Shown here piece by piece: positions 1-64,000 of a stretch of 64,000 nucleotides of DNA. Each line of letters begins with the position of its first letter. The first letter of the stretch is position 1. Both the position numbers and the translations under genes were made by a program. The notes under the pieces are model-generated. The model was not told the DNA's origin and did no database searches. It worked only from the letters and a program-made list of their open reading frames with translations. Origin of the DNA: Thermoplasmatota archaeon (lineage in GTDB: Archaea; Thermoplasmatota; E2; JACPAO01; JAHFTW01). The stretch spans positions 224,001-288,000 of the forward strand of contig JBFIHX010000002.1 of assembly GCA_041601615.1 (NCBI GenBank), written 5' to 3'.

Positions 1-2
1 AG

Positions 3-404
3 AGCGACGAGCAGGCGGTGGGGTAGGTGTGGGCGGCGGTGTTGCATGTATCTGCTAACGAGTGCTGCGACGAGTACGAAGCCGAACAGGTAGCCGGCGG
101 TGGCGCCGACGAAGTGTTGTAATCCGCTAGCGCCTTGGGCAAAGACTGGGGCGCCGAGGGCTCCGGCGGCAAGATAGATGAGCACGGAAAGGGCGGCCAA
201 GCCGGGCTTTTGGTAGCCGCCGGCCACCAGCAGCGCGAAGGGCATCATGGAGAAGGGCACGGGAGTCCAAGGCAGCGGGAAGCTGATTTGTGCCATGAGG
301 GCCAGGAATCCTGCAAAGCCGAGGCTGGTGGCGAGGCGCACGGGCCAGCCGGGGACCGTGGGCGTTGCTAGGAGGTGCGACAGCACTTGCTCGTTCTGGC
401 CCAT
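3..404 (-). CDS. bioY: Biotin transporter BioY (5' part; runs off the window edge)
   Basis: Not in the ORF track. Manual translation from ATG 404: MGQNEQVL...ALMAQISFPLPWTPVPFSMMPFALLVAGG...SVLIYLAAGALGAPVFAQGASGLQHFVGATAGYLFGFV, which matches the BioY signature (AQIxxPLPxTPVP; GxPVF; TxGYLxGF). Starts 25 bp downstream of the PKS stop. Confidence 0.88.
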   Translation of the reverse strand, partial: MGQNEQVLSHLLATPTVPGWPVRLATSLGFAGFLALMAQISFPLPWTPVPFSMMPFALLVAGGYQKPGLAALSVLIYLAAGALGAPVFAQGASGLQHFVGATAGYLFGFVLVAALVSRYMQHRRPHLPHRLLVA

Positions 405-429
405 GCGGGCGCCACATTCAGCCCCGGGT

Positions 430-3400
430 TTAGGCATGGCTGGCGGTCTCCGGTTCTTCGGTCATGGGGTCGAAGTCGGCGAGGCTCACGGCGAGTACGC
501 GGCCTTCGATGCTCCAGAAGCGCACGCCGAAGGTGCCGTCGGGGCCGGTGACGGTTGCTCCTCCGGCGCCGTCGGGCATGACGGTCCAGGCGCGTAGCGC
601 GGAGCGGAGGCCTGTGCCGGTGCGTTTGAAGACGGCTTCTTTGGCGGCCCACATGCAGGCAGCGGCGTTGTCGTCGGCGGCTACGGGGGCTTCGGTGTCG
701 TTGAAGGCTTCTTCGCGCCAGGCGGCGGATCGCTGTTTGACGGTTTCGAGGTCGATGCCGAGGGCGGTGGGGGCCAGGGCTGCGATGGCGAGGCCGTCGC
801 GGTGGGTCAGGCTGAGTTCGTAGTTGGCTGCTTTTCCGTGTAAGTGCAGGACCGGTTTGCCGCCATCGGAGTTGACCACCGTGACCTCAAGCGCGGAGAC
901 GTTGGCTCCGGCTGCGATGGCGACTGCTTTGGCGGCGAGTCGTCCGGCGCGCCATTCTTCGGCGCGCTTGGGGGCCTTGAACGCTTCTGCGGTGCCGAGT
1001 TCTTCTTCCGTGAACCATTGGGGGTCGGGGTCTGCGTCGGCGACGGGGACGGCGGCAAACAGGGCGCCGGTGTCGTCGGGAAGGCCGAGGTCCACGGTGG
1101 GAATGGGGACGGCTTCGGGTTCTGCCGAGGCGGCGGCGGGCGTGCTTTCGGACAGGGTTTTTTGCACGGGTGCGGCGGAGTTGTCCGTGGCTTGGGGTTC
1201 CGACAGTTCCACGATTGGCTTGGGCGTCGCGTCCTTGTCTGCGTGCCCGTTTTGGTGGCCGTTGGTGGGTTCGGATGCCGCTGGAGGCGCGGGGGTGTCG
1301 GTGTCGCTGCCGGGGACGTCTCCGGTTTCGACCATGCCGTATTGGACCATGCGGACGAGGACGGCGCCGTCTTCGGTGCAGGCGGCGGCGTCGAAGCGGT
1401 AGAGGCCGTTGTCGTCGCGACCGGCAAATCGAGTCCAGAGTCGTGTTTCCTTGGGCAGGGGCCCGTAGTGCAGGATGTCCAGGCGTTCGATGGCAGCGGG
1501 CAGGCTCATGCGGCCATCGACGGTCATGGTGCGCAGACCGCAGACCTGGAACAGGGCTTCCACGAGCAGCGGGTGGACGTGCCATTCTGGCGATGTTCCT
1601 TCAAGCACGGGCGCTTCGGGGGTGACGCCGATGCCGACGCTTTCGTCGTCGAGTGGGCCGGCGTAGCGTAGCACTTGGAAGCTTGGGCCGTGGAAGAATG
1701 GCGGGTAGATCGAAGCGTGGTCGCGGTCGCGGGTGCAGGCGGGCACTTCGCTGGTGCGGCGGGGGGCTGCGGCGGCGCCGAAGTGGATCGTGGCGGCAAA
1801 GTGGGTCCGTGGCTCGCCGCGTTCTTTGCCGTCAGGGCCGACCATGCGGCTCCAGAGCGTGCAGGTGATTCCGTCGCCTTCGGCGGCGCGGGTTGCGGTG
1901 ATGCGGGCCACGGCGGGGCGGTCCTTGAGTTGCTTTAGGGGGATGCCGAAGGAGGCGTTGGTCACACGAGTACAGACGGTGTCGGCGGGTGCAAGAAGGG
2001 AGGCTGTCTCGGCGAAGGCTTCGAGGCCAAACACGCCGGGCAGGTAGGGCACGCCGTCGATGGCGTGATCGCGAGCGTAGGCTTGGGTCGCTTGGTCCAT
2101 TTCGATGCGCGTGGTCACCGAGTCGGCCGTTGCGGTCTCGACGCCGGCCAGAAGCGCGAACCGTTCGGGTGCGGATTCCATGCGGGCTTGGTGTTCGCCG
2201 AGGCGCGGGTCCCATGCAGCGTCGACCACTTGGCCGTCGGCGTCGATGGCGCCCACGTTCCCAGCGACGACCGATTCGCGGATGCCGGGGGTGCCTAGTT
2301 CGGCGAGGAATTGGGCGACTCCGTCGGCGGTGGGGATCGGAGTCACACCGGTGCTTTCCATGATTTGCAGGATGCTGCCTTTGGTCGCCATGCCCACTTC
2401 GCCCCAGGGGCCCCATGCGATGGTGAATGCGGTGGGGACGTTGCGCTCGGCTGCGGCGACTTGGACGGCCTTGCAGAGGTATTCGTTGGCGGCGCTGTAG
2501 TCGGTTTGGCCGATGTTGCCAAAGCGTCCGGCGACACTGCCGAAGGCCACCAAAAATTCGAGCTCGTCTTCGGCGGTGGCGGCCATGAGGGCGTTCCAGC
2601 CGTCGTGTTTGATGCCAAAAACCCAGTCGAATTGCTCGCGGTCCTTCGAGGCGAGGTCTTTGCTGATTTCGACGCCGGCTGCATGGATGACGCCGTGGAT
2701 GGCGCCGAATCGTTCGCGTGCGTGGTCGAGGGCTTCGCGCACGGCGTCGTGGTCGGTGACGTCGACGCTTGCGTAGGTCACTTCGGCGCCAAGATCCGAG
2801 AGGCGTTGCAGGTTGCGTTGCACTTCGGCGGCTTTGCGAAGTGGCGACATGGCTTTCTGAATCGACACCGGGGTGACCTTGGCGCCGGCTTCCTTCATCG
2901 CGGCCATTTGGCGTTGTTCTTCGGCCTTCCACTCATCGTCCGTCCAGCTGGCCCAGGTTTCGGCTTCTTCGGCCATGGTGGTGCGGCCAAGCAGCATGAA
3001 GTTGGGGTGTTGCGGTGCGAGGGCGGCCAGGAGTTCGACGGTGATGCCTTGGGCACCGCCGGGAACGATGAGGGTCTTGCCGGAGACATTCGGGGTGCCT
3101 TCGAGCGCTTCGGGAGCTACGTCGATGACAAACCGGGTACCCTCCGCGTCAAAGGCAATCTCGGTGCGGCGGCCGCCTTCGATGACTTCGGCAAGCACCA
3201 TGGCGGGGGCGTCCGAAAGTTTGGGGTGGAGATCGATGACCTTGACCACGGCGCCTTCGAATTCCTTTTTGAGTGCCTTGCCGAAACCGGCCACGGCGGC
3301 CATGGTGGCGTCGCGGGGAGCCGCCAATCCGTGGGCTCCGTCTTGGCGAGTGACGACTGCGACGAAGCCGTTTTTGAGGGCGTTTTGGTGCGCTTTGGCG

Positions 3401-6400
3401 GCGTCGAACATGGGTCCGAGGCGAGCGGGAGCGGAGTCCCCGCGTCGCGTGGCGAGGCACAGCAGACCGACGGGGGTGTCGTCGTCGTGCAGGCGGAAGG
3501 TTGGCTTCCAGCCGGCTTCTTTCCAGGCGTCCAGGAATGCGGTGTCGGCGTCGCCGACCACGAGGAGGGTTCCTTTGGCAAGGTCGTTGCTTTGGTGGGG
3601 GCTGGGGGCGGGGCGCACCGTGGGCACGCGGCGAACGATCGCTTGGCTGGGCTCAGAGGCCGTGGTCGCATCTGCCGTGGCATCGGCGGCGGGCGCGTCG
3701 GTTGCGCCGGCGTTGCTTGCCATATATGCGGCGACCTTGGCGAGGGTGTTGTAGTCCTTGAGTTGCAGGTCCTCGCGCATCGGGACGCTGAAGCGGTCGC
3801 GCAGTTCGCCAAACAGTTCGGCTTGCTTGACGGTGTCAATGCCAAGGTCTGCTTCCATGTCCAGTTCGGGTTCGAGCATGTCCACGGGGTAGCCGGTTTT
3901 ATCGGCCACGAGGGCGATGACTTGGGCCAGTACGTCGGCGGTGTCGGTGCCGGCCGTGGATGCGGCAGCGGGCGCTGGCGTCGAAACCACAGTGGCGACG
4001 GGCGCAGCGGCGCTTGCTCCTCCACCCATATATGCCGCGACTTTTCGCAGCGTGTTGTAGTCGGCGAGGCTCAGGTTTTCGTCGAGCGGGACGCCGAAGT
4101 GATCGCGCAGTTCGCCAAACAGTTCGGCTTGTTTGACGGTGTCGATGCCGAGGTCTGCTTCCATGTCGAGATCCGCTTCGAGCATCTCGACGGGGTAGCC
4201 GGTTTTGTCCGCGATGACGGCGGTGACCTTGGCAAGCACTGCATCGTCGGTCTCGGCGGTGGTCGCGGAAACCGGTGTCGCGGGTGCGGCGGCAGCCGGC
4301 GAGGCGGCGGCGGGTGCACTTTCTGCGGTGGCGACGGGCGCGGCGGTGCTGCCTCCCACGCCAAGCCCGACTTGCGTCGGACTCGGCCGCGCCGAAACTT
4401 CGCTTTGCGAAGTTCCGCCACCCATGTACTCGGCCACTTTGCGCAGGGTGTTGTAGTCCTTGAGTTGGAGATTTTCGTCGAGCGGCACGCCGAAGCGGTC
4501 GCGCAGTTCGCCAAACAGTTCGGCTTGTTTGACGGTGTCGATGCCGAGGTCCGCTTCCATGTCGAGGTCGGCTTCGAGCATCTCGGGTGGGTAGCCGGTT
4601 TTTTCGGCCACGAGGGCGGTTACGTCGGCCAGCACATCGGTTTCGGGTGCGGTTTGTGCGGCGGCGGGAACGGGGGCGGGCGATGCGACCTCTGCGGCGG
4701 CGATGGGCGCGGAGTTGCTTGTTCCTCCAGCCATATATCCCGCGACCTTGCGCAGGGTGTTGTAGTCCTTCAAGGACAGCGATTCGTCCAGGGGCACGCC
4801 GAAGGTCTCGCGAAGCTCGCCAAACAGTTCGGCTTGCTTGACGGTGTCAATGCCGAGGTCCGCTTCCATGTCCAGATCTGCTTCGAGCATCTCAGGCGGG
4901 TAGCCGGTCTTGGAGGCGACGAGGTCCGTCACTTTCTGCAGCACGTCGGCTTCGTCTGCGACCACGACAGGCGAGGCGACTGCGGCGACGGGGGCAGGTT
5001 CGGCTGCTACCACGACAGCGGGTGCGGTGCGCTCGGGTGCTCCTTGGTCCACGATGCGCAGGGTGCGGTTTTGCACCTCGGTTGCGGCGGCGGGAAGGCC
5101 ACTGACGCTGGACAGCCAAGCGTCGTACTGGGCCTGGTTTGCCACGCGCTCGTCTTCGCGGGCCACGAGTTGGGTGAGGGTCATGGCGACTTGGCTGCCG
5201 AATCCGGCGGCGAGGCGTAAGGCGTAGCGCACGTCGTAGGCGCCGCCCTTGGACAGGTTGAGGTCGCCCAGTTCGGGGTCGGGGTCGCGGAAGTTGGCGA
5301 TGGGGGGCACGGTGCCGCGTTGGAGTGCCTTGAGGGCAATCGCATCTTCAACGCCGGCACCTTGTGGGTGTCCCGTGAAGCCCTTGGTGTTGGCGATGAC
5401 GACCTTGTTGGCGTTGGTGCCGAAGGTCGCGCGCAGGGCGTGGATTTCTGCCGAGGCCGAGCCGCCGCGTGCGGGGGTGTAGGTCTCGTGGCTCATGAAC
5501 ATGGTCTGGGCCGCGATGGCGTCGGCGTGGATGCCGTACCGGGCGCCGGCTTTGGCCATGAGGCCCTGCATGCATTGGCTGATGTGGTCCACGTCGAGGC
5601 GGCTGCCGTGGAAGGCGCTGTTTGCGACGGTGGTGGCCAGGAGTTTGGCGATGGGTCGCATGCCGCGTGCTTCGGTTTCGGGGGTGGCTTCGATGACGAG
5701 GCCGACGGCGCCCATGCCGACAATCATGCCATGGCGCCGAGCGTCGAAGGGAAGGGCTGCGTCTTCTACGCGGTTTTTGGTCGTCGCGGCGCCGGAGGCC
5801 AGGAATCCGCTGCCGATCCATTCGAAGAGGGCGTCGCTGGTTACATCGTCGGCGCCGACTACGAGTACGCGTTTGCAGCGGCCGGTGCGAATCCAGTCTT
5901 CGGCGACGGTGATGGCTTGGGTGGTGCTGGCGCAGGCGGCGTTGAGTTGGGTGTTGGGTCCGCGAGCACCGATGAATTGCGCGAGTTGCGCGTGTCCCAT
6001 ACTTAGGACGTTGAACAGGAATTTGCGGTTGAATTCGTAGCGGGCAGCGCCGTGGTCGGGCAGCACGTCTTGCAGGCGGGCAAATTCCGCTTCAAAGCCG
6101 GTGGTGAGGTTGTTGCGTAGGTCGTCGTCGGTAACTTGGCCAAGCAGTTCGTCGTAGAGGTTGCGCAGGTCGTCGAGGGTGCGGCCGGCGTATTTGTCGG
6201 CAAGGTATCTGCTGATGTCGCGCACGAGGTTGTCGATGCCGGGGAAGGCGCTGGCAAACACGATGCCTGTGTCGTCGCGCATGGGTTCGGGCAGTTTCCA
6301 GTCCTTGGGCAGGTGGCTGCCGGTGGTGGTTTGGAGGTAGGTGCGCTGGAGCGGGATGCCTGCGTCGCGTAGTGCTTCGAGGCCGGCGGCGATGGCGTAT

Positions 6401-9400
6401 TGGAAGGTGCGGTCGAGGGTGGAGGCGAAGTCGGCGTCGACGCCCCATTCGGTGACGTCGAAGTCGCCGCGGCGGCCTGCGAGTTGGATGACTTGGGCGA
6501 TGTCGTCGATGGCTTGGAAGGTGCCTTGGCCGCCGCCGCCTTTGACGAGGCGGACGATGTTTTTGCTGGCCATTTTTTGCTGCTCGGTTTCGGGCAGGGC
6601 GTCGATGAGGTTGTCGCCGCGCAGGATGCGGTCCCAGTCGTCGGTGGCAAAGAGTGGTTTGTGGGTGCCGGGGAGTCCAACACTGATGCCGCTGATGCCG
6701 ATGTCGTCGAGGTTGATGCCGAAGGCGTCCATCTTCGCCTTTAGTAGCAATTCGCTACTGTTTGGTAGGTTTTTGCTACTAAGGGCTGCGACGGGGGCTG
6801 GGGCGCTGGTGGCTACGGCGGAGGCGGGTGCGGAGTTTGTGGTCGGAGTCGGAGTGGAGGGGGCGGCGGGCGAGGAGCTCATGCCGTCGAGGGTGCGGGC
6901 TAGGTCGCGAAGGGCGCCGGCGATGATGTCGATGCGGGCGTCGGCCACGGGTGCGGGCGCGGCTGCGGGGGCGGCTTGGGCGAGGGCGCTCGTGGTGCGG
7001 GTGAAGGCGGTTTTGGGCTCGCGGAATTCTGCGGTGTAGACGGCGGAGTCGTTGAGGTCCGGGAGCTTGGGAAGGTAGCCCCAGGCGCCGAGGAAGGCAA
7101 ACAGTTCGTTGATGTGTTGGATTCCGCCCTTTTTGGGGTGGTTGGCGCAGATGGCGACGGCGTCGCCTTTGCTGCCGAGGATGTCGTAGGCGAATCCGGT
7201 GAGCGCCTTCTTGGGGCCCACTTCGATGAAGGTGCGCACACCTTCGCTGTACATGCGCTCCATGATGTCGATCCATTCGACGGGGCTTGCCACTTGCACG
7301 GCGAGGTTGTCGCGGATGGCTTCGGGGTCGTTGCCGTAGGGTTCGGCGCCGACGTTGCTGAGGATGCGGACCTTGGGGGCTTGCACGTCGAGGCGGGCCA
7401 ATACGTTGCGCAGGGGTTTGCTTGCGGGGGCGACGATGTCGCTGTGGAAGGCGGCGCTGACGGGCAGTGGGATGCACTGGAGGCCTTGTGCGGTGAGTTT
7501 GGCCATGGCGGCGTCCACTCCGGCGCTGCTGCCGGCGATGACGGTTTGGCTGGGGCAGTTTTTGTTGGCGCAGATGACGTATTCGTCTACGTCGGCGATG
7601 GCGGCGGACACGGTTTCCCAGTCGGCGGGGATGCTGGCCATTTTGCCAAGGTCGGGAAGATCCACGTTGGCCATTTCGCGGCCGCGTGCGGCGACGGCGT
7701 GGAGCGCGTCGGCGAAGGTGAGGACGCCGGCTGCGACCAGGGCGCCGTATTCGCCGAGTGAGTGTCCGGCGACCACGTCGGGTTGGATGCCCCATTGCTT
7801 CATCATGCGAAGCAGGGCGACGTCCATGGCAAGAACGGCGGGCTGGGTGAACTCGGTGAGTTTGAGTTTTTCTTCGGAGGCGGCGCGGTTTTCGGCGGTG
7901 TCTGGGGTGGGCCAGAGGATGTCGGTGAGTTTGACGCCGTCCAGTTCGTCGTGGAGGACTGCGTCGGCTTCTTCGAAGGTGTGTTTGACGACGGCGTATT
8001 TTTGGGCAAGGTCGCGGCCCATGTTGACGTACTGGGTGCCTTGGCCGGGGAATAGGAAGGCGACTTTGCCGCGTGGTTCGCCTTGGCCTAGAAATACGCC
8101 TTGGTTGAAGGCGAGTTTGGCGACGGCGGATTGGGTGGCGGCTTTGGCGGCGAGTTCCAGCTTCTTGGGGATTTCGTCAAGGTCCGTGGGGGCGATGCCG
8201 ACGCGGCGCTCGGCGCGTACACCGGCTTGGGTGAGTTCGTAGAAGGCGGCGCGGTAGCGGGGGCCGTTGCCGGTCTTGGCGAAGGTCACGGCCGAGGGAA
8301 GCGCGGTGAGGCTTGCGGGGAGGGCGTCGGCGTCTAGGACGAGCGGAGTCTGTTCTAGTGCGGCGGCTTGCTCCATGTGGGAAGCAAAGCCGGCGGCGTC
8401 GAAGGTGGTCATGGGGATGGTCGCCTCGGGTTGCGTCGTGGCGGACGGAGGGGTGGGGGCTGTGGCGGCGGTGGGCGCCGGGGCGGGGATGGGTGCGGAG
8501 TTGCGGGTGGCGGGGTCCACGAATTGGAGGGCGCCGGGAACGTATTGTTCGAGGACGACGTGGAAGTTGGTGCCGCCGAATCCGAAGCTGCTGACGGCGG
8601 CGCGGCGCGGGTGGTCGGCAGGGGTTTCCCAGGGCGTTCGGGACGTTGCGACTTGGAAGGGGCTGGTGGCCCATTCGATTGCGGGGTTGAGGGTCTGGAC
8701 GTTGATGCTGGGTGGAATGATGCCTTCGCGCACGGCGAGCACGGCCTTGAGCATCCCGGCGGCGCCGGCGGCGGCCTTGAGGTGGCCGATGTTGCTTTTG
8801 ACGGATCCGACGCGGATGCTGCCGACGGGTACGTCGGCGGCGCGGATCTGTTGGAACGCTTCGCGCACCGAATTGAGTTCGACGGGGTCGCCAACGGGGG
8901 TGCTGGTGCCGTGGGCTTCGACGTAGCCGACGGTGTAGGGGTCCATTTCGGCTTCTTCATAGGCGCGGCGTACGGCTTTGACTTGGCCGCGCGGGTTGGG
9001 GGCGGTGATTCCCTTGCCTTTGCCGTCGCTGCTGCCGCCAACGCCTCGGATGACGGCGTGGATGCGGTCGCCGTCGCGTTCGGCGTCGCCGAGGCGTTTG
9101 AGGATGAACATGGCGCAGCCTTCGCCCATGACGAATCCGTTGGCGCCGGCGTCGAAGGGCCGGCTGCCGTCGGGCGACAGGGCTCCGATGGCGCTGAATT
9201 GGATGTAGGGCGTGATGTCCATGCTGCGGTCGGTGCCGCCCCAGACGACGAGGTCGCTTTCGGCGTCACGAAGAGAGTCGATGGCGGCGTCGAGGGCCGC
9301 AAGGGAGGACGCGCAGGCGGCGTCGGTGGTGAAGTTCTTGCCCCCGAGGTCGAACACGTTGGCGATGCGGCCGGCGACCACGTTGGACAGGTGCCCCGGC

Positions 9401-9981
9401 ATGGTGTCTTCGGTGACGGGGACGGTGTTGGCTTTGTAGCGCGCTTCGGCGCGGTCGAGCATCGCCGCCCGATCGCTGCTGCTGAGGTGTTGGAAGGTCT
9501 CATCGGCTTCGATGGCGGCGCGGGCTTCGGGCCAGAAGAGGCGTTTGGTGGCAATTTTGTTGGATTCGCCGCCCATGGCGTTGCCGATGATGACGGCGGT
9601 GCGGTTGCGGTCGAAGTCGCGTCCGGGTGCGTCGCCTCGGATGCCGGTTGCGAGTCCCGCGTCGAGGAGTGCTTGGCGGGCGGCCGACAGCGCCCACTGT
9701 TGGCTTTGGTCCACCTGTTTTTGCACTTGTGGCGGCATGCGGTATTCGAGGCCCTGGAAGTTGTCGTCGCTGACGAAGGCGCCGATTTTGGCGTAGGTTT
9801 TGTCTGGTGTTTTTGCCGAGTCGTAGTAGAGCGCGGTGTCCCAGCGGGTGGGCGGGACTTCGCGGATGCTGTTGCGGCCCTCGACGAGGTTGTTCCAGAA
9901 GGTTGGAATGTCGGGGGCGTCGGGCAGGACGCAGCCCAGGCCGATGATGGCGATGGGCTCCTTGGTGACGGTGTCGGACAT
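430..9981 (-). CDS. Iterative type I PKS/FAS megasynthase, KS-AT-KS-ACPx4-KR-DH-PPTase (3183 aa)
   Basis: KS1: DAACASSL, HGTST, KSNIGHL. AT: FPGQG, GHSLG, AAFHS. KS2: NAACAST, HETYT, KGFTGHP. Four ACP repeats with DLGIDTVKQAELF. KR: GGAQGI, HAAG, GNIGQTDYSAAN. DH: DHAIDGVPYLPG, FHGPSFQ. C-terminal Sfp-like PPTase: GRLAAK, SLTH, GIDLE, WAAKEAVFK. Confidence 0.95.
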   Translation of the reverse strand: MSDTVTKEPIAIIGLGCVLPDAPDIPTFWNNLVEGRNSIREVPPTRWDTALYYDSAKTPDKTYAKIGAFVSDDNFQGLEYRMPPQVQKQVDQSQQWALSAARQALLDAGLATGIRGDAPGRDFDRNRTAVIIGNAMGGESNKIATKRLFWPEARAAIEADETFQHLSSSDRAAMLDRAEARYKANTVPVTEDTMPGHLSNVVAGRIANVFDLGGKNFTTDAACASSLAALDAAIDSLRDAESDLVVWGGTDRSMDITPYIQFSAIGALSPDGSRPFDAGANGFVMGEGCAMFILKRLGDAERDGDRIHAVIRGVGGSSDGKGKGITAPNPRGQVKAVRRAYEEAEMDPYTVGYVEAHGTSTPVGDPVELNSVREAFQQIRAADVPVGSIRVGSVKSNIGHLKAAAGAAGMLKAVLAVREGIIPPSINVQTLNPAIEWATSPFQVATSRTPWETPADHPRRAAVSSFGFGGTNFHVVLEQYVPGALQFVDPATRNSAPIPAPAPTAATAPTPPSATTQPEATIPMTTFDAAGFASHMEQAAALEQTPLVLDADALPASLTALPSAVTFAKTGNGPRYRAAFYELTQAGVRAERRVGIAPTDLDEIPKKLELAAKAATQSAVAKLAFNQGVFLGQGEPRGKVAFLFPGQGTQYVNMGRDLAQKYAVVKHTFEEADAVLHDELDGVKLTDILWPTPDTAENRAASEEKLKLTEFTQPAVLAMDVALLRMMKQWGIQPDVVAGHSLGEYGALVAAGVLTFADALHAVAARGREMANVDLPDLGKMASIPADWETVSAAIADVDEYVICANKNCPSQTVIAGSSAGVDAAMAKLTAQGLQCIPLPVSAAFHSDIVAPASKPLRNVLARLDVQAPKVRILSNVGAEPYGNDPEAIRDNLAVQVASPVEWIDIMERMYSEGVRTFIEVGPKKALTGFAYDILGSKGDAVAICANHPKKGGIQHINELFAFLGAWGYLPKLPDLNDSAVYTAEFREPKTAFTRTTSALAQAAPAAAPAPVADARIDIIAGALRDLARTLDGMSSSPAAPSTPTPTTNSAPASAVATSAPAPVAALSSKNLPNSSELLLKAKMDAFGINLDDIGISGISVGLPGTHKPLFATDDWDRILRGDNLIDALPETEQQKMASKNIVRLVKGGGGQGTFQAIDDIAQVIQLAGRRGDFDVTEWGVDADFASTLDRTFQYAIAAGLEALRDAGIPLQRTYLQTTTGSHLPKDWKLPEPMRDDTGIVFASAFPGIDNLVRDISRYLADKYAGRTLDDLRNLYDELLGQVTDDDLRNNLTTGFEAEFARLQDVLPDHGAARYEFNRKFLFNVLSMGHAQLAQFIGARGPNTQLNAACASTTQAITVAEDWIRTGRCKRVLVVGADDVTSDALFEWIGSGFLASGAATTKNRVEDAALPFDARRHGMIVGMGAVGLVIEATPETEARGMRPIAKLLATTVANSAFHGSRLDVDHISQCMQGLMAKAGARYGIHADAIAAQTMFMSHETYTPARGGSASAEIHALRATFGTNANKVVIANTKGFTGHPQGAGVEDAIALKALQRGTVPPIANFRDPDPELGDLNLSKGGAYDVRYALRLAAGFGSQVAMTLTQLVAREDERVANQAQYDAWLSSVSGLPAAATEVQNRTLRIVDQGAPERTAPAVVVAAEPAPVAAVASPVVVADEADVLQKVTDLVASKTGYPPEMLEADLDMEADLGIDTVKQAELFGELRETFGVPLDESLSLKDYNTLRKVAGYMAGGTSNSAPIAAAEVASPAPVPAAAQTAPETDVLADVTALVAEKTGYPPEMLEADLDMEADLGIDTVKQAELFGELRDRFGVPLDENLQLKDYNTLRKVAEYMGGGTSQSEVSARPSPTQVGLGVGGSTAAPVATAESAPAAASPAAAAPATPVSATTAETDDAVLAKVTAVIADKTGYPVEMLEADLDMEADLGIDTVKQAELFGELRDHFGVPLDENLSLADYNTLRKVAAYMGGGASAAAPVATVVSTPAPAAASTAGTDTADVLAQVIALVADKTGYPVDMLEPELDMEADLGIDTVKQAELFGELRDRFSVPMREDLQLKDYNTLAKVAAYMASNAGATDAPAADATADATTASEPSQAIVRRVPTVRPAPSPHQSNDLAKGTLLVVGDADTAFLDAWKEAGWKPTFRLHDDDTPVGLLCLATRRGDSAPARLGPMFDAAKAHQNALKNGFVAVVTRQDGAHGLAAPRDATMAAVAGFGKALKKEFEGAVVKVIDLHPKLSDAPAMVLAEVIEGGRRTEIAFDAEGTRFVIDVAPEALEGTPNVSGKTLIVPGGAQGITVELLAALAPQHPNFMLLGRTTMAEEAETWASWTDDEWKAEEQRQMAAMKEAGAKVTPVSIQKAMSPLRKAAEVQRNLQRLSDLGAEVTYASVDVTDHDAVREALDHARERFGAIHGVIHAAGVEISKDLASKDREQFDWVFGIKHDGWNALMAATAEDELEFLVAFGSVAGRFGNIGQTDYSAANEYLCKAVQVAAAERNVPTAFTIAWGPWGEVGMATKGSILQIMESTGVTPIPTADGVAQFLAELGTPGIRESVVAGNVGAIDADGQVVDAAWDPRLGEHQARMESAPERFALLAGVETATADSVTTRIEMDQATQAYARDHAIDGVPYLPGVFGLEAFAETASLLAPADTVCTRVTNASFGIPLKQLKDRPAVARITATRAAEGDGITCTLWSRMVGPDGKERGEPRTHFAATIHFGAAAAPRRTSEVPACTRDRDHASIYPPFFHGPSFQVLRYAGPLDDESVGIGVTPEAPVLEGTSPEWHVHPLLVEALFQVCGLRTMTVDGRMSLPAAIERLDILHYGPLPKETRLWTRFAGRDDNGLYRFDAAACTEDGAVLVRMVQYGMVETGDVPGSDTDTPAPPAASEPTNGHQNGHADKDATPKPIVELSEPQATDNSAAPVQKTLSESTPAAASAEPEAVPIPTVDLGLPDDTGALFAAVPVADADPDPQWFTEEELGTAEAFKAPKRAEEWRAGRLAAKAVAIAAGANVSALEVTVVNSDGGKPVLHLHGKAANYELSLTHRDGLAIAALAPTALGIDLETVKQRSAAWREEAFNDTEAPVAADDNAAACMWAAKEAVFKRTGTGLRSALRAWTVMPDGAGGATVTGPDGTFGVRFWSIEGRVLAVSLADFDPMTEEPETASHA
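3720..4950 (-). repeat. Four tandem near-identical ACP-coding repeats separated by Ala/Pro-rich linkers
   Basis: Four copies of KTGYPxxMLExxLDMEADLGIDTVKQAELFGELR...DYNTL. Thr codons (ACC) at 4843-4845, 4534-4536, 4138-4140 and 3832-3834. Confidence 0.92.
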
Positions 9982-10092
9982 GGTTGGGGGCTCCGTGGGC
10001 GGGGTCGGAGGGGAACGGGAGAGGCGGGGGGTTGGAAAAAGGACTGGACTGATGGAGGTCGGGTCGGCGGGCGCCGACGGGGGGCTGGGGGG

Positions 10093-11703
10093 TTAGAGGG
10101 GGGTGAGGCCGTGCTTCTTGGCGGGCCGGGTTTCGCGCTTTTGCAGGAGCGGTAGCAGGGCTGCGATGAGGCGGGGCCGGGTCTCGCGGGGTTCGATGAT
10201 GTCGTCGATCCAGCCGCGTTCGGCCGCGACATACGGATTGGCGAATTTGCGTTCGTATTCAGCGGTGAATTCGGCTTTGCGTGCCTCGGCTGCGGCGGGG
10301 TCGGTTTTGGCAAGTTCCATGAGTTCGCGCCGGTGCAAGATTTCCACGGCGCCGCTGCCGCCCATGACGGCGATTTCGGTGCCGGGCCAGGCGAGGTTGC
10401 AGTCGCTTCCCACGTGCTTCGAGGACATGACGATGTAGGCGCCGCCGTAGGATTTGCGCAGAACCACGGAGAGCTTGGGCACGGTGGCTTCACAGTAGGC
10501 GTACAGGAGTTTGGCTCCGTTGCGGATGATGCCGCCGTGTTCCTGGCCAAGGCCGGGCAGGAAGCCGGGCACGTCCACGAAGCTGACGATCGGGATGTTG
10601 AAGGCGTCGCAGAAGCGGATGAATTTGGCGCCTTTGATGCTGGCTTCGATGTCGAGGGCACCGGCGAGGACGGCGGGTTGGTTGGCGACGATGCCGACGG
10701 GGATGCCGTCGAGGCGGCTGAAGCCAATGACGAGGTTTTGGGCCCACTTGGGTTGAATTTCTAGGAACGAATCGGTGTCCACTACGCGCTTGACGACGTC
10801 GCGCACGTCGTAGGGTTTGTTGGCGTTGGAGGGGACGATGTTGTCCAATTCGGGGTCCATGCGGCCGCGTGCGTCGCCGGGGTTTTCCTTGATGGGGAGG
10901 TCGGCGAGGTTGTTGGCGGGAATGTAGCTGAGAAGTTTGCGGATGAGGAAGATGCTGTCGTCTTCGTCGACGCCGCTGAAGCTTGCGACACCGGATTTTA
11001 CGGTGTGGACGCTGCTGCCGCCGAGTTCCTCTTGGCTGGCTTCTTCGCCGGTGACGGTCTTGACCACGTCGGGGCCGGTGACGAACATGTGGCTGGTGTC
11101 GTCCGTCATGATGACGAAGTCGGTGAGGGCGGGGGAGTACACGGCGCCGCCGGCAGAAGGGCCGACGATGACCGAAATCTGCGGCACTACGCCGCTGGCC
11201 TTGACGTTCCTGAAGAAAATGTCACCGTAGCCGGCAAGGCTTGCCACACCTTCTTGGATGCGTGCGCCGCCAGAGTCATTGAAGCCGATGACGGGGGCTC
11301 CGATGGCGAGCGCCTGGTCGAGGACTTTGGCAATTTTTTGCCCGGTTTGGTAGCCGAGGCTGCCGCCGAGGACGGTGAAGTCTTGGGCGTAAGTGAAGAT
11401 GACTTGGCCGTTGATGGTGCCGTGGCCGGTGACGACGCCGTCGCCGTCGAAGGCGTGACGATCCATGCCAAAGTCGGTGGATTGGGTGCGCACGTAGGGA
11501 TCCATCTCTACGAAGGAGCCTGGATCGAGCAGAAGTTCGATGCGTTCGCGGGCGGTGTATTTTCCCTTCTTGTGTTGCGCTTCGATGCGAGCTGCCCCGC
11601 CTCCCATGTGTGCCTTGGCGCGGCGTTCGCGCAGGATTTCCACGGGGGAGGGCTTGATGTGGCCGTTCGTAGCCTGGGGGCTCGCGGGGACGGTCTTGGC
11701 CAT
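10093..11703 (-). CDS. Acyl-CoA carboxylase carboxyltransferase (beta) subunit, PccB/AccD type
   Basis: ARERIELLLDPGSF, GDGVVTG, QDFTVLGGSLG, DSGGARIQEG, DVPGFLPG, RKSYGGAY, KKHG. Start set at MAKTV (11703), which has a TATA-like element about 25 bp upstream. Confidence 0.93.
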   Translation of the reverse strand: MAKTVPASPQATNGHIKPSPVEILRERRAKAHMGGGAARIEAQHKKGKYTARERIELLLDPGSFVEMDPYVRTQSTDFGMDRHAFDGDGVVTGHGTINGQVIFTYAQDFTVLGGSLGYQTGQKIAKVLDQALAIGAPVIGFNDSGGARIQEGVASLAGYGDIFFRNVKASGVVPQISVIVGPSAGGAVYSPALTDFVIMTDDTSHMFVTGPDVVKTVTGEEASQEELGGSSVHTVKSGVASFSGVDEDDSIFLIRKLLSYIPANNLADLPIKENPGDARGRMDPELDNIVPSNANKPYDVRDVVKRVVDTDSFLEIQPKWAQNLVIGFSRLDGIPVGIVANQPAVLAGALDIEASIKGAKFIRFCDAFNIPIVSFVDVPGFLPGLGQEHGGIIRNGAKLLYAYCEATVPKLSVVLRKSYGGAYIVMSSKHVGSDCNLAWPGTEIAVMGGSGAVEILHRRELMELAKTDPAAAEARKAEFTAEYERKFANPYVAAERGWIDDIIEPRETRPRLIAALLPLLQKRETRPAKKHGLTPL

Positions 11704-11721
11704 GGCTTTGCGGGGCCGGGG

Positions 11722-11740
11722 ATCATATATCAGGCTTCGC
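11722..11740 (-). promoter_or_regulatory. Putative BRE/TATA promoter for a leaderless carboxyltransferase-PKS-bioY transcript
   Basis: Minus strand reads GAAGCCTGATATATGAT, with ATATAT 22-27 bp upstream of ATG 11703 in an otherwise GC-rich context. Confidence 0.5.
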
Positions 11741-11893
11741 GTAGAATTTTCCGGCAATGGTAGGGAATCGGGTGCCCGCGGTTCGGCAATTGTCGTTTGG
11801 TGCACTGACTGGTTGGGCTGACTCGAACATGTCAAGGGTCAAAGCCGCCGCTTGGGCGGTCGTTGCAGCGCGTTGCATTGGGTGTTGCTGGGC

Positions 11894-12337
11894 CTAGACT
11901 TGCAGCACCGTAATCGTGTCCGTCATGGACCCGTGCACGCGGCAATGGTACGGAAATTCGCCCGCCTCGGTGAACGTAAACGAGAACTCGGAGTTGGCAA
12001 ATTCGCTCATGCAGGTGTTGCCGGGGCATGCGCCAGAATCGAACGTCCCGCCGCCTGCGGTGACCGAGTGCGGAATGGCGCCGTCTTCGTGCGTCCAGAC
12101 GACTTTATCGCCCACTTGAATCGTCAGCGACCCCTCGACGAAGTCATTGCCTGCGATGCTGATGTGCCAGGTCAGAGGCTCCTGGCGGGGTGCTGGCGGC
12201 GTGGGGGTTGGTGCGGGCGGTGGGTCCGTGGAGTTTTGGTCTGGATTGGGGTCCGGGTCGGGGTCGCCGTCGTCGCCCCCAAAACAACCGGTCAGCAGCA
12301 TCAGCAGGACAGCCAAAACCGAAGCAAGGGCGCGCAT
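11894..12337 (-). CDS. Plastocyanin/halocyanin-like blue copper lipoprotein
   Basis: Lipobox LLTGC, Pro/Asp linker, HSVT and YHCRVHGSM type-1 copper ligands. Confidence 0.85.
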   Translation of the reverse strand: MRALASVLAVLLMLLTGCFGGDDGDPDPDPNPDQNSTDPPPAPTPTPPAPRQEPLTWHISIAGNDFVEGSLTIQVGDKVVWTHEDGAIPHSVTAGGGTFDSGACPGNTCMSEFANSEFSFTFTEAGEFPYHCRVHGSMTDTITVLQV

Positions 12338-12470
12338 GGTCTGTCAGGCACCTAAGCATCGAATGAGTTTGCCCTACGCGATATGGCGGGGACGAAACGG
12401 CCCGAACTCGCCACAACGGCCAAGCCCCTCAGATTCCTGCCTGATGGCCGGGGCAACCCGGTGTGATCCC

Positions 12471-12749
12471 ATGCGTATTGCCACCCCCACCACACTGATC
12501 TTGCTCCTGGCGCTCTTGTCGCCAGCGGCGCTCGCCTCGGATGCCCCGACCCAAGCGGAACGGGCACCAGCCGAAATCATCTGCGACGAAGCGGGCCTTC
12601 CCGCTGCCGTTTGTGCGCTCATCGACAAAATCTGCTCGCTCATCGAACGCGCCGCCCAGGACCTAGAAGAGCTGCTGCCTCCCGACATCTGGGACATCAT
12701 CGAACCACTCATCGACTACATCAAGCGACTTTGCCAGCGACTGCGCTAA
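12471..12749 (+). CDS. Small secreted helical protein with 4 Cys (hypothetical)
   Basis: MRIATPTTLILLLALLSPAALA signal peptide followed by amphipathic helices; fills the gap between flanking genes. Confidence 0.6.
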   Translation: MRIATPTTLILLLALLSPAALASDAPTQAERAPAEIICDEAGLPAAVCALIDKICSLIERAAQDLEELLPPDIWDIIEPLIDYIKRLCQRLR

Positions 12750-13117
12750 GCTGAAGGGTCTGATTGCAATGCGGCTTGTGCCGCTTCCCACGCCAGACTC
12801 GCGCATCGCTTGCGGGTCGGATTCAGGGGCGCATCCACGAGCGCCAGCACCTCCTCGCGAGTCATTGCTTGAACCTCTGCCACGGGCGCTCCGTTCCAGC
12901 GCTTGGTGAGCAGGCTAGCCGCTGCAACACTGACGGCGCACCCGACTCCCTCCCAGCTTGCGTCGACCACGACTCCGTCCGCCACGCGAAGGTGTACGGT
13001 CACTTCGTCGCCGCACAGCGGGTTGTCGGCTTTGTGCTGGTGGGTGGCCTCGGGCATGGCGCGGCGGTTGTGCGGTGCGCGGTAGTGCTCCAGGACGTGG
13101 GCCGGGTAGGCGGTCAA
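12746..13117 (-). CDS. SufU/IscU-type Fe-S scaffold or sulfur-transfer protein
   Basis: EHYRAPHN, NPLCGD, GCAVSVAAAS, PTRKRCA with three conserved Cys. Confidence 0.87.
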   Translation of the reverse strand: MTAYPAHVLEHYRAPHNRRAMPEATHQHKADNPLCGDEVTVHLRVADGVVVDASWEGVGCAVSVAAASLLTKRWNGAPVAEVQAMTREEVLALVDAPLNPTRKRCASLAWEAAQAALQSDPSA

Positions 13118-13193
13118 CGGGCTGAGAGTCGCAGCGGGGGGCTTTAGGTGCGGCGGTGGGGGCTACCCAAGGCGTGCTCCTGAAGTAGTCTCC

Positions 13194-15017
13194 ATGAAAG
13201 TCGCCCTCATGCAAGCGTGGGTCGTTCCGGCAGCCGTTGCGGCCGTGCTTGTGATGAGCCTTGGCGCCGGCCTTGCATTGGACCATGACCGAGATGGCGC
13301 GAGCCTTTGGACGGAGCTGGGGGCGGGCACGAGTCCCTGGCGCGGCGACACGGACGGCGACGGCCTTCCGGACGGATACGAGCTGAACGCGGGGCTGCCT
13401 GCCCGGCGCGCCGACGCAGACCGCGACGGTTTGTTGGATGGTGCTGAGGTTGCGGCGCGCAGCAATCCGTTGGCCTCGGACTCGGACGGCGATGGAATTC
13501 CGGATGGCGAGGAAGCGGCGCGGGACTGCGACGGGGACGGCTTGTTCGCGGTGGCAAGTTCCGATGACGACGCGGACGGACGACCTGATGCGGCGGAACC
13601 GGGGCGCGACTGCAATGCCGACGTGGATGGCGATGGGGTCCTGGATGGCCGCGAGGGCAACGAGGTGTGCATTGTGTCCGCGGATTGTGACCGAGATGGA
13701 TTGACAGATGGCGTGGAAGCGGAACTTGCTTACGATCCGTTGGACCCGGACACGTTCGATACTGGGCTTACGGATGCGGTGGCGTATGCGTTCCAGCGCG
13801 GCGGCCAAGACCCTGGCGCGGACGCGGACAGGGACGGCATCCCGGATCCATGGGAGTCAGAGGATGGCCTCATTGCGTGGGGCGGTCTTCAGCCAGAAGC
13901 GGGGCGGCGAGATCTCTTGGTGGAGTACCTGCGCGTCGTCGGTCCGGGCAGCGAAAAATACCCGGGATTGAACTTCGACGAGGTGTACAGGAACGTGGCG
14001 CGGATGTTTGCGGATGAGGCAGGCATCACCATGTCTTGGGTCGAGACCATTGTGCGGCTGGACATGGACGAGCGCCCGGACATTTTGACGCCTGAGACTC
14101 TGCCGTACTATGATCTTGTTCTTGACGGCGCCGTGCACACGGACAACCCGTTTGTCACCACGGTCGTCTTGAACCCCCAGCAACAACAGCAGCATGCCGG
14201 GGACGTACTCGGCGCCGCTTTCTTGCGCTCCATGATTGCCACCATCGACTACGGGGCGCACACGAATCTCATCTTTACCAATCCCGACCTTGGAGAGCTG
14301 CGCGTCAGCCCGGTCTTTGAGAGTCATGTGGCCACCGGCAACGCCGCCAAAATCCGTGCGCTTGGATTCGAATCGAGCGGCGCAAACGGCAACCGCGTCT
14401 GGCTGCGCGACGCCGACGGAGATGTTCTAGGCGCGCCCGGGAAGGTCGAATGGCGGCCGGAGTGGTTCTTTGAGCCGCCCACTTTGACCTTCGACGAGTT
14501 CGGCACCTATGAGTTCCTTCGAGATCGCGCTTGGACGGACGAGCCCGAATTGGCCTCCACCATCGCCCACGAGGTCGGGCACACTTTGGGCCTGTGCCAC
14601 GCGCACGAATCGGAATGCTTTGGCGCGTACTCGCCCAGCGACCGGGAAGCGCGCCACAGTAGCACCATGAGCTACGGCGCTCCGGTTGGGACTCTGCATT
14701 TTCTTGCCTCCGAGTGGGATCAAGTAGCGGCGTACCTGCGCTGTCCTCCGCAACAAACCGTGCAACTCGTGGCAGACGGAGGCGACGAGGATGCGCTGCG
14801 GAGGGCCAAGTACCAGACCAGTTTCGTGGAAGCTGGATCACAACGAGCGTGCGGTGATCTTGCGCCGATGCCGCGTCAATTTGAACCCGTAGATGCCACC
14901 ACATATCGGTCCACGTTTGCAGCTCCCGGGGCGGTGCATGGTGGCGGCTGGGCGATGCTTGCGCATGGTGCCTTGACCGCTGTGGCCGTGGTGCTGATTT
15001 TGCGCAGACGACCTTAG
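13194..15017 (+). CDS. Membrane-anchored zinc metalloprotease (metzincin-like) with Ca-binding DxDxDG repeats
   Basis: N-terminal hydrophobic segment, multiple DxDxDGxxDxxE repeats, HEVGHTLGLCH (HExxHxxGxxH), STMSY Met-turn, C-terminal TM plus RRR. Confidence 0.8.
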   Translation: MKVALMQAWVVPAAVAAVLVMSLGAGLALDHDRDGASLWTELGAGTSPWRGDTDGDGLPDGYELNAGLPARRADADRDGLLDGAEVAARSNPLASDSDGDGIPDGEEAARDCDGDGLFAVASSDDDADGRPDAAEPGRDCNADVDGDGVLDGREGNEVCIVSADCDRDGLTDGVEAELAYDPLDPDTFDTGLTDAVAYAFQRGGQDPGADADRDGIPDPWESEDGLIAWGGLQPEAGRRDLLVEYLRVVGPGSEKYPGLNFDEVYRNVARMFADEAGITMSWVETIVRLDMDERPDILTPETLPYYDLVLDGAVHTDNPFVTTVVLNPQQQQQHAGDVLGAAFLRSMIATIDYGAHTNLIFTNPDLGELRVSPVFESHVATGNAAKIRALGFESSGANGNRVWLRDADGDVLGAPGKVEWRPEWFFEPPTLTFDEFGTYEFLRDRAWTDEPELASTIAHEVGHTLGLCHAHESECFGAYSPSDREARHSSTMSYGAPVGTLHFLASEWDQVAAYLRCPPQQTVQLVADGGDEDALRRAKYQTSFVEAGSQRACGDLAPMPRQFEPVDATTYRSTFAAPGAVHGGGWAMLAHGALTAVAVVLILRRRP

Positions 15018-15215
15018 AGCCATAGTAGCGACTCCGTTGCAGCTCGTGTTCCGCATGCTCTCGCCGCATGATCCATCCAATTTGGTTCGCAATCAGCGGA
15101 TTTGGACGGTAGAGCGGCAACGACCACATCGACGCTCGGACGTTTTCACGGGTTGCCTACCCGATTGCGTTCGGGCGCATCAATGTTTATCACGCGACTT
15201 GGACCTCGAACCTTG

Positions 15216-17255
15216 ATGCGTGGGCGGGCCCTCCTTCTTGCTCTGCTGATGCTACCACTTGGGGCCACCAGCCAAGAAAGCCCACCGTCGGCCCCGGTTG
15301 GGTACGTCGAGGAGAGCTTCATGCACACCGCCGCCGACGGCACGGAGTTGGCCGCCACACGGTTTACGCCGCATGGCGACGGCCCTTTCGCCGCGATGCT
15401 CATTACCAACGGCTGGACCAATCGGCACAGCACCGGCAACGAACGCTGGTGGAGCGAACACTACGCCGAACAAGGCTACCTTGTGTATGCCTACACCAGT
15501 CGTGGCTGGGGCAAAAGCAGCGGCGAAATCGAATTGAACGGACCCAAGGAAGTCAGCGACGCGCGCGAATTCGTGGACTTGATTGCCGCCGATCCAAACG
15601 TCCTCCTGGATGCTCCGGGGGATCCTCGTGTCGGTATGATCGGATCCTCCTACGGCGGCGGCATCCAATTGCTCACGGCCCGAGAGGAGCCACGCATCGA
15701 CGCCATTGCTCCGCACAACACCTGGAGTGATCTCCTGGAAAGCCTCGTTCCTGATGATGTTCTCAAGCGCATCTGGACAAGCCTCTTGCTTGCAAGCGGT
15801 GCCGCCGAGGGCAACGGGATTCCCCTCGACGGCAACCCAGGCATGGCAGAGCCAGGCTCCGAAGGCCCCATGCGGCAGCTGTACGAATGGTATGCAGAAG
15901 TCACGGCCTTGAATGCGCCCAGCAGCAATATGCGCGAAGCCTTGGGCAACGTTCGTAGCCTGCACGCGGGCGAACTGGAGACCCCCACGTTCCTCGTCCA
16001 AGGCTGGCCCGATACCTTGTTTCCCGCAAGCCAAGCACTGCGCACCCAAGCCATGCTGCAAGAGTACGGCGTGCCCGTGCGCATGGCCATCGCCGACATC
16101 GGCCACGGCGGCTTCGGCACCGTCGATCCCGCCGTCCAGGCATACGTCGACGACTGGTTCAACACCACGCTGAAAGACCGAGCGCCCACGCTTCCGCCCT
16201 ATCCGGTGTTGCGCCATCGCTACGGCCAAAACGACCTCGTGGGCGAGATGCAGTGGCCCCCCGCCGGCACCACTCTCGCGCGTTACTACCTCCACGCGGC
16301 CGGCGAAGGCGGGCTCCGGCCAGGCTTTCCTGAATCCTCCACCCAGACTTTGCTTGTTGCTCCGGCCGTTCCCGCATCCTGCACGGAGTTCAGCCAATTT
16401 CAGTCCTACAGCAACGAAATCTGCCCCTTCGGCGTCCCGCAAACGCTTGCCCAATGGAGCACAAAGCCGCTTGCGGCCGCCGTCGAGGTCACGGGCACGC
16501 CGCGCCTCAGTCTGACGCTGGAGGGTGATCAAATCGAGGGCGTGATGCTGTTTGCCCAGCTTCAAGACATCGCCCCCGACGGCAGCGTGACGCCCGTTTT
16601 GTACCAAGTGACCGCCATGCGTGACTCCACCAGCACCCCGCACCGGCGCGACTTGGATTTGGAATCGATCAGCCACGAATTTGCCGTTGGCCACCGCATT
16701 GGCCTTCAAGTTGCGACCACCGATCTTGCATTCGCTTGGAGCCGTACCCACGGCCTCGTGACTTTGCACTCCGGCGGAGCTGCAGAAGCCTGGCTGGACG
16801 TGCCCATGGTCCCGAGCGACGCCCACGGGGACCGCATCCCTCCGACCGTCCGCGTGCGCGGCAGCGAAGAAGCCCGGCCCGGCGCCTCGTTCCATTTCAC
16901 CGTGGTCGCGTTCGACAATCTTGCCATGGGGCCACTCGAGGTCACCGTCGGAGACACCCGCCTCCAGAGCCTATCATCGGAGGGCATTCTGCATCGCTTC
17001 CAAGTGCAGCTCCCCGAAAATGAAACCGCCGCCCAGGTGTTGCTTGACAGCATCACGGCAACCGCGACGGACCTTGTGGGAAACCGCGCAACGGCCACCC
17101 TCCGAGAATCCTCCCAGCCCGAGCCAAGCCCAGGAGAATTGCCCGAGCCGCCGAGCAAAAAGAAGAGCCCCGGCCTCGGACCCGTGCTTCTCATCGGTCT
17201 TCTTGCAGCACTCGCCACCGCGCGACGACGCAACGAAGGATCGCCCCGAGCCTAG
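15216..17255 (+). CDS. CocE/NonD (S15) family secreted serine hydrolase with C-terminal sorting tail
   Basis: Signal peptide, RGWGKSSG, GSSYGG nucleophile motif, PepX-like C-terminal domain, KKSPGLGPVLLIGLLAALATARRR tail. Confidence 0.85.
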   Translation: MRGRALLLALLMLPLGATSQESPPSAPVGYVEESFMHTAADGTELAATRFTPHGDGPFAAMLITNGWTNRHSTGNERWWSEHYAEQGYLVYAYTSRGWGKSSGEIELNGPKEVSDAREFVDLIAADPNVLLDAPGDPRVGMIGSSYGGGIQLLTAREEPRIDAIAPHNTWSDLLESLVPDDVLKRIWTSLLLASGAAEGNGIPLDGNPGMAEPGSEGPMRQLYEWYAEVTALNAPSSNMREALGNVRSLHAGELETPTFLVQGWPDTLFPASQALRTQAMLQEYGVPVRMAIADIGHGGFGTVDPAVQAYVDDWFNTTLKDRAPTLPPYPVLRHRYGQNDLVGEMQWPPAGTTLARYYLHAAGEGGLRPGFPESSTQTLLVAPAVPASCTEFSQFQSYSNEICPFGVPQTLAQWSTKPLAAAVEVTGTPRLSLTLEGDQIEGVMLFAQLQDIAPDGSVTPVLYQVTAMRDSTSTPHRRDLDLESISHEFAVGHRIGLQVATTDLAFAWSRTHGLVTLHSGGAAEAWLDVPMVPSDAHGDRIPPTVRVRGSEEARPGASFHFTVVAFDNLAMGPLEVTVGDTRLQSLSSEGILHRFQVQLPENETAAQVLLDSITATATDLVGNRATATLRESSQPEPSPGELPEPPSKKKSPGLGPVLLIGLLAALATARRRNEGSPRA

Positions 17256-19180
17256 AGTGGCACGCAAGTAATGTCGAGGCCCTGCTGATGCGCGGCCGCG
17301 AGCGCCTTGCCCTCTGGACTCGTGGTCTTGAAGCGCAATTTGCCCTCCGCCGATGAGCGCAGTTGGCCCACGGTCGCATCCTCGATTTCGACGCGGAAGT
17401 CCCGACCGCCAAAGCCTGACCCAACCGCCAGGAAGATGTTGTTGCCGGACTTCTTGTACTCCGCGTGCACCGGACTGGAGCCGCCTTCGGAGTGCCTGTG
17501 TGCGGCCGGCGCCTTGCCGCCGCCAAGGGGCACTTTGCGTGCAGAACGACCCGGAACGTGCGCGGGTGCCTGCTCTGATTTGCTGCGAATGTCGAGGCGG
17601 ATTCCCAAGCGATCTTGGAGGGCCTGCACCGTCCGTCCGCCCTTGCCAATGACCTGCGGGACCGCCCAGTCCTCCACGAAAATGATTGCGCCATTGCCGC
17701 GCATCTCTACCTCAAGCGTGCTGCCCTTGGCGTACCGTGCCAAGGCCCGCTTGACTTCGCGTTCGGCAAGAGCCGCAGCACCCTTGGCCGGGCCGCCCGC
17801 CGTGCCGCTGCCGCCGGAGACTTGGTCCAAGGGCATGACGACAATTTGCTCGCCGTAGGTGTAGAGTTCGTACAGATCCTCGCCCGTGGACACATCGGAC
17901 ACCACGACCACGGGTCGCGCCAGGTCTTCCTGCATCATGCCAGACGGCACCTTCACGGTGAAACGAAGCTCTAGAATCGTCTCGATGCGGCCCGCGTCGA
18001 TGAACACCACAGAATCGACAATCTGCGGAATCATACCTAGGTCCACGCGTCCGATCAATCGCTGCACCGCATCGATGGCGCGGTTGGCGTGCGTGACTCC
18101 GATGAGGCCAACGCCGGCCAATCGCATGTCTGCAAACACCTTGAAATCGTTCGTCGTGCGCACCTCGTCGTAGATGACATGATCCGGGCGAACCAGCAGC
18201 ATCACTTCGCCCGTCCACGCCATGTCGCGATCCAAGGCGCCGTACTGAGTGATCTCCTTGGGCACCTGCAAATCGCGTGGCTGCTCCATGGTTTTGACTA
18301 CGCGGGACAGGCCGTGCAAGTGCTCGGCCACCGCCGCCGCAAAAGTCGACTTGCCGCTGCCGGGGGGGCCGGCCACGAATACACCGCGAGACCGGCCCTC
18401 AAGGCGTTCCAAGATCTCCTGCGGCAGCTCGTAGTCGTCGATGGTCGCCTTGAACACCGGCCGCACCGCCGTCACCTCCAACGCATCCGAGAACGGCGGC
18501 TGGGCGATGGTGATGCGCATCGGGCCAAGTTGCACGACAGTGCAGCCGTGGCGCTCGAGTTCGAGGAAGGAGTTGTAGTCGCGCTTGGCAAATTCGATGC
18601 ACTCGCGGGTCAAGGCACGAATTTCTGTGTGCGGCATGGCGCTCGTTCCCAGCGCTTCGTAGGCAACACTTCCGGGCTTGCCGCGCTTGACCATGGGAAC
18701 GCAGTCGGCCTTGAGGTGGACACTCATGGTCTCGTCGTCAAAGAACGACCAAATGCCGAGGCCCGTTAGGTCTGGGTCTTCGTCCACGATGGGTCGAATG
18801 TAGTGGTGGCGAAGGCCCTGCGCTGCCGCTGCGTGGGCTTGGACTCGGTCGCTTGTGACCAGTAGGCCACCCACGTCCACGGCCGTGTCTCGCATCAGCG
18901 CGTCGATGGCGCCCGTGGAGGCATGCTCGATTTCGTCCGAGGTTGGGCGGGTGCCAGCAAATTCCACCGTGACTTCTTCAAGTGTCGCGAGCCGATGCAG
19001 TTCGGTCAGTTCCGTGAGTCCTGCGAATCCCGTCTCCAAGCCTCGGTTTGCCTGTGCTTCCAGTTCCGCGAGGGCTGCATTGGGCACGACCACGCGAGCG
19101 CCTGGAAACTCATCCTGGACGAGGCTGGTGATGCGGCCGTCGATCAGGACAGAAGTGTCGGGGACGAGGGTCTCTGCCAC
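17252..19180 (-). CDS. PIN domain-ATPase-KH protein (archaeal PINA family)
   Basis: VPDTSVLIDG PIN domain, GPPGSGKST Walker A, YDEVR Walker B, IGKGG KH motif. Confidence 0.9.
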   Translation of the reverse strand: MAETLVPDTSVLIDGRITSLVQDEFPGARVVVPNAALAELEAQANRGLETGFAGLTELTELHRLATLEEVTVEFAGTRPTSDEIEHASTGAIDALMRDTAVDVGGLLVTSDRVQAHAAAAQGLRHHYIRPIVDEDPDLTGLGIWSFFDDETMSVHLKADCVPMVKRGKPGSVAYEALGTSAMPHTEIRALTRECIEFAKRDYNSFLELERHGCTVVQLGPMRITIAQPPFSDALEVTAVRPVFKATIDDYELPQEILERLEGRSRGVFVAGPPGSGKSTFAAAVAEHLHGLSRVVKTMEQPRDLQVPKEITQYGALDRDMAWTGEVMLLVRPDHVIYDEVRTTNDFKVFADMRLAGVGLIGVTHANRAIDAVQRLIGRVDLGMIPQIVDSVVFIDAGRIETILELRFTVKVPSGMMQEDLARPVVVVSDVSTGEDLYELYTYGEQIVVMPLDQVSGGSGTAGGPAKGAAALAEREVKRALARYAKGSTLEVEMRGNGAIIFVEDWAVPQVIGKGGRTVQALQDRLGIRLDIRSKSEQAPAHVPGRSARKVPLGGGKAPAAHRHSEGGSSPVHAEYKKSGNNIFLAVGSGFGGRDFRVEIEDATVGQLRSSAEGKLRFKTTSPEGKALAAAHQQGLDITCVPL

Positions 19181-19241
19181 GAGGGAAGAGAAGGGATGGT
19201 GGGGGATGAAGGCGCCGGTATCCCTCGGCGCGTGGCTTGCG

Positions 19242-19490
19242 CTATGAGGCGGGGATCCAGCAGAATTCGAGGGTGCCGAACACGGTGGTGCGGGTTTCGT
19301 GGAGGATGCAGTCGGGGTCTGTGGGGTCGAGGCAGAATCGACTGCCCATGTCGACGCCGCCGGGGACGTTGACGTTCCAACAGACGGGGAATCCTGAGGC
19401 CGCTGTTTCCGTCTCCGTCTCTGCTGAGGCGGCGGGGGCCACGAGGAGGGCGGCTAGAGTTAGGCCTGCAAGCATTGCAATTGCGCGCAT
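19242..19490 (-). CDS. Small secreted 4-Cys protein (hypothetical)
   Basis: MRAIAMLAGLTLAALLVAPAASA signal peptide; mature region of about 59 aa with four Cys. Confidence 0.6.
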   Translation of the reverse strand: MRAIAMLAGLTLAALLVAPAASAETETETAASGFPVCWNVNVPGGVDMGSRFCLDPTDPDCILHETRTTVFGTLEFCWIPAS

Positions 19491-19554
19491 ACACGGGACA
19501 ATCATTTGCGGTATGGAATGCCTCGCCCGAGGGGGATGAAACTACACCTGAACG

Positions 19555-20505
19555 TTATGCAAGTTCTGCAGGTGCTTGTGTCTCCGTTGTCTCGGTGCGC
19601 CTTGTTGCTTGTTTTTTGGCACCTGTGATGAGCACCACGGCCGCCACGATGAGCGCTGCCGCTGTGATGGAGCGAGTAGTCAGCGGTTCGGAGACGAGCC
19701 AGACGCCAAGCGCGAGGGCGACCACGGGGTTCACGAAGGCGTAGGTGGCGACCGCGGGGGCGGACACGTTGCGAAGAAGCCAGATGTAGGATGTGAACGC
19801 GATAACGGACCCAAACAACACGAGGTAGCCGAGCGCCAACCAGTTGCGGGCGGACACAGAGGCCCACGACAAAGGCTCGCCTTGTGCAAGCGCTCCGACG
19901 CCAAGCGCTAGGGCTCCACCCAGCATTTGGGTCCCGGCGCGCATACGGAGGCTTGCGATGGCGCTTCTTCGTGATCGAAGTGATCCGTACGCCCACGCGG
20001 CACTGCCGGCGATGATCATCAACACGAACCACGGGTCCGAGCGACCGCCCACCCAGCCCGCATCGACCGTGGATAGCAATGCAACACCCACCACTCCGAG
20101 CACCATGCCGGTGGCGACCCGCGTCGAGGGCAGGCGCCTTGCGGTGAAGGACTCCATCACCACGACCCACAGGGGAACGGTGGCCACTAGGAGCGCTGTG
20201 ATTCCTGTGGGCATCTTCGACTCAGCAACCGATACCGCGCCGTTGCCAATGGCGAGCATCATAGCCCCCACAACGAATGCCTCTGCCATGTCGGCGCGCG
20301 CTGGCCACGGCGAGCCTCGCCACCGCGCCCACGCGACCATCAAGAGGCCTGCCGCAAGAAACCGTAGGCACGCCATCAGCAGAGGCGGGATGCCTTCGAT
20401 GGCCCACAAGATAGCAATGTACGTAGAACCCCAGACTAGGTAGACGGCCGCAAAAGCCAGAAGCATGCCAACGCGGGAGAGCGCCGGGGCCGGAGCATCG
20501 GTCAA
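19555..20505 (-). CDS. EamA/DMT family transporter (YedA-like)
   Basis: VYLVWGSTY, about 10 TM segments, YLVLFGSVIAFTSY, YAFVNPVVA. Confidence 0.9.
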   Translation of the reverse strand: MTDAPAPALSRVGMLLAFAAVYLVWGSTYIAILWAIEGIPPLLMACLRFLAAGLLMVAWARWRGSPWPARADMAEAFVVGAMMLAIGNGAVSVAESKMPTGITALLVATVPLWVVVMESFTARRLPSTRVATGMVLGVVGVALLSTVDAGWVGGRSDPWFVLMIIAGSAAWAYGSLRSRRSAIASLRMRAGTQMLGGALALGVGALAQGEPLSWASVSARNWLALGYLVLFGSVIAFTSYIWLLRNVSAPAVATYAFVNPVVALALGVWLVSEPLTTRSITAAALIVAAVVLITGAKKQATRRTETTETQAPAELA

Positions 20506-20545
20506 CGTGCCGGCAAGCCGTCGTGGCTAGATGAGCCGGACGGAA

Positions 20546-21382
20546 TCAGCCATCCGTCCCGCCGACCCCCAGCGCCTCAAGCCAGGCCTTGACGCGCTGG
20601 CGCTGCGGTCCCTTCAGCCCCTTCTTGTGGATGTACACGGGCGCTTCCTCGTCGGCTCCCGGTGTTGCTTCGATGGCCCGCCGCAGGACTTCCGGGGATT
20701 CCTCGTCCGCGTCCACGCCGTACGCTGGCAGCAAATGTCCAAAGTCCACTTCGCCCGCCAAGGCCAGGTCCGTCATGCGTGGAACATAGTGCCCCCCGCC
20801 GACTCCCGCTCGAATCGGACCTTCGATGAATCCTTCGCCATCAAGCACGTCCGTCACGGCCCCGGCAAGCGCCTCGCCCGACGGAACGTCCTCGTACCAC
20901 GTCTCGTCGCTGCCGATCTCCACGAACAGGCTCGGGAGGGCCATGTGGGGGCCGTGGTGGGTCGCCTCGTAGGTGACGCCGTGCGGAAGCCCGCGCCGGT
21001 CGCGATGCACCCGGAGCCGCCGAAGAAGCGCCCCCATGTCGCGGGGAGCCGCCGGAGACAACGTCCGGGGCCGGCCTCCAAATTCGGCGTCCTGGTGGTT
21101 GCCGATGGGGTGTACCGTCAGGCTCGGTTGACCGCTTGCCGCCCGGTGTCGGCTGAGAAACCACACCGCCGAGATCGGCCACGCGAGTGCTTCCAGGTCC
21201 CCGGATAATTCTTCGTCAAGGATCGTCGGCCCGTCCACCTCCACCAGCATGTCGTAGCCGCGCTGGTGCATCGGGTGGCCTCGAAACGTGCTTGCTGTGT
21301 CCACCCAATCGCCCGTCTCCAAGAGCCGGTCGCGGATGTTGACGCTGGCACTGTCGCTGCGGTTGACCACGAGGACGCGCAC
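20546..21382 (-). CDS. dtdA: Archaeal D-aminoacyl-tRNA deacylase
   Basis: DSASVNI, FLSRH, LTVHPIGN, YEATHHGP, FVEIGS, GGGHY. Confidence 0.9.
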   Translation of the reverse strand: MRVLVVNRSDSASVNIRDRLLETGDWVDTASTFRGHPMHQRGYDMLVEVDGPTILDEELSGDLEALAWPISAVWFLSRHRAASGQPSLTVHPIGNHQDAEFGGRPRTLSPAAPRDMGALLRRLRVHRDRRGLPHGVTYEATHHGPHMALPSLFVEIGSDETWYEDVPSGEALAGAVTDVLDGEGFIEGPIRAGVGGGHYVPRMTDLALAGEVDFGHLLPAYGVDADEESPEVLRRAIEATPGADEEAPVYIHKKGLKGPQRQRVKAWLEALGVGGTDG

Positions 21383-21452
21383 GAAGCGGACAGGAATGGG
21401 CGCGTTGATGGCGCTTGCGACCGGAGCAGGCTCCGAGTTTGCCTACCGTCGC

Positions 21453-22724
21453 TTACTGTCGCACAATGGTCTGTGCCCGGCCTGGGCCGATGCCGACGAG
21501 TTTGATCTTGGCGCCAGTCTTCTCGCGGATGAATTGCAAGTACGTTCGCGCTTCCGCCGGAAGGCCCTGCCAGGTGCCGTCGCCCATGGCGCTCCAGCCC
21601 TTGAAGGACTCGTAGATGGGGCGCGCCGCCGCAAACAAGTCCGGGTCGCTGGGGATGCGGTCGGTCTTGGTGCCATCGGGCAACTCGTACTGGGTGCAGA
21701 CGAGCACTTCGTCGAGGCCCGCCATGACATCCATCTTCGTGACTGCGACGTGGGTGATGCCGCACAAGCGCACGGCGTGGTTGACGACGACGAGGTCGAG
21801 CCAGCCGCAGCGACGGGCGCGGCCGGTGGTGGTGCCCACTTCGTGCCCGACTTGTGCTAGGTGTTCGCCGATGCCCTTGTCGGTGGGCAGTTCGGTAGGG
21901 AACGGGCCGGCGCCGACGCGAGTGGTGTACGCCTTGACGACGCCAATCACGTCGCCGATGTCGCGGGGGGCGAGCCCGCTGCCGGTGCACATGCCGCCGC
22001 CGCTGACGCTGCTGCTGGTGACATAGGGGAAGGTGCCGTGGTCGATGTCGAGCATGACGCCCTGGGCGCCTTCCAGCAGGATGCCGTCGCCGTCGTGGAC
22101 TGCTTCTTGCAGCAGCGCCACGGTGTCGGTGATGAAGGGGCGCAGCACTTCGGCAGCACTCATCAAATCACTGACGATGTCTTCGGCGTTGAGTTTGTCG
22201 CGGCGACCGTAGGCCTTCAGAACTGCTTGCTTGACGGCTACGTTTTCTTCGACGCGGGCAGCTAGGCGCTCAGGGTGCAGAAGGTCCCCGGCGCGGATGC
22301 CGGCGCGGCTTGCCTTGTCTTGGTACGCGGGGCCGATGCCGCGGCCGGTTGTGCCCACTGCGTTGCCGCCTCGGAACGCTTCTTCGGCGCCGTCCAGGAG
22401 CTTGTGGTAGGGCATGATGAGGTGGGCGCAGTCGCTGAGGTGCAATTCGAATTCGACGCCGCGGGCGCGCAGCCGCTCGACTTCTTCGACCAGGACCATG
22501 GGGTCCACGACGCAGCCGTTGCCGATGACGCCGGTTTTGCCACTGACGCACCCGCTGGGCAGAAGATGGAGCTTGAACACTTCCTCCCCGACCACGATGG
22601 TGTGCCCTGCGTTGTTGCCTCCCTGGAAACGCACCACGAACTTGGCGCGCTCTGCGAGGTAGTCGACAATCTTGCCCTTGCCTTCGTCTCCCCACTGGGT
22701 CCCAACGACGGCGCTGACAGCCAT
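21453..22724 (-). CDS. purA: Adenylosuccinate synthase
   Basis: GTQWGDEGKGK, GGNNAGHT, GTTGRGIGPAY, EGAQG, YPYVTSS-like FPYVTSS, TTGRARRCGW. Confidence 0.97.
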   Translation of the reverse strand: MAVSAVVGTQWGDEGKGKIVDYLAERAKFVVRFQGGNNAGHTIVVGEEVFKLHLLPSGCVSGKTGVIGNGCVVDPMVLVEEVERLRARGVEFELHLSDCAHLIMPYHKLLDGAEEAFRGGNAVGTTGRGIGPAYQDKASRAGIRAGDLLHPERLAARVEENVAVKQAVLKAYGRRDKLNAEDIVSDLMSAAEVLRPFITDTVALLQEAVHDGDGILLEGAQGVMLDIDHGTFPYVTSSSVSGGGMCTGSGLAPRDIGDVIGVVKAYTTRVGAGPFPTELPTDKGIGEHLAQVGHEVGTTTGRARRCGWLDLVVVNHAVRLCGITHVAVTKMDVMAGLDEVLVCTQYELPDGTKTDRIPSDPDLFAAARPIYESFKGWSAMGDGTWQGLPAEARTYLQFIREKTGAKIKLVGIGPGRAQTIVRQ

Positions 22725-22807
22725 GCGGCGGCCACTCGGGCCCTGTATTTGAGGGCGAGGGCCAAGGCCGGTGCGACGGGTGGGCAGATCGCAGCGTCGA
22801 AGGGAAT

Positions 22808-23527
22808 TCAGGGACTCATCGGCCCGCGAACGGTGATTTCCTTGATGTCGCTGGTTTGCGGTTGCTCGATCATCGAAAGGACCGCGTGTGCCACGTCTTC
22901 GGGCTGGAGGGCTCCCTTGAAGCTCCGCTCGCCGGCTTCTTGGTCAAAGAAGTGGGTCTCGGTGTAGCCAGGCGAAACGAGTCCGACTTTGATGTTCTCG
23001 CGGGCCACTTCGTGCCGAACACTTTCGGTCATGCCGCGCACGGCGAACTTGGTGGCGGCGTAGAGGCTCCAGTCGGCGCGCCCGAAGTAGCTGAGCCCGC
23101 TGCCAATGGTGACGATTTGGCCTCGCTTGCGTCGGCGCATGATCTTTACGGCGGCTTGGGTCAGCATGTAGGGAGCACGGACGTTGACGGCCATGGTGTG
23201 GTCGAATTCTTCGTCGCTCACCTCGGTGATTGGTTTGACGGAGCCGATGCCGGCGTTGTTGACGAGGATGTCGAAGCCATCGCATTCGCGAACGCTTGTC
23301 ATGACGATGCGGTCGAGGTCCTTGTAGTCAGCTACGTCCGCCGCGATGGTGAGAACGTGCGGGCTGCCGGCGGCGCGACAGGTCTCTGCGGTGGCTTCCA
23401 GAGCCTCTTCGCCTCGGGCTACGAGAATCAAGCGGGCGCCGCGAGTGGCGAGTGCGAGGCTGATGGCGCGGCCGATGCCTTTGCTGGCGCCGGTGACGAG
23501 GGCGATTCGGCCTTGGAGGCTGGACAT
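22808..23527 (-). CDS. Short-chain dehydrogenase/reductase
   Basis: TGASKGIG, NNAG, YAATK. Confidence 0.9.
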   Translation of the reverse strand: MSSLQGRIALVTGASKGIGRAISLALATRGARLILVARGEEALEATAETCRAAGSPHVLTIAADVADYKDLDRIVMTSVRECDGFDILVNNAGIGSVKPITEVSDEEFDHTMAVNVRAPYMLTQAAVKIMRRRKRGQIVTIGSGLSYFGRADWSLYAATKFAVRGMTESVRHEVARENIKVGLVSPGYTETHFFDQEAGERSFKGALQPEDVAHAVLSMIEQPQTSDIKEITVRGPMSP

Positions 23528-23538
23528 GTTTTGGTCTC

Positions 23539-24021
23539 CTAGCCAGCGTAGTGAAGCCCGGCGCTTTCGTGGCTCATCGCCTTGGCATCCGAATCAAACA
23601 CGTGTGCCTCGGTGACTTCGAACAAACACGGCGCGTGGTCACCGCCTTCGAGTTCGGCCACGAATTTCAGTTCAAGGGCGGCGGGGAGCGCGGGAAGAAG
23701 CGGGCAGCCATTGTCGCCGACTTGGACATCGAGGCCGCCGGCTTTGCCGTCTTCCACGTCGACGTGCTTGAAGAACGCCTTCATGGTATCCTTGTCGTCG
23801 GCGCCTAGGAGATTGAGCGCCAGTACGCCCGTCTCCTTTGCGGCGGCATACGCGGAGCCTTCACGGTGGAGGCCGAGCACGACGCGGGGTGGATCAAAGC
23901 TGGTTTGGGTGAACCAGCTGACGAGGTTGATGCCGGTGCTGCCGTCGGTGCGCTTGAAGCCTGCAAGGTACAAGCCGTAGGGGACCAATCGGAGGGCGTG
24001 TTTCTTGGCTGCCGCGTCCAT
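23539..24021 (-). CDS. Flavin reductase family protein
   Basis: PYGLY, SWFTQTSFDPP, GDH. Confidence 0.85.
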   Translation of the reverse strand: MDAAAKKHALRLVPYGLYLAGFKRTDGSTGINLVSWFTQTSFDPPRVVLGLHREGSAYAAAKETGVLALNLLGADDKDTMKAFFKHVDVEDGKAGGLDVQVGDNGCPLLPALPAALELKFVAELEGGDHAPCLFEVTEAHVFDSDAKAMSHESAGLHYAG

Positions 24022-24045
24022 GGGCGCCGCACTGGCAGGGGCCTC

Positions 24046-24777
24046 TTAGAAGAAACCCACCGCAATGGCCGTGACGACGACTGCTGGCACAAGGCTTGCA
24101 AGGAAATTGACGCTCTCTTTGCCAAGCGGCCGGTCGGGGTGGATGGCGTCGCGCTCCAGGGTCGCGCCAAGCACACTGTCCAATTGGCACCCCAGCCATC
24201 CAGCGAGTGCCGGAATCCACGCCAAGCGCAACGGGAGCCCCAAGAGCGGTACGGCAGCAAGTGCAATCACTCCGGCGCCAAGCACGGCTGAAAATTGACC
24301 CACCCAACTGACGCAACCGTTTTCGCCAGGGGGCCGAAGGTCGAACGGCGGCACAATGCGGCGAGCGCCTCGTCCAAGCGCCCCTAGTTCGCTTGCCATG
24401 GTGTCGGCGGTCACGGCGGCCACGGCGCTGGCAAAAGCGAGTGCGGCGACTTCCGGAGCCACAAAGTGAATGCTGAGGGCTGCCAGAAGAGCGGCGGTTC
24501 CGTTGGCCAGCACATTCGGCACCCCGCGCTCCCCGTCGCGCTCCTCTGCGGCGCCGCGCGCGGCCTTGCGGCGCTTGCCCACGACTGTTACCGTGGCACC
24601 GAGGGCACTGAACAATGACATGAGCACGAGCCAGCCGAGGCCTGCGGACAAGGCAACCACGAGGCCCACAAGAAATGCCATGGCGGCGCCCGGAGCGTCG
24701 AGGGCGCGCAGCGACCAAGCAAGCAGACTCAACCCGCCAAGGGTCAAGAGGAGCACGAGGAGCCACCAGGGGCTCAT
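24046..24777 (-). CDS. DUF92/TMEM19 family membrane protein
   Basis: RGVPNVLANG, ADTMASELG, GENGCVS, DSVLGATLE, VNFLA. Confidence 0.87.
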   Translation of the reverse strand: MSPWWLLVLLLTLGGLSLLAWSLRALDAPGAAMAFLVGLVVALSAGLGWLVLMSLFSALGATVTVVGKRRKAARGAAEERDGERGVPNVLANGTAALLAALSIHFVAPEVAALAFASAVAAVTADTMASELGALGRGARRIVPPFDLRPPGENGCVSWVGQFSAVLGAGVIALAAVPLLGLPLRLAWIPALAGWLGCQLDSVLGATLERDAIHPDRPLGKESVNFLASLVPAVVVTAIAVGFF

Positions 24778-24778
24778 G

Positions 24779-25195
24779 CTACCACGCGAAGTACGGTTCG
24801 TGGACGGATTCCGCCGCCACGACCACAAGGGTCCGTGCCGGGTCGTCCGGGTGGACACCAAGGTACACGACGCGGCCGTCGATGACGCGGTCGTCACCGG
24901 GAGTCGCTTGGGAATCCTGAATGCCTGTGACGAGCACCATGGGCTCTTCCACATCCAGCAGGAACGTCCTGTTGTCCAGCGTCGCGAGCACTGCTTGCCA
25001 GGATGCAAGAGTTGGGGCTTCGAACGCAAGAAGGTCGCCCTTCAAACGCACTTCCTCGCCGGCGGCATCGATGGAATGGAGATCCTCGACTGTGCCGAAC
25101 TCACCGTCATGGCGCAGGAGAACGCCCAATGCGCCCGCACTGGCAAGCAACGCCAGAGACAACGCTAGGATGAACGGATTCCGTACCCGAGTCAC
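24779..25195 (-). CDS. Hypothetical membrane-anchored protein (start uncertain)
   Basis: N-terminal TM segment then a beta-rich domain; sits tightly between rpl10e and the DUF92 gene. Confidence 0.55.
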   Translation of the reverse strand: MTRVRNPFILALSLALLASAGALGVLLRHDGEFGTVEDLHSIDAAGEEVRLKGDLLAFEAPTLASWQAVLATLDNRTFLLDVEEPMVLVTGIQDSQATPGDDRVIDGRVVYLGVHPDDPARTLVVVAAESVHEPYFAW

Positions 25196-25229
25196 GCACA
25201 CACCCGAAATGGAAGAGAAGGTTTGGGGC

Positions 25230-25910
25230 TTAAGCCTGACTCTCGTCGGATTCCGTGGCTTCTGCCCCGGTTTCCGCCGCGTCGGTGGCTTCGACGTCAT
25301 CGGTTTCGATGACTTCGACAGGTTCGTCGGAGGTGCCGGCGCCCTTCATCTTCTGGCCGTGGGCTTCCTCGGCCACGTGGATCATTTCCTCGACACTGCG
25401 CTCATCGTGGGACACGACGTCGTAGTGGCAGGGCATGGCGATCTTGTTGCTGACCTTGCGCATCGCTTCCTTGGCATGCTCGATGCCGCGTGCGTAGGTG
25501 TGGATGGTGACGATTTCTTGGCCGGCGGCGATGCGGGCGGCGGTGCCGATCGGCTTACCGAATGCGAGGCGCATACCCATGGACACACGGTCAGCACCGG
25601 CACCACTGGCCTGCTTGTTTTGGCGCAGGACGTGGTGGGGGTAGCAGCGGATGTGCAAGTGGTAGTTGTCGCGGCCGAGGTTCTTGTCCAGGTAGCGAAC
25701 GGCGGTGATACGCATCGCTTCAAGGGCAGTGTGGCGGATCTGGCCGCGTTCTTCGGGAACGAGGTGGATGGACACCGGGAAGTCGTGCTTCTGCTTGTTT
25801 CCGGAGTGGAAATGAAGGATGCGCAGACCGGGGACACCGCCCATGTAGGTTCGGCGCGTGTAGGGGCGCTGCGTGATCTTGCGGTACATCCTTGCTGGTA
25901 CGCGTGCCAT
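25230..25910 (-). CDS. rpl10e: 50S ribosomal protein uL16 (L10e) with acidic C-terminal extension
   Basis: MARVPARMYR, ALEAMRI, YPHHVLRQNK, GAGADRVSMGMRLAFGKPIG. Confidence 0.95.
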   Translation of the reverse strand: MARVPARMYRKITQRPYTRRTYMGGVPGLRILHFHSGNKQKHDFPVSIHLVPEERGQIRHTALEAMRITAVRYLDKNLGRDNYHLHIRCYPHHVLRQNKQASGAGADRVSMGMRLAFGKPIGTAARIAAGQEIVTIHTYARGIEHAKEAMRKVSNKIAMPCHYDVVSHDERSVEEMIHVAEEAHGQKMKGAGTSDEPVEVIETDDVEATDAAETGAEATESDESQA

Positions 25911-26043
25911 GGGAGTTCCTCTGAAGTAGGCCGGCCGACATGGGCTCAGTATATCATATTTGCCTGGGTGGACTCGGAGACGAATCTGAGCGTGCGTGCG
26001 TCCATTCGGAGCCATTTCAAGGGGGCGTTGACTGCCAGCGGCC

Positions 26044-26544
26044 ATGGTCGAACTGTTGCAGGTGCTTCGTGCGCTGCACATCCTGTCCGCGATAGCTTGG
26101 GCGGGCGGGGCGGTGTATTCTACTTCTGTGATCCAATCGGCGGTGCGTGCCGGTGGCGTCGGGGCCAAGTTGGAGGCGGCGTTCTATGCGTCGGGGCGCC
26201 ACAGCGTCTTCATGGCGGTGTCGAGCGTTGCGACCATCCTGTTTGGCGGCGCTGTGATGGGCCTTGGCGATTACAGCACCGAGGCAATTGGCTTTGGGGC
26301 GATGGTGATGGGCATGAGCATGACGCTGGCGCTAGGCGCCTTTGGGGTTGGTGTCTTTGGCCACGCTCCCACGGAAAAGAAGCTCAAGCCACTGGCAGGT
26401 AAGTTCTTGGACGGTTCCCTCGAAGCGCCCTCGGAAGGAGAGTACCGGTCGCTCGTGGCCCGCAACCACAAGTTTACCCGGGCGTCCATGGCGCTCATCG
26501 GCTTTGCCATGCTGGGAATGCTGACGTTCCGGATGTTCCTATGA
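26044..26544 (+). CDS. Four-TM membrane protein (DUF2269-like)
   Basis: LHILSAIAWAGG followed by four hydrophobic helices. Confidence 0.7.
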   Translation: MVELLQVLRALHILSAIAWAGGAVYSTSVIQSAVRAGGVGAKLEAAFYASGRHSVFMAVSSVATILFGGAVMGLGDYSTEAIGFGAMVMGMSMTLALGAFGVGVFGHAPTEKKLKPLAGKFLDGSLEAPSEGEYRSLVARNHKFTRASMALIGFAMLGMLTFRMFL

Positions 26545-27155
26545 AAGCGGGAGACTTGTTCGATGACTGGGCCCGCAAGGGTCGCGCCGAGGGCATGGAA
26601 AAGGGCCATGGACAAACCGCGGCCCCCCTGTTGCACGCGCTCCCCATTGCGGCCGGCTCGCGGTTCTTGGATCTAGGCTGCGGCAACGGCTGGGCGGCCC
26701 GCTGGGCCCGCGATCAAGGTGCAGAGGTCTGCGGCATCGATGCAAGTGCCGAGATGGTCGAGCGTGCGGCAAGTGCGGCGCCCGAGGGAGACTTTCGGCA
26801 AGGGGACTTTGCAGCACTTCCGTGGCGGGCGGGCTCTTTTGCCACGGTTTGGAGCATGGAAGCCGTGTACTACGCGCCGGATCCCGACGCGGTCCTTGGC
26901 GAAGTTTCTCGCGTGCTTGCTCCTGGCGGCGCGTTCCACATGCTCATCGATTTCTACGGCGAGAACCCCGATAGCCACTCTTGGCCAACAGATGTAGGTG
27001 TTTCCATGGCGCTGCGCTCCGAGGCCGAATGGGTCGCCGCGTTCGAGGCGGCAGGGCTCGTGGACGTTCGCGCCGAGCGACTGCGTGCCACCGACCCCGA
27101 CGCCGAGGCGTGGAAGCGGGAGCAAGGCACCTTGTACGTTACCGGCTCCCGCTGA
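26541..27155 (+). CDS. Class I SAM-dependent methyltransferase
   Basis: LDLGCGNGW, GIDAS, RVLAPGG; ATGA overlap with the upstream gene. Confidence 0.88.
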   Translation: MKAGDLFDDWARKGRAEGMEKGHGQTAAPLLHALPIAAGSRFLDLGCGNGWAARWARDQGAEVCGIDASAEMVERAASAAPEGDFRQGDFAALPWRAGSFATVWSMEAVYYAPDPDAVLGEVSRVLAPGGAFHMLIDFYGENPDSHSWPTDVGVSMALRSEAEWVAAFEAAGLVDVRAERLRATDPDAEAWKREQGTLYVTGSR

Positions 27156-27414
27156 TCCGCAAGGCGGCACTCCAAAATCCTCCATTCTCTTTCCTCCCCT
27201 GTGCGTAAGCGGCAGCCTCACAACAACAAGGCCACCAAGGCCGCTCAGCGCATTGACTACACCGTCGGCGATGAGGACCAAAAACCGAAGGCGCGGCCGA
27301 AGGGCAGGTCTATCGGAGGCCCTTGGATTCGGAAGAAGAAATAAGCGCGCGCTAGGCTTCGAATTTTGAATCACAGGTGCGCCCCGGTGGGCGGGGCATC
27401 AGATGTGGGGTAGT

Positions 27415-27496
27415 GGCTAACGACTCGAACTGACCAGCCGCTCGCGGAGCAAGCCTGCGAGCACAGCGAGTAGTCGGGTTGAGTGACTTGTTAGCG
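27415..27496 (-). mobile_element. attC-like integron recombination site
   Basis: Minus strand: CGCTAAC-AAGTC-ACTCAACC-CGAC...GTCAGTTCGAGTC-GTTAGCC. This gives an inverse core, 5-bp spacer, L box, imperfect palindrome and GTT core in 82 bp, 40 bp downstream of the ORF stop. Confidence 0.7.
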
Positions 27497-27536
27497 CGCA
27501 ACCGTTTGCCAGGCGGAATCATCTGCTAAGGTTAGG

Positions 27537-28115
27537 CTATGGGGTTGCGATAGCTTCCATTCCGACTAGTGCTAGCGAAGCAACGGCGTAGATCAGCGGG
27601 AGCATGTCTGCGGCGGCTTCATATAGACGTTCTAGGCGCCGCAAAAGTCCCGTCGTCCATTTTGTTTCATCACGAAGCTTCTTAATTTCGTCTTCCGTGA
27701 ATGACTTGAACAGTTCGGGGTTTTGTTTCTCGACCCGGCCAAGAAGAGATTCGAACGCGTCCTTCTTGAGGTCGTCTGGCAACGTGCCCACGTGCATTTG
27801 GAGTGACTGAAAGGACTCCTCGGATTGAACTGCACTTTTCAGAGAAGCCGCAATGTCGGAGCTGCGGGCTTGAACCCTGAGAATCCTTAACGCCAGAATG
27901 TATAGAAAACCGTACACCAAAATGGCTGCAGCCAGCGCGGCAAGGAGTCGTACATTTTCGTATTCTGGGACACGAAGGAGGCCGAAAAGGAGTCCCTCTG
28001 GCCATGCCCCAATCCATCCAAGGAGCAACAACGCCGTAGTTGAAGCAACAAGGTAGCGGCGCATGGACCGAAACCGCAGGAATTGGGGGGTTTCCCAGGA
28101 CACAAGAAAGCTCAC
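27537..28115 (-). CDS. Hypothetical membrane protein, putative integron cassette gene (start GTG 28115 or ATG 28064)
   Basis: Two N-terminal TM segments and one C-terminal TM segment; visibly lower GC than neighbours; bounded by complementary core sites. Confidence 0.65.
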   Translation of the reverse strand: MSFLVSWETPQFLRFRSMRRYLVASTTALLLLGWIGAWPEGLLFGLLRVPEYENVRLLAALAAAILVYGFLYILALRILRVQARSSDIAASLKSAVQSEESFQSLQMHVGTLPDDLKKDAFESLLGRVEKQNPELFKSFTEDEIKKLRDETKWTTGLLRRLERLYEAAADMLPLIYAVASLALVGMEAIATP

Positions 28116-28157
28116 GGGCAAAGAGTATATCGTGGTGGTGGCGCCAACTGCATGACC

Positions 28158-28179
28158 GCGCGCTAACAAAATATTGAGA
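28158..28179 (-). mobile_element. attI-like or secondary integration site at the cassette 5' end
   Basis: Minus strand TCTCAAT-ATTTT-GTTAGCGCGC. The core is the exact 10-bp complement of the attC inverse core GCGCGCTAAC (27490-27499). Confidence 0.55.
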
Positions 28180-28291
28180 CGCCCTGATGGGGGCCGGGAG
28201 AACGCGCAGCATTCTTGCGGCCAGGGAGGCCCGAAGGGCCGAGCGGACCTTCGGGGTGTTTGACGAACTCGCCGTAGGCGAGGGAGGAAAA

Positions 28292-28364
28292 CGCCCCGAT
28301 GGGGATTTGAACCCCAGTCGACGCCGTGACAGGGCATCATGATAGGCCACTACACTATCGGGGC
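28292..28364 (-). tRNA. tRNA-Asp(GTC), downstream copy
   Basis: GCCCCGATAGTGTAGTGGCCTATCATGATGCCCTGTCACGGCGTCGACTGGGGTTCAAATCCCCATCGGGGCG; cloverleaf with anticodon GTC. Confidence 0.95.
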
Positions 28365-28492
28365 TGGTGGCAAGGGCACTCAATGAGCGCCCCGATGGGC
28401 GGCGGCAAAAGCCAGAGGTTTTTGCCGGCGAGCGAGGTCAGAAAGTCGAACGGGCCTTCTGATTTGGTTGGCTTGCCAACGGCAGGCCAGAG

Positions 28493-28565
28493 CGCCCCGA
28501 TGGGGATTTGAACCCCAGTCGACGCCGTGACAGGGCATCATGATAGGCCACTACACTATCGGGGC
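28493..28565 (-). tRNA. tRNA-Asp(GTC), upstream identical copy
   Basis: Sequence identical to 28292-28364. Confidence 0.95.
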
Positions 28566-28679
28566 GGGCGGTGCGAGTGCGACGGCGGAAGGGACGGACC
28601 GCGATGGGCCGGCTTCCGTGTCTCCGTCTGCTGGGTCGGGCCAAACCGAAGTTTGACCCTCATGGAACGCTGTCCACGA

Positions 28680-28753
28680 TGGGTCCGGCCAGATTCGAAC
28701 TGGCGATCTTCGCCGTGTGAAGGCGACGTCATAACCGACTAGACCACGGACCC
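28680..28753 (-). tRNA. tRNA-Val(CAC)
   Basis: GGGTCCGTGGTCTAGTCGGTTATGACGTCGCCTTCACACGGCGAAGATCGCCAGTTCGAATCTGGCCGGACCCA; anticodon CAC. Confidence 0.95.
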
Positions 28754-28961
28754 TTTCGGCGGGGAGAATCCCCTCCTTCCCAGTCGGGTACGGCGCCGAC
28801 CCTGGAGGTGTATTTTAGGATTGCGAGGCGTGGGTCGATGCCAGATGCTTGATTCTTGAGGGCGATGCGGTTGGAAAAAAGGGCAGAATGGGCGACATAG
28901 GCGGGATAGGTGGGAGAGGTGGGGGGCGGAGGTGGGGGAGGATGGTCTGGGGGGGCTGGGC

Positions 28962-30983
28962 CTAGATGGGAGGGAATTCGTCTTGGATGCACACGAGGCT
29001 TCGCGAATACCACGCACTGGGGTCGCTACCGGTTTCCACTTCGCGGCTGTCGCTGCATCCGTCCCCATCGGTGTCGGCCTTGGTTGGATCGGTGCCGTGG
29101 ACGAAGACTTCGTCGCCGTCTGTGAGCCCGTCGCCGTCTGTGTCGGGATGGGTGGGATTTGAGCCATATCCGAAGATCTCGTCGCCGTCTCGCAGCCCAT
29201 CGCCGTCGGTGTCGCTGTTGTTGGGGTCCGTGCCGAAGGCAAACAGCTCGTTTCTATCGTTTATGCCATCATCATCCGTGTCGGCCTTCGTCGGGTCCGT
29301 GCCGTGGGTGAAGATTTCGTCCGGGTCAGACAGGCGGTCAGAGTCGGTATCAGCAAGGAATGGTGCGGTGCCATAGATGGCAACTTCGTCGTAATCAGAA
29401 AGAGTGTCGCCATCCGTGTCCCGATTCCGAGGGTTGGAGGAGTGAAGATAAATTTCCTCCCAGTCACCGAGGCCGTCCCCATCTGTGTCCGGGTTGGTGG
29501 GGTCGGTGCCTCGATCAAACTCTTGTCGGTCGTTGAGGCCGTCGCCGTCCGTGTCGTACAGCAGCGGCGAGGAAGTCAGTTGAAGGTGCTCTTTGCCGTC
29601 GCTGAGCCCGTCGCCGTCTGTGTCGGGCCGGAACGGATTTGTTCCGATTTGGGTTTCGAGCCCGTCCTTCAGCAAGTCATTGTCCGTGTCGGGATGCCAA
29701 GGGCTGGTGCCCAAGGCAACTTCCTGCCCGTCCAAGAGGCCATCGTTGTCCATGTCTGGGTTCAAGGGGTAGAAGCCACGGGCCACTTCCACACCGTCGG
29801 ACAATCCGTCGCTGTCTGAATCGACCTTGAGTGGGTTGGTGCCGTGCAGTGCATATTCCTCGTAGTCAGAAAGGTTGTCCTCGTCGGTATCGGCAGCTCT
29901 GGGGTCTGTTCCGATTCGGGCCTCAAGTCTGTCTGCGAGTCCGTCCTCGTCGCTGTCTGGGGCGTAGATGGTCACGGCGCCGCCTTTCCCTATACTGGTC
30001 ACGACGTATCCGTCCACGGTCAGTTCAATGTGGGAGACGTGGTCGCTCAGTCCTCTGGGAAGCATCCCTTCGCGCAGGTCGATCCATTCTCCATTCTGTA
30101 CGGTTGCGTGGACCACTCGACGATGGTAGTTGTCTGGCAAGACCTCTCCGACGAGCGCAAAGGAGTCTGCATCCAGGTCCATATCGACCACGTGAACGTC
30201 TGCAGAGTCGCTCCAAAGAAGGCGAGTGGATTCCGCCCACCCTGCGGCTTGGTCAAAGAAACCAACCACGGTGTCGCCCGCCTCTGTCCAAGTTGCTACA
30301 AGGGAGCCTTCAAAAATGGCCATTTGGGGGTGGAATCCGGAAGAGGCGGCCGGCGCCGGAATGCTGTGCGTCGTGACGAATTTGATGCCGTGGATTCGCA
30401 TCATGTCGATGCGGTCGCCGGAATTGACTGCGATTACACCTGCGTCGGCGGCGGCGTAGGTTCCAGGAACGGTGTAGAAGTGGGGGCCATTGCCTTTGAG
30501 GTTGGCAAGAAGCACTCGGGGGTTGAGGTCGGAATTGATGGCGAGGACAATGGTGTCGCCGTCTGCGTCCACTGTTTTCACGGTCTCTCCCGGTGCGAGG
30601 TCCAGATTGTAGGATGTTGTGCCCTTTGCATCGAATAGGGTGAGTGCATCGCCGGCGGTGACGAGACGGCCGTCGTCGAGATCGATGGCATCGGGGTGGT
30701 GTAGAAACACAATCTCGGATGACTGCCAGACTTTCTCGGTCGGTTCCAGTCGGTAGCGGAAAATGGATGCCGTCCCCTGGCTCAGGACCACCATCTCGTC
30801 ATCCTCGATGACAACGTCCACGCCGAAGCGGCCGTCGTTGAAGGAATAATCCACACCCTCGTATTGGTCGAAACCCAAAGCGGATTGGAACGTGGATTCG
30901 GTTTCGGCTTGAACCTGTGTGGCGGTGGCGAGGGCAAGTAGGGCGATGAGTGGGAGCCAACGCAAGAATGTTGAATGTGCCAT
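28962..30983 (-). CDS. Secreted protein: beta-rich N-terminal domain plus 14 tandem Ca-binding D-x-D-x-D-G-L-x-D-x-x-E...G-T-x-P repeats
   Basis: MAHSTFLRWLPLIALLALATATQVQA signal peptide; 14 repeats of 22-23 aa (TSP3-like) in the C-terminal half. Confidence 0.82.
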   Translation of the reverse strand: MAHSTFLRWLPLIALLALATATQVQAETESTFQSALGFDQYEGVDYSFNDGRFGVDVVIEDDEMVVLSQGTASIFRYRLEPTEKVWQSSEIVFLHHPDAIDLDDGRLVTAGDALTLFDAKGTTSYNLDLAPGETVKTVDADGDTIVLAINSDLNPRVLLANLKGNGPHFYTVPGTYAAADAGVIAVNSGDRIDMMRIHGIKFVTTHSIPAPAASSGFHPQMAIFEGSLVATWTEAGDTVVGFFDQAAGWAESTRLLWSDSADVHVVDMDLDADSFALVGEVLPDNYHRRVVHATVQNGEWIDLREGMLPRGLSDHVSHIELTVDGYVVTSIGKGGAVTIYAPDSDEDGLADRLEARIGTDPRAADTDEDNLSDYEEYALHGTNPLKVDSDSDGLSDGVEVARGFYPLNPDMDNDGLLDGQEVALGTSPWHPDTDNDLLKDGLETQIGTNPFRPDTDGDGLSDGKEHLQLTSSPLLYDTDGDGLNDRQEFDRGTDPTNPDTDGDGLGDWEEIYLHSSNPRNRDTDGDTLSDYDEVAIYGTAPFLADTDSDRLSDPDEIFTHGTDPTKADTDDDGINDRNELFAFGTDPNNSDTDGDGLRDGDEIFGYGSNPTHPDTDGDGLTDGDEVFVHGTDPTKADTDGDGCSDSREVETGSDPSAWYSRSLVCIQDEFPPI

Positions 30984-31187
30984 GGGCAAGGGGCACTCCT
31001 GGCGGGGATTAAGGATGTGTGGGGAATGAACGCTGTAGCACAACAGTAGCCAGAAGGATGGTGCAGACCTTGACTCGGTTTGGGGTTTGCAATAGCTGAT
31101 GGCAGGGGTTGGGAAATCGAGGCTAGGCTTTCGGCCTGCACCATCGGCATCCAACAAGTCCTTGGTTTCTGGAGTCCTTTGGGCCTC

Positions 31188-31523
31188 ATGCGATTTCTTA
31201 CGCTGTCCATGCTCGCCGTCGTCGTTCTTGGCGTTCCCGTAGGTGCGGCGGAGCCCACGGAGGCTCCGTTGTGCCTCACGCTCCCGCAAAGCCAGGAACT
31301 TGAAGTCTCTGCAAACGAGTACACCATCATCGCGACTGGCCCTTCCGATTGGGGCGCTTGCGTTGATGAAGGCGAAGTTGTGATTTTCGTCGGCATGGGG
31401 TGCCGCATCATCATCAGTTCGGAAGAGGGAGTGATTCTGGATGTGGACGTGGCCACCTTCGCGCAGGACCCGGTCGGAGAGACGGAGCGAATCCTAGACG
31501 ATCTAGCAAACAACCCGCCGTAA
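31188..31523 (+). CDS. Small secreted acidic protein (hypothetical)
   Basis: MRFLTLSMLAVVVLGVPVGA signal peptide, three Cys. Confidence 0.6.
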   Translation: MRFLTLSMLAVVVLGVPVGAAEPTEAPLCLTLPQSQELEVSANEYTIIATGPSDWGACVDEGEVVIFVGMGCRIIISSEEGVILDVDVATFAQDPVGETERILDDLANNPP

Positions 31524-31773
31524 ATCGGCTGCGGGGGCGATGCCTGCGAGATATCGCCTTGCCGGGAATTGGTGGATTGGAGTGGAAAAATAGCACGCGC
31601 CGCCAAATTTTGGGCCAATGGCTACAAGCCGCAGAGGTTCCAAGGGGGTGGTCGGTATGGGGTGGGGGCGCGTGCCATATGTGGCATTGGGCCCCTAGAC
31701 ATGGTCTTATTGGAGCAAACCCCGGCATTAAGGCAAACCTAAACTTTGGCTGGGTGCCGGCGGGGGCGCGGTT

Positions 31774-32358
31774 TCAGTCCTTTTTCTGGAAGAGACTGGG
31801 CAAATGGATGACGTAGGCGCCGTCCTTGTGCACGACAATGGGGTTGCGCTCCAGTAGGCCCTTGACGTCGATGTTGTAGGAGCCAGGCTTGTCGATGGAG
31901 ACGGTGTCTGGTTTCGGGGCCTCGCCTCGTGCAGCATCCCGTTCCTGTTCTACGCGTTGGCGGGCGGCCTGTGCACGCGCTACTGCCTCGGGGTCCGGCT
32001 CTGGCTCAGCCTCCCAGTGGATGTCGCGGCCGCTGGGGGTGCCGGGGGCGGGCTCCTGTTTTTTTGCCTCGGCTTTGGCTTGGCTGACGAGTCGCCGAAT
32101 GTCGCGGGGCTTGATCTGCGCCCAGCCATCTCCGTCGCTTGGCAGGTCCTTGATTTCGGGTGCCGCTTCTTGCAGCATATCCGCAACGACTTGGCGGATG
32201 TCCTTCTGGGCTTTGTCTGCAATATTTTGCCGCTCAGCCTCGTCCACGGCCTCTTTGGCGTAGAAAAAGCGTGTGCCCTTGCATTCGGGGCAGCCCTTCA
32301 GGAGCGCGCTGCTGCCTTCCTCGAAGCTGAAGCCGCAAGAGAGGCACTGATGCGGCAT
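31774..32358 (-). CDS. oapC: Zn-ribbon protein OapC/ArvC (DUF2072)
   Basis: MPHQCLSCG...LLKGCPECKGTRFFY and PGSYNIDV...DGAYVIHL; third gene of the GTPase-DUF2073-Zn ribbon cluster. Confidence 0.85.
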   Translation of the reverse strand: MPHQCLSCGFSFEEGSSALLKGCPECKGTRFFYAKEAVDEAERQNIADKAQKDIRQVVADMLQEAAPEIKDLPSDGDGWAQIKPRDIRRLVSQAKAEAKKQEPAPGTPSGRDIHWEAEPEPDPEAVARAQAARQRVEQERDAARGEAPKPDTVSIDKPGSYNIDVKGLLERNPIVVHKDGAYVIHLPSLFQKKD

Positions 32359-32520
32359 CAGGCCTCACATCCGTTCGGCCTGCCGCCGCACAGGCACCGA
32401 GGCGTACTCCGTCCGCCTCGCCGTTGGTGTGGCATCAGGCCTCACATCCGTTCGGCCTGCCGCCGCACAGGCACCGAGGCGTACTCCGTCCGCCTCGCCG
32501 TTGGTGTGGCATCAGGCCTC
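32354..32520. repeat. Perfect 77-bp tandem repeat (2 copies + 13 bp) between oapB and oapC
   Basis: Unit GGCATCAGGCCTCACATCC...CGCCGTTGGTGT starts at 32354 and 32431, with a partial copy at 32508. Confidence 0.95.
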
Positions 32521-32525
32521 GGTGC

Positions 32526-32969
32526 TCACGCGTCCGCTCCCTTGCCGACGATCTTGGTGACGATCTTTTCGTTGTCCTTGCTCACCAGCCGCAAAAGGTT
32601 GGCAGGGCCGATGACCGCCATGCGGGGGCGGGGGCCGCCCATGACGACGCGTTGCAGAACGTTGCGGCCGTGGTCCATGCCATAGGATTGCAATTCGATG
32701 CCGATGAACGATTCTTGGTCGATCTCGCGCATCGTCTGCGTGATCAGTTCCGCTTCCTCTTGCGGCGTGAGTCCCCGCTCCAGGATCAAGATCTTGCCTT
32801 GTTCAACCTCGTCGAGGATGAAGCGAATCTTGTCCATGGTCTCCATGGATTCGATCTTCTCGGCGCTGATCAAGTGAATGTCAGGGACTGCCGTGGCCAT
32901 TGCGGTCGCAGCGGCGACGGTAGCGGCAGTGGCGGTGGCTTGCGAGCTCCGGTTCTTGTTTTTGCCCAT
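32526..32969 (-). CDS. oapB: OapB/ArvB (DUF2073) protein
   Basis: MDKIRFILDEV, ILERGLTPQEEAELI, FIGIE, VIGPAN; GGTGA RBS upstream. Confidence 0.85.
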   Translation of the reverse strand: MGKNKNRSSQATATAATVAAATAMATAVPDIHLISAEKIESMETMDKIRFILDEVEQGKILILERGLTPQEEAELITQTMREIDQESFIGIELQSYGMDHGRNVLQRVVMGGPRPRMAVIGPANLLRLVSKDNEKIVTKIVGKGADA

Positions 32970-32973
32970 GAGA

Positions 32974-33615
32974 TCACCGGAAGTGCTTCGCCATCACTTC
33001 GTAGAGGGCGTCCATGTTCGTGCCCTCGCCGGCACTCAACGGCACCACAGGGTGCTGCGGGAACGCCGACTTGAGGGTCGCGGGGCTGGCTTCAGGAAGG
33101 TCGATTTTGTTGGCGACGATGACCACCGGCAGGCGGCGGGCTTCCAGGTTGCCTAGGATTGTGACGTTGACTTGGGTAAACGGATCTTCTGCGGAGTCCA
33201 TCACAAGCAACACGCCGTCCACTTCGTCAAGCCAGCGAATGGCTTCGATGACACCCTCGGTTGCTTCCTTGGCGCGGCGGCGGGCTTCTGCCTCTTCCAT
33301 GCCGTGGCTTTCTACGAATTCGTGGAAGTCGATCTGGGTGGCGACACCGGGTGTGTCGATGATGTCGATGTGGAGCTTCGCGTTGCCGCTGCGCAGGTCA
33401 ATGTCCTGCTTTTTGCGCACGCGGCGCGTCTCGTGGGCGATCGGGCTTGCGCTCCCGACGGTCTCGCCCGTGAAGTCACGGCTGATGCGGTTTGCGAGCG
33501 TTGTCTTGCCGGCGTTGGGGGGCCCGTAGATGCCAATACGAGCGTGCTTTTTCCCAAACGCCTTGCCAAGCCAACGGCCGAGGCTCCACTGTTGGACCAG
33601 TTGCGTCAGACCCAT
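32974..33615 (-). CDS. oapA: Era-like GTPase OapA/ArvA
   Basis: IGIYGPPNAGKTTLANRI, HETRR, DTPG, QVNVTILGN, ANKID. Confidence 0.88.
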   Translation of the reverse strand: MGLTQLVQQWSLGRWLGKAFGKKHARIGIYGPPNAGKTTLANRISRDFTGETVGSASPIAHETRRVRKKQDIDLRSGNAKLHIDIIDTPGVATQIDFHEFVESHGMEEAEARRRAKEATEGVIEAIRWLDEVDGVLLVMDSAEDPFTQVNVTILGNLEARRLPVVIVANKIDLPEASPATLKSAFPQHPVVPLSAGEGTNMDALYEVMAKHFR

Positions 33616-33990
33616 GGCAGAGCCTCCGCTTCGCTGCATCCCATCCGATTCCAAGAAGCCGGCCTGGGTTGATGAAACCTTGCGTACTGTCGGGCCGCTT
33701 CTGGTGCCATGGTGGTGCGTGGGCGTGGCCGGTGTCTAGCTGCGTGCGGGTTGAAATGGCTGTTTGTAACCAAAACTGACTTGTTGCAGAACCAAATGGT
33801 TGCGTGGTCGCCCGTGGGGGGAACCTACTGACGGCCCGCCGCCCAGGCGCTGTATCTCCTGCGGTCGTACCTGCAACCTGGTGTTTGGGCGGCGTTATCT
33901 GAATGTGATGGGGGCTCCGGTGGGCCCGAGGGGGGTGGTTGATTAGTCGGCGGCCACATTCCTTCGATGAGGCGCGGGGACTTTGCGTGG

Positions 33991-35001
33991 TTAGGAGCTC
34001 ACGGCGGCTTTCTGGAAGTGCTGGTTCATGGCGATCTCCGCGATGTCCACGGCGTACCCGCGCACTCGGTCTACGGAGTCGGCAATCAGGGTCAATGGGC
34101 CGACGACTTCGGGTTCCATGGATTGTACGAGGCTGCTAAATTCGCCGCGCCAGGCGCCTGCGGTTTTGCCGTCGTCGGTCGCTTTGCTGCCCTGTTCAAA
34201 GGCATCGCGTTTGAGGGCGTTGAAGGCGGCGTCCCAGATGCCCCGCACCACTTGGGCTTGGCTGAGAATGCTGGTGGCAACTTCGTCGGATACGGAGTCA
34301 AGCAGGAGGATGTTCTTGCAGATTTTGCTTGCGTGGTCGCCCATCCGTTCGAGGGCGCGGGCGGCTAGGAACAAGTTGAGGGCCTCGGCGGGCCGAATGT
34401 CGAGCCGGGCGGCGAGGCGGGGTTGCTCTAGCAGTGCGTGCATTTGTTTGCTGACGTGCCATTCGAGGCGGTCAAGTTCGTCGTCGCGGCTGATGACGTC
34501 GGTTGCGATGTCGATGGTGCCGTGTTCGAAGGATTGCATGGCGTCGTCGAACATGATCATCGCGATGCGGTGCATGCGGGTGACGGTTTTGCGAAGGTCC
34601 ATTTCGCTGACTCCTACGAGGTCTTGCAGGGTCAGGGAGTCGCCGGTTTCTTCGAGCACTTCTACGCCGACGAGGTCGCGGATGGTGGTTCGGACCGTGT
34701 TGCGAACCAAGGGTTCCAGTCGATGGCGGCTGCGCAGGTGGATTTCGTCGGCGCCTGCCAGGTATGCTCCTACGAGTCTTCGCACCAGGTCGCCTTCTTG
34801 CACGTCGTCGGGGAGGTCGATGACGATGCGGCGTTTGCGGGGTCGAGCTTCGCTGTGCGGGACAATCAGTAGGCTGCCGTCGGCTTCTTCGTGGATGGCG
34901 AGCGCCTCGCTGCGCTGGAGGCCGTTGCGATCAACCCATTTTTTGGGCAGGCTGATGACGTGGGTGCTGCCTCCGGTGATCTGGATTTTTCGCAATTCCA
35001 T
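33991..35001 (-). CDS. Archaeal phosphate uptake regulator (AbrB-like N-terminal domain plus PhoU domains)
   Basis: RKIQITGGSTHVISLPKKW, YLAG, DDELDRL, LERMGDH. Confidence 0.9.
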   Translation of the reverse strand: MELRKIQITGGSTHVISLPKKWVDRNGLQRSEALAIHEEADGSLLIVPHSEARPRKRRIVIDLPDDVQEGDLVRRLVGAYLAGADEIHLRSRHRLEPLVRNTVRTTIRDLVGVEVLEETGDSLTLQDLVGVSEMDLRKTVTRMHRIAMIMFDDAMQSFEHGTIDIATDVISRDDELDRLEWHVSKQMHALLEQPRLAARLDIRPAEALNLFLAARALERMGDHASKICKNILLLDSVSDEVATSILSQAQVVRGIWDAAFNALKRDAFEQGSKATDDGKTAGAWRGEFSSLVQSMEPEVVGPLTLIADSVDRVRGYAVDIAEIAMNQHFQKAAVSS

Positions 35002-35036
35002 GGTTGCCTCTACGCAATCCCATGGAAGGGTTGTTT

Positions 35037-35053
35037 CAATATAGACTATAGAG
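35037..35053. promoter_or_regulatory. Putative phosphate-regulon palindrome
   Basis: CAATATAG-A-CTATAGAG, 15/17 identical to the perfect palindrome at 41303; 36-52 bp upstream of the regulator ATG. Confidence 0.65.
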
Positions 35054-35099
35054 AAAGGGGTGGAGTCAAGCGCCACGAGCGGCGACGGGCGCGCCAGGT

Positions 35100-35441
35100 T
35101 CAACCATAACCGTGGAAGCTGGTGTCCAGACTCAATCCTAGTCCCGACGAATAGGCCACTTGCTCCAAGCGGCCCGCGAGGCGGTCCACTTGCTCCAAGA
35201 GCCGGTGCAATTCTCGGTCTGCCAAGCGGTAATGGCGGTGGCGACCGACACTTCGCACCCGAACCAGGCCCTGGTCGCGTAGCACCCGCAAATGGTGGCT
35301 CAAATTCGTTTGCTCTCGGCCCGTGGCAGCCACAAGGGCACCTACACTCTGTTCGCCGTCCCGAAGCGTCGTCAAGACCGCGTGTTTGGTCGGCTCCGAG
35401 ATGAGGCGCAAAAGGGCCGCAGCGTCCACATGAAGGAACAT
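35100..35441 (-). CDS. ArsR/SmtB family transcriptional regulator
   Basis: SVGALV...QTNLSHHLRVLRDQGLV...GRHRHYRL. Confidence 0.85.
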   Translation of the reverse strand: MFLHVDAAALLRLISEPTKHAVLTTLRDGEQSVGALVAATGREQTNLSHHLRVLRDQGLVRVRSVGRHRHYRLADRELHRLLEQVDRLAGRLEQVAYSSGLGLSLDTSFHGYG

Positions 35442-35486
35442 TCATGCTTGAGTTTGAAGGTTGGGTTGCCAGAACATACCGGCTCC

Positions 35487-36128
35487 GTGTCAGAAAACGA
35501 CCATCAAGTCCCCCGCCGTCGCCGCACCGTGTCCGACCCCTTCCACGAGCCCAAGGTGGGCATCCACAAGGTCTACACACGCGGCGGCGACAAGGGCGAA
35601 ACCAGCCTCGTCGGAGGCCAACGCGTGCCCAAAGACGACGGCCGCATCGACGCGTACGGCACCGTGGACGAACTCAACGCCATCGTCGGACTCGTATGCG
35701 TGGAATTGGACACGGCCGGCGTCATGCCCGAAGTCCAAGCATCGCTCCTGCGCGTACAGCACGCACTTTTCAACCTCGGCGGCGCCCTCGCAACCCAACT
35801 AGACGACAGGCGCCCCGACGCGCCCGCCATTCGCCCCGAAGACGTGGCCCGCCTGGAAACAGAAATGGACGAGGCCAACGAATCGCTACCGGCACTGACC
35901 TCCTTTGTGCTTCCCGGCGGCAGCCGCCTCAATGCCCTACTGCATCTGGCCCGCACGGTCTGCCGCCGCGCCGAACGCGCCGCGGTGTCCCTGCTTCGCG
36001 CCGGCGGATGCACCGAATTGGACGTCCAATACCTCAACAGGCTCTCGGACGCCTTCTTCGTTTGGTCTAGACAATCGGCGCACGCGCTCGGGCACGACGA
36101 AGTGCTCTGGGCGCCAAACAAAGCCTGA
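35487..36128 (+). CDS. ATP:cob(I)alamin adenosyltransferase, PduO type (start GTG 35487 or 35529)
   Basis: KVYTRGGDKGETSL, AYGTVDELN, FVLPGG, ARTVCRRAER, YLNRLSD. Confidence 0.92.
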   Translation: MSENDHQVPRRRRTVSDPFHEPKVGIHKVYTRGGDKGETSLVGGQRVPKDDGRIDAYGTVDELNAIVGLVCVELDTAGVMPEVQASLLRVQHALFNLGGALATQLDDRRPDAPAIRPEDVARLETEMDEANESLPALTSFVLPGGSRLNALLHLARTVCRRAERAAVSLLRAGGCTELDVQYLNRLSDAFFVWSRQSAHALGHDEVLWAPNKA

Positions 36129-36373
36129 AACCCGATTGGCCCAGACCCGTCGTTTCACTGTTCCCTCCTGGCGCTTCTTCCATGTGCCGGCCAAACTGAC
36201 GAGCTTCTCATGAGAAGTATGGAACACCGTGCGCGACCCCCAAGGCTCCCACGCCGTGCAGCACGCATGAACGGACTTAGCCCGTTTGCCCAAGACTGGA
36301 ACGATCGCCGCCGCCGACGCGCCGGACGCGCACGCCGCGCCCTGAGCGCCCGCAACCGCCCGAGGCTACTGGC

Positions 36374-36565
36374 ATGGATCTAGACCGCCAACGCCTCCTG
36401 CGGCACCTCCAAACTGGACGCCCCGTACGCATCGAACGACTCGTGCCCCTGGCATCCGACCCTGTCGCACTCGTGGGACTGGCCCAAGATCTTCGCTCAC
36501 TCCAAGAGGAAGGACTCATCCGCGCAACACCCTACGGCTGGCTCTGGTCCGGGCCCTCTCAATAG
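36374..36565 (+). CDS. Small hypothetical protein, possibly winged helix
   Basis: 63 aa with an LRSLQEEGLI...GW wing-like pattern. Confidence 0.4.
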   Translation: MDLDRQRLLRHLQTGRPVRIERLVPLASDPVALVGLAQDLRSLQEEGLIRATPYGWLWSGPSQ

Positions 36566-36574
36566 ACTCTAGCA
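36558..36574. promoter_or_regulatory. Degenerate phosphate-regulon palindrome upstream of pstS
   Basis: CTCAATAG-A-CTCTAGCA, 13/17 match to the 41303 site. Confidence 0.45.
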
Positions 36575-36627
36575 AAACCGAGGGCCAACCCTATGCCCTC
36601 GCCCGGGGCCTGTACAAGTGAGCCCCC

Positions 36628-37506
36628 ATGAACAAGCTCCTACTCCTAGCCATGACCGCTCTCGCTGGCGTCGCCCTCTCCGGCTGCACCGGCACCGAAA
36701 CGCTCTCCCAAGCCGGCAGCAGCACCGTCCTCCCCCTGGCCGAAGTTTGGGCCGAAGAATGGGGCACCGCCAACCGCGTCCAAATCAACGTAGCCGGCGG
36801 CGGCAGTGGCGCCGGAGCCAGCGGCCTCTGCGCTGGCGAACTAGACCTTGGCGACATGAGCCGCGCCATGAAAGACTCCGAAAAAGAGACCTGTCTGGCC
36901 AACGGCATCACGCCCGTCCAATGGAAAATCGCCTTCGACGGCATCAGCGTTGTTACCAGCAACAAGAACACCTTCCTAGCCGGGCTGAGCGTGGACCAAC
37001 TCGCCTCCATTTTCCAAGGCGACGCACGCAACTGGAACGAAGTCGACGCAAGCTTCCCCGACAAGCCCATCCACCTCTGCTACCCCGACAGCGACTCAGG
37101 CACCTACGAATACTTCAACGAGGAAATCCTTGGCAAAGGCGTCTCGCCGCGCACCGGCAACGGCGTCCAGCAAAGCCCCGACGACAACATCCTCGTCACG
37201 TGCCTCGACTCCGACGCCAACGCCATCGGCTACTTCGGCTACGCCTACTACCTCGAAAACAAAGGCAGCCTCAACCTCCTGTCCGTGGACGGCATCAAGC
37301 CCACCACCACAACCATCGCAGACGGCACCTACACGCCGCTTGGTCGCCCGATCTACATCTACACCAATGGCGTCCCCAAAGTAGGCACCCCCGTGTACGG
37401 GTACCTCGAATACGTCTTCGCAGAAGGCCAAAACCTCGTCGCCTCCGTCGGCTACGTGCCCCTCGACGCAGGCACACTCGGAGCCATGAAAGCGCAGCTG
37501 GGCTAG
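36628..37506 (+). CDS. pstS: Phosphate ABC transporter substrate-binding lipoprotein
   Basis: ALSGC lipobox, GSSTVLP, GGGSGAG, DSGTYEYF, IGYFGYAY. Confidence 0.93.
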   Translation: MNKLLLLAMTALAGVALSGCTGTETLSQAGSSTVLPLAEVWAEEWGTANRVQINVAGGGSGAGASGLCAGELDLGDMSRAMKDSEKETCLANGITPVQWKIAFDGISVVTSNKNTFLAGLSVDQLASIFQGDARNWNEVDASFPDKPIHLCYPDSDSGTYEYFNEEILGKGVSPRTGNGVQQSPDDNILVTCLDSDANAIGYFGYAYYLENKGSLNLLSVDGIKPTTTTIADGTYTPLGRPIYIYTNGVPKVGTPVYGYLEYVFAEGQNLVASVGYVPLDAGTLGAMKAQLG

Positions 37507-37655
37507 CCCACGCAACCCTGCCTCTTCCGCCTCTTCCAACCCTCCTTCCAGCCGTCTCACCCCCGCCTCCTTCCCACCCCTCCGCCCACTTCCCCCAATC
37601 TTCTCAATAGTCTCCGTACCCAAGTGCCAAACCACCGCCAAAGTGGGAGGACCAC

Positions 37656-38660
37656 GTGACTTTGACCGCCGACAACCACCCCGCCGCCGCCCGCACCAAA
37701 GGCGAATGGCAGGTCAGCCGGCGCGCCCGCATCAGCGACCGCACAGCACGAGCCCTCTTCCTCGCCGCCGGCCTCAGCGTCTTCTTGGTCCTCGGCTTCA
37801 TCCTCTACGTCCTCATCGGCAACAGCGCCTCCTTCTTTTCCGACATCTCCATCTTCGAATTCTTCGGAAGCACCCAATGGGAAACCGCCGGCACCGTCCA
37901 AATCAGCGAAGGCGGCAGCTCCGGCCACTTCGGGGTCTGGCCCCTCATCGCCGGCACCATGCTCGTCACCGTCGGCGCCGCCATCATCGGCGTCCCCGTA
38001 GGCCTAGCCACCGCGATCTACCTCGCCGAATACGCCCATCCCCGCGTGCGCGCCATCATCAAGCCCGTCCTTGAACTCCTAGCCGGCGTCCCTAGCATCG
38101 TCTTCGGCTTCTTCGCACTCTACGTCATCAGCCCCATCGTCCAACAACTCACCCAAGAAGGCAGAGTGCTCTACTACGTCTTCGGAAAGCAATCCGCCGG
38201 CATCTTCAGCGCCCTCAACGCCATCATCGTCGTCGGCATCATGGTGCTCCCCATCATCACCAGCCTCAGCGAAGACGCCCTCCGCGCCGTACCCAAACAC
38301 CTGCGCGAAGCCAGCATCGGCCTGGGAGCTACGCGCTGGGAAACCACCCGCCACATCACCGTCCCCGCCGCCCTCAGCGGCATCGTCGCCAGCTTCGTAC
38401 TGGGCATCGCCCGCGCCATCGGCGAATCCATGGCCGTCGCCATGGCAGCCGGAACCCAAGCCAACTGGACCTTCAACCCCATTCAAAGCATCCAGACCAT
38501 GACCGGCTTCATCGTCCAACGAACCGGCGGCGACACACCCCAACAAGGCCCCGTCTACACCAGCCTGTTTGCCGTCGGCCTCACCCTGTTTGCCATGACC
38601 CTCGCCCTCAACATCCTCGCCCGACGGTTCGTGCGCCGCTACCGGGAGGCCGAAGCATGA
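37656..38660 (+). CDS. pstC: Phosphate ABC transporter permease
   Basis: AIYLAEYA, ELLAGVPSIVFG, LGATRWET, ARAIGESMAV. Confidence 0.93.
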   Translation: MTLTADNHPAAARTKGEWQVSRRARISDRTARALFLAAGLSVFLVLGFILYVLIGNSASFFSDISIFEFFGSTQWETAGTVQISEGGSSGHFGVWPLIAGTMLVTVGAAIIGVPVGLATAIYLAEYAHPRVRAIIKPVLELLAGVPSIVFGFFALYVISPIVQQLTQEGRVLYYVFGKQSAGIFSALNAIIVVGIMVLPIITSLSEDALRAVPKHLREASIGLGATRWETTRHITVPAALSGIVASFVLGIARAIGESMAVAMAAGTQANWTFNPIQSIQTMTGFIVQRTGGDTPQQGPVYTSLFAVGLTLFAMTLALNILARRFVRRYREAEA

Positions 38661-39571
38661 CCCACGAAGCCAGCATGTTCGCCTCCGACCCGCACCTCGA
38701 AAAACGCAAACGCACCGAACGCCGCTGGCGCCGAGCCCTCCTAACCGCCGCCTTCCTCAGCCTCGGCAGCCTCGCCCTCCTCATCCTCCGCATGCTGCTC
38801 GACGGCGTGCCCCACATGAACCTCGACTTCTGGACCCAAAGCTACAGCCCCAGCGGCATTCGCAACCGCACCGCCGGCATCCTCGACGCACTCATCAGCA
38901 GCCTCCTGGTACTCGCCATGACCATGCTCATCGCCGTCCCCATCGGCACCGCCGCCGGCATCTACCTACACGAATACGCCGCCCGCAACCGCCGCACCGA
39001 ATGGATCCGCGCCACCGTCAGCAACCTCGCAGGCGTCCCCAGCGTCGTCTACGGACTACTAGGCCTCGCCATCTTCGTGCGCCTCTTTTCCGACGTATTC
39101 GGCCTCCCACGCCAAGGCACCTACCTCGCCGCAGCCCTCACACTCGCCGTCCTCATCCTCCCCATCCTCATCGTCGCCACCGAAGAAGCCCTCAAAACCG
39201 TCCCCGCCACCGTACGCCACGCCAGCCTCGCACTGGGAGCAACCAAGTGGCAAACCATCCGAGCCCACGTCCTCCCCTACGCACTGCCCGGCATCCTCAC
39301 CGGCCAAATCCTCGCCCTAAGCCGTGCCGCAGGCGAAACCGCACCACTTCTCATCATCGGCCTGCCCACCTACCAAGTATTCCAGAGCTACAACCCCATC
39401 GGCACCGGAACCCCCCTGCAAGTACGCGCCTACTACCTCGCAAGCGACGCCCGGCAACCCGCCATCGACCTCGCCGCCAGCGCCATCGTCGTCCTGCTGC
39501 TTGCCACCCTCACCCTCAACCTCATCGCCATCCTCCTTCGCGCCCGCCTCCAACAACGCATCCGCTGGTGA
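38657..39571 (+). CDS. pstA: Phosphate ABC transporter permease
   Basis: GIYLHEY, NLAGVPSVVYGL, ALGATKWQT, SRAAGETAPL. Confidence 0.93.
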   Translation: MTHEASMFASDPHLEKRKRTERRWRRALLTAAFLSLGSLALLILRMLLDGVPHMNLDFWTQSYSPSGIRNRTAGILDALISSLLVLAMTMLIAVPIGTAAGIYLHEYAARNRRTEWIRATVSNLAGVPSVVYGLLGLAIFVRLFSDVFGLPRQGTYLAAALTLAVLILPILIVATEEALKTVPATVRHASLALGATKWQTIRAHVLPYALPGILTGQILALSRAAGETAPLLIIGLPTYQVFQSYNPIGTGTPLQVRAYYLASDARQPAIDLAASAIVVLLLATLTLNLIAILLRARLQQRIRW

Positions 39572-39574
39572 ACC

Positions 39575-40543
39575 ATGCCCTACCCCGCCACAACCCTCAA
39601 CGCCGCCACCGCCGCCGCCACTGCCACCCCTGGCCCCGCAGCACCAAGCCCGCCCCCGGCCGCCCCCGGCGCCACGGACGGTCCAGCAGCCTCGGCTCAT
39701 CCCTCCGACTCCGCTCCCGTCCCGGCAACCCGCCGCCCCCGCACCGCCACCATACAATCCACCAAACCCGCCGCGCAGCGCCCCGAGGACATCGCCATCC
39801 ACATCCAAAGCCTCGACTTCTACTACGACCACGACACGCAAGCCCTCTGGGACATCACCCTCGACTGCCCCCGCAACCAAATCACCGCCCTCATCGGCCC
39901 CAGCGGCTGCGGAAAATCCACGCTCCTGCGCTGCCTGAACCGCATGAACGAACTCATCGAAGGCACCCGCCAAACCGGCAGCATCCACCTCGAAGGCACC
40001 GACCTCAACGGCCCCGACGTGGACCCCGTCGCCCTGCGCCGCCACGTCGGCATGGTGTTCCAGAAACCCAATCCATTCCCCAAAAGCATCCGAGAAAACG
40101 TCGCCTACGGCCTGCGACTGCACAAAAAACTCAGCAAAACAGACCTCGACGCCCGCGTCCAATGGGCCCTCGAAAAAGCACACCTCTGGGACGAAGTCAA
40201 AGACCGCCTCGACGCCCCCGCCACCGGTCTCAGTGGCGGCCAACAACAACGCCTCTGCATCGCCCGCGCACTCGCCGTGCAGCCCCGCGTCTTGCTCATG
40301 GATGAACCATGCAGTGCGCTGGACCCCGTGGCGACCCAGAAAATTGAGGACCTGATGTTGACGCTCAAAAAGGACGTGACCATTGTCATCGTCACCCACT
40401 CCATGAGCCAAGCCGCCCGCGTCAGCGACCGCACCGCCTTTCTGTACAAGGGCAAACTCATCGAAGACGGCCCCACGCGACAGATCTTCGAAGCGCCCCG
40501 TGAAAAATTGACGGAGCAGTATATCACGGGGAGGTTCGGTTAG
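39575..40543 (+). CDS. pstB: Phosphate ABC transporter ATPase with Ala/Pro-rich N-terminal extension
   Basis: [38 protein letters not shown]. Confidence 0.95.
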
Positions 40544-40629
40544 ATGGCGCGAGCAACGCGAGCGGCATCCGAACCTCGCGGTCTGCTGCGGGCCACTCGT
40601 GGCCAGCACGGTAGGGGGAGGTTTGCCTG

Positions 40630-41286
40630 ATGGCCCGCGAGGGATTCCAAGGACAAGTGCGGTCCATCGAAGACAAAGTATCCGCCATGGCCGACCTTGC
40701 TCGTGCGATGCTTCGCGACGGCCTGCAAAGCCTAGTTCTGCTCGACCGTGAGGCAGCAGCACTCGTTGCTGCCCGCACCCAGGAGCTTGCGCAACTGGAC
40801 GAAACCATCGAGACCGAGGTGTTGCGGTTCTTGGCCTTGCAAGCGCCCGTGGCCCGCGATCTTCGACGCATGGGTGCCGCGCTCAAACTCATCACCTACC
40901 TGAACCGCGTCGGTCGCTACGGCTACGACATCGCCCGCACCGCCGAAAAGTGGCCCGCAGACATGGCGCACGTCGTTCACCCGGTCAACCTGCGCGAAAT
41001 GGCCGAGAAAGTCGAAAAAATGCTCGACCTGGCGATGACAGCCTACCGAGCCGGCGCTGCGCCTGAAGTCGTGCAGCTCATGGCACTTGAAGACGACGTG
41101 GACGCATTGCGCTACTCAGTTTGGCGCGAATGCTTGACCTACATGGCCCAAGACTCGCGCAACATTGAGGCATCAGCGCACTACATGATGGTGGCTCGGT
41201 ACCTGGAGCGCTGCGGTGACAACGTCTGCAAGATGGCCGAAAAGCTGCATTATGCGGCCACAGGAGAGCGGCTGCTGTTGCCCTAA
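40630..41286 (+). CDS. phoU: Phosphate signalling protein PhoU
   Basis: QAPVARDLR, LNRVGRY, EDDVD, LERCGDNVCK. Confidence 0.9.
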   Translation: MAREGFQGQVRSIEDKVSAMADLARAMLRDGLQSLVLLDREAAALVAARTQELAQLDETIETEVLRFLALQAPVARDLRRMGAALKLITYLNRVGRYGYDIARTAEKWPADMAHVVHPVNLREMAEKVEKMLDLAMTAYRAGAAPEVVQLMALEDDVDALRYSVWRECLTYMAQDSRNIEASAHYMMVARYLERCGDNVCKMAEKLHYAATGERLLLP

Positions 41287-41302
41287 CATGGACCCCTATA
41301 TT

Positions 41303-41319
41303 CTCTATAGACTATAGAG
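41303..41319. promoter_or_regulatory. Perfect palindrome CTCTATAG-A-CTATAGAG upstream of pit
   Basis: 8-bp arms; 40-56 bp upstream of the pit ATG. Confidence 0.7.
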
Positions 41320-41358
41320 GTTGCAGTCGAATACCACTCCCGAGTCGAAGCGGACTGC

Positions 41359-42792
41359 ATGCTGGACTTTGGCATCGTCAGCTTACCCGTCATCATCGGG
41401 CTCGCCGCCCTCTTTGGCCTCTATATGGCCTGGACCATCGGCGCCAACGATGTAGCCAACGCCATGGGCACCAGCGTCGGCAGCGGCGCCTTGTCCCTGA
41501 AACATGCCATCATCGTCGCAGGCATCATGGAACTGGCCGGCGCAATCCTCGCAGGAGGCAGCGTCACCCAAACCGTCCGCAAAGGCATCCTCGACGCCGA
41601 ATCCACCTTCGTGCGCCCCATCACCAACAGCACCGCAAACCCCGGCATCATGGGCAACGGCACCGCCAACATGACCGCCGACCCCTCGATGCTGGCCGGC
41701 AGCGGCGGATTCGAATTCGCCCCCGAACTCTACATCTACGGCATGCTCGCGGCACTCCTCGGTACCGCCATCTGGCTCACCATAGCCACCTGGTGGGGCA
41801 TGCCCGTCAGCACCACCCACAGCATCGTCGGTGGCGTCATTGGCGCCGGCCTCTTTGCCTCCGCCAGCACCTTCGGCATCTCCCACGCCGGCGACGGAGT
41901 AGCCTGGGCCAAAGTCATCGAAATCGTACAATCCTGGCTCTTTGCGCCCCTGCTTGGCGCCGCCATCGCCTTCGCCATCTTCTGGCTCATCAAAGCCACC
42001 GTCTTCAACAGCAAAGACCCCCTCGCCGCCGTCACGCGCTGGCGCCCGCTCTTCATCTTCCTCGACGTGCTCATCATCGCCATGGCGACCCTGCTGAAGG
42101 GCCTCAAAAACGTCGACTGGTACAAGGACCTCGCATTCACAGAAGACCAGAAGTGGATCTACAGCTTCCTCATCGCCGGCGTCATCACGGCCATCGCCGA
42201 AATCATCATTCGCTACCGCAACCGAGGCCGCCCACACCCCACCGCCGGCAAAGTCGGCAGCGACCGCCACACCTACAAGGAAGTCGAACGCCGCTTCATC
42301 GCCCTCCAAATCGTCACCGCCGCCAGTGTCGCCTTCGCCCACGGCGCCAACGACGTCGCCAACGCCATCGGCCCCCTCGCCGGCATCGTCAGTGTTGCCC
42401 GCGAAGGCGCCTTCGTCGAGAAAGCCACCCTCGAATGGTGGATCCTTCCCCTCGGCGGCATCGGCATCGTCGTCGGCCTCTCCACCTGGGGCTACAAGGT
42501 CATGCAAACCATCGGCCAGAAAATCAGCGAAATCACCCCCAGCCGCGGATTCGCCGCCGAACTCGCAGCCGCCGCCACCATCATCCTCGCCACCATCCGA
42601 GAAATCCCCGTCTCCACCAGCCAAATTCTCGTCGGTAGTGTGCTTGGTGTCGGCCTCGCGCGCGGTGTCGCCGCCATCGACCTTCGCGTCATGCGCGACA
42701 TCGTCTTCAGCTGGCTTTTGACCCTCCCCGCCGCCGCCTTGCTGTCCGGATTCATCTACCTAGGGTTCAAGACGTTCCTCGGAGGTGCCTGA
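41359..42792 (+). CDS. Inorganic phosphate transporter, PiT family
   Basis: Two GANDVAN motifs, PVSTTHSIVG, PSRGF. Confidence 0.93.
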   Translation: MLDFGIVSLPVIIGLAALFGLYMAWTIGANDVANAMGTSVGSGALSLKHAIIVAGIMELAGAILAGGSVTQTVRKGILDAESTFVRPITNSTANPGIMGNGTANMTADPSMLAGSGGFEFAPELYIYGMLAALLGTAIWLTIATWWGMPVSTTHSIVGGVIGAGLFASASTFGISHAGDGVAWAKVIEIVQSWLFAPLLGAAIAFAIFWLIKATVFNSKDPLAAVTRWRPLFIFLDVLIIAMATLLKGLKNVDWYKDLAFTEDQKWIYSFLIAGVITAIAEIIIRYRNRGRPHPTAGKVGSDRHTYKEVERRFIALQIVTAASVAFAHGANDVANAIGPLAGIVSVAREGAFVEKATLEWWILPLGGIGIVVGLSTWGYKVMQTIGQKISEITPSRGFAAELAAAATIILATIREIPVSTSQILVGSVLGVGLARGVAAIDLRVMRDIVFSWLLTLPAAALLSGFIYLGFKTFLGGA

Positions 42793-42794
42793 TC

Positions 42795-43490
42795 ATGACG
42801 AAGCACTTCCGGGCCCCCATCTTCGACACCCTACGAAAAAAGAGTCCCTTTCTCGGCCTCAGCGAACACGCCGCCCAAGTCAAAGTCTGCCTGACGGCCC
42901 TGGAAGCCTGCACAGAAGCATTCCTGGAAGGCGATGAAGAAACGGTTGCAAAGCTTGCCAAAGAAGTCAGCGCCCACGAATTGGCCGCCGACGAAATCAA
43001 GAGCAACATCCGCAACCACTTGCCCAACAACGTCCGCATGCCCGTGGACAAGGTCCTGTTTTTGCAAGCCCTCAGTGACCAAGATGGCATCCTCGATGGC
43101 GCCGAAGACGCAGCCATATGGATGAGCATGCGCACCCACAAAGTGCCCCAAGAAGTCGCCGAAGGCCTGCGCGCATTGCTTGCCAAAGTCATCGAGACCG
43201 TCCACGCCTACGAAGACGCCGTCACCAACCTCGACGACCTCGTCGAAACCGGCTTCATCAAGCGCGAACGCGAAGAAGAAAAGGAACTCATCCACCGCAT
43301 CCACGAGCTCGAACACGACACCGACGTGCTCTCCCGCAGCCTCTCTGCGCACTTGCTAAAACCCAAGGCCGAGAAAGACCTCGGCCCCGTCGCCGTCTAC
43401 CACTTGCTCAAGCTCACACTGCAAATCTCGAAGATTGCAGACAAGGCGGAAAACGCTGGGGACCGGCTAAGGGCGATGTTGAGCCGCTAA
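42795..43490 (+). CDS. DUF47/TIGR00153 PhoU-like Pit accessory protein
   Basis: SPF..L.EH, ELAADEIK, QDGILD, LEHDTD, IADKAENAGDRL. Confidence 0.88.
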   Translation: MTKHFRAPIFDTLRKKSPFLGLSEHAAQVKVCLTALEACTEAFLEGDEETVAKLAKEVSAHELAADEIKSNIRNHLPNNVRMPVDKVLFLQALSDQDGILDGAEDAAIWMSMRTHKVPQEVAEGLRALLAKVIETVHAYEDAVTNLDDLVETGFIKREREEEKELIHRIHELEHDTDVLSRSLSAHLLKPKAEKDLGPVAVYHLLKLTLQISKIADKAENAGDRLRAMLSR

Positions 43491-43640
43491 GGCGGAGCAA
43501 AACGAGGTCTTCGCAGCTTTTGCCGCGGTGCCGTGTGGGGTGTCGTGCGTTGCGTCGGTAGGCAAACTCAGCCAGTGGCAGCGCCATCTTGCTCTCCACA
43601 GATGCCGGAGTCGCCCGTGGGAACTTTCGCCTTAGAGGAT

Positions 43641-43985
43641 TCAGGAGAGAATCACGGGCCGATTGGTCGCGCTCAAGTGTTTCGTCTTCCCAAAGGGCCG
43701 AGCTTGCACGAGGCCCACATCAATCAGCGGCTTCAGGTCCCGCCCGACTCGGGTCGGGTCGCGCTTGAGGCAAGCTGCAAGTGCCGCGATGCTTTCGTAT
43801 TCCCCGTGGGCGCGTAACTCATCCAAGAGCTGGCGGCGGGCTTCCGTAAAGAGCTGGCCCGCAAGATCCGAGGTCATCGGGATTGCGATGAAGTCGTCCG
43901 GGAACTGGTCGAACTCCTCGACGACGTGTTCGGAGAAGCTGAAGGCGGCGTCGATGAGGTCTTCGTGGGTTTTGTTCGGATCCAT
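43641..43985 (-). CDS. HVO_A0114-like wHTH DNA-binding protein (putative antitoxin)
   Basis: LFTEARRQLL...SIAALA..LKRD...V.RDL..L...GLV. Confidence 0.7.
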   Translation of the reverse strand: MDPNKTHEDLIDAAFSFSEHVVEEFDQFPDDFIAIPMTSDLAGQLFTEARRQLLDELRAHGEYESIAALAACLKRDPTRVGRDLKPLIDVGLVQARPFGKTKHLSATNRPVILS

Positions 43986-43989
43986 GGAT

Positions 43990-44310
43990 TCACTTCATCC
44001 GGTTGCGGTAGGTCTTCCAGTTCTTTTTCAGGTCGGATGCGGCGAGGGCAAACGCTTCTCGGTAGGACGGGAAGGGGGCAGTTGGGTCTTCTAGGTCCTG
44101 GGTCTGTTGGCGAAGCGGTTTCCAGAACCGATGAACGTGCAGAAATCCGTGGCAGGTGTCATACCGGCAGATTTCGACGGGCATGCCGTCGATTTCAGCG
44201 CAGTAGTTGATGCTAAAGAACTCCACTTCGCTGCCATTCTTGCGGACCTCCCAGTCAATGAATGTGTGAAGCCCTTCTAGGAGCGTGCGCCACTTCTTGA
44301 CTTGGGGCAT
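43990..44310 (-). CDS. TumE/DUF6516-like putative toxin
   Basis: EICRYDTCHGFLHVHRF motif (RYDxxHxxxHxH), directly upstream of the wHTH gene. Confidence 0.65.
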   Translation of the reverse strand: MPQVKKWRTLLEGLHTFIDWEVRKNGSEVEFFSINYCAEIDGMPVEICRYDTCHGFLHVHRFWKPLRQQTQDLEDPTAPFPSYREAFALAASDLKKNWKTYRNRMK

Positions 44311-44322
44311 TCAATACATATG

Positions 44323-44336
44323 ATGTCATATGACAT
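44323..44336. promoter_or_regulatory. Perfect 14-bp palindrome ATGTCATATGACAT, putative TA operator
   Basis: 13-26 bp upstream of the toxin-like ATG, within further CATATGA/TGTCAT repeats. Confidence 0.6.
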
Positions 44337-44537
44337 AAAGTGTCATGTGTGGGGGTGGGTGAAAGTGCTTGGTAACCCGCTTGGCAGCAAGCACGCTTTC
44401 CAGTAGAATCTGAAGCGAGCACCCCATTTGATTGCTGGCGGAATCCGTGAGAGGTTTTTTGGCAAATGTACAGGGACCCCCGCAGCCAAATTTGGGGCAT
44501 GCAAAGTAAGGAATTCACGCTTCAATAAGACGATTGT

Positions 44538-45038
44538 CTACTTCTTCAACGCCTTCAACACCTTCCCACCCGGCAACGCCCGGTACACAGCCCGCTTGAT
44601 GTAGTGCCGCCCGATCATCAATCCGATGCCCACCAACACCGCCGTGGCCGCGTGGTGGTTCTTGGTGCGTCCCCCCGGCATTACCTTGCCCGGCTTGGTG
44701 CCCGTGATGGGCTCGAAGGTGTTGTTGATGTGGCGCGTCGGTAGGCCGTGCTTGGCGAGAATGTCGCCGATTTCTTCGTGCGCGCCGCGTCGGTGGCTCC
44801 ACAAATGCTGCACGAATTTGTTGGAAAGTTCCACTTCCGACTCTAGGCGGCCGTCGCGGAAGGCACGCACGTGAATCTGCATATCGTCCGGTTCTTGCCG
44901 GATAACACCCCAGACCATGCCCGGTTTGCGCGCCTGCTTCAAGTCGCGCTTGAATCCCTCGGCCAAGAAGACGGCCTTGGCGCTCAACAGCCACACGCGT
45001 ACGTCGTGCGGGATGTCCTTGCCGTTGCTGTCCTCCAT
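44538..45038 (-). CDS. Hypothetical protein with C-terminal hydrophobic/basic tail
   Basis: 166-aa ORF MEDSNGK...QIHVRAFRDGRLESEVE...; fills the gap co-oriented with neighbours. Confidence 0.6.
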   Translation of the reverse strand: MEDSNGKDIPHDVRVWLLSAKAVFLAEGFKRDLKQARKPGMVWGVIRQEPDDMQIHVRAFRDGRLESEVELSNKFVQHLWSHRRGAHEEIGDILAKHGLPTRHINNTFEPITGTKPGKVMPGGRTKNHHAATAVLVGIGLMIGRHYIKRAVYRALPGGKVLKALKK

Positions 45039-45088
45039 AGAACCAAATGGGGCCCGGTGAGGTTTGAGCCTTTGGGCCAAATGGGTGA

Positions 45089-45847
45089 CTACTGGGCGAG
45101 GTAGCCGCCGTCTACGACCAGCGTTGAACCGTTGACGAATGCGGCGCCGTCGCTGACAAGCCAGAGGATCGCTTCCGCGACTTCGTTGGACTGGCCGAGC
45201 CGGCCGATGGGGTGTTTCGTGACCAGCATGTCGTGGATAGGTTCGCCCGCCTTGATGCCTGCGCTTTCTAAGAGCGGAGTTTCGATGAAACCGGGCGCGA
45301 CGGCGTTGACGCGAATGCCCTTCGCTGCGTACTCCAGGGCGGCGTTTTGGGTCAATCCGATCACGCCGTGCTTGGCGGCGACATAGGCACTGGATTGGGC
45401 AAATCCCCCGAAACCAAGTATGCTGGCTACGTTCACGATGGCCCCGCCGCGTTTGCCCATGGCGGCAATTTCGTGTTTCATTCCAAGAAATACGCCCGTC
45501 AAATTGACGCCAATGACTGTGTTCCATGCGTCGGTCGGGTACTCTCCAATGGGCGCCGCTGCGCCACCGATTCCCGCATTGTTGACCGCGATGTCCAGGC
45601 GCCCAAATTGCTTGACGGTCGTTGCCACCATTTGCTTCATGTCTACTTCCTTGGAAACGTCAGCTCGAATTCCGATTGCTTGTGCGCCAGACTCCTTCAA
45701 ACTCGCGACTGCGGCATCAATTGCCTCTTGGTTCAAGTCCACAACAGCTACCGAAGCCCCGTGCTCCGAGAGCAGTTTTGCGGTGGCGAGTCCGATTCCA
45801 CTGGCAGCTCCGGTGACCAATGCGCCCCGGCCTTTGAGGTCCGTCAT
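45089..45847 (-). CDS. Short-chain dehydrogenase/reductase
   Basis: TGAASGIG, NNAGIGG, YVAAKHG, NAVAPGFI, VDGG. Confidence 0.92.
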   Translation of the reverse strand: MTDLKGRGALVTGAASGIGLATAKLLSEHGASVAVVDLNQEAIDAAVASLKESGAQAIGIRADVSKEVDMKQMVATTVKQFGRLDIAVNNAGIGGAAAPIGEYPTDAWNTVIGVNLTGVFLGMKHEIAAMGKRGGAIVNVASILGFGGFAQSSAYVAAKHGVIGLTQNAALEYAAKGIRVNAVAPGFIETPLLESAGIKAGEPIHDMLVTKHPIGRLGQSNEVAEAILWLVSDGAAFVNGSTLVVDGGYLAQ

Positions 45848-46040
45848 GGTAGCCGCTTGGAGTTCCTTCATGATACAGTTGAGGGTGACGAAGGGCGGGA
45901 GGGCGCGTGCGGCATGGGGGACGGGGCATGCACCAGGGCCGTCGTTGTGTTGTAGTGTTCGCGATGCACCGTGCGGTTTTGGTCTTCCTTGCACTCCGTT
46001 TTCGAATCGAGGATTTTGTTGGCCGTGCGCGGTTTTCCAA

Positions 46041-46247
46041 TCAGGGTGATGGCTTTTGACGCCTTGATTGCAGGCACACCAAGGTTCCTGCGACACCTCC
46101 GGCCATCAGGAGCACCATCCAGAAGATCCCTGGCCCGGTGTGCACTCCGCCCATGAATGTGCCTCCCATGGTCAGGCTCATCAGCAGTACCATGAAGGCG
46201 AAAGCGGCCGTAATCCACGCGATGATGGGCGCTGTGGAGTCGCTCAT
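46041..46247 (-). CDS. Small two-TM Met/Gly-rich membrane protein
   Basis: MSDSTAPIIAW...; ATGA overlap with the upstream gene stop. Confidence 0.55.
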   Translation of the reverse strand: MSDSTAPIIAWITAAFAFMVLLMSLTMGGTFMGGVHTGPGIFWMVLLMAGGVAGTLVCLQSRRQKPSP

Positions 46248-46516
46248 GCCGTTCCTCTGTGTGCTTCGTGCATGTGTTGGCCTCCGGGGCAACTGGCGTG
46301 GTTGACTTGGTGTTGTTCGTGCATGTGCTCGATGTGGTGCGGGCCTTCGTTGGGGTCCTCATGGGAAGTGCAGTGGTAGCCGCCGTAGTCCAGCATGTGC
46401 TGGTGGCCAAGTCCCATGCCTTCTGCGACTTGGCCATGTGTCGATTCGTTGGCGATGGCCCCGGCGCCTGCCACGAGGATGGCTGCGAACGCCGAGAGGA
46501 GGGCGATGGAAGCCAT
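46244..46516 (-). CDS. Small exported His/Met-rich putative metal-binding protein
   Basis: Hydrophobic N-terminus then HQHM, HCTSH, HHIEHMHEQH, HMHEAH. Confidence 0.6.
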   Translation of the reverse strand: MASIALLSAFAAILVAGAGAIANESTHGQVAEGMGLGHQHMLDYGGYHCTSHEDPNEGPHHIEHMHEQHQVNHASCPGGQHMHEAHRGTA

Positions 46517-46518
46517 GA

Positions 46519-47049
46519 TCACTCCATCCAGGAGAAGCGTTGGACGATCTTGGTGCGACTCCAGACGGCTCCGAGTCCGAAGATGTGGCCGGCGCGGGCC
46601 ATGGCGAGGGCCAGGAGCGCGAAGATGTAGACGATGTGGTCGTCCATGAAGGGGTTGTTGTCCTTTGGAAGGACCGCGAGCCACATCAAGAACATCATCA
46701 GGCTACCTGAGTAGGCTGCCAACCGGACGCCGACGCCGAGGGCAAGGGCGAGGCCGATGAACAAGAGGCCCACCATGAAGACCCACTCGATGAGCACGCT
46801 GTCGGCCATTGCATTGAATGCGCCGGCGAAGGGGCCGCTGGAGCCAAAGTTCAGAAAGCCGTAGGTGGGGCTGCCACCACGAATCCATGCGTTCTCCTTG
46901 GCGGTGGCGTATCCTAGTCCGAAGGTTTTGTCAAAAAAGGCCCACAAGAAAACCCATGCGAGGCTCAGTCGAAGTCCGACCCAGACGACTTTGGTCCAGG
47001 TGGACGATTGGTGTGATTCGGCGTGTGGCCGCGCGTGTTTGGTGATCAT
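46519..47049 (-). CDS. DoxX/DoxD family membrane protein
   Basis: LRLSLAWVFLWAFFDKTFG, GGSPTYGFL, NPFMDDHIVY. Confidence 0.85.
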   Translation of the reverse strand: MITKHARPHAESHQSSTWTKVVWVGLRLSLAWVFLWAFFDKTFGLGYATAKENAWIRGGSPTYGFLNFGSSGPFAGAFNAMADSVLIEWVFMVGLLFIGLALALGVGVRLAAYSGSLMMFLMWLAVLPKDNNPFMDDHIVYIFALLALAMARAGHIFGLGAVWSRTKIVQRFSWME

Positions 47050-47180
47050 ACGAGAGGCGGCGCCAGCGTGGGCCGCGCCCCCGCCGGTTCGGTGGGTTGC
47101 AGATGGGTTGGGACGCGCAGCGGCTTCGTGTCGTGCCATGAACATGAATATGTGACCCAGAGGATAATCTCGGGGCTCGT

Positions 47181-47209
47181 TTCTCAAGCTTGATTCTTAC
47201 GCGTGAAAA
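47181..47209. promoter_or_regulatory. Double TTCTCA-N4-TGAGAA-like operator upstream of the doxX operon
   Basis: TTCTCA-AGCT-TGATTC and TTCTTA-CGCG-TGAAAA, offset by 13 bp. Confidence 0.55.
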
Positions 47210-47991
47210 TGAGGCGTTCCTCGCGGTGGGTTTCTGGCGGGTGCGCTCTTTTCCCGCGTGGACAGGGTCCAGAGGAAGGCTGCAAGGGCGTATGCGCACC
47301 ATGCAAGGAGGAGCGCCCCGAGGTTGCCAATGGCGACCACCCGAGCAAGCGTGAACGCCAGAATGAACGCTGTCACTCCGACGGTCCCCGCGATTCCGCC
47401 ACGAAGAACCGCAAGCGCGCGCTCTTGGCCGGCGTGCCATTGTGCTCCAAGGACCGAGGCCACGAACAGGAGCGGCATCACGGCCACGAAGGGCGTAAAC
47501 GCGGGCGTCCAGCGCTGAACGATGGCCACCAGTGCGACGGATCCAGCCCCTAGAAGGAAGCGCGCTAGGACGGGTAGGCTGCGCCGGGTCGATGGAGTAG
47601 CGGCCATTTGCCTGCGGCGTGTTCCTTGGGCAATCAATGCCGCAGCAAAAGTCATGGGTACGAGGATGGAGACCGGAATGCCCGCGTCGAATAGGAGTGC
47701 GAGGGGTGCGATGATCGACAACGAGAGCCACACAGCGCCTCGGGTGCCTCGGCGGTGCAGCCATGTGGAAACGAGGATGGCGAGTGCGGTCGCGGCAACG
47801 ATCGGCATGCCATGCAGGAGCACTCGGCTTGGTGCCATGGCTCCGAGCACGAGGATTGCGGCAGTGGGAGTCACGGGAGCAGCCGCGAGGATTCCTGCCA
47901 GTGGCCGATCGGACTTGGCCGCGACGGCGGTGGTGGCGACGACAGCGAGCCCCGCAACGGTTCCATACAACAGCAGAGCAAGCCCGTTCAT
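47197..47991 (-). CDS. Multi-pass membrane protein (hypothetical)
   Basis: About 8 TM segments in two internal halves (GILAAAP.. / FVAVMP..). Confidence 0.65.
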   Translation of the reverse strand: MNGLALLLYGTVAGLAVVATTAVAAKSDRPLAGILAAAPVTPTAAILVLGAMAPSRVLLHGMPIVAATALAILVSTWLHRRGTRGAVWLSLSIIAPLALLFDAGIPVSILVPMTFAAALIAQGTRRRQMAATPSTRRSLPVLARFLLGAGSVALVAIVQRWTPAFTPFVAVMPLLFVASVLGAQWHAGQERALAVLRGGIAGTVGVTAFILAFTLARVVAIGNLGALLLAWCAYALAAFLWTLSTREKSAPARNPPRGTPHFHA

Positions 47992-48097
47992 GGCCAACGC
48001 TCCAGGCGCAAGCGCGGGCGGCCCGTTGCATGCACGCAGGAGTTACGGACACCAGCGTTGCCAAGGCGCACTTGCGCAATTCGTGGTCCTTGCATGC

Positions 48098-48298
48098 TCA
48101 AGAATCCTTGAGATAATGCGCTGCGTGTTCCTCGGCCTTCTGGTAGCGGGCAAGGTACATGCCTGCGAGCACGACCAGCACTGCCAAGAGAGCTTCGCCA
48201 AACAAGAGGACTACCAGGGGTGCTCCCACGAGGACCGCCATGGTCCAAGCCAAGAGGCCGCCCATGAGTGCCGCAGCCACGGAAGCCAGTTGTTTCAT
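48098..48298 (-). CDS. Small two-TM protein coupled to nirK
   Basis: 66 aa, hydrophobic; ATGA overlap with the nirK stop. Confidence 0.55.
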   Translation of the reverse strand: MKQLASVAAALMGGLLAWTMAVLVGAPLVVLLFGEALLAVLVVLAGMYLARYQKAEEHAAHYLKDS

Positions 48299-49668
48299 GC
48301 GCCCTCCCGGTACACGTCAGAATCGGCTTCGCCCGTGACGGTCAGGACCCCAAAGGCACCTTTGTGGACGCGGAAGATGCTGTGGTCCACGAGATAGTAA
48401 TCGCCTGGGTACTCGACGAGGAACTCCACCATGGCGGCGCCGCCGGCGGGAACGAGGGTCGTCTGGACGTTTCGTTGCGGCTCGGTTTCGAGACTGGCTT
48501 GGTCGTAGCTTCGGTCGAAGATTTCGCCAATCACATGGAAGCTGCCAACGAGGTTCGGGCCACCGTTGCCAACAAACAAGCGCACGGTGTCGCCGACTTC
48601 CGCCTGCAAAGCCCGCTCACCGGTCAGTGAGTCCATGCGGCCGTTGAAGACCACGAAGGTCGGGTCCTCGGACGCGGCGCGGTCGCCATCGTACTCATGG
48701 TGGCCCGGCTCGGAGGCTTTGTGCGGACTGTAGAATTCGCTTTGGAAGACGTAGTATTCCTTGTCTACGGGTGCCAGGCCACCCTCTGGTTCCACGAGGA
48801 TCAATCCGTACATGCCGTGGGCGATGTGCAGGGGCGGGTCCTGGTAGGCGCAGTGATAGACGTACAGGCCGGCGTTGAGGGCACGGAACGTAATGGTCGC
48901 AGTCTCTCCGGGTGCAGCGATGGTTCCGGCAGCCCCTCCTCCGGGTCCGTTGACGGCATGAAAGTCGATGTTGTGGGTCATGATGCTGGAGGCATCGTTG
49001 TGGTGGTTGATGGTGACGACATCGCCCTCGCGTACGCGCAGCATGGGGCCGGGGACGGTGCCGTCGAAGGTCCAGTATCGGTACGTGGTGCCGTCGGCCA
49101 TTTCACCAATTACTTCGAGGCTTGTCAAGTTGAACGTGGCCTCGGGGGGCCCCCGTTGTCCGATCGGGGCCGGGACATCGAAAGCACTGCGTCCAATTTC
49201 TTGGACCTCCAACGCTTTGGCGGGGCCGGGGCCGGCTGCGTCGGTGGACGGATTGGTGTTCGATGCGCCCGCTTTGACAATGACGGTCGCGACCATGCCG
49301 GTCCAAGCTCCGGTCTCCTTGTCCTGGGCGGCGTGGGGGATGCAGTAGTACTGATAGGTGCCCGGCTTCGTGAATGTGAAGGACCAACTGATACCTTCAC
49401 CGAGCCATTGTGCCGGATCGTCGCCGCTGCCCGAGGTTCCCCACGCGGCCTTGTCCGTAGGGGTGATTGTGTGTGCGAAGGGGTCCTTGTTGATCCACGT
49501 GACCGTCGTTCCCACGCCAACGGTGATGGTCCCGGGAGCATATTCGAGGTTCTTCATCTGCACAAGGACCGAATCCGCACCAGACTCGGGACTTGTCTGG
49601 ATGCACCCTGCAAGCATCGAGGCGGTCAGAACGAACCCTAGGGTCCAAAGCCATGTTTTTCTTGGCAT
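48295..49668 (-). CDS. nirK: Copper-containing nitrite reductase with N-terminal fused cupredoxin and lipoprotein signal
   Basis: LAGC lipobox; HTIT and YYCIPH..GM cupredoxin; HNIDFH, YHCA...HIAHGMYG, SFHVIGE, VDHS. Confidence 0.9.
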   Translation of the reverse strand: MPRKTWLWTLGFVLTASMLAGCIQTSPESGADSVLVQMKNLEYAPGTITVGVGTTVTWINKDPFAHTITPTDKAAWGTSGSGDDPAQWLGEGISWSFTFTKPGTYQYYCIPHAAQDKETGAWTGMVATVIVKAGASNTNPSTDAAGPGPAKALEVQEIGRSAFDVPAPIGQRGPPEATFNLTSLEVIGEMADGTTYRYWTFDGTVPGPMLRVREGDVVTINHHNDASSIMTHNIDFHAVNGPGGGAAGTIAAPGETATITFRALNAGLYVYHCAYQDPPLHIAHGMYGLILVEPEGGLAPVDKEYYVFQSEFYSPHKASEPGHHEYDGDRAASEDPTFVVFNGRMDSLTGERALQAEVGDTVRLFVGNGGPNLVGSFHVIGEIFDRSYDQASLETEPQRNVQTTLVPAGGAAMVEFLVEYPGDYYLVDHSIFRVHKGAFGVLTVTGEADSDVYREGA

Positions 49669-49711
49669 GCTGACCCCATGGCGTGCTTCTCCGCTTATAG
49701 CAAAGGTCTAT

Positions 49712-49740
49712 TTCTCGGCATAGATTATCAGGGTTGAGAA
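49712..49740. promoter_or_regulatory. Double TTCTCA-N4-TGAGAA-like operator in the divergent nirK/regulator promoter
   Basis: TTCTCG-GCAT-AGATTA and TTATCA-GGGT-TGAGAA, offset by 13 bp. Confidence 0.55.
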
Positions 49741-49748
49741 CCAGCCTC

Positions 49749-50105
49749 ATGCACCAAGTCGGACCTTTGCATGAAGCCGCCGTGGAAAAAGCGCTGGCGC
49801 TTGCCGCCACCAGGCGCATCCTCTCGCAATGCATCCGCGAACCTCGGGCCGTCAAGGAAATCAGCGAACGGACCGGACTTCCTCTGGCTTCTGTGTACCG
49901 GCACGTCGGACACCTCGTGGACTCCCGCGTCCTAGTGGTCGAACGCAGCGCCATGACGCCGGACGGCAAGCCGTTCGATCTGTATCGCTCCCGGATTCGA
50001 CGGGCCAGCATCGAGCTTGGGCCTGAGAAGGTGGATGTGTCATGGGATGCCAATGTGGCGCTTGAAGACAAACTCATCCACATGTGGAGTCATTTTGGAG
50101 ACTGA
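49749..50105 (+). CDS. Winged helix-turn-helix (ArsR-like) transcriptional regulator
   Basis: RRIL...EISERTGLPLASVYRHV..L...L.V...DGK...YRS. Confidence 0.82.
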   Translation: MHQVGPLHEAAVEKALALAATRRILSQCIREPRAVKEISERTGLPLASVYRHVGHLVDSRVLVVERSAMTPDGKPFDLYRSRIRRASIELGPEKVDVSWDANVALEDKLIHMWSHFGD

Positions 50106-50108
50106 CCC

Positions 50109-50393
50109 ATGCAACACTACATCATCACGCTCAGCATCATCAAGGCCATCACGGTTGTATTCGGGTTGGTATTTCTGTTCTTCACATGGAAGGCATATCG
50201 CAAAGCCCGGACCCGAGCCCTGTTGATTTTGTTCATCGCCATCGGATTGATGGTGGCGGCCGCCGTAGCCGAGGGAGCTTCCTTGCAGATCCTTGGGTTG
50301 AGCCTTGATCAAGCGCATGTGGTCGAAGCGTTCGTCACCTTGGCAGCCTTCGCAGTACTGTTGTATTCGGTGCTGTCGCATCGATTGCCCTGA
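50109..50393 (+). CDS. Three-TM membrane protein (DUF7521-like), partner of the wHTH regulator
   Basis: KAYRK..TRALL..IG pattern ending in LLYS; 3 bp after the regulator. Confidence 0.7.
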   Translation: MQHYIITLSIIKAITVVFGLVFLFFTWKAYRKARTRALLILFIAIGLMVAAAVAEGASLQILGLSLDQAHVVEAFVTLAAFAVLLYSVLSHRLP

Positions 50394-50510
50394 GTGTCTG
50401 CATCCGAGCAATGGGGCCTGGCCATCCGTATTGCATGGGGCCAGGCTGCCTAGAAGATCGAGGTCAAGGGCGCTTGCTGGGATTTGGGTATCGATGGGTG
50501 TCGGTGCTGA

Positions 50511-50539
50511 ATATCAGGTCTAAGAATTAGGCTTGAGAA
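50511..50539. promoter_or_regulatory. Double TTCTCA-N4-TGAGAA-like operator upstream of the multicopper oxidase
   Basis: ATATCA-GGTC-TAAGAA and GAATTA-GGCT-TGAGAA, offset by 13 bp. 50521-50539 matches the reverse complement of 47181-47199 at 17/19. Confidence 0.6.
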
Positions 50540-50581
50540 TCGTTGTCGGTTTCTATTCAGGATCGCCGATTGCGTGGTTTG

Positions 50582-51970
50582 ATGAGGTTCTTTCCTCTGT
50601 TGACGACGGCTGGCTTGATCTCGGCGTTTGCACTTGCAGGCCGTGCCGGCATCGGGTTCCTAGAAGGCTATGATCCCGTGACCCGCGAGATCACCATGTG
50701 GGTCGAGCCCATAGATTGGAACGTTCACCCCCTCGTCTCGACGCCCGTGTGGGCATTCTGCGCAGAAGGCAATGGCGTGGAGCCCGTCAATGGCGGCGGC
50801 GCGTGCAATGTCCCTGGCCCGACCATCCACGTGGTTAAGGGCGACACGATTCGCCTGACGTTCAAGAACACCCATTCCATTGCGCATACGGTGCATTTCC
50901 ATGGCTGGCACCCGTTTGCATCCGACATGAACGGCGCCAGCCTCCTTGGAGATTCCATGGTGGGCGAACCCGGCTCTGAGACGGTCATCGAGTGGGCCGC
51001 CAAGCCTTCTGGATCATTCATTTACCACTGTCATTTCCAGACTCCAACCCATATGGACATGGGGATGTACGGCGCCTTCATCGTGGACGACCCAGAGGAG
51101 GAAGAAGCGCCGGACCACGATTTCGTGGCGGTCCTTGATGAGTGGGCAATTCGCGAAGACCCCGTGTTTTTGGGCAACGTGCCGGCCTACAATTTCTTCA
51201 CCATCAACGGCAAGAGTTTCCCCTTGACGGAGCCGTGGATTGTGAATCCGGGCGACAAGGTGCGTTTCCACATTGTCAATGCCGGGTTTGAGTTCCATTC
51301 CATGCACCTGCACGGGTACACTCCCGATGCATACGAGAGGGTCGCCGGGCCCGCCAATGCCGTCCGGACGGATGTTCGGACAGTGGCGCCTGGGCAGACC
51401 GTGGTCATGGATTTTGATGCGGACCGAGAAGGAGTCTGGCTGTTTCATGATCACGTCGTGCCGCGTGTCACAGCGGCTTCTGACGGGCATGGATTTGGCG
51501 CCTATCCTCGCGGCATGCTGACCGTGCTCGTCGTGGGCGATGAATACGCAAATGCCTTGGATTCCATCGTTCCCAATTTGCTGGCAGCTGCATCCAACGA
51601 CGCAGCCCCGGCTCCGGCATCCGTGGACAATTCTCACCAAGCGTCCCCCACGAAAGACGAAACGGCAAACGAGACAGAGCCGGCAACAAGTGCGCCCGAA
51701 CGAGTCCTAGTGGAAATGCGCAATTACGCCTTCCAAACACCCGAACTACGAATCGCTGCGGGCACCGTCGTCACATGGAGCAACAAGGATGGCGCGTATC
51801 ATACGGTCACGGCAGAGGATGGGAGCTTCGACAGCGGCGAGATTCAAGCCGGGCGGGCCTGGTCCAAGACCTTCACAGAGCCGGGAACCTACCCGTACTA
51901 CTGCATTCCGCATGCATACGAAAAGGACGGCCAATGGAACGGCATGACTGCAACCATCGTGGTCGAGTAA
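50582..51970 (+). CDS. Two-domain multicopper oxidase with extra C-terminal cupredoxin
   Basis: HTVHFHG, YHCH...HMDMGM, HSMHLHG, WLFHDH; C-terminal HTVT...YYCIPH...GM. Confidence 0.87.
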   Translation: MRFFPLLTTAGLISAFALAGRAGIGFLEGYDPVTREITMWVEPIDWNVHPLVSTPVWAFCAEGNGVEPVNGGGACNVPGPTIHVVKGDTIRLTFKNTHSIAHTVHFHGWHPFASDMNGASLLGDSMVGEPGSETVIEWAAKPSGSFIYHCHFQTPTHMDMGMYGAFIVDDPEEEEAPDHDFVAVLDEWAIREDPVFLGNVPAYNFFTINGKSFPLTEPWIVNPGDKVRFHIVNAGFEFHSMHLHGYTPDAYERVAGPANAVRTDVRTVAPGQTVVMDFDADREGVWLFHDHVVPRVTAASDGHGFGAYPRGMLTVLVVGDEYANALDSIVPNLLAAASNDAAPAPASVDNSHQASPTKDETANETEPATSAPERVLVEMRNYAFQTPELRIAAGTVVTWSNKDGAYHTVTAEDGSFDSGEIQAGRAWSKTFTEPGTYPYYCIPHAYEKDGQWNGMTATIVVE

Positions 51971-52202
51971 GGCCCCGCGCATCATGATGAACCGCTGGGC
52001 CCGCACGCAACGACACCACACTCCCTCCGTGCGTTGGTCCGGCATCTTTTCCCTCTTTTTCTCAAACATGACTGCCCGCTGAATACGCCCCGGCCCAGAA
52101 CCGTGGCGCCCGCAATGATGCCGGTGGATTCTGCGTTTTCTACCCCAGACCCCTCAGCAAAGCCACCTTTTCTGTACCCATCGCAAGTTTGAAGGTGCGT
52201 TC

Positions 52203-52892
52203 ATGAAACGCTCTTCCAACTTTTACAGGTTCGCCCGGACACCTCTTCCCAGAGGAACCCCCGACGCTCCCCGAGGCCCCGCCGTCTTGCTTCGCGTCGT
52301 TGCGTGGCTTGGATTGGTCGCCTCGGCATTGGCAATCCTGCAAATTGCAGGCATGCTCGTCGTGGTGTATTTCTTCATCGGACTCCTTTTAGACAGCGAA
52401 GAAGCCCGCGCGGGAGCACTCATCGGGTCCGCCATCCTTGGCATCGTGCTACTTCTGGCGCTTACCACCACCGCAACCGCGGGACGTGCCTACCTCGCGT
52501 GGGTCCAGCAAGCGGGAGACGCCGTGGCTCGTACCCGCGTGACCGCGTGGCTCATCTTCGCAATCGCACTCGTCGTCGTGACCGCAACCTTCCAGCCACC
52601 TCCGTCCTTGGAGCCGCAAAACACCGCAGGAATGGCAACCGCAGGGCTCGGTTTGGCACTTATCATCGCCACCATGGGCATCGTCATACTCGCCCAAAAT
52701 CGAAGCAACAACGCGAACTCTTCATCGCCTCGCCAACCCAACACCGCTCCCGCGGCCTGCCCCCCCCACCCTTCGACGGGCCAGACCACGACAGATTACC
52801 AATGCCCCCAGTGTCGCCGCCAATACCAACTCCCGGCACTCCCCAAGGTAGGCACACTCTGCCCATCCTGTCGTCCCGCCAAGGAACCCTAG
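52203..52892 (+). CDS. Four-TM membrane protein with C-terminal Zn ribbon (start uncertain)
   Basis: Four hydrophobic helices; CPQC...CPSC. Confidence 0.6.
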   Translation: MKRSSNFYRFARTPLPRGTPDAPRGPAVLLRVVAWLGLVASALAILQIAGMLVVVYFFIGLLLDSEEARAGALIGSAILGIVLLLALTTTATAGRAYLAWVQQAGDAVARTRVTAWLIFAIALVVVTATFQPPPSLEPQNTAGMATAGLGLALIIATMGIVILAQNRSNNANSSSPRQPNTAPAACPPHPSTGQTTTDYQCPQCRRQYQLPALPKVGTLCPSCRPAKEP

Positions 52893-52927
52893 TGACCCCG
52901 ACGGATTGAGCCCCCGGGCCAAAGAGC

Positions 52928-53290
52928 TTGATAATCGACGCTGCCCCTGCCTCGAACGTGGCCGTCACCTCTTGTCCGCACTGCGACGCCCCGGTCCCTG
53001 TGCCGGTGGAAGCCGAGGAGGGATCGTGTCCCGAGTGCAACGCGCCACTACAATTCGTGGACGTGCCGGACCGTCCCTGCGACCACTGCACGGAGCCCGT
53101 CGCACTGCCCCCAGGGCGGAATATTGTGCGCTGCGAAGCTTGTGGGCGGTTGCAGGCTGCCGCCGAAGGCCGCGACGTCATCATGGAGGCCCGCTGCCCC
53201 CGCTGCCGCAGGCTCGTCACGGCCAAGATTGGGCAAGAACAGGCGTCGTGCGGGGCATGCGGGGCGCAAATGGTCCTTGAGCAACCGTGA
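52928..53290 (+). CDS. Multi Zn-ribbon protein (six CxxC)
   Basis: CPHC, CPEC, CDHC, CEAC, CPRC, CGAC. Confidence 0.7.
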   Translation: MIIDAAPASNVAVTSCPHCDAPVPVPVEAEEGSCPECNAPLQFVDVPDRPCDHCTEPVALPPGRNIVRCEACGRLQAAAEGRDVIMEARCPRCRRLVTAKIGQEQASCGACGAQMVLEQP

Positions 53291-53319
53291 TAACCCAAAC
53301 CAGGGTTGGAGATGCTGTC

Positions 53320-54402
53320 ATGGCCAAGCCGCTGACCGAGCACTCCACCAAGCTTCGCGCAGGCAAGGGCGACAAAGCACCCCTCGCGTCCTCGAGCCAG
53401 CCGGCCCGTTCGCGTGTGCTGGAACCCGTCGAGGGAGGTCGCGTGCGCCGCATCGTCTTCGAGGGCGATGAGCCCGTCCCGGCCCCTACCCCTGTGCGCA
53501 GTGCCCAGCGTCGCGCTGCCGATGAGTGGATGCCGCGTCACCGCGCAGACATGGACGACATTGAGTTTGAAGTGGACCACTTGGACCGCATCAAGCCACG
53601 CCGCAAGGCCTCCGTGGATCCCAAATCCCGCATCGAAACCGGCACGCTCTACGAAACAGAGCGCGGCGGCGTGCACGAAGCCCGGCAAATGACCTCTCGT
53701 GGCGAGCGCCGTGTCTTGTACACCTCCAAGCGCGACGGCGACCGCATCGAAGAGCGCCGCTTTTCGGGCCGCATGGTGGATGAAATCCTTGCCAAGCGCG
53801 ACGCACCCGTGGAGGAAGAGGTCGTGCGCGAGGAAAGCGTCGAGTACGTCTCCCGCAAGCGCCGCGTCGTCGAAGAAGTCGTCGTGGAGCCCAAGAAGGC
53901 CAAGAAGCCAAAAGTGGAAAAAGCAACCAAAAAGACGTCCCCCAAAGTCGCCAAGGAAGCGAAGGCTGTCAAACCCGCCAAGAAGGTCGCTCCCGTCGTG
54001 GCGCCCGTCGAGGAATCCGAATACCAACCCCAGTGTGCCGCCGTCACCAAAGGCGGCGTGCAATGCCGCAACAGCGCCAAGGATGGCAGCCGACACTGCG
54101 GCAGCCACCAGGGATACAAACCCGTCTCCGCGCGTGATTTGGCCGACACGGCGCCCGTGCACGCCGGAGCCGCCGACACGCTCCCGGGCCAAGGACGCGA
54201 GAAGACAGCCGGCGGGAAACAGGCCCAGTGCGGCGCATACACCTCCAGCGGCATGCAGTGCCGCAACAGCAGCCGCAAGAACAGCAAATACTGCGGCGCC
54301 CACAAGGGCTACCGCGCCCCCAGCAAGGCGCAACTGGAGAGCCGACTGGACACCAAACCGCGCTGGGACAAGGCACCGGACACATTGCCTGACGTGAAGT
54401 AG
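53320..54402 (+). CDS. Charged protein with Lys/Ala-rich linker and two C-x3-T-x2-G-x2-C-x-N...C-x2-H fingers (DUF5763-like)
   Basis: QCAAVTKGGVQCRNS...CGSH and QCGAYTSSGMQCRNS...CGAH. Confidence 0.7.
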   Translation: MAKPLTEHSTKLRAGKGDKAPLASSSQPARSRVLEPVEGGRVRRIVFEGDEPVPAPTPVRSAQRRAADEWMPRHRADMDDIEFEVDHLDRIKPRRKASVDPKSRIETGTLYETERGGVHEARQMTSRGERRVLYTSKRDGDRIEERRFSGRMVDEILAKRDAPVEEEVVREESVEYVSRKRRVVEEVVVEPKKAKKPKVEKATKKTSPKVAKEAKAVKPAKKVAPVVAPVEESEYQPQCAAVTKGGVQCRNSAKDGSRHCGSHQGYKPVSARDLADTAPVHAGAADTLPGQGREKTAGGKQAQCGAYTSSGMQCRNSSRKNSKYCGAHKGYRAPSKAQLESRLDTKPRWDKAPDTLPDVK

Positions 54403-54447
54403 GCCGACTCGCCAACGTTCAAGTGGAAGTACCGGTGGGACAGCCCT

Positions 54448-56250
54448 GTGCTGGAAGTCCTGCACCGCGACGGCCGCGGACGCATCGCTAGCTGGGAGCC
54501 CACCGAAGGTACCCGCGTGGAGAGCCCGGGCCTGATCGTCCCGGAGACAAGCCAATGCCCCGTGCCTGCTTGGGCCAAGATGGTCGTGACCGCCGAGCCG
54601 AAGGGCCGCGAAGGCGTCGTGGAACTCACCAGCGGCGGCACCTGGTTCTACCCGAACGCCACCAACGCAGACGCAGGCGGACTCGGCCTCGTGGTCCCCG
54701 CACCCATGCCCGGCCCCACGACGCAAGTGCAGATTCTCTCCGTCGGTGACGAACTTGCGGTGTTCCACGATGCCGGTGGCTGGGCCAGCGACCCCAAGCG
54801 CCTCCTTCCCGCATTCATCGAAGCCAAGCACCAAGCGACTCCGGGACGCCTGCTCTGGGCCCCCGCGCTTGGCACTCCCGCTGACTACGCTGTCTGGGCC
54901 TACCTCGGCGTGGACCTGTTCGACGCATCGCCCTTGATGCTCGCCGCGGTCCAAGGCACTGCGCTCACGATCGACGGCCCGCTTGGCTTGCTGCAAGCCG
55001 AGGCATTGTTTGGCGAGCCCGGCGAAACATGGGACGTGGACCGGCTCATGGCGTTCAACCTCGAAACCGCCCGCGCCGAACTGCGTCTCGTGCAGCACGC
55101 CATCCAGCATGGCACCCTCAGGCAACTTGCCGAGCGCCGCGCCTACACGCACCCGGATTCCGTCGCCCTCCTGCGTCGCTTTGACGCTGAACACCACCAC
55201 CTCGAAGCCGCAACCCCCGCCAACACCAACGTGGCCGTCCCGTGCATGACCTGGGACAGCCTATGGATGCCGGCCGTGGAGCGTTTCCGCCGCCGCATGC
55301 GTGATGCCTACACGCCGCCCGCCAGTGCCGACGTTCTCGTGCTGCTGCCCTGCTCCGCGCGCAAACCGTACCGACTCAGCAAGACCCACCGCTACTTTGC
55401 TCGGGCCCTCGACGAGACTGGCCTGCGCCCCCGCATCCACGAAGTGATGGTCACCTCCCCGCTGGGCCTCGTGCCACGCGACATGGAAGACGTGTACCCA
55501 GCCAACTTGTACGACCTTCCCGTCACCGGCCACTGGAACCAAGACGAAGAGGAACTCATCCGCACCCAACTGGCAAGCCTGCTGGAAGCCGGGAACTACA
55601 AGCACGTCGTCGCCCACGTTCCTGCCTCCACCTACAGCATCATCCGTGACCTCCTGCCCGACGGCACCCTGCACACCGCGCACGGACGCCCCAGCGGCAA
55701 GGAGGACTGCGACCGCCTGCGCGATGTCCTTCGCAACATCAAGACCATGGACCCCGCGCCCGGCGACATCCCCGCCGCCCGCGCCCGCAAACTGGAGGAC
55801 CTGCGAGCCCTCCTGAGCTACCAATTCGGCGCCGACGCCGCCCGCGAACTCTGCGAAGGCGCCAGCGCCAGCGGACGGGTGCCGTACGTCAAACTCACCG
55901 GCCCCGACGGCAAACAACTGGGCCAAACCATCATGGACCGAGGAATGCTCAGCTTGACCCTGGAAGGCGCCGCCATCGTCGCCAAACACCAGACAAAGCG
56001 CGTGCAGACCGGCAACTTCTGGATCCGCAAAACGGGCAGCCTGTTTGCCGTGGGCGTGGAAGGCGCCGACGCGGACGTGCGTGCCGGCGACGACGTGGTC
56101 GTCATGTACGGCGATGAAATCCGAGGCTGCGGCCAGGCACTCATGAATGGCGAAGATATGATCCACAGCAAGCGCGGTGTCGCAGTCAACCTACGCCACA
56201 TAGTCAAAGAACCGAAGGCGCCGAAGGAATCCAAGGAGGTCCCCGCATGA
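54448..56250 (+). CDS. arcS: Archaeosine synthase subunit alpha
   Basis: TGT-like N-terminus (YLGVDLFD), LLPCSARKPY..SKTH, TSPLGLVPR, YDLPVTGHW, C-terminal PUA domain. Confidence 0.9.
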   Translation: MLEVLHRDGRGRIASWEPTEGTRVESPGLIVPETSQCPVPAWAKMVVTAEPKGREGVVELTSGGTWFYPNATNADAGGLGLVVPAPMPGPTTQVQILSVGDELAVFHDAGGWASDPKRLLPAFIEAKHQATPGRLLWAPALGTPADYAVWAYLGVDLFDASPLMLAAVQGTALTIDGPLGLLQAEALFGEPGETWDVDRLMAFNLETARAELRLVQHAIQHGTLRQLAERRAYTHPDSVALLRRFDAEHHHLEAATPANTNVAVPCMTWDSLWMPAVERFRRRMRDAYTPPASADVLVLLPCSARKPYRLSKTHRYFARALDETGLRPRIHEVMVTSPLGLVPRDMEDVYPANLYDLPVTGHWNQDEEELIRTQLASLLEAGNYKHVVAHVPASTYSIIRDLLPDGTLHTAHGRPSGKEDCDRLRDVLRNIKTMDPAPGDIPAARARKLEDLRALLSYQFGADAARELCEGASASGRVPYVKLTGPDGKQLGQTIMDRGMLSLTLEGAAIVAKHQTKRVQTGNFWIRKTGSLFAVGVEGADADVRAGDDVVVMYGDEIRGCGQALMNGEDMIHSKRGVAVNLRHIVKEPKAPKESKEVPA

Positions 56251-57362
56251 GCATCGAATCCGACGCAACGGTCGTGGGCATTGCCAAGGTCGTCGACCAA
56301 AACGTCGTCAACCCACAACTCAACGACGAAGCCCGCCTCATCCGCGCCGACATTCCCATGCGCAAAGACCCGGGTGATCTGGAAGAGTACATTCGCTGCT
56401 GGAGCGAAGAAGACGTCATCGACGGCCGCCCCTGCAAAGCGCTCGTTGTGATCCTCAAGACCCGTGGCTGCACCTGGGCACTGGCCGGCGGCTGCACCAT
56501 GTGCGGCTACGCCAACGAATCCGCCTGGAGCAAGGTCAGCGACGACCAACTCGTGACGCAATTCGAGAAGGGCTGGCGCAAATACCGTGGCGAAGAACTC
56601 GTCAAAATCTACACCTCAGGCTCCTTCATCGACCCCAAGGAAGTCCCCGTCGCCGCCCAACAACGCATCCTTGACATCATCGGCGACAAGCCCTTGAAAG
56701 TCGCGTTCGAGAGCCTACCCGGATTCATCCAGCCCGGTACCTTCGAGGCGCTTGCCGGCCGCGTGCAGCGCATGGAAGTGGGCATCGGCGTCGAAAGCAG
56801 CAACCTCCTGGTGCTTCGTGACAGCATCAACAAAGGCCATGGCTTCGAGACGTTCCCCCGCGCCGCCGCCATCTGCAAAGAACACGGCGTCTCGGTCAAA
56901 GCCTACCTCATGTGCAAGCCGCCGTTTTTGAAGGAATCCGACGCGCTGGCCGACAGCACCCAAACCATCATCGACGCCGCCCCCCACAGCAACGTCGTGT
57001 CCCTGAATCCGACCAACATCCAGGGCCGCACCGTCGTCGACGCGCTGCACCGACGAGGCAGCTACCGCGCCCCGTGGCTCTGGACACTCGTGCAAGCACT
57101 GCTCGACGGCCGCACTGTCGCCGAGGAAGCCGGCTTCGACCAGATCCTCAAATCCGACGTCATCGCCGCCGGTCAAGACCGAGGCGCCCACAACTGCCGC
57201 GAATGCGACGAACGGGTCGTCAAGTACCTAAAGAAGTACAAGGACACCCAGGACAAGAAGTGGCTCGCAGAGTGCCTAGAGAAGGTGCAATGCCGCTGCC
57301 GCCGCGAATGGGAACTCGTGCGCGAATTGGGGCCATTGGTGCCGGCGTACAAAGGACTCTAG
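56247..57362 (+). CDS. Archaeosine biosynthesis radical SAM protein RaSEA
   Basis: TRGCTW...GCTMCGY, KIYTSGSF, YLMCKPPFL, RGAHNC; overlaps arcS. Confidence 0.9.
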   Translation: MSIESDATVVGIAKVVDQNVVNPQLNDEARLIRADIPMRKDPGDLEEYIRCWSEEDVIDGRPCKALVVILKTRGCTWALAGGCTMCGYANESAWSKVSDDQLVTQFEKGWRKYRGEELVKIYTSGSFIDPKEVPVAAQQRILDIIGDKPLKVAFESLPGFIQPGTFEALAGRVQRMEVGIGVESSNLLVLRDSINKGHGFETFPRAAAICKEHGVSVKAYLMCKPPFLKESDALADSTQTIIDAAPHSNVVSLNPTNIQGRTVVDALHRRGSYRAPWLWTLVQALLDGRTVAEEAGFDQILKSDVIAAGQDRGAHNCRECDERVVKYLKKYKDTQDKKWLAECLEKVQCRCRREWELVRELGPLVPAYKGL

Positions 57363-57474
57363 GGCGCCGACCTAAGATCCGAGCTGGATCCGCTAGGGCC
57401 CCCGCCAGTCCAGTAACCATTTCTGGCCCCCGGCTCCAATAGAGGCTAAGTACCTTCCCAGATATGATGTTCTG

Positions 57475-58161
57475 ATGCGCTACGTATCCATCCTCGCTGT
57501 TTTATCCCTCCTCCTTTCCGCCCTCGCCATCCTACCCACCGCAGAGGCGATCGGATGCCCCGGCCCCAACCTCACCATACCCGGCCCCGACGGCGACATC
57601 GCCACCCACAGCTACTACCCCGGCTGCGGCTTCGACCTAGTGCTCAACGAAGGCAAAGAATGCCCCGACGGCGACGACGACTGGAACCACATCCCTGTAT
57701 GGCTCGTCAACCTCTACTTCAACACCTGCGGCGACCCAGACCAAGGCCTCCTCAACAACCCCTTCTCGGTGCTGGAAGAGACTCCTCCTGCCCCGCGACC
57801 ATTCGACGCATGCCCCGGCGGCATCACGCGCCCGGCCCTCCTCTTTCCCCACATCCGCAGCGACTGCAACCCCGACCCGCACGCAACCGTTGTCGGCCCC
57901 CAGTGCCCGGGACCCCACCATGACAAAACGCCCGTGGCATACGAGAACATCACCGTACAGTACGAACAATGCCTCCTCTCCGCACCCTCCATCGGCAATC
58001 CGTTCTACAACAGCACCCACTGCCGACCGGTCCCCGAAAACAACGGCGCCGCCACGGTCACCGACGATTGCAGGCACATCTACCAGGACGGCTGCGACGA
58101 ACACACCGACCAGCGGATCCCCCAGGTCCTCTTCTCCATGACCGTACACTACTGCACCTAA
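57475..58161 (+). CDS. Secreted Cys/Pro-rich hypothetical protein
   Basis: Signal peptide ending AEA; 12 Cys arranged as about three 4-Cys modules. Confidence 0.65.
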   Translation: MRYVSILAVLSLLLSALAILPTAEAIGCPGPNLTIPGPDGDIATHSYYPGCGFDLVLNEGKECPDGDDDWNHIPVWLVNLYFNTCGDPDQGLLNNPFSVLEETPPAPRPFDACPGGITRPALLFPHIRSDCNPDPHATVVGPQCPGPHHDKTPVAYENITVQYEQCLLSAPSIGNPFYNSTHCRPVPENNGAATVTDDCRHIYQDGCDEHTDQRIPQVLFSMTVHYCT

Positions 58162-58228
58162 GTCCCCCGCAAGCCACAGCCTAGGCCCTCCTCCCCAACC
58201 CTTTCATCCCGGCCCCCGTCGCGCCCTC

Positions 58229-59455
58229 GTGCACCTGTGCGACCGCTGCCTTGGACGACGCCTGACCGGGGCCGTCGGCGCCGAAATCCAAATCGAGGCA
58301 GGCGCCCATTATCGCAGTGAAAACGGTGGCTTGGCTGAGGTCACCGCCGCCGATTGCCGTGTGTGCGAGGGCCGCTGGGATGTGGACACTTGGGTGCAAC
58401 TGGCCGCCGACGCGCTGGCGTCCTACGAGCACACCAATTTCCAGGTCGGCACTGTGTTTCCGATTCCCTGCGAACAATATGAGAAATCCTGGAAGCACCT
58501 CAATCCCGAAATCGGCGACAGCATCCGCACGGAGACCAACCGCATCATTGCGCCCTTGCTTGCGGCCAAACTGGGCACCGAAGCCGTCACGGACGGCCGG
58601 CCGGACGTGGTGGTCAGCGTCGACACCCGCTTCTGGACCGCTTCGGCTCGCAGTAACAGCCTGTTTGTCGCCGGTCGCTACACCAAACACCGCCGCGACC
58701 TGCCCCAGACCCATTGGCCCTGCAAAACCTGCCAAGGAACCGGTTGCTACCAATGCGAAGACTCCGGCGTCATGTACCCGGACTCCGTCGAAGACTGCAT
58801 TGGACAACCCGCCAAAACCGCCTTCGACGCAGAGGGCTACAGTTTCCACGGCGCTGGACGCGAAGACATCGACGCATTGATGCTCGGCACCGGCCGCCCG
58901 TTCGTTCTCGAATTGCACGACCCGAAGCGACGAACGCTCGACGCACCCGCCCTCGAAGCCGCCATCAACGCCACGACCTCTGAGCGCGGCACCGGAGTCC
59001 TAGCCCTGCGGCTCACCGAAAAAGCCGAAGTGGCCGCCATCAAGGAAGCCGCCTACGACAAGCACTACCTTGCCCACTGCGAAACCGAGGAGGACCTGAC
59101 CGAAGCCCAAATCATCGCCGCGTGCGAGGCGATGACCGGCGCCGAACTGGACCAACGCACCCCCCAGCGCGTCAGCCACCGACGGGCCGACCTCATACGC
59201 AACCGCACCATCCAAAACATGACCCTCGAACGCATGGACGACCCACGCCACTTCGCCGTCGCCGTCCACGCCGATTCGGGCGCCTACATCAAGGAAATGA
59301 TCAGCTCGGACGAAGGCCGCACCACCCCAAGCCTTGCCGAGAAACTCGGGGTCGCGTGCCGTGTAACTTTGCTCGATGTCACCGAAATCGTGGACGACGA
59401 ACCCGCCACAGCCCATGAACCTGGCGCGCCCCCAGCCCCGGCCACAACCGACTAG
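58229..59455 (+). CDS. pus10: tRNA pseudouridine(54/55) synthase Pus10
   Basis: LCDRCLGR, GRYTKHRRDLPQTHW, FHGAGREDID, GRPFVLE, QRTPQRVSHRRAD, GAYIKE. Confidence 0.93.
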   Translation: MHLCDRCLGRRLTGAVGAEIQIEAGAHYRSENGGLAEVTAADCRVCEGRWDVDTWVQLAADALASYEHTNFQVGTVFPIPCEQYEKSWKHLNPEIGDSIRTETNRIIAPLLAAKLGTEAVTDGRPDVVVSVDTRFWTASARSNSLFVAGRYTKHRRDLPQTHWPCKTCQGTGCYQCEDSGVMYPDSVEDCIGQPAKTAFDAEGYSFHGAGREDIDALMLGTGRPFVLELHDPKRRTLDAPALEAAINATTSERGTGVLALRLTEKAEVAAIKEAAYDKHYLAHCETEEDLTEAQIIAACEAMTGAELDQRTPQRVSHRRADLIRNRTIQNMTLERMDDPRHFAVAVHADSGAYIKEMISSDEGRTTPSLAEKLGVACRVTLLDVTEIVDDEPATAHEPGAPPAPATTD

Positions 59456-59709
59456 TCGACGCCCTCCACATACCAAATACCTACCAAAAGCATCCCTCGG
59501 ACGGCACAAAACCCAGAGTCTCCCGAGGTGCTGCTGAAAACGCGCCAACAGCATAGGCCTCGGGTCATCGGCCGAAGCTCAAGCGGAGGTGCCGGGCTTT
59601 TGCGTCGCCCCTTGGTGAGGCTCAGGCTTAAGTATCCGTGCCGGTCCTCGAAGGCTCACCGTCCACGGCGGACTGTCCAGCCAGCCCGCCGCGAAGAGGT
59701 GCATCCACC

Positions 59710-60003
59710 ATGCCGATCCGTTCCAAGGGGCTTCGCTCCAAGACCCGAGGCGTCTTTACCAAGCGCCCCCGCGACCGCGGTGTAGCCAGCCCGAACAAGA
59801 TCCTGCGTCAGTTCGAACCCGGCACCCGTGTCGCCATCGTCAACGACAGTTCCCAGCAAAAGGGAATGACCCACAAGCGCTTCCAGGGCCAGACCGGTGT
59901 GGTCAGCTCCAAGCAGGGTGATTCCTTCGTTGTTGACATCGTGCACGGCAACAAGCCCAAGACCCTCGTCGTTCGCGCCGAGCACCTGAAGCCCGTCCAG
60001 TGA
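59710..60003 (+). CDS. rpl21e: 50S ribosomal protein eL21
   Basis: SKGLRSKTR, KGMTHKRFQGQTG, EHLKP. Confidence 0.95.
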   Translation: MPIRSKGLRSKTRGVFTKRPRDRGVASPNKILRQFEPGTRVAIVNDSSQQKGMTHKRFQGQTGVVSSKQGDSFVVDIVHGNKPKTLVVRAEHLKPVQ

Positions 60004-60008
60004 GTTCC

Positions 60009-60371
60009 ATGAGCGACGACGTCATCCTAGACGACTTGATCGAAGACGGCCGCCTTGTCGGCCTCGCCGAGGTCAAGGAAATGCTGATGGAGGCCCAAGA
60101 GTCCCGCCCGGAACTCACCTACGAGCAGAAGATCGCCCTCGAGCACGCGCGCCGCTTTGCCCGCATCGACGTGGCGACCACCAACGCCCTTGTTTCGGAC
60201 CTCGCAACCGCGTTCCCCAACATGGACGAGAAGTTCGCCGTGCGCATCGCAGACCTTCTGCCCCAGCACGTCGACGACGTCCAAAGCATCCTCCAGAAGG
60301 CCCGCTTGGACCTTTCCCCTGAGGACCTGGAGAAGGTCCTCGAGATCATCGACAAGCACTACGTCGCCTGA
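60009..60371 (+). CDS. rpo4: RNA polymerase subunit Rpo4 (F)
   Basis: ELTYEQKIALEH, RIADLLP; conserved rpl21e-rpo4-DUF655-ksgA order. Confidence 0.9.
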   Translation: MSDDVILDDLIEDGRLVGLAEVKEMLMEAQESRPELTYEQKIALEHARRFARIDVATTNALVSDLATAFPNMDEKFAVRIADLLPQHVDDVQSILQKARLDLSPEDLEKVLEIIDKHYVA

Positions 60372-60380
60372 GGTTGACCC

Positions 60381-60959
60381 ATGGAAGACTACGTCCGTAT
60401 CCTCGATTTCTTGCCCAAGGGGCGCCCCGATGCGCCTCCTAGCCGCCGGGAGCCGACCCTTCTTGGTGTCGGTGAGGCGCAGTTCACGCTGTTCGAGCTT
60501 GTGCCCAAGCAGGGTGCCAGCTTTACCATCGGCGACCGGGCGTACATCGGCAAGGACGTAGAGCAGCGCGGCGTCATCCAGAAGATTCGCGGCCGCGTCA
60601 AGTACGAGGAGTTGACACCCTCGGCGCACGGCGAATTGCCGTATGTCATTGAGGACGTCATCAAGGAGGACCAGGAGCGGTTTGTGAAGTTCTTCAACGA
60701 CGCACCGCCCATCAGTGTCCGCTTCCACGCCCTGGAACTTCTACCGGGTGTTGGAAAGAAGAGCGTCGAGCACATTGTGCAAGAGCGCAAGAATGGCCCG
60801 TTCAAGGACCTGAAGGACCTGGAAACCCGCGCCCACATTCCCCACCCGGAAAAGGTCGTCATCCAGCGCATCATGAAGGAAATCCAGGACGAGTCGGAGA
60901 AGTACCACATCTTCGTGCGGCCTCCCCAGAAGGACGAGCCGCACGGCCGCTGGCGATAA
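60381..60959 (+). CDS. DUF655 family protein
   Basis: LDFLPKG, FTLFEL, FFNDAPPI, HALELLPGVGKK. Confidence 0.9.
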   Translation: MEDYVRILDFLPKGRPDAPPSRREPTLLGVGEAQFTLFELVPKQGASFTIGDRAYIGKDVEQRGVIQKIRGRVKYEELTPSAHGELPYVIEDVIKEDQERFVKFFNDAPPISVRFHALELLPGVGKKSVEHIVQERKNGPFKDLKDLETRAHIPHPEKVVIQRIMKEIQDESEKYHIFVRPPQKDEPHGRWR

Positions 60960-61119
60960 GAGTGCCGATGGAGAGCCGCTTGGATGGATGGCGCGCCATG
61001 GCTAGCCCGTGGGTTTCGACGCGAGCGCCGGCATGCTGGAGGCACGTCAAGCGAAGCGGCGCGATTCACGTGCTGCCAGGGCGATGCCAGGCGCCGAGCG
61101 GGACGACGGAGGCACGATA

Positions 61120-61926
61120 ATGGCGCGTCGCCCACCGTTGGGCCAGCATTTTCTGCGCGATTTGCGCACGGTTCGTCGCATCATGGAGGCGGCCGAAATT
61201 ACACCCGGTCAGCGGGTGCTGGAGATCGGTCCTGGCCCTGGTGTTTTGACGGAGCCTTTGGCGGAATTGGTCGGGCCCACGGGCCGCTTGGTCGCGGTGG
61301 AATACGACAAGGCACTGGCGGAGGCCTTGAAGGGCAAGTGGCCCAACGTGGATATTCATGTGGCGGACGCCATGGACGTGGACCTAGCCTCGCTGGGTCC
61401 TTTTGATCGCATCGTGGCAAATCTTCCGTATCAAATCAGTGGCCCTGTGACCATGGCCTTCCTGGATTTGCTGGATGCTCAGGGTTGGGGCAAGGCGGTG
61501 TTGATGTTTCAGAAGGAATTCGCGGACCGCTTGCTTGCGGGCCCCGGCAGCAAGGCGTACGGGCGTTTGTCGGTGCATCTTGCGCGTCGCTGCGAGGCCA
61601 AGCTCATCAAGGAGGTGCCGCCGGGGGCGTTCGTGCCTCCGCCGAAGGTTCGCAGCAGCATTGTGTCGTTTGTGCCCCATGCATCGCCACCGTTTGTGGT
61701 TGCGGACGAAAAGCTGTGGCGCACCGTGGTGGATGGAACGTTCCAGAATCGCCGCAAGCAGTTGCGCAATACGCTGCCGCCGCTGGTGGCGGGCTTTGGC
61801 GTGGATGGTGCTGCGGCCATAGCGGAGCTGGAGGCACTTGGTTTCGAGACGCTCCGGCCCGAGGCACTTGCCCCGGAGGCGTTTGCGGCTCTGGTGGCGC
61901 GCTTGCACGCGGTTCGGAGCGGCTAG
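61120..61926 (+). CDS. rsmA: 16S rRNA m6,2A dimethyltransferase RsmA/KsgA
   Basis: LGQHFL, LEIGPGPGVLT, ANLPYQIS, FVPPPKVRS, RRKQLRN. Confidence 0.93.
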   Translation: MARRPPLGQHFLRDLRTVRRIMEAAEITPGQRVLEIGPGPGVLTEPLAELVGPTGRLVAVEYDKALAEALKGKWPNVDIHVADAMDVDLASLGPFDRIVANLPYQISGPVTMAFLDLLDAQGWGKAVLMFQKEFADRLLAGPGSKAYGRLSVHLARRCEAKLIKEVPPGAFVPPPKVRSSIVSFVPHASPPFVVADEKLWRTVVDGTFQNRRKQLRNTLPPLVAGFGVDGAAAIAELEALGFETLRPEALAPEAFAALVARLHAVRSG

Positions 61927-61935
61927 GAGCGTTGC

Positions 61936-62535
61936 ATGGAGTGGGATGGCCTCTTTTACGCGACGCACCGCGACGTGTACGAGCCAAGCGATGATTCGTT
62001 TCTGTTGGCCTCGGTAGTTCGTGATGAAGTGCGGGCTGGCGACCGATTCTTGGAAGTGGGCTGCGGCACGGGCCTTGTGAGCTTGGCTGCGGCGCGTGCT
62101 GGTGCCACGGTGACGTGCACGGATGCAAATCCGTTGGCTGTGGAGACGGCTCGGTACAACGCCAAAGAAAACGGTTTCACCATGCACGCAGTCGAGACGG
62201 ATTTGCTGGAGGGATTGGCTGGTCCGTTCGACGCCGTGGCGTTCAATCCGCCGTATTTGCCGACGGCCGATGACGAGCACGTGGAGGGGCCGTTGGATCT
62301 TGCCTTCGATGGCGGTCCGGATGGCAACCGCGTGGTGCTTCGCTTCGTGGAGCAAATTGCGGCACTTGCGGCCCGTCCTCGGGTGGTGTGGGTGATCCAC
62401 AGCAGCCTCAGCGACCCGGCGCCCTTGGAGGGCCGGATGCAAGCATTGGGGTATGAAGTGGAGGAGGCGGCCTTGCAGTTGTTTCCGTTTGAACGGCTGC
62501 GTGTGGTCCGGTTCGTACAGCTACCCCGAGTCTAG
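61936..62535 (+). CDS. HemK2/Mtq2-related protein methyltransferase
   Basis: VYEPSDDSFLL, LEVGCGTG, FNPPYLP, DGGPDG. Confidence 0.9.
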   Translation: MEWDGLFYATHRDVYEPSDDSFLLASVVRDEVRAGDRFLEVGCGTGLVSLAAARAGATVTCTDANPLAVETARYNAKENGFTMHAVETDLLEGLAGPFDAVAFNPPYLPTADDEHVEGPLDLAFDGGPDGNRVVLRFVEQIAALAARPRVVWVIHSSLSDPAPLEGRMQALGYEVEEAALQLFPFERLRVVRFVQLPRV

Positions 62536-63662
62536 TTGAGGCGGCGGCGGACCACGAAGACGGCGGCGAGGAGTCCGAACACCAGAAGCGGAAGGGCGGG
62601 GCCGGGGGCGTCCTCGTTTGCGGCCAGCACAGGTTCCGATGTGACGTTGGTCAGGGGCTCGTCGGCCATGGCAGGGACGTATTCGAGGATCGTCATGCCG
62701 AGGATGCCGGTGAAGTTCTCGTAAACAATGACGATGGTCCAGTTGCCGGCCATATCCATGAGGGCGGGGGCTTCGGCGGCCGCATCGGGCGCTGTTTCGT
62801 TGCCGTGCCTGGTGCTGTTGTCGTCGGAGGCGACGGGGGAGGTTTCGTTGTTGAGCAGGAAGGTGCTCAGAAGTTCGCCGTCGCGCAGCACGGTGACGTT
62901 GGCGCTGCCGGTGTGGATGGCGGCGATGGTGTCGAGTGTGATGTTTTGCCAGGGGACGGTGAAGTTGAGGGTGTAGGTGTTGCTGGTGGCGTTTTCGAGG
63001 TCGTGCAGGAAACTCGGTTCGGTGAGGTTCTGGAACACGGCTTGCACGGTCTCCACGAGGTCCCCGGCGCCGGCGGCGGTCCCGATGATGTAGGAACCGA
63101 GGCTTTCGGCGGCCGCTACGTCCGATTTCGCATCAGGGATGAAGTCGGTGACGGCGCGGGCGCGGGTGGTGTAGACGAGGCCGTAGATGTCGTCGAGGCT
63201 GTCGCCGTGGGCGGCGTCGAGGTTGGCCAGGGGGATGGTGAAGTAGACGGCGTTGTCGCGTAGTTCTGCGACGTGGTCGACGTTGGCGCCACGGGATGTC
63301 GAGGGGTGTTCGACTTCGGAGAGGGTTTGCGAGTCGCCTGCGAGGGTCATTTCAAAGCAGGACATGATGGCGTATTCGGTGCCCTTGTGCTCGAAGGCGG
63401 GCAGGTAGCAGAACGAGCCGATTTCGGTGCTGCTGCTGGTGAGGTCCATGCGGAACACGAGGTTGTCGCCGTCGGTCATGACGGAGAGTGCGATGACGTC
63501 GGAGGCGGTGTCGGGGTGGTTTTGGCCACCTAGAGTGGAGTCGTCGGCGGGATCGGTGCCGAGGAGGATGAATTCGGGTTCTTGCGCGTGCGAGGCGGGA
63601 GCCACGACGAGCGATGCAAGCAAGAGGGCGATGACACTGAGCATCGCGCGGGAGCCGACCAT
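62532..63662 (-). CDS. Secreted surface (glyco)protein with PGF-CTERM-like tail
   Basis: Signal peptide, many N-x-T/S sequons, EDAPGPALPLLVFGLLAAVFVVRRRLN tail. Confidence 0.75.
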   Translation of the reverse strand: MVGSRAMLSVIALLLASLVVAPASHAQEPEFILLGTDPADDSTLGGQNHPDTASDVIALSVMTDGDNLVFRMDLTSSSTEIGSFCYLPAFEHKGTEYAIMSCFEMTLAGDSQTLSEVEHPSTSRGANVDHVAELRDNAVYFTIPLANLDAAHGDSLDDIYGLVYTTRARAVTDFIPDAKSDVAAAESLGSYIIGTAAGAGDLVETVQAVFQNLTEPSFLHDLENATSNTYTLNFTVPWQNITLDTIAAIHTGSANVTVLRDGELLSTFLLNNETSPVASDDNSTRHGNETAPDAAAEAPALMDMAGNWTIVIVYENFTGILGMTILEYVPAMADEPLTNVTSEPVLAANEDAPGPALPLLVFGLLAAVFVVRRRLN

Positions 63663-63751
63663 AGTGCTCCAGACTGGGTCTGGTTGATAGTCGTTGTTGG
63701 AAAACGTGCGCCGATTCCTTGGGGGTTTTACGACGATTAGTTGTGCGTGCC

Positions 63752-64000
63752 TTAGGTTGTAAGGTTGCGCAGGATGTGCCATTGGGCGACGGCGGCTTCG
63801 ACGGCGTGTTTGCCGTTGACGACGCGGGCTTCGGCTTGTTTCCAGGTCATGCCGGGGCCGATGACGCCGAAGCCTACGGGTTTGCCTGTGGCCAGCGATA
63901 CGTCTTGGAGGCTTTTGGCGGTGGCGTGGGTGATCACTTCGTCGTGTTTGGTTTCACCGCTGACGACGCAGCCGAGGGCGACGACGCAGTCGATGTCGTC
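63752..64000 (-). CDS. ribH: 6,7-dimethyl-8-ribityllumazine synthase (3' part)
   Basis: DDIDCVVALGCVVSGETKHDEVI...GKPVGFGVIGPGM; frame is open to the window edge. Confidence 0.9.
   Translation of the reverse strand, partial: DDIDCVVALGCVVSGETKHDEVITHATAKSLQDVSLATGKPVGFGVIGPGMTWKQAEARVVNGKHAVEAAVAQWHILRNLTT

What the first reader, a model, noticed from the sequence alone, without database searches (positions are those of the whole stretch)
3..11703. Archaeal acyl-chain/polyketide cluster: carboxyltransferase, 3183-aa type I megasynthase and BioY
Seen: three co-oriented, tightly spaced genes (gaps of 111 and 25 bp) encode extender-unit supply (a biotin-dependent carboxyltransferase), the megasynthase and a biotin importer. 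They sit in a window full of archaeal housekeeping genes, and their composition looks similar by eye. Established: archaea make isoprenoid ether lipids and generally lack ACP-dependent type I FAS/PKS. Inference: this lineage makes an acyl or polyene product from (methyl)malonyl-CoA through a dedicated, apparently domesticated pathway. Biotin carboxylase/BCCP and BirA may lie beyond the left edge.
Basis: partly seen in the sequence, partly recalled or inferred. Interest (0 to 1): 0.9.

Follow-up and report, generated by a model that had tools for sequence, protein, structure and literature searches.

The report
Archaeal acyl-chain megasynthase with carboxylase operon
An uncultured archaeon carries, as a native and long-inherited operon, a giant bacterial-style enzyme for building acyl chains from malonyl units together with the carboxylase that makes those units, which bears on whether some archaea make fatty-acid-type lipids themselves.

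Summary
On the minus strand lie a carboxyltransferase (10093-11703), a 3183-aa megasynthase (430-9981) and BioY. Just left of the window come biotin carboxylase and BCCP, so a complete acyl-CoA carboxylase brackets the synthase.

The synthase reads KS1-AT-KS2-4 carriers-KR-DH-PPTase, with no enoyl reductase. It is native. An archaeal 16S fragment and archaeal tRNA-modification genes share the contig, codon usage matches the genome, and the gene is in 28 of 30 genomes of the order with conserved synteny. A KS2 homologue is in 84 of 251 sampled genomes of the phylum.

It matches the uncharacterised bacterial "Type R" pfa-like secondary-lipid synthase (Shulse & Allen 2011). Homologues are also in records labelled Asgard archaea.

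New points:
- KS2 keeps its Cys/His/His triad in 81 of 81 sequences, so it is not a chain-length factor.
- All four carriers have Thr where acyl carrier proteins have the phosphopantetheine Ser (208 of 208 motifs in 72 loci).
- Bacterial homologues have an adjacent acyl-CoA-dehydrogenase gene and Asgard-labelled ones a fused ER. This order has neither.
- Of the 84 genomes with the synthase, 83 also hold PlsC-family acyltransferases.

The product is unknown: probably a long acyl chain, either reduced fatty acyl or polyene.

The parts
10093..11703 (-). Carboxyltransferase (beta) subunit of a biotin-dependent acyl-CoA carboxylase, 536 aa from the ATG
   Evidence: Pfam Carboxyl_trans 2e-189. NCBIfam mmdA subfamily 752 bits, below its cut-off. 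The closest solved chains are propionyl-CoA carboxylase beta subunits 1vrg and 1xnw, about 652 bits. It lies upstream of the synthase in 10 of 10 relatives' loci. It is one of three Carboxyl_trans genes in the genome.
430..9981 (-). 3183-aa iterative type I megasynthase: KS1-AT-KS2-4 carriers-KR-DH-PPTase
   Evidence: Pfam and NCBIfam domains. TIGR02813 PfaA scores 1051.9 bits against a cut-off of 1010.1. The N-terminal 1100 aa were found in 28 of 30 genomes of the order.
8542..9960 (-). KS1 (residues 8-480)
   Evidence: ketoacyl-synt 1e-76 and Ketoacyl-synt_C 7e-46. The Cys and two His motifs are readable, with positions.
7198..8058 (-). Acyltransferase (residues 642-928), probably malonyl-specific
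   Evidence: Acyl_transf_1 1.7e-44. FabD TIGR00128 242.7 bits. GHSLGE and AAFHS motifs. The specificity rule is recalled, not tested.
5032..6711 (-). KS2 (residues 1091-1650), a FabF-like second ketosynthase with an intact catalytic triad
   Evidence: It aligns to FabF structures with Cys, His and His matched. Cys/His/His/Lys are invariant in 81 of 81 family members.
3712..4944 (-). Four tandem carrier domains, each with Thr (residues 1713, 1816, 1948, 2050) at the phosphopantetheine-Ser position
   Evidence: PP-binding 4.4e-38 in 4 stretches. The Thr aligns with the Ser of solved ACPs 5y08, 1x3o and 1klp.
2401..3060 (-). Ketoreductase (residues 2308-2527)
   Evidence: Pfam KR 2.5e-31.
1333..2148 (-). 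PKS-type dehydratase (residues 2612-2883)
   Evidence: PS-DH 2.3e-12, 47.2 bits, above its cut-off. PKS_DH_N 24.5 bits, below its cut-off. The H-x3-G-x4-P stretch is at residue 2639; the motif name is recalled.
505..975 (-). C-terminal fused 4'-phosphopantetheinyl transferase (residues 3003-3159)
   Evidence: ACPS 35.6 bits, above its cut-off. 4PPT_N 19.2 bits, below its cut-off. It is very distant from solved PPTases: the best is AcpS at E 2e-4, and Sfp scores E 0.03. It is one of two PF01648 hits in the genome.
3..437 (-). BioY biotin transporter component, N-terminal 145 aa. The gene continues left of the window to C2:223559 (292 aa). It is followed, outside the window, by biotin carboxylase (C2:221995-223566), BCCP (C2:221492-221998) and tRNA-Lys.
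   Evidence: BioY 93.3 bits for the full ORF. Biotin carboxylase has three Pfam domains at 3e-75, 3e-44 and 4e-36. BCCP has Biotin_lipoyl 1.5e-18 and an EAMKMQ stretch. tRNA-Lys is. In relatives, BioY was seen in 4 of 10 loci and BC plus BCCP in 8 of 10.

Best explanation
This is a native archaeal operon for making an acyl chain from malonyl units. The order is CT, megasynthase, BioY, biotin carboxylase, BCCP.

The three carboxylase subunits, supplied with biotin through BioY, carboxylate acetyl-CoA to malonyl-CoA (inferred). The megasynthase's own C-terminal PPTase arms its four tandem carrier domains (inferred; the acceptor residue is Thr). The AT loads malonyl units. Two catalytically intact ketosynthases, KS1 and KS2, extend the chain iteratively, and KR and DH process each beta-keto group to an enoyl.

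No enoyl reductase is in the protein or beside it. The chain therefore either is reduced by an enzyme encoded elsewhere, giving a fatty acyl, or stays polyunsaturated or hydroxylated.

The enzyme is an archaeal member, with fused PPTase, of the uncharacterised 'Type R' pfa-like secondary-lipid synthase family known from Chloroflexota, Acidobacteriota and Elusimicrobiota. The most likely fate of the product is transfer to glycerol-phosphate lipids by the PlsB/PlsC-type acyltransferases that accompany the gene across the phylum (inferred).
For: Shown:
- Domain content and order.
- A complete carboxylase around the synthase.
- Synteny in 10 relatives' loci: CT 10 of 10, BC plus BCCP 8 of 10. The same carboxylase linkage appears in bacterial homologue loci, with CT in 21, BC in 19, BCCP in 12 and a fused ACC in 5.
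- Conservation: 28 of 30 genomes of the order against 0 of 10 in the other families of the class; 84 of 251 genomes of the phylum sample.
- Native codon usage and archaeal markers on the same contig.
- KS2 triad invariant in 81 of 81.
- The architecture matches the Type R description, and homologues occur in records labelled with the same bacterial groups, with KS2 47-58% identical.
- No FabA/FabZ family hit in the genome, so no sign of a type II system.
- Three PlsC-family acyltransferases in the genome, one of them PlsB/GPAT-like. The family is in 30 of 30 genomes of the order against 1 of 10 in other families of the class, and in 83 of the 84 synthase-bearing genomes of the phylum sample.
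- Across the family an enoyl-reducing partner is common, which points to a reduced chain as the family's basic product. An acyl-CoA-dehydrogenase gene lies 14-222 bp upstream in 34 of 55 bacterial loci. An NMO-type ER domain is recorded among the Pfam domains of the ~3580-aa homologues from Asgard, Bathyarchaeia and Zixibacteria records, and an N-terminal part like theirs is in one Thermoplasmatota family.
Against:
- In this genome no ER candidate was found. PF03060 gave only weak partial hits (best 30.5 bits). tblastn with the Asgard-type N-terminal part gave no hit. Only generic acyl-CoA dehydrogenases at 30-36% identity were found, none aligning to the C-terminal extension of the cluster-linked bacterial type. 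A saturated fatty acyl product is therefore not supported directly.
- No thioesterase or release domain was seen.
- The carrier Thr is unprecedented to my knowledge, so carrier activation is an assumption.
- PlsC-family genes also occur in 24 genomes without the synthase. The co-distribution is largely clade-level and not independent.
- The CT's closest solved relatives are propionyl-CoA carboxylases, so the substrate of the carboxylase is not settled.
Confidence: 0.7

Rival explanations
1. The synthase makes a conjugated polyene or polyhydroxy 'secondary' product, such as a pigment, antioxidant or signalling lipid, rather than a fatty acyl chain for bulk membrane lipids. Every cycle would stop at the enoyl or hydroxy stage because there is no ER.
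For: No ER domain is in the protein or in the six other megasynthase reading frames of this order whose domains were scanned or mapped. No PfaD-type, Asgard-type or cluster-type ACAD reductase was found in the genome. The DH is PKS-type. A C-terminal PPTase after KR-DH recalls the enediyne PKSE layout, whose product is a polyene (recalled).
Against: Relatives in bacteria and in Asgard-labelled records usually have a reductase partner. Tandem carriers and a dedicated carboxylase suggest high flux. The tight association with PlsB/PlsC-type acyltransferases fits acyl lipids. A trans-acting reductase of an unrecognised type cannot be excluded.
Confidence: 0.25
2. The region is a bacterial fragment wrongly joined to archaeal sequence (an assembly or binning chimera), or a very recent transfer with no role.
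For: The family is most diverse in bacteria. The genome is a metagenome-derived draft of 30 contigs. Read support could not be checked.
Against: The operon lies about 120 kb from the nearer end of a 350-kb contig that also carries an archaeal 16S fragment, RaSEA and Pus10. Codon usage is typical of the genome. The gene is in 28 of 30 genomes of the order with the same neighbours, several on contigs of 143-450 kb. The frame is open over 3183 codons. In the first KS2 tree the order's sequences group together, apart from all bacterial rows.
Confidence: 0.02
3. It is a canonical PUFA synthase subunit (PfaA) making EPA- or DHA-like omega-3 fatty acids.
For: TIGR02813 PfaA scores just above its cut-off, 1051.9 against 1010.1 bits. 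It has tandem carriers.
Against: No PfaD-type ER and no FabA-type dehydratase/isomerase domains anywhere in the genome. The only other KS-bearing gene found with the N-terminal query is a KS-AT-ACP module beside an NRPS, so no PfaB or PfaC partner was seen. The extra KS2 lies inside the protein, and the carriers have Thr rather than Ser.
Confidence: 0.03

Closest known systems
'Type R' pfa-like secondary lipid synthase cluster (Shulse & Allen 2011, PMC3098273; passages read)
   Same: One pfaA homologue with KS-MAT-second KS-like domain-3 to 6 tandem ACPs-KR, plus a PPTase. An ACC gene is sometimes in the cluster. The product is unknown. Homologues of the window's KS2 (47-58% identity) occur in records labelled Roseiflexus, Elusimicrobia and Acidobacteriota, the groups in which Type R was defined.
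   Different: Here the host is an archaeon; the word 'archaea' occurs 0 times in that paper. The PPTase is fused to the C-terminus. A full three-subunit carboxylase and BioY are in the operon. A PS-DH domain is detectable. The second KS-like domain, called CLF in the paper, keeps its catalytic Cys/His/His. The exact reference genomes of the paper were not compared.
PfaA of bacterial PUFA synthases (NCBIfam TIGR02813)
   Same: KS-MAT-tandem ACP-KR-DH backbone, iterative use of malonyl units, and a score above the model's cut-off.
   Different: No PfaB/C/D partners, no FabA-type DH/isomerase, no PfaD ER. An internal second KS, a fused PPTase and Thr carriers.
Enediyne polyketide synthase PKSE (architecture recalled, not tested here)
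   Same: An iterative type I enzyme ending in KR-DH-PPTase, with no ER, that activates itself.
   Different: PKSE has one ACP and no second KS, and sits in an enediyne cassette (recalled). Here there are four carriers, KS2 and carboxylase neighbours. No PKSE model was run.
Actinobacterial acyl-CoA carboxylase, CT subunit PccB (PDB 1xnw and others)
   Same: The CT aligns end to end with PccB-type hexameric carboxyltransferases (652 bits). BC and BCCP are separate or adjacent genes.
   Different: The genes bracket a megasynthase and BioY. Substrate preference (acetyl- or propionyl-CoA) was not determined.

Membership tests
Type R pfa-like secondary lipid synthase | A single pfaA homologue with KS-MAT-(second KS-like)-ACP(3-6)-KR | tested here: met
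   KS1-AT-KS2-4 PP-binding-KR (plus DH) in one 3183-aa frame.
Type R pfa-like secondary lipid synthase | PPTase encoded directly after the synthase | tested here: met
   The ACPS domain is fused at residues 3003-3159. In 29 bacterial homologue loci it is a separate downstream gene.
Type R pfa-like secondary lipid synthase | Common descent with the clusters of Roseiflexus, Elusimicrobium and Acidobacteria | tested here: met
   KS2 relatives at 47-58% identity with the same domain order in records labelled with these groups, in one tree with them. The paper's own genomes were not used.
Type R pfa-like secondary lipid synthase | The second KS-like domain is a chain-length factor (no active-site Cys) | tested here: not met
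   Cys, His, His and Lys are invariant in 81 of 81 KS2 sequences, bacterial ones included. The published label, not the membership, seems to need revision.
PUFA synthase (PfaA-D) | PfaA model score above the curated cut-off | tested here: met
   TIGR02813 1051.9 bits against 1010.1; a marginal pass.
PUFA synthase (PfaA-D) | Partner subunits with FabA-type DH/isomerase domains and a PfaD (NMO-type) ER | tested here: not met
   PF07977 gave no hit in the genome. PF03060 gave only weak partial hits of at most 30.5 bits. The genome is 93% complete.
Acyl carrier protein (PP-binding) | Conserved Ser that receives phosphopantetheine | tested here: not met
   Thr sits at that position in all four domains. 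208 of 208 such motifs in 72 homologue loci are Thr. Ser was seen in 2 of 2 carriers of L124 and 1 of 6 of L120.
Biotin-dependent acyl-CoA carboxylase | CT, biotin carboxylase and BCCP with a biotinyl-Lys motif | tested here: met
   PF01039 2e-189; CPSase_L_D2, Biotin_carb_N and Biotin_carb_C; Biotin_lipoyl 1.5e-18 with an EAMKMQ stretch.
Enediyne PKSE | KS-AT-single ACP-KR-DH-PPTase within an enediyne gene cassette | not tested
   Only the recalled domain order was compared. The extra KS2, the four carriers and the carboxylase neighbours differ.

The most novel reading that the evidence does not exclude
This family is an ACP-dependent, malonyl-CoA-based de novo acyl-chain synthase in archaea. 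It is inherited across a third of the sampled genomes of this phylum and is present in records labelled Asgard archaea. It would supply PlsB/PlsC-type acyltransferases for bacterial-type ester lipids alongside isoprenoid ether lipids. It would also carry its intermediates on phosphopantetheine linked to threonine instead of serine, installed by a dedicated PPTase that is fused in archaea.
Probability: 0.3. Interest if true: 0.9.

Novelty: new variant of a known kind. Interest (0 to 1): 0.78.

Why it matters
Archaea are defined in textbooks by isoprenoid ether lipids and by the lack of ACP-dependent fatty-acid synthesis. Where the acyl chains would come from in archaea that carry bacterial-type lipid genes is an open part of the 'lipid divide' problem.

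Here is a concrete, clonable candidate: one self-activating enzyme plus its own malonyl-CoA supply. It is conserved across an order, present in 84 of 251 sampled genomes of the phylum, and almost always accompanied by PlsB/PlsC-type acyltransferases. Homologues occur in records labelled Asgard archaea.

The invariant Thr at the carrier attachment site, if it really bears phosphopantetheine, would be a new form of a universal post-translational modification. It would apply to hundreds of bacterial genomes too.

The neighbouring acyl-CoA dehydrogenase/ETF genes in bacteria suggest an unusual enoyl-reduction route for a family whose product has been unknown since 2011.

Tried and rejected
Rooting. 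I tried to root the KS2 tree with KS1 domains. The outgroup branch was about 10 changes per column in all, and the root fell inside the window's own family, so I do not use that root. The direction of transfer between bacteria and archaea is left open.

Archaea against bacteria in the trees. In the first tree all 55 bacterial rows were on one side of a branch (SH-aLRT 91). After adding six other families of the phylum, the two long-branch rows of families f31 and f13 fell on the bacterial side (support 88). Starred branches do not force more than one change. A single archaeal origin is therefore neither shown nor excluded.

Search for a reductase. PF03060, tblastn with the Asgard-type N-terminal part and tblastn with the cluster-linked bacterial ACAD and ETF gave no specific candidate. 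FabV, FabI and MDR-type reductases were not searched.

Neighbour clustering. My crude ORF picker sometimes chose the antisense frame of CT or BC in GC-rich archaeal loci: two clusters of ORFs that lie on the opposite strand over the CT and BC genes had no Pfam hit. Archaeal counts in that table are therefore too low. I rely on tblastn for archaeal synteny. The same picker missed two acyltransferase ORFs, which I then took from the ORF listing.

Literature. Ten searches found no paper describing this enzyme in archaea, and none on Thr-linked phosphopantetheine or the motif. BGC surveys do list PKS genes in Thermoplasmatota and Asgard MAGs in general terms (PMC11051675, passages read). The main texts of two Marine Group II genome papers hold none of the words polyketide, ketoacyl, acyl carrier or malonyl (PMC6461757, PMC6336850; find mode only). 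I did not establish whether any coded family here is that group. Supplements were not available and may hold relevant gene tables. One further paper on archaeal lipid genes that I wanted was not held.

Not used: structure, complex and atlas tools. They would not have decided the product.
Full report
WHAT IS THERE. The window is G000:C2:224001-288000 of a 2.79-Mb, 30-contig draft genome with GC 0.62, completeness 93% and contamination 0.28%. On the minus strand, the first 11.7 kb hold three genes:
- A carboxyltransferase at 10093-11703 (Carboxyl_trans 2e-189).
- A 3183-aa open frame at 430-9981.
- The start of a BioY gene at 3-437.

I read on into the contig to the left. The BioY ORF is 292 aa. 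It is followed, with overlapping stop and start codons, by a 523-aa biotin carboxylase with three Pfam domains. Next comes a 168-aa BCCP with a Biotin_lipoyl domain (1.5e-18) and an EAMKMQ stretch, then tRNA-Lys. The unit is therefore CT, megasynthase, BioY, BC, BCCP: a complete biotin-dependent acyl-CoA carboxylase wrapped around the synthase. The only biotin-ligase family hit is elsewhere, on C14.

THE ENZYME. Pfam and NCBIfam give these domains:
- KS1: residues 8-480.
- AT: residues 642-928. FabD scores 242.7 bits. The motifs are GHSLGE and AAFHS, which by a rule I recall indicates malonyl.
- KS2: a second ketosynthase-like region, about residues 1091-1650.
- Four PP-binding domains.
- KR: residues 2308-2527.
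- A PKS-type dehydratase: residues 2612-2883.
- An Sfp-like PPTase: residues 3003-3159.

There is no enoyl reductase, thioesterase or methyltransferase. KS2 aligns to FabF structures with the catalytic Cys and both His in place. In an alignment of 81 family members, Cys, His, His and Lys are invariant. It is therefore an active ketosynthase, not a chain-length factor.

IS IT NATIVE? Yes.
- The contig carries an archaeal SSU rRNA fragment, and no match to the bacterial SSU model was found in the genome.
- The window holds the archaeal tRNA-modification genes RaSEA and Pus10, both above curated cut-offs.
- The operon's GC3 is 0.77-0.80. Its RSCU correlation with 680 reference ORFs is 0.89-0.96, against a reference median of 0.893.
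- The N-terminal 1100 residues are found in 28 of 30 genomes of the same order (families f1 22/24, f2 4/4, f3 2/2) and in 0 of 10 genomes of other families of the class.
- In ten relatives' loci, CT is upstream in 10 of 10. BC plus BCCP are downstream in 8 of 10; of the other two, one runs into its contig end about 300 bp after the gene. BioY is present in 4 of 10.
- Several of these loci sit on contigs of 143-450 kb.

Read-level confirmation was not possible.

HOW WIDE? A sample of 251 genomes of the phylum has a KS2 relative at E<=1e-80, mostly inside frames of about 2900-3800 aa, in 84 genomes. By family: f31 30/30, f23 21/24, f15 9/9, f13 6/17, and the window's order 7/7. None was found in f4 (0/30), f10 (0/28) or f5 (0/11).

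I read six such loci from other families, and all show the same backbone with variations:
- An extra N-terminal carrier in L121 and L122.
- An N-terminal part like that of the ER-bearing Asgard-type proteins in L123.
- CT adjacent in 2 of 6.

The public protein collection shows full-length relatives named only generically, for example 'SDR family NAD(P)-dependent oxidoreductase'. They come from Thermoplasmatota MAGs and from records labelled Heimdall-, Thor- and other Asgard archaea, Bathyarchaeia and many bacteria. A scan of species-representative genomes found at least 579 loci. The best 80 include Chloroflexota, Acidobacteriota, Spirochaetota, Elusimicrobiota, Pseudomonadota and Actinomycetota.

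WHAT IS IT CALLED? The architecture and the bacterial hosts match the 'Type R' pfa-like secondary-lipid cluster of Shulse & Allen (PMC3098273; passages read). That cluster is one pfaA homologue, KS-MAT-CLF-ACP(3-6)-KR, plus a PPTase. It occurs in Roseiflexus, Elusimicrobium and Acidobacteria, sometimes with an ACC gene, and its product is unknown. That paper does not mention archaea.

TIGR02813 (PfaA) is passed only marginally, and the defining partners of a PUFA synthase are not found: no PfaD-type ER and no FabA-type domains. I therefore file it as a Type R member, not as a PUFA synthase. In ten literature searches I found no later characterisation of Type R and no description of it in archaea (see Tried and rejected). 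Supplements were closed.

THE CARRIER THREONINE. All four carriers read ...DLGIDTVKQAE.... phmmer against solved ACPs puts this Thr exactly on the phosphopantetheine Ser. In 72 homologue loci, archaeal and bacterial, 208 of 208 such motifs have Thr, and no canonical Asp-Ser motif occurs in those frames.

Ser does occur at the same place in some other families of the phylum: 2 of 2 carriers in L124 and 1 of 6 in L120. This is what one expects if the hydroxyl is what matters.

The same genome's NRPS and PKS-module carriers have the usual Ser, and a second, stand-alone PPTase gene lies next to that cluster. The fused PPTase is very remote from solved ones. I infer a dedicated PPTase-carrier pair that uses Thr. 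This is untested, and I found nothing in print on it.

THE MISSING REDUCTASE. In 34 of 55 bacterial loci, an acyl-CoA-dehydrogenase family gene of about 545 aa lies 14-222 bp upstream on the same strand. ETF subunit genes lie beside it in a few loci. The ~3580-aa relatives from Asgard, Bathyarchaeia and Zixibacteria records carry an NMO-type (PF03060) ER domain among their precomputed Pfam domains, and one Thermoplasmatota family (L123) has an N-terminal part like theirs. The family thus usually has an enoyl-reducing partner, which suggests a reduced chain as the basic product.

The window's order has none in cis. In this genome I found no PfaD-type hit, no hit to the Asgard-type N-terminal part and no cluster-type ACAD. 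Either a trans-acting reductase of another kind serves, or this order makes a polyene or hydroxy chain.

WHERE MIGHT THE CHAIN GO? The genome has:
- GGGP synthase (180.7 bits).
- A G1P-dehydrogenase candidate on the same contig as the GGGP synthase.
- A GpsA-like gene.
- Three PlsC-family acyltransferases, one AGPAT-like and one PlsB/GPAT-like.
- No PlsY.

None of the four control archaea has a PF01553 hit. The family is in 30 of 30 genomes of the order against 1 of 10 in other families of the class. In the phylum sample, 83 of the 84 synthase-bearing genomes have it, 24 genomes have it without the synthase, and 143 have neither. The pattern is strong, but it rests on a few clades and is not a statistical proof.

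PHYLOGENY. In a KS2 tree of 81 sequences, the window groups with its order. All 55 bacterial rows lie on one side of a branch (SH-aLRT 91), with the Thermoplasmatota and Asgard-labelled rows on the other. With six more families added, the long-branch rows of f31 and f13 move to the bacterial side. The root, and hence donor and recipient, are not determined.

VERDICT. It is a new archaeal variant of a known but uncharacterised bacterial family. Three features seem unreported:
- An active second KS.
- Thr carriers with a dedicated PPTase.
- A lineage-specific pattern of reductase partners.

The product and its role are inferred. I put 0.7 on the operon being a functional malonyl-fed acyl-chain synthase. 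I put roughly even odds on a reduced fatty acyl product for glycerolipids against an unsaturated secondary lipid.

Noticed in passing
G000:C1:340353-359874 and C1:365483-365707 (loci L013, L014, L117): A second biosynthetic cluster in the same archaeal genome: a 4865-aa NRPS (5 condensation, 4 adenylation and 4 carrier domains plus a thioesterase) beside a 1123-aa KS-AT-ACP PKS module, with a stand-alone PPTase about 6 kb away. Its carriers have the normal Ser.
   Followed up: partly
L012:7110-13957 (= G000:C2:213110-219957), just left of the window, next to tRNA-Lys at L012:15291-15366: A Druantia type II-like defence pair: a 1879-aa DruE (PADLOC DruE2, 1700.8 bits, full length) and a cytosine methylase (DruM2, 187.6 bits). 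It sits in a stretch of lower GC3 beside a tRNA gene, with an HTH gene, which looks like an integrated island in an archaeon.
   Followed up: partly
loci L055-L112 (bacterial homologues), e.g. L065:5297-6931, L076:3038-4794: In 34 of 55 bacterial loci of the family, an acyl-CoA-dehydrogenase gene with a C-terminal extension lies 14-222 bp upstream of the synthase. ETF alpha and a further conserved gene lie beside it in some. This is a possible flavin-based enoyl reductase for the uncharacterised Type R system.
   Followed up: partly
L124 (G122, family f13) and L120 (G154, family f23): Carrier domains of the orthologous synthase have Ser instead of Thr in L124 (2 of 2). L120 has one Ser and five Thr in the same protein.
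   Followed up: no
window 48295-49668 (-): A copper-containing nitrite reductase (NirK, TIGR02376, 336 bits, above its cut-off) with an N-terminal cupredoxin-like part, in this archaeal genome.
   Followed up: no
window 28292-28753 (-): A cluster of tRNA-Asp, tRNA-Asp and tRNA-Val.
   Followed up: no
window 13194-17255 (+): Two large peptidase genes next to the operon: one with a TSP3 repeat and a reprolysin-like metallopeptidase part, and one of the S15 X-Pro dipeptidyl-peptidase family.
   Followed up: no
L041, L043, L046, L067, L095: Public records whose titles say 'uncultured Halobacteriales archaeon' or 'bacterium' have the contig lengths of L018 (G019), L016 (G023) and L022 (G028), which genome search places in the window's own family or order. 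Their sequences group with it in the tree, so the submitters' labels look wrong.
   Followed up: no
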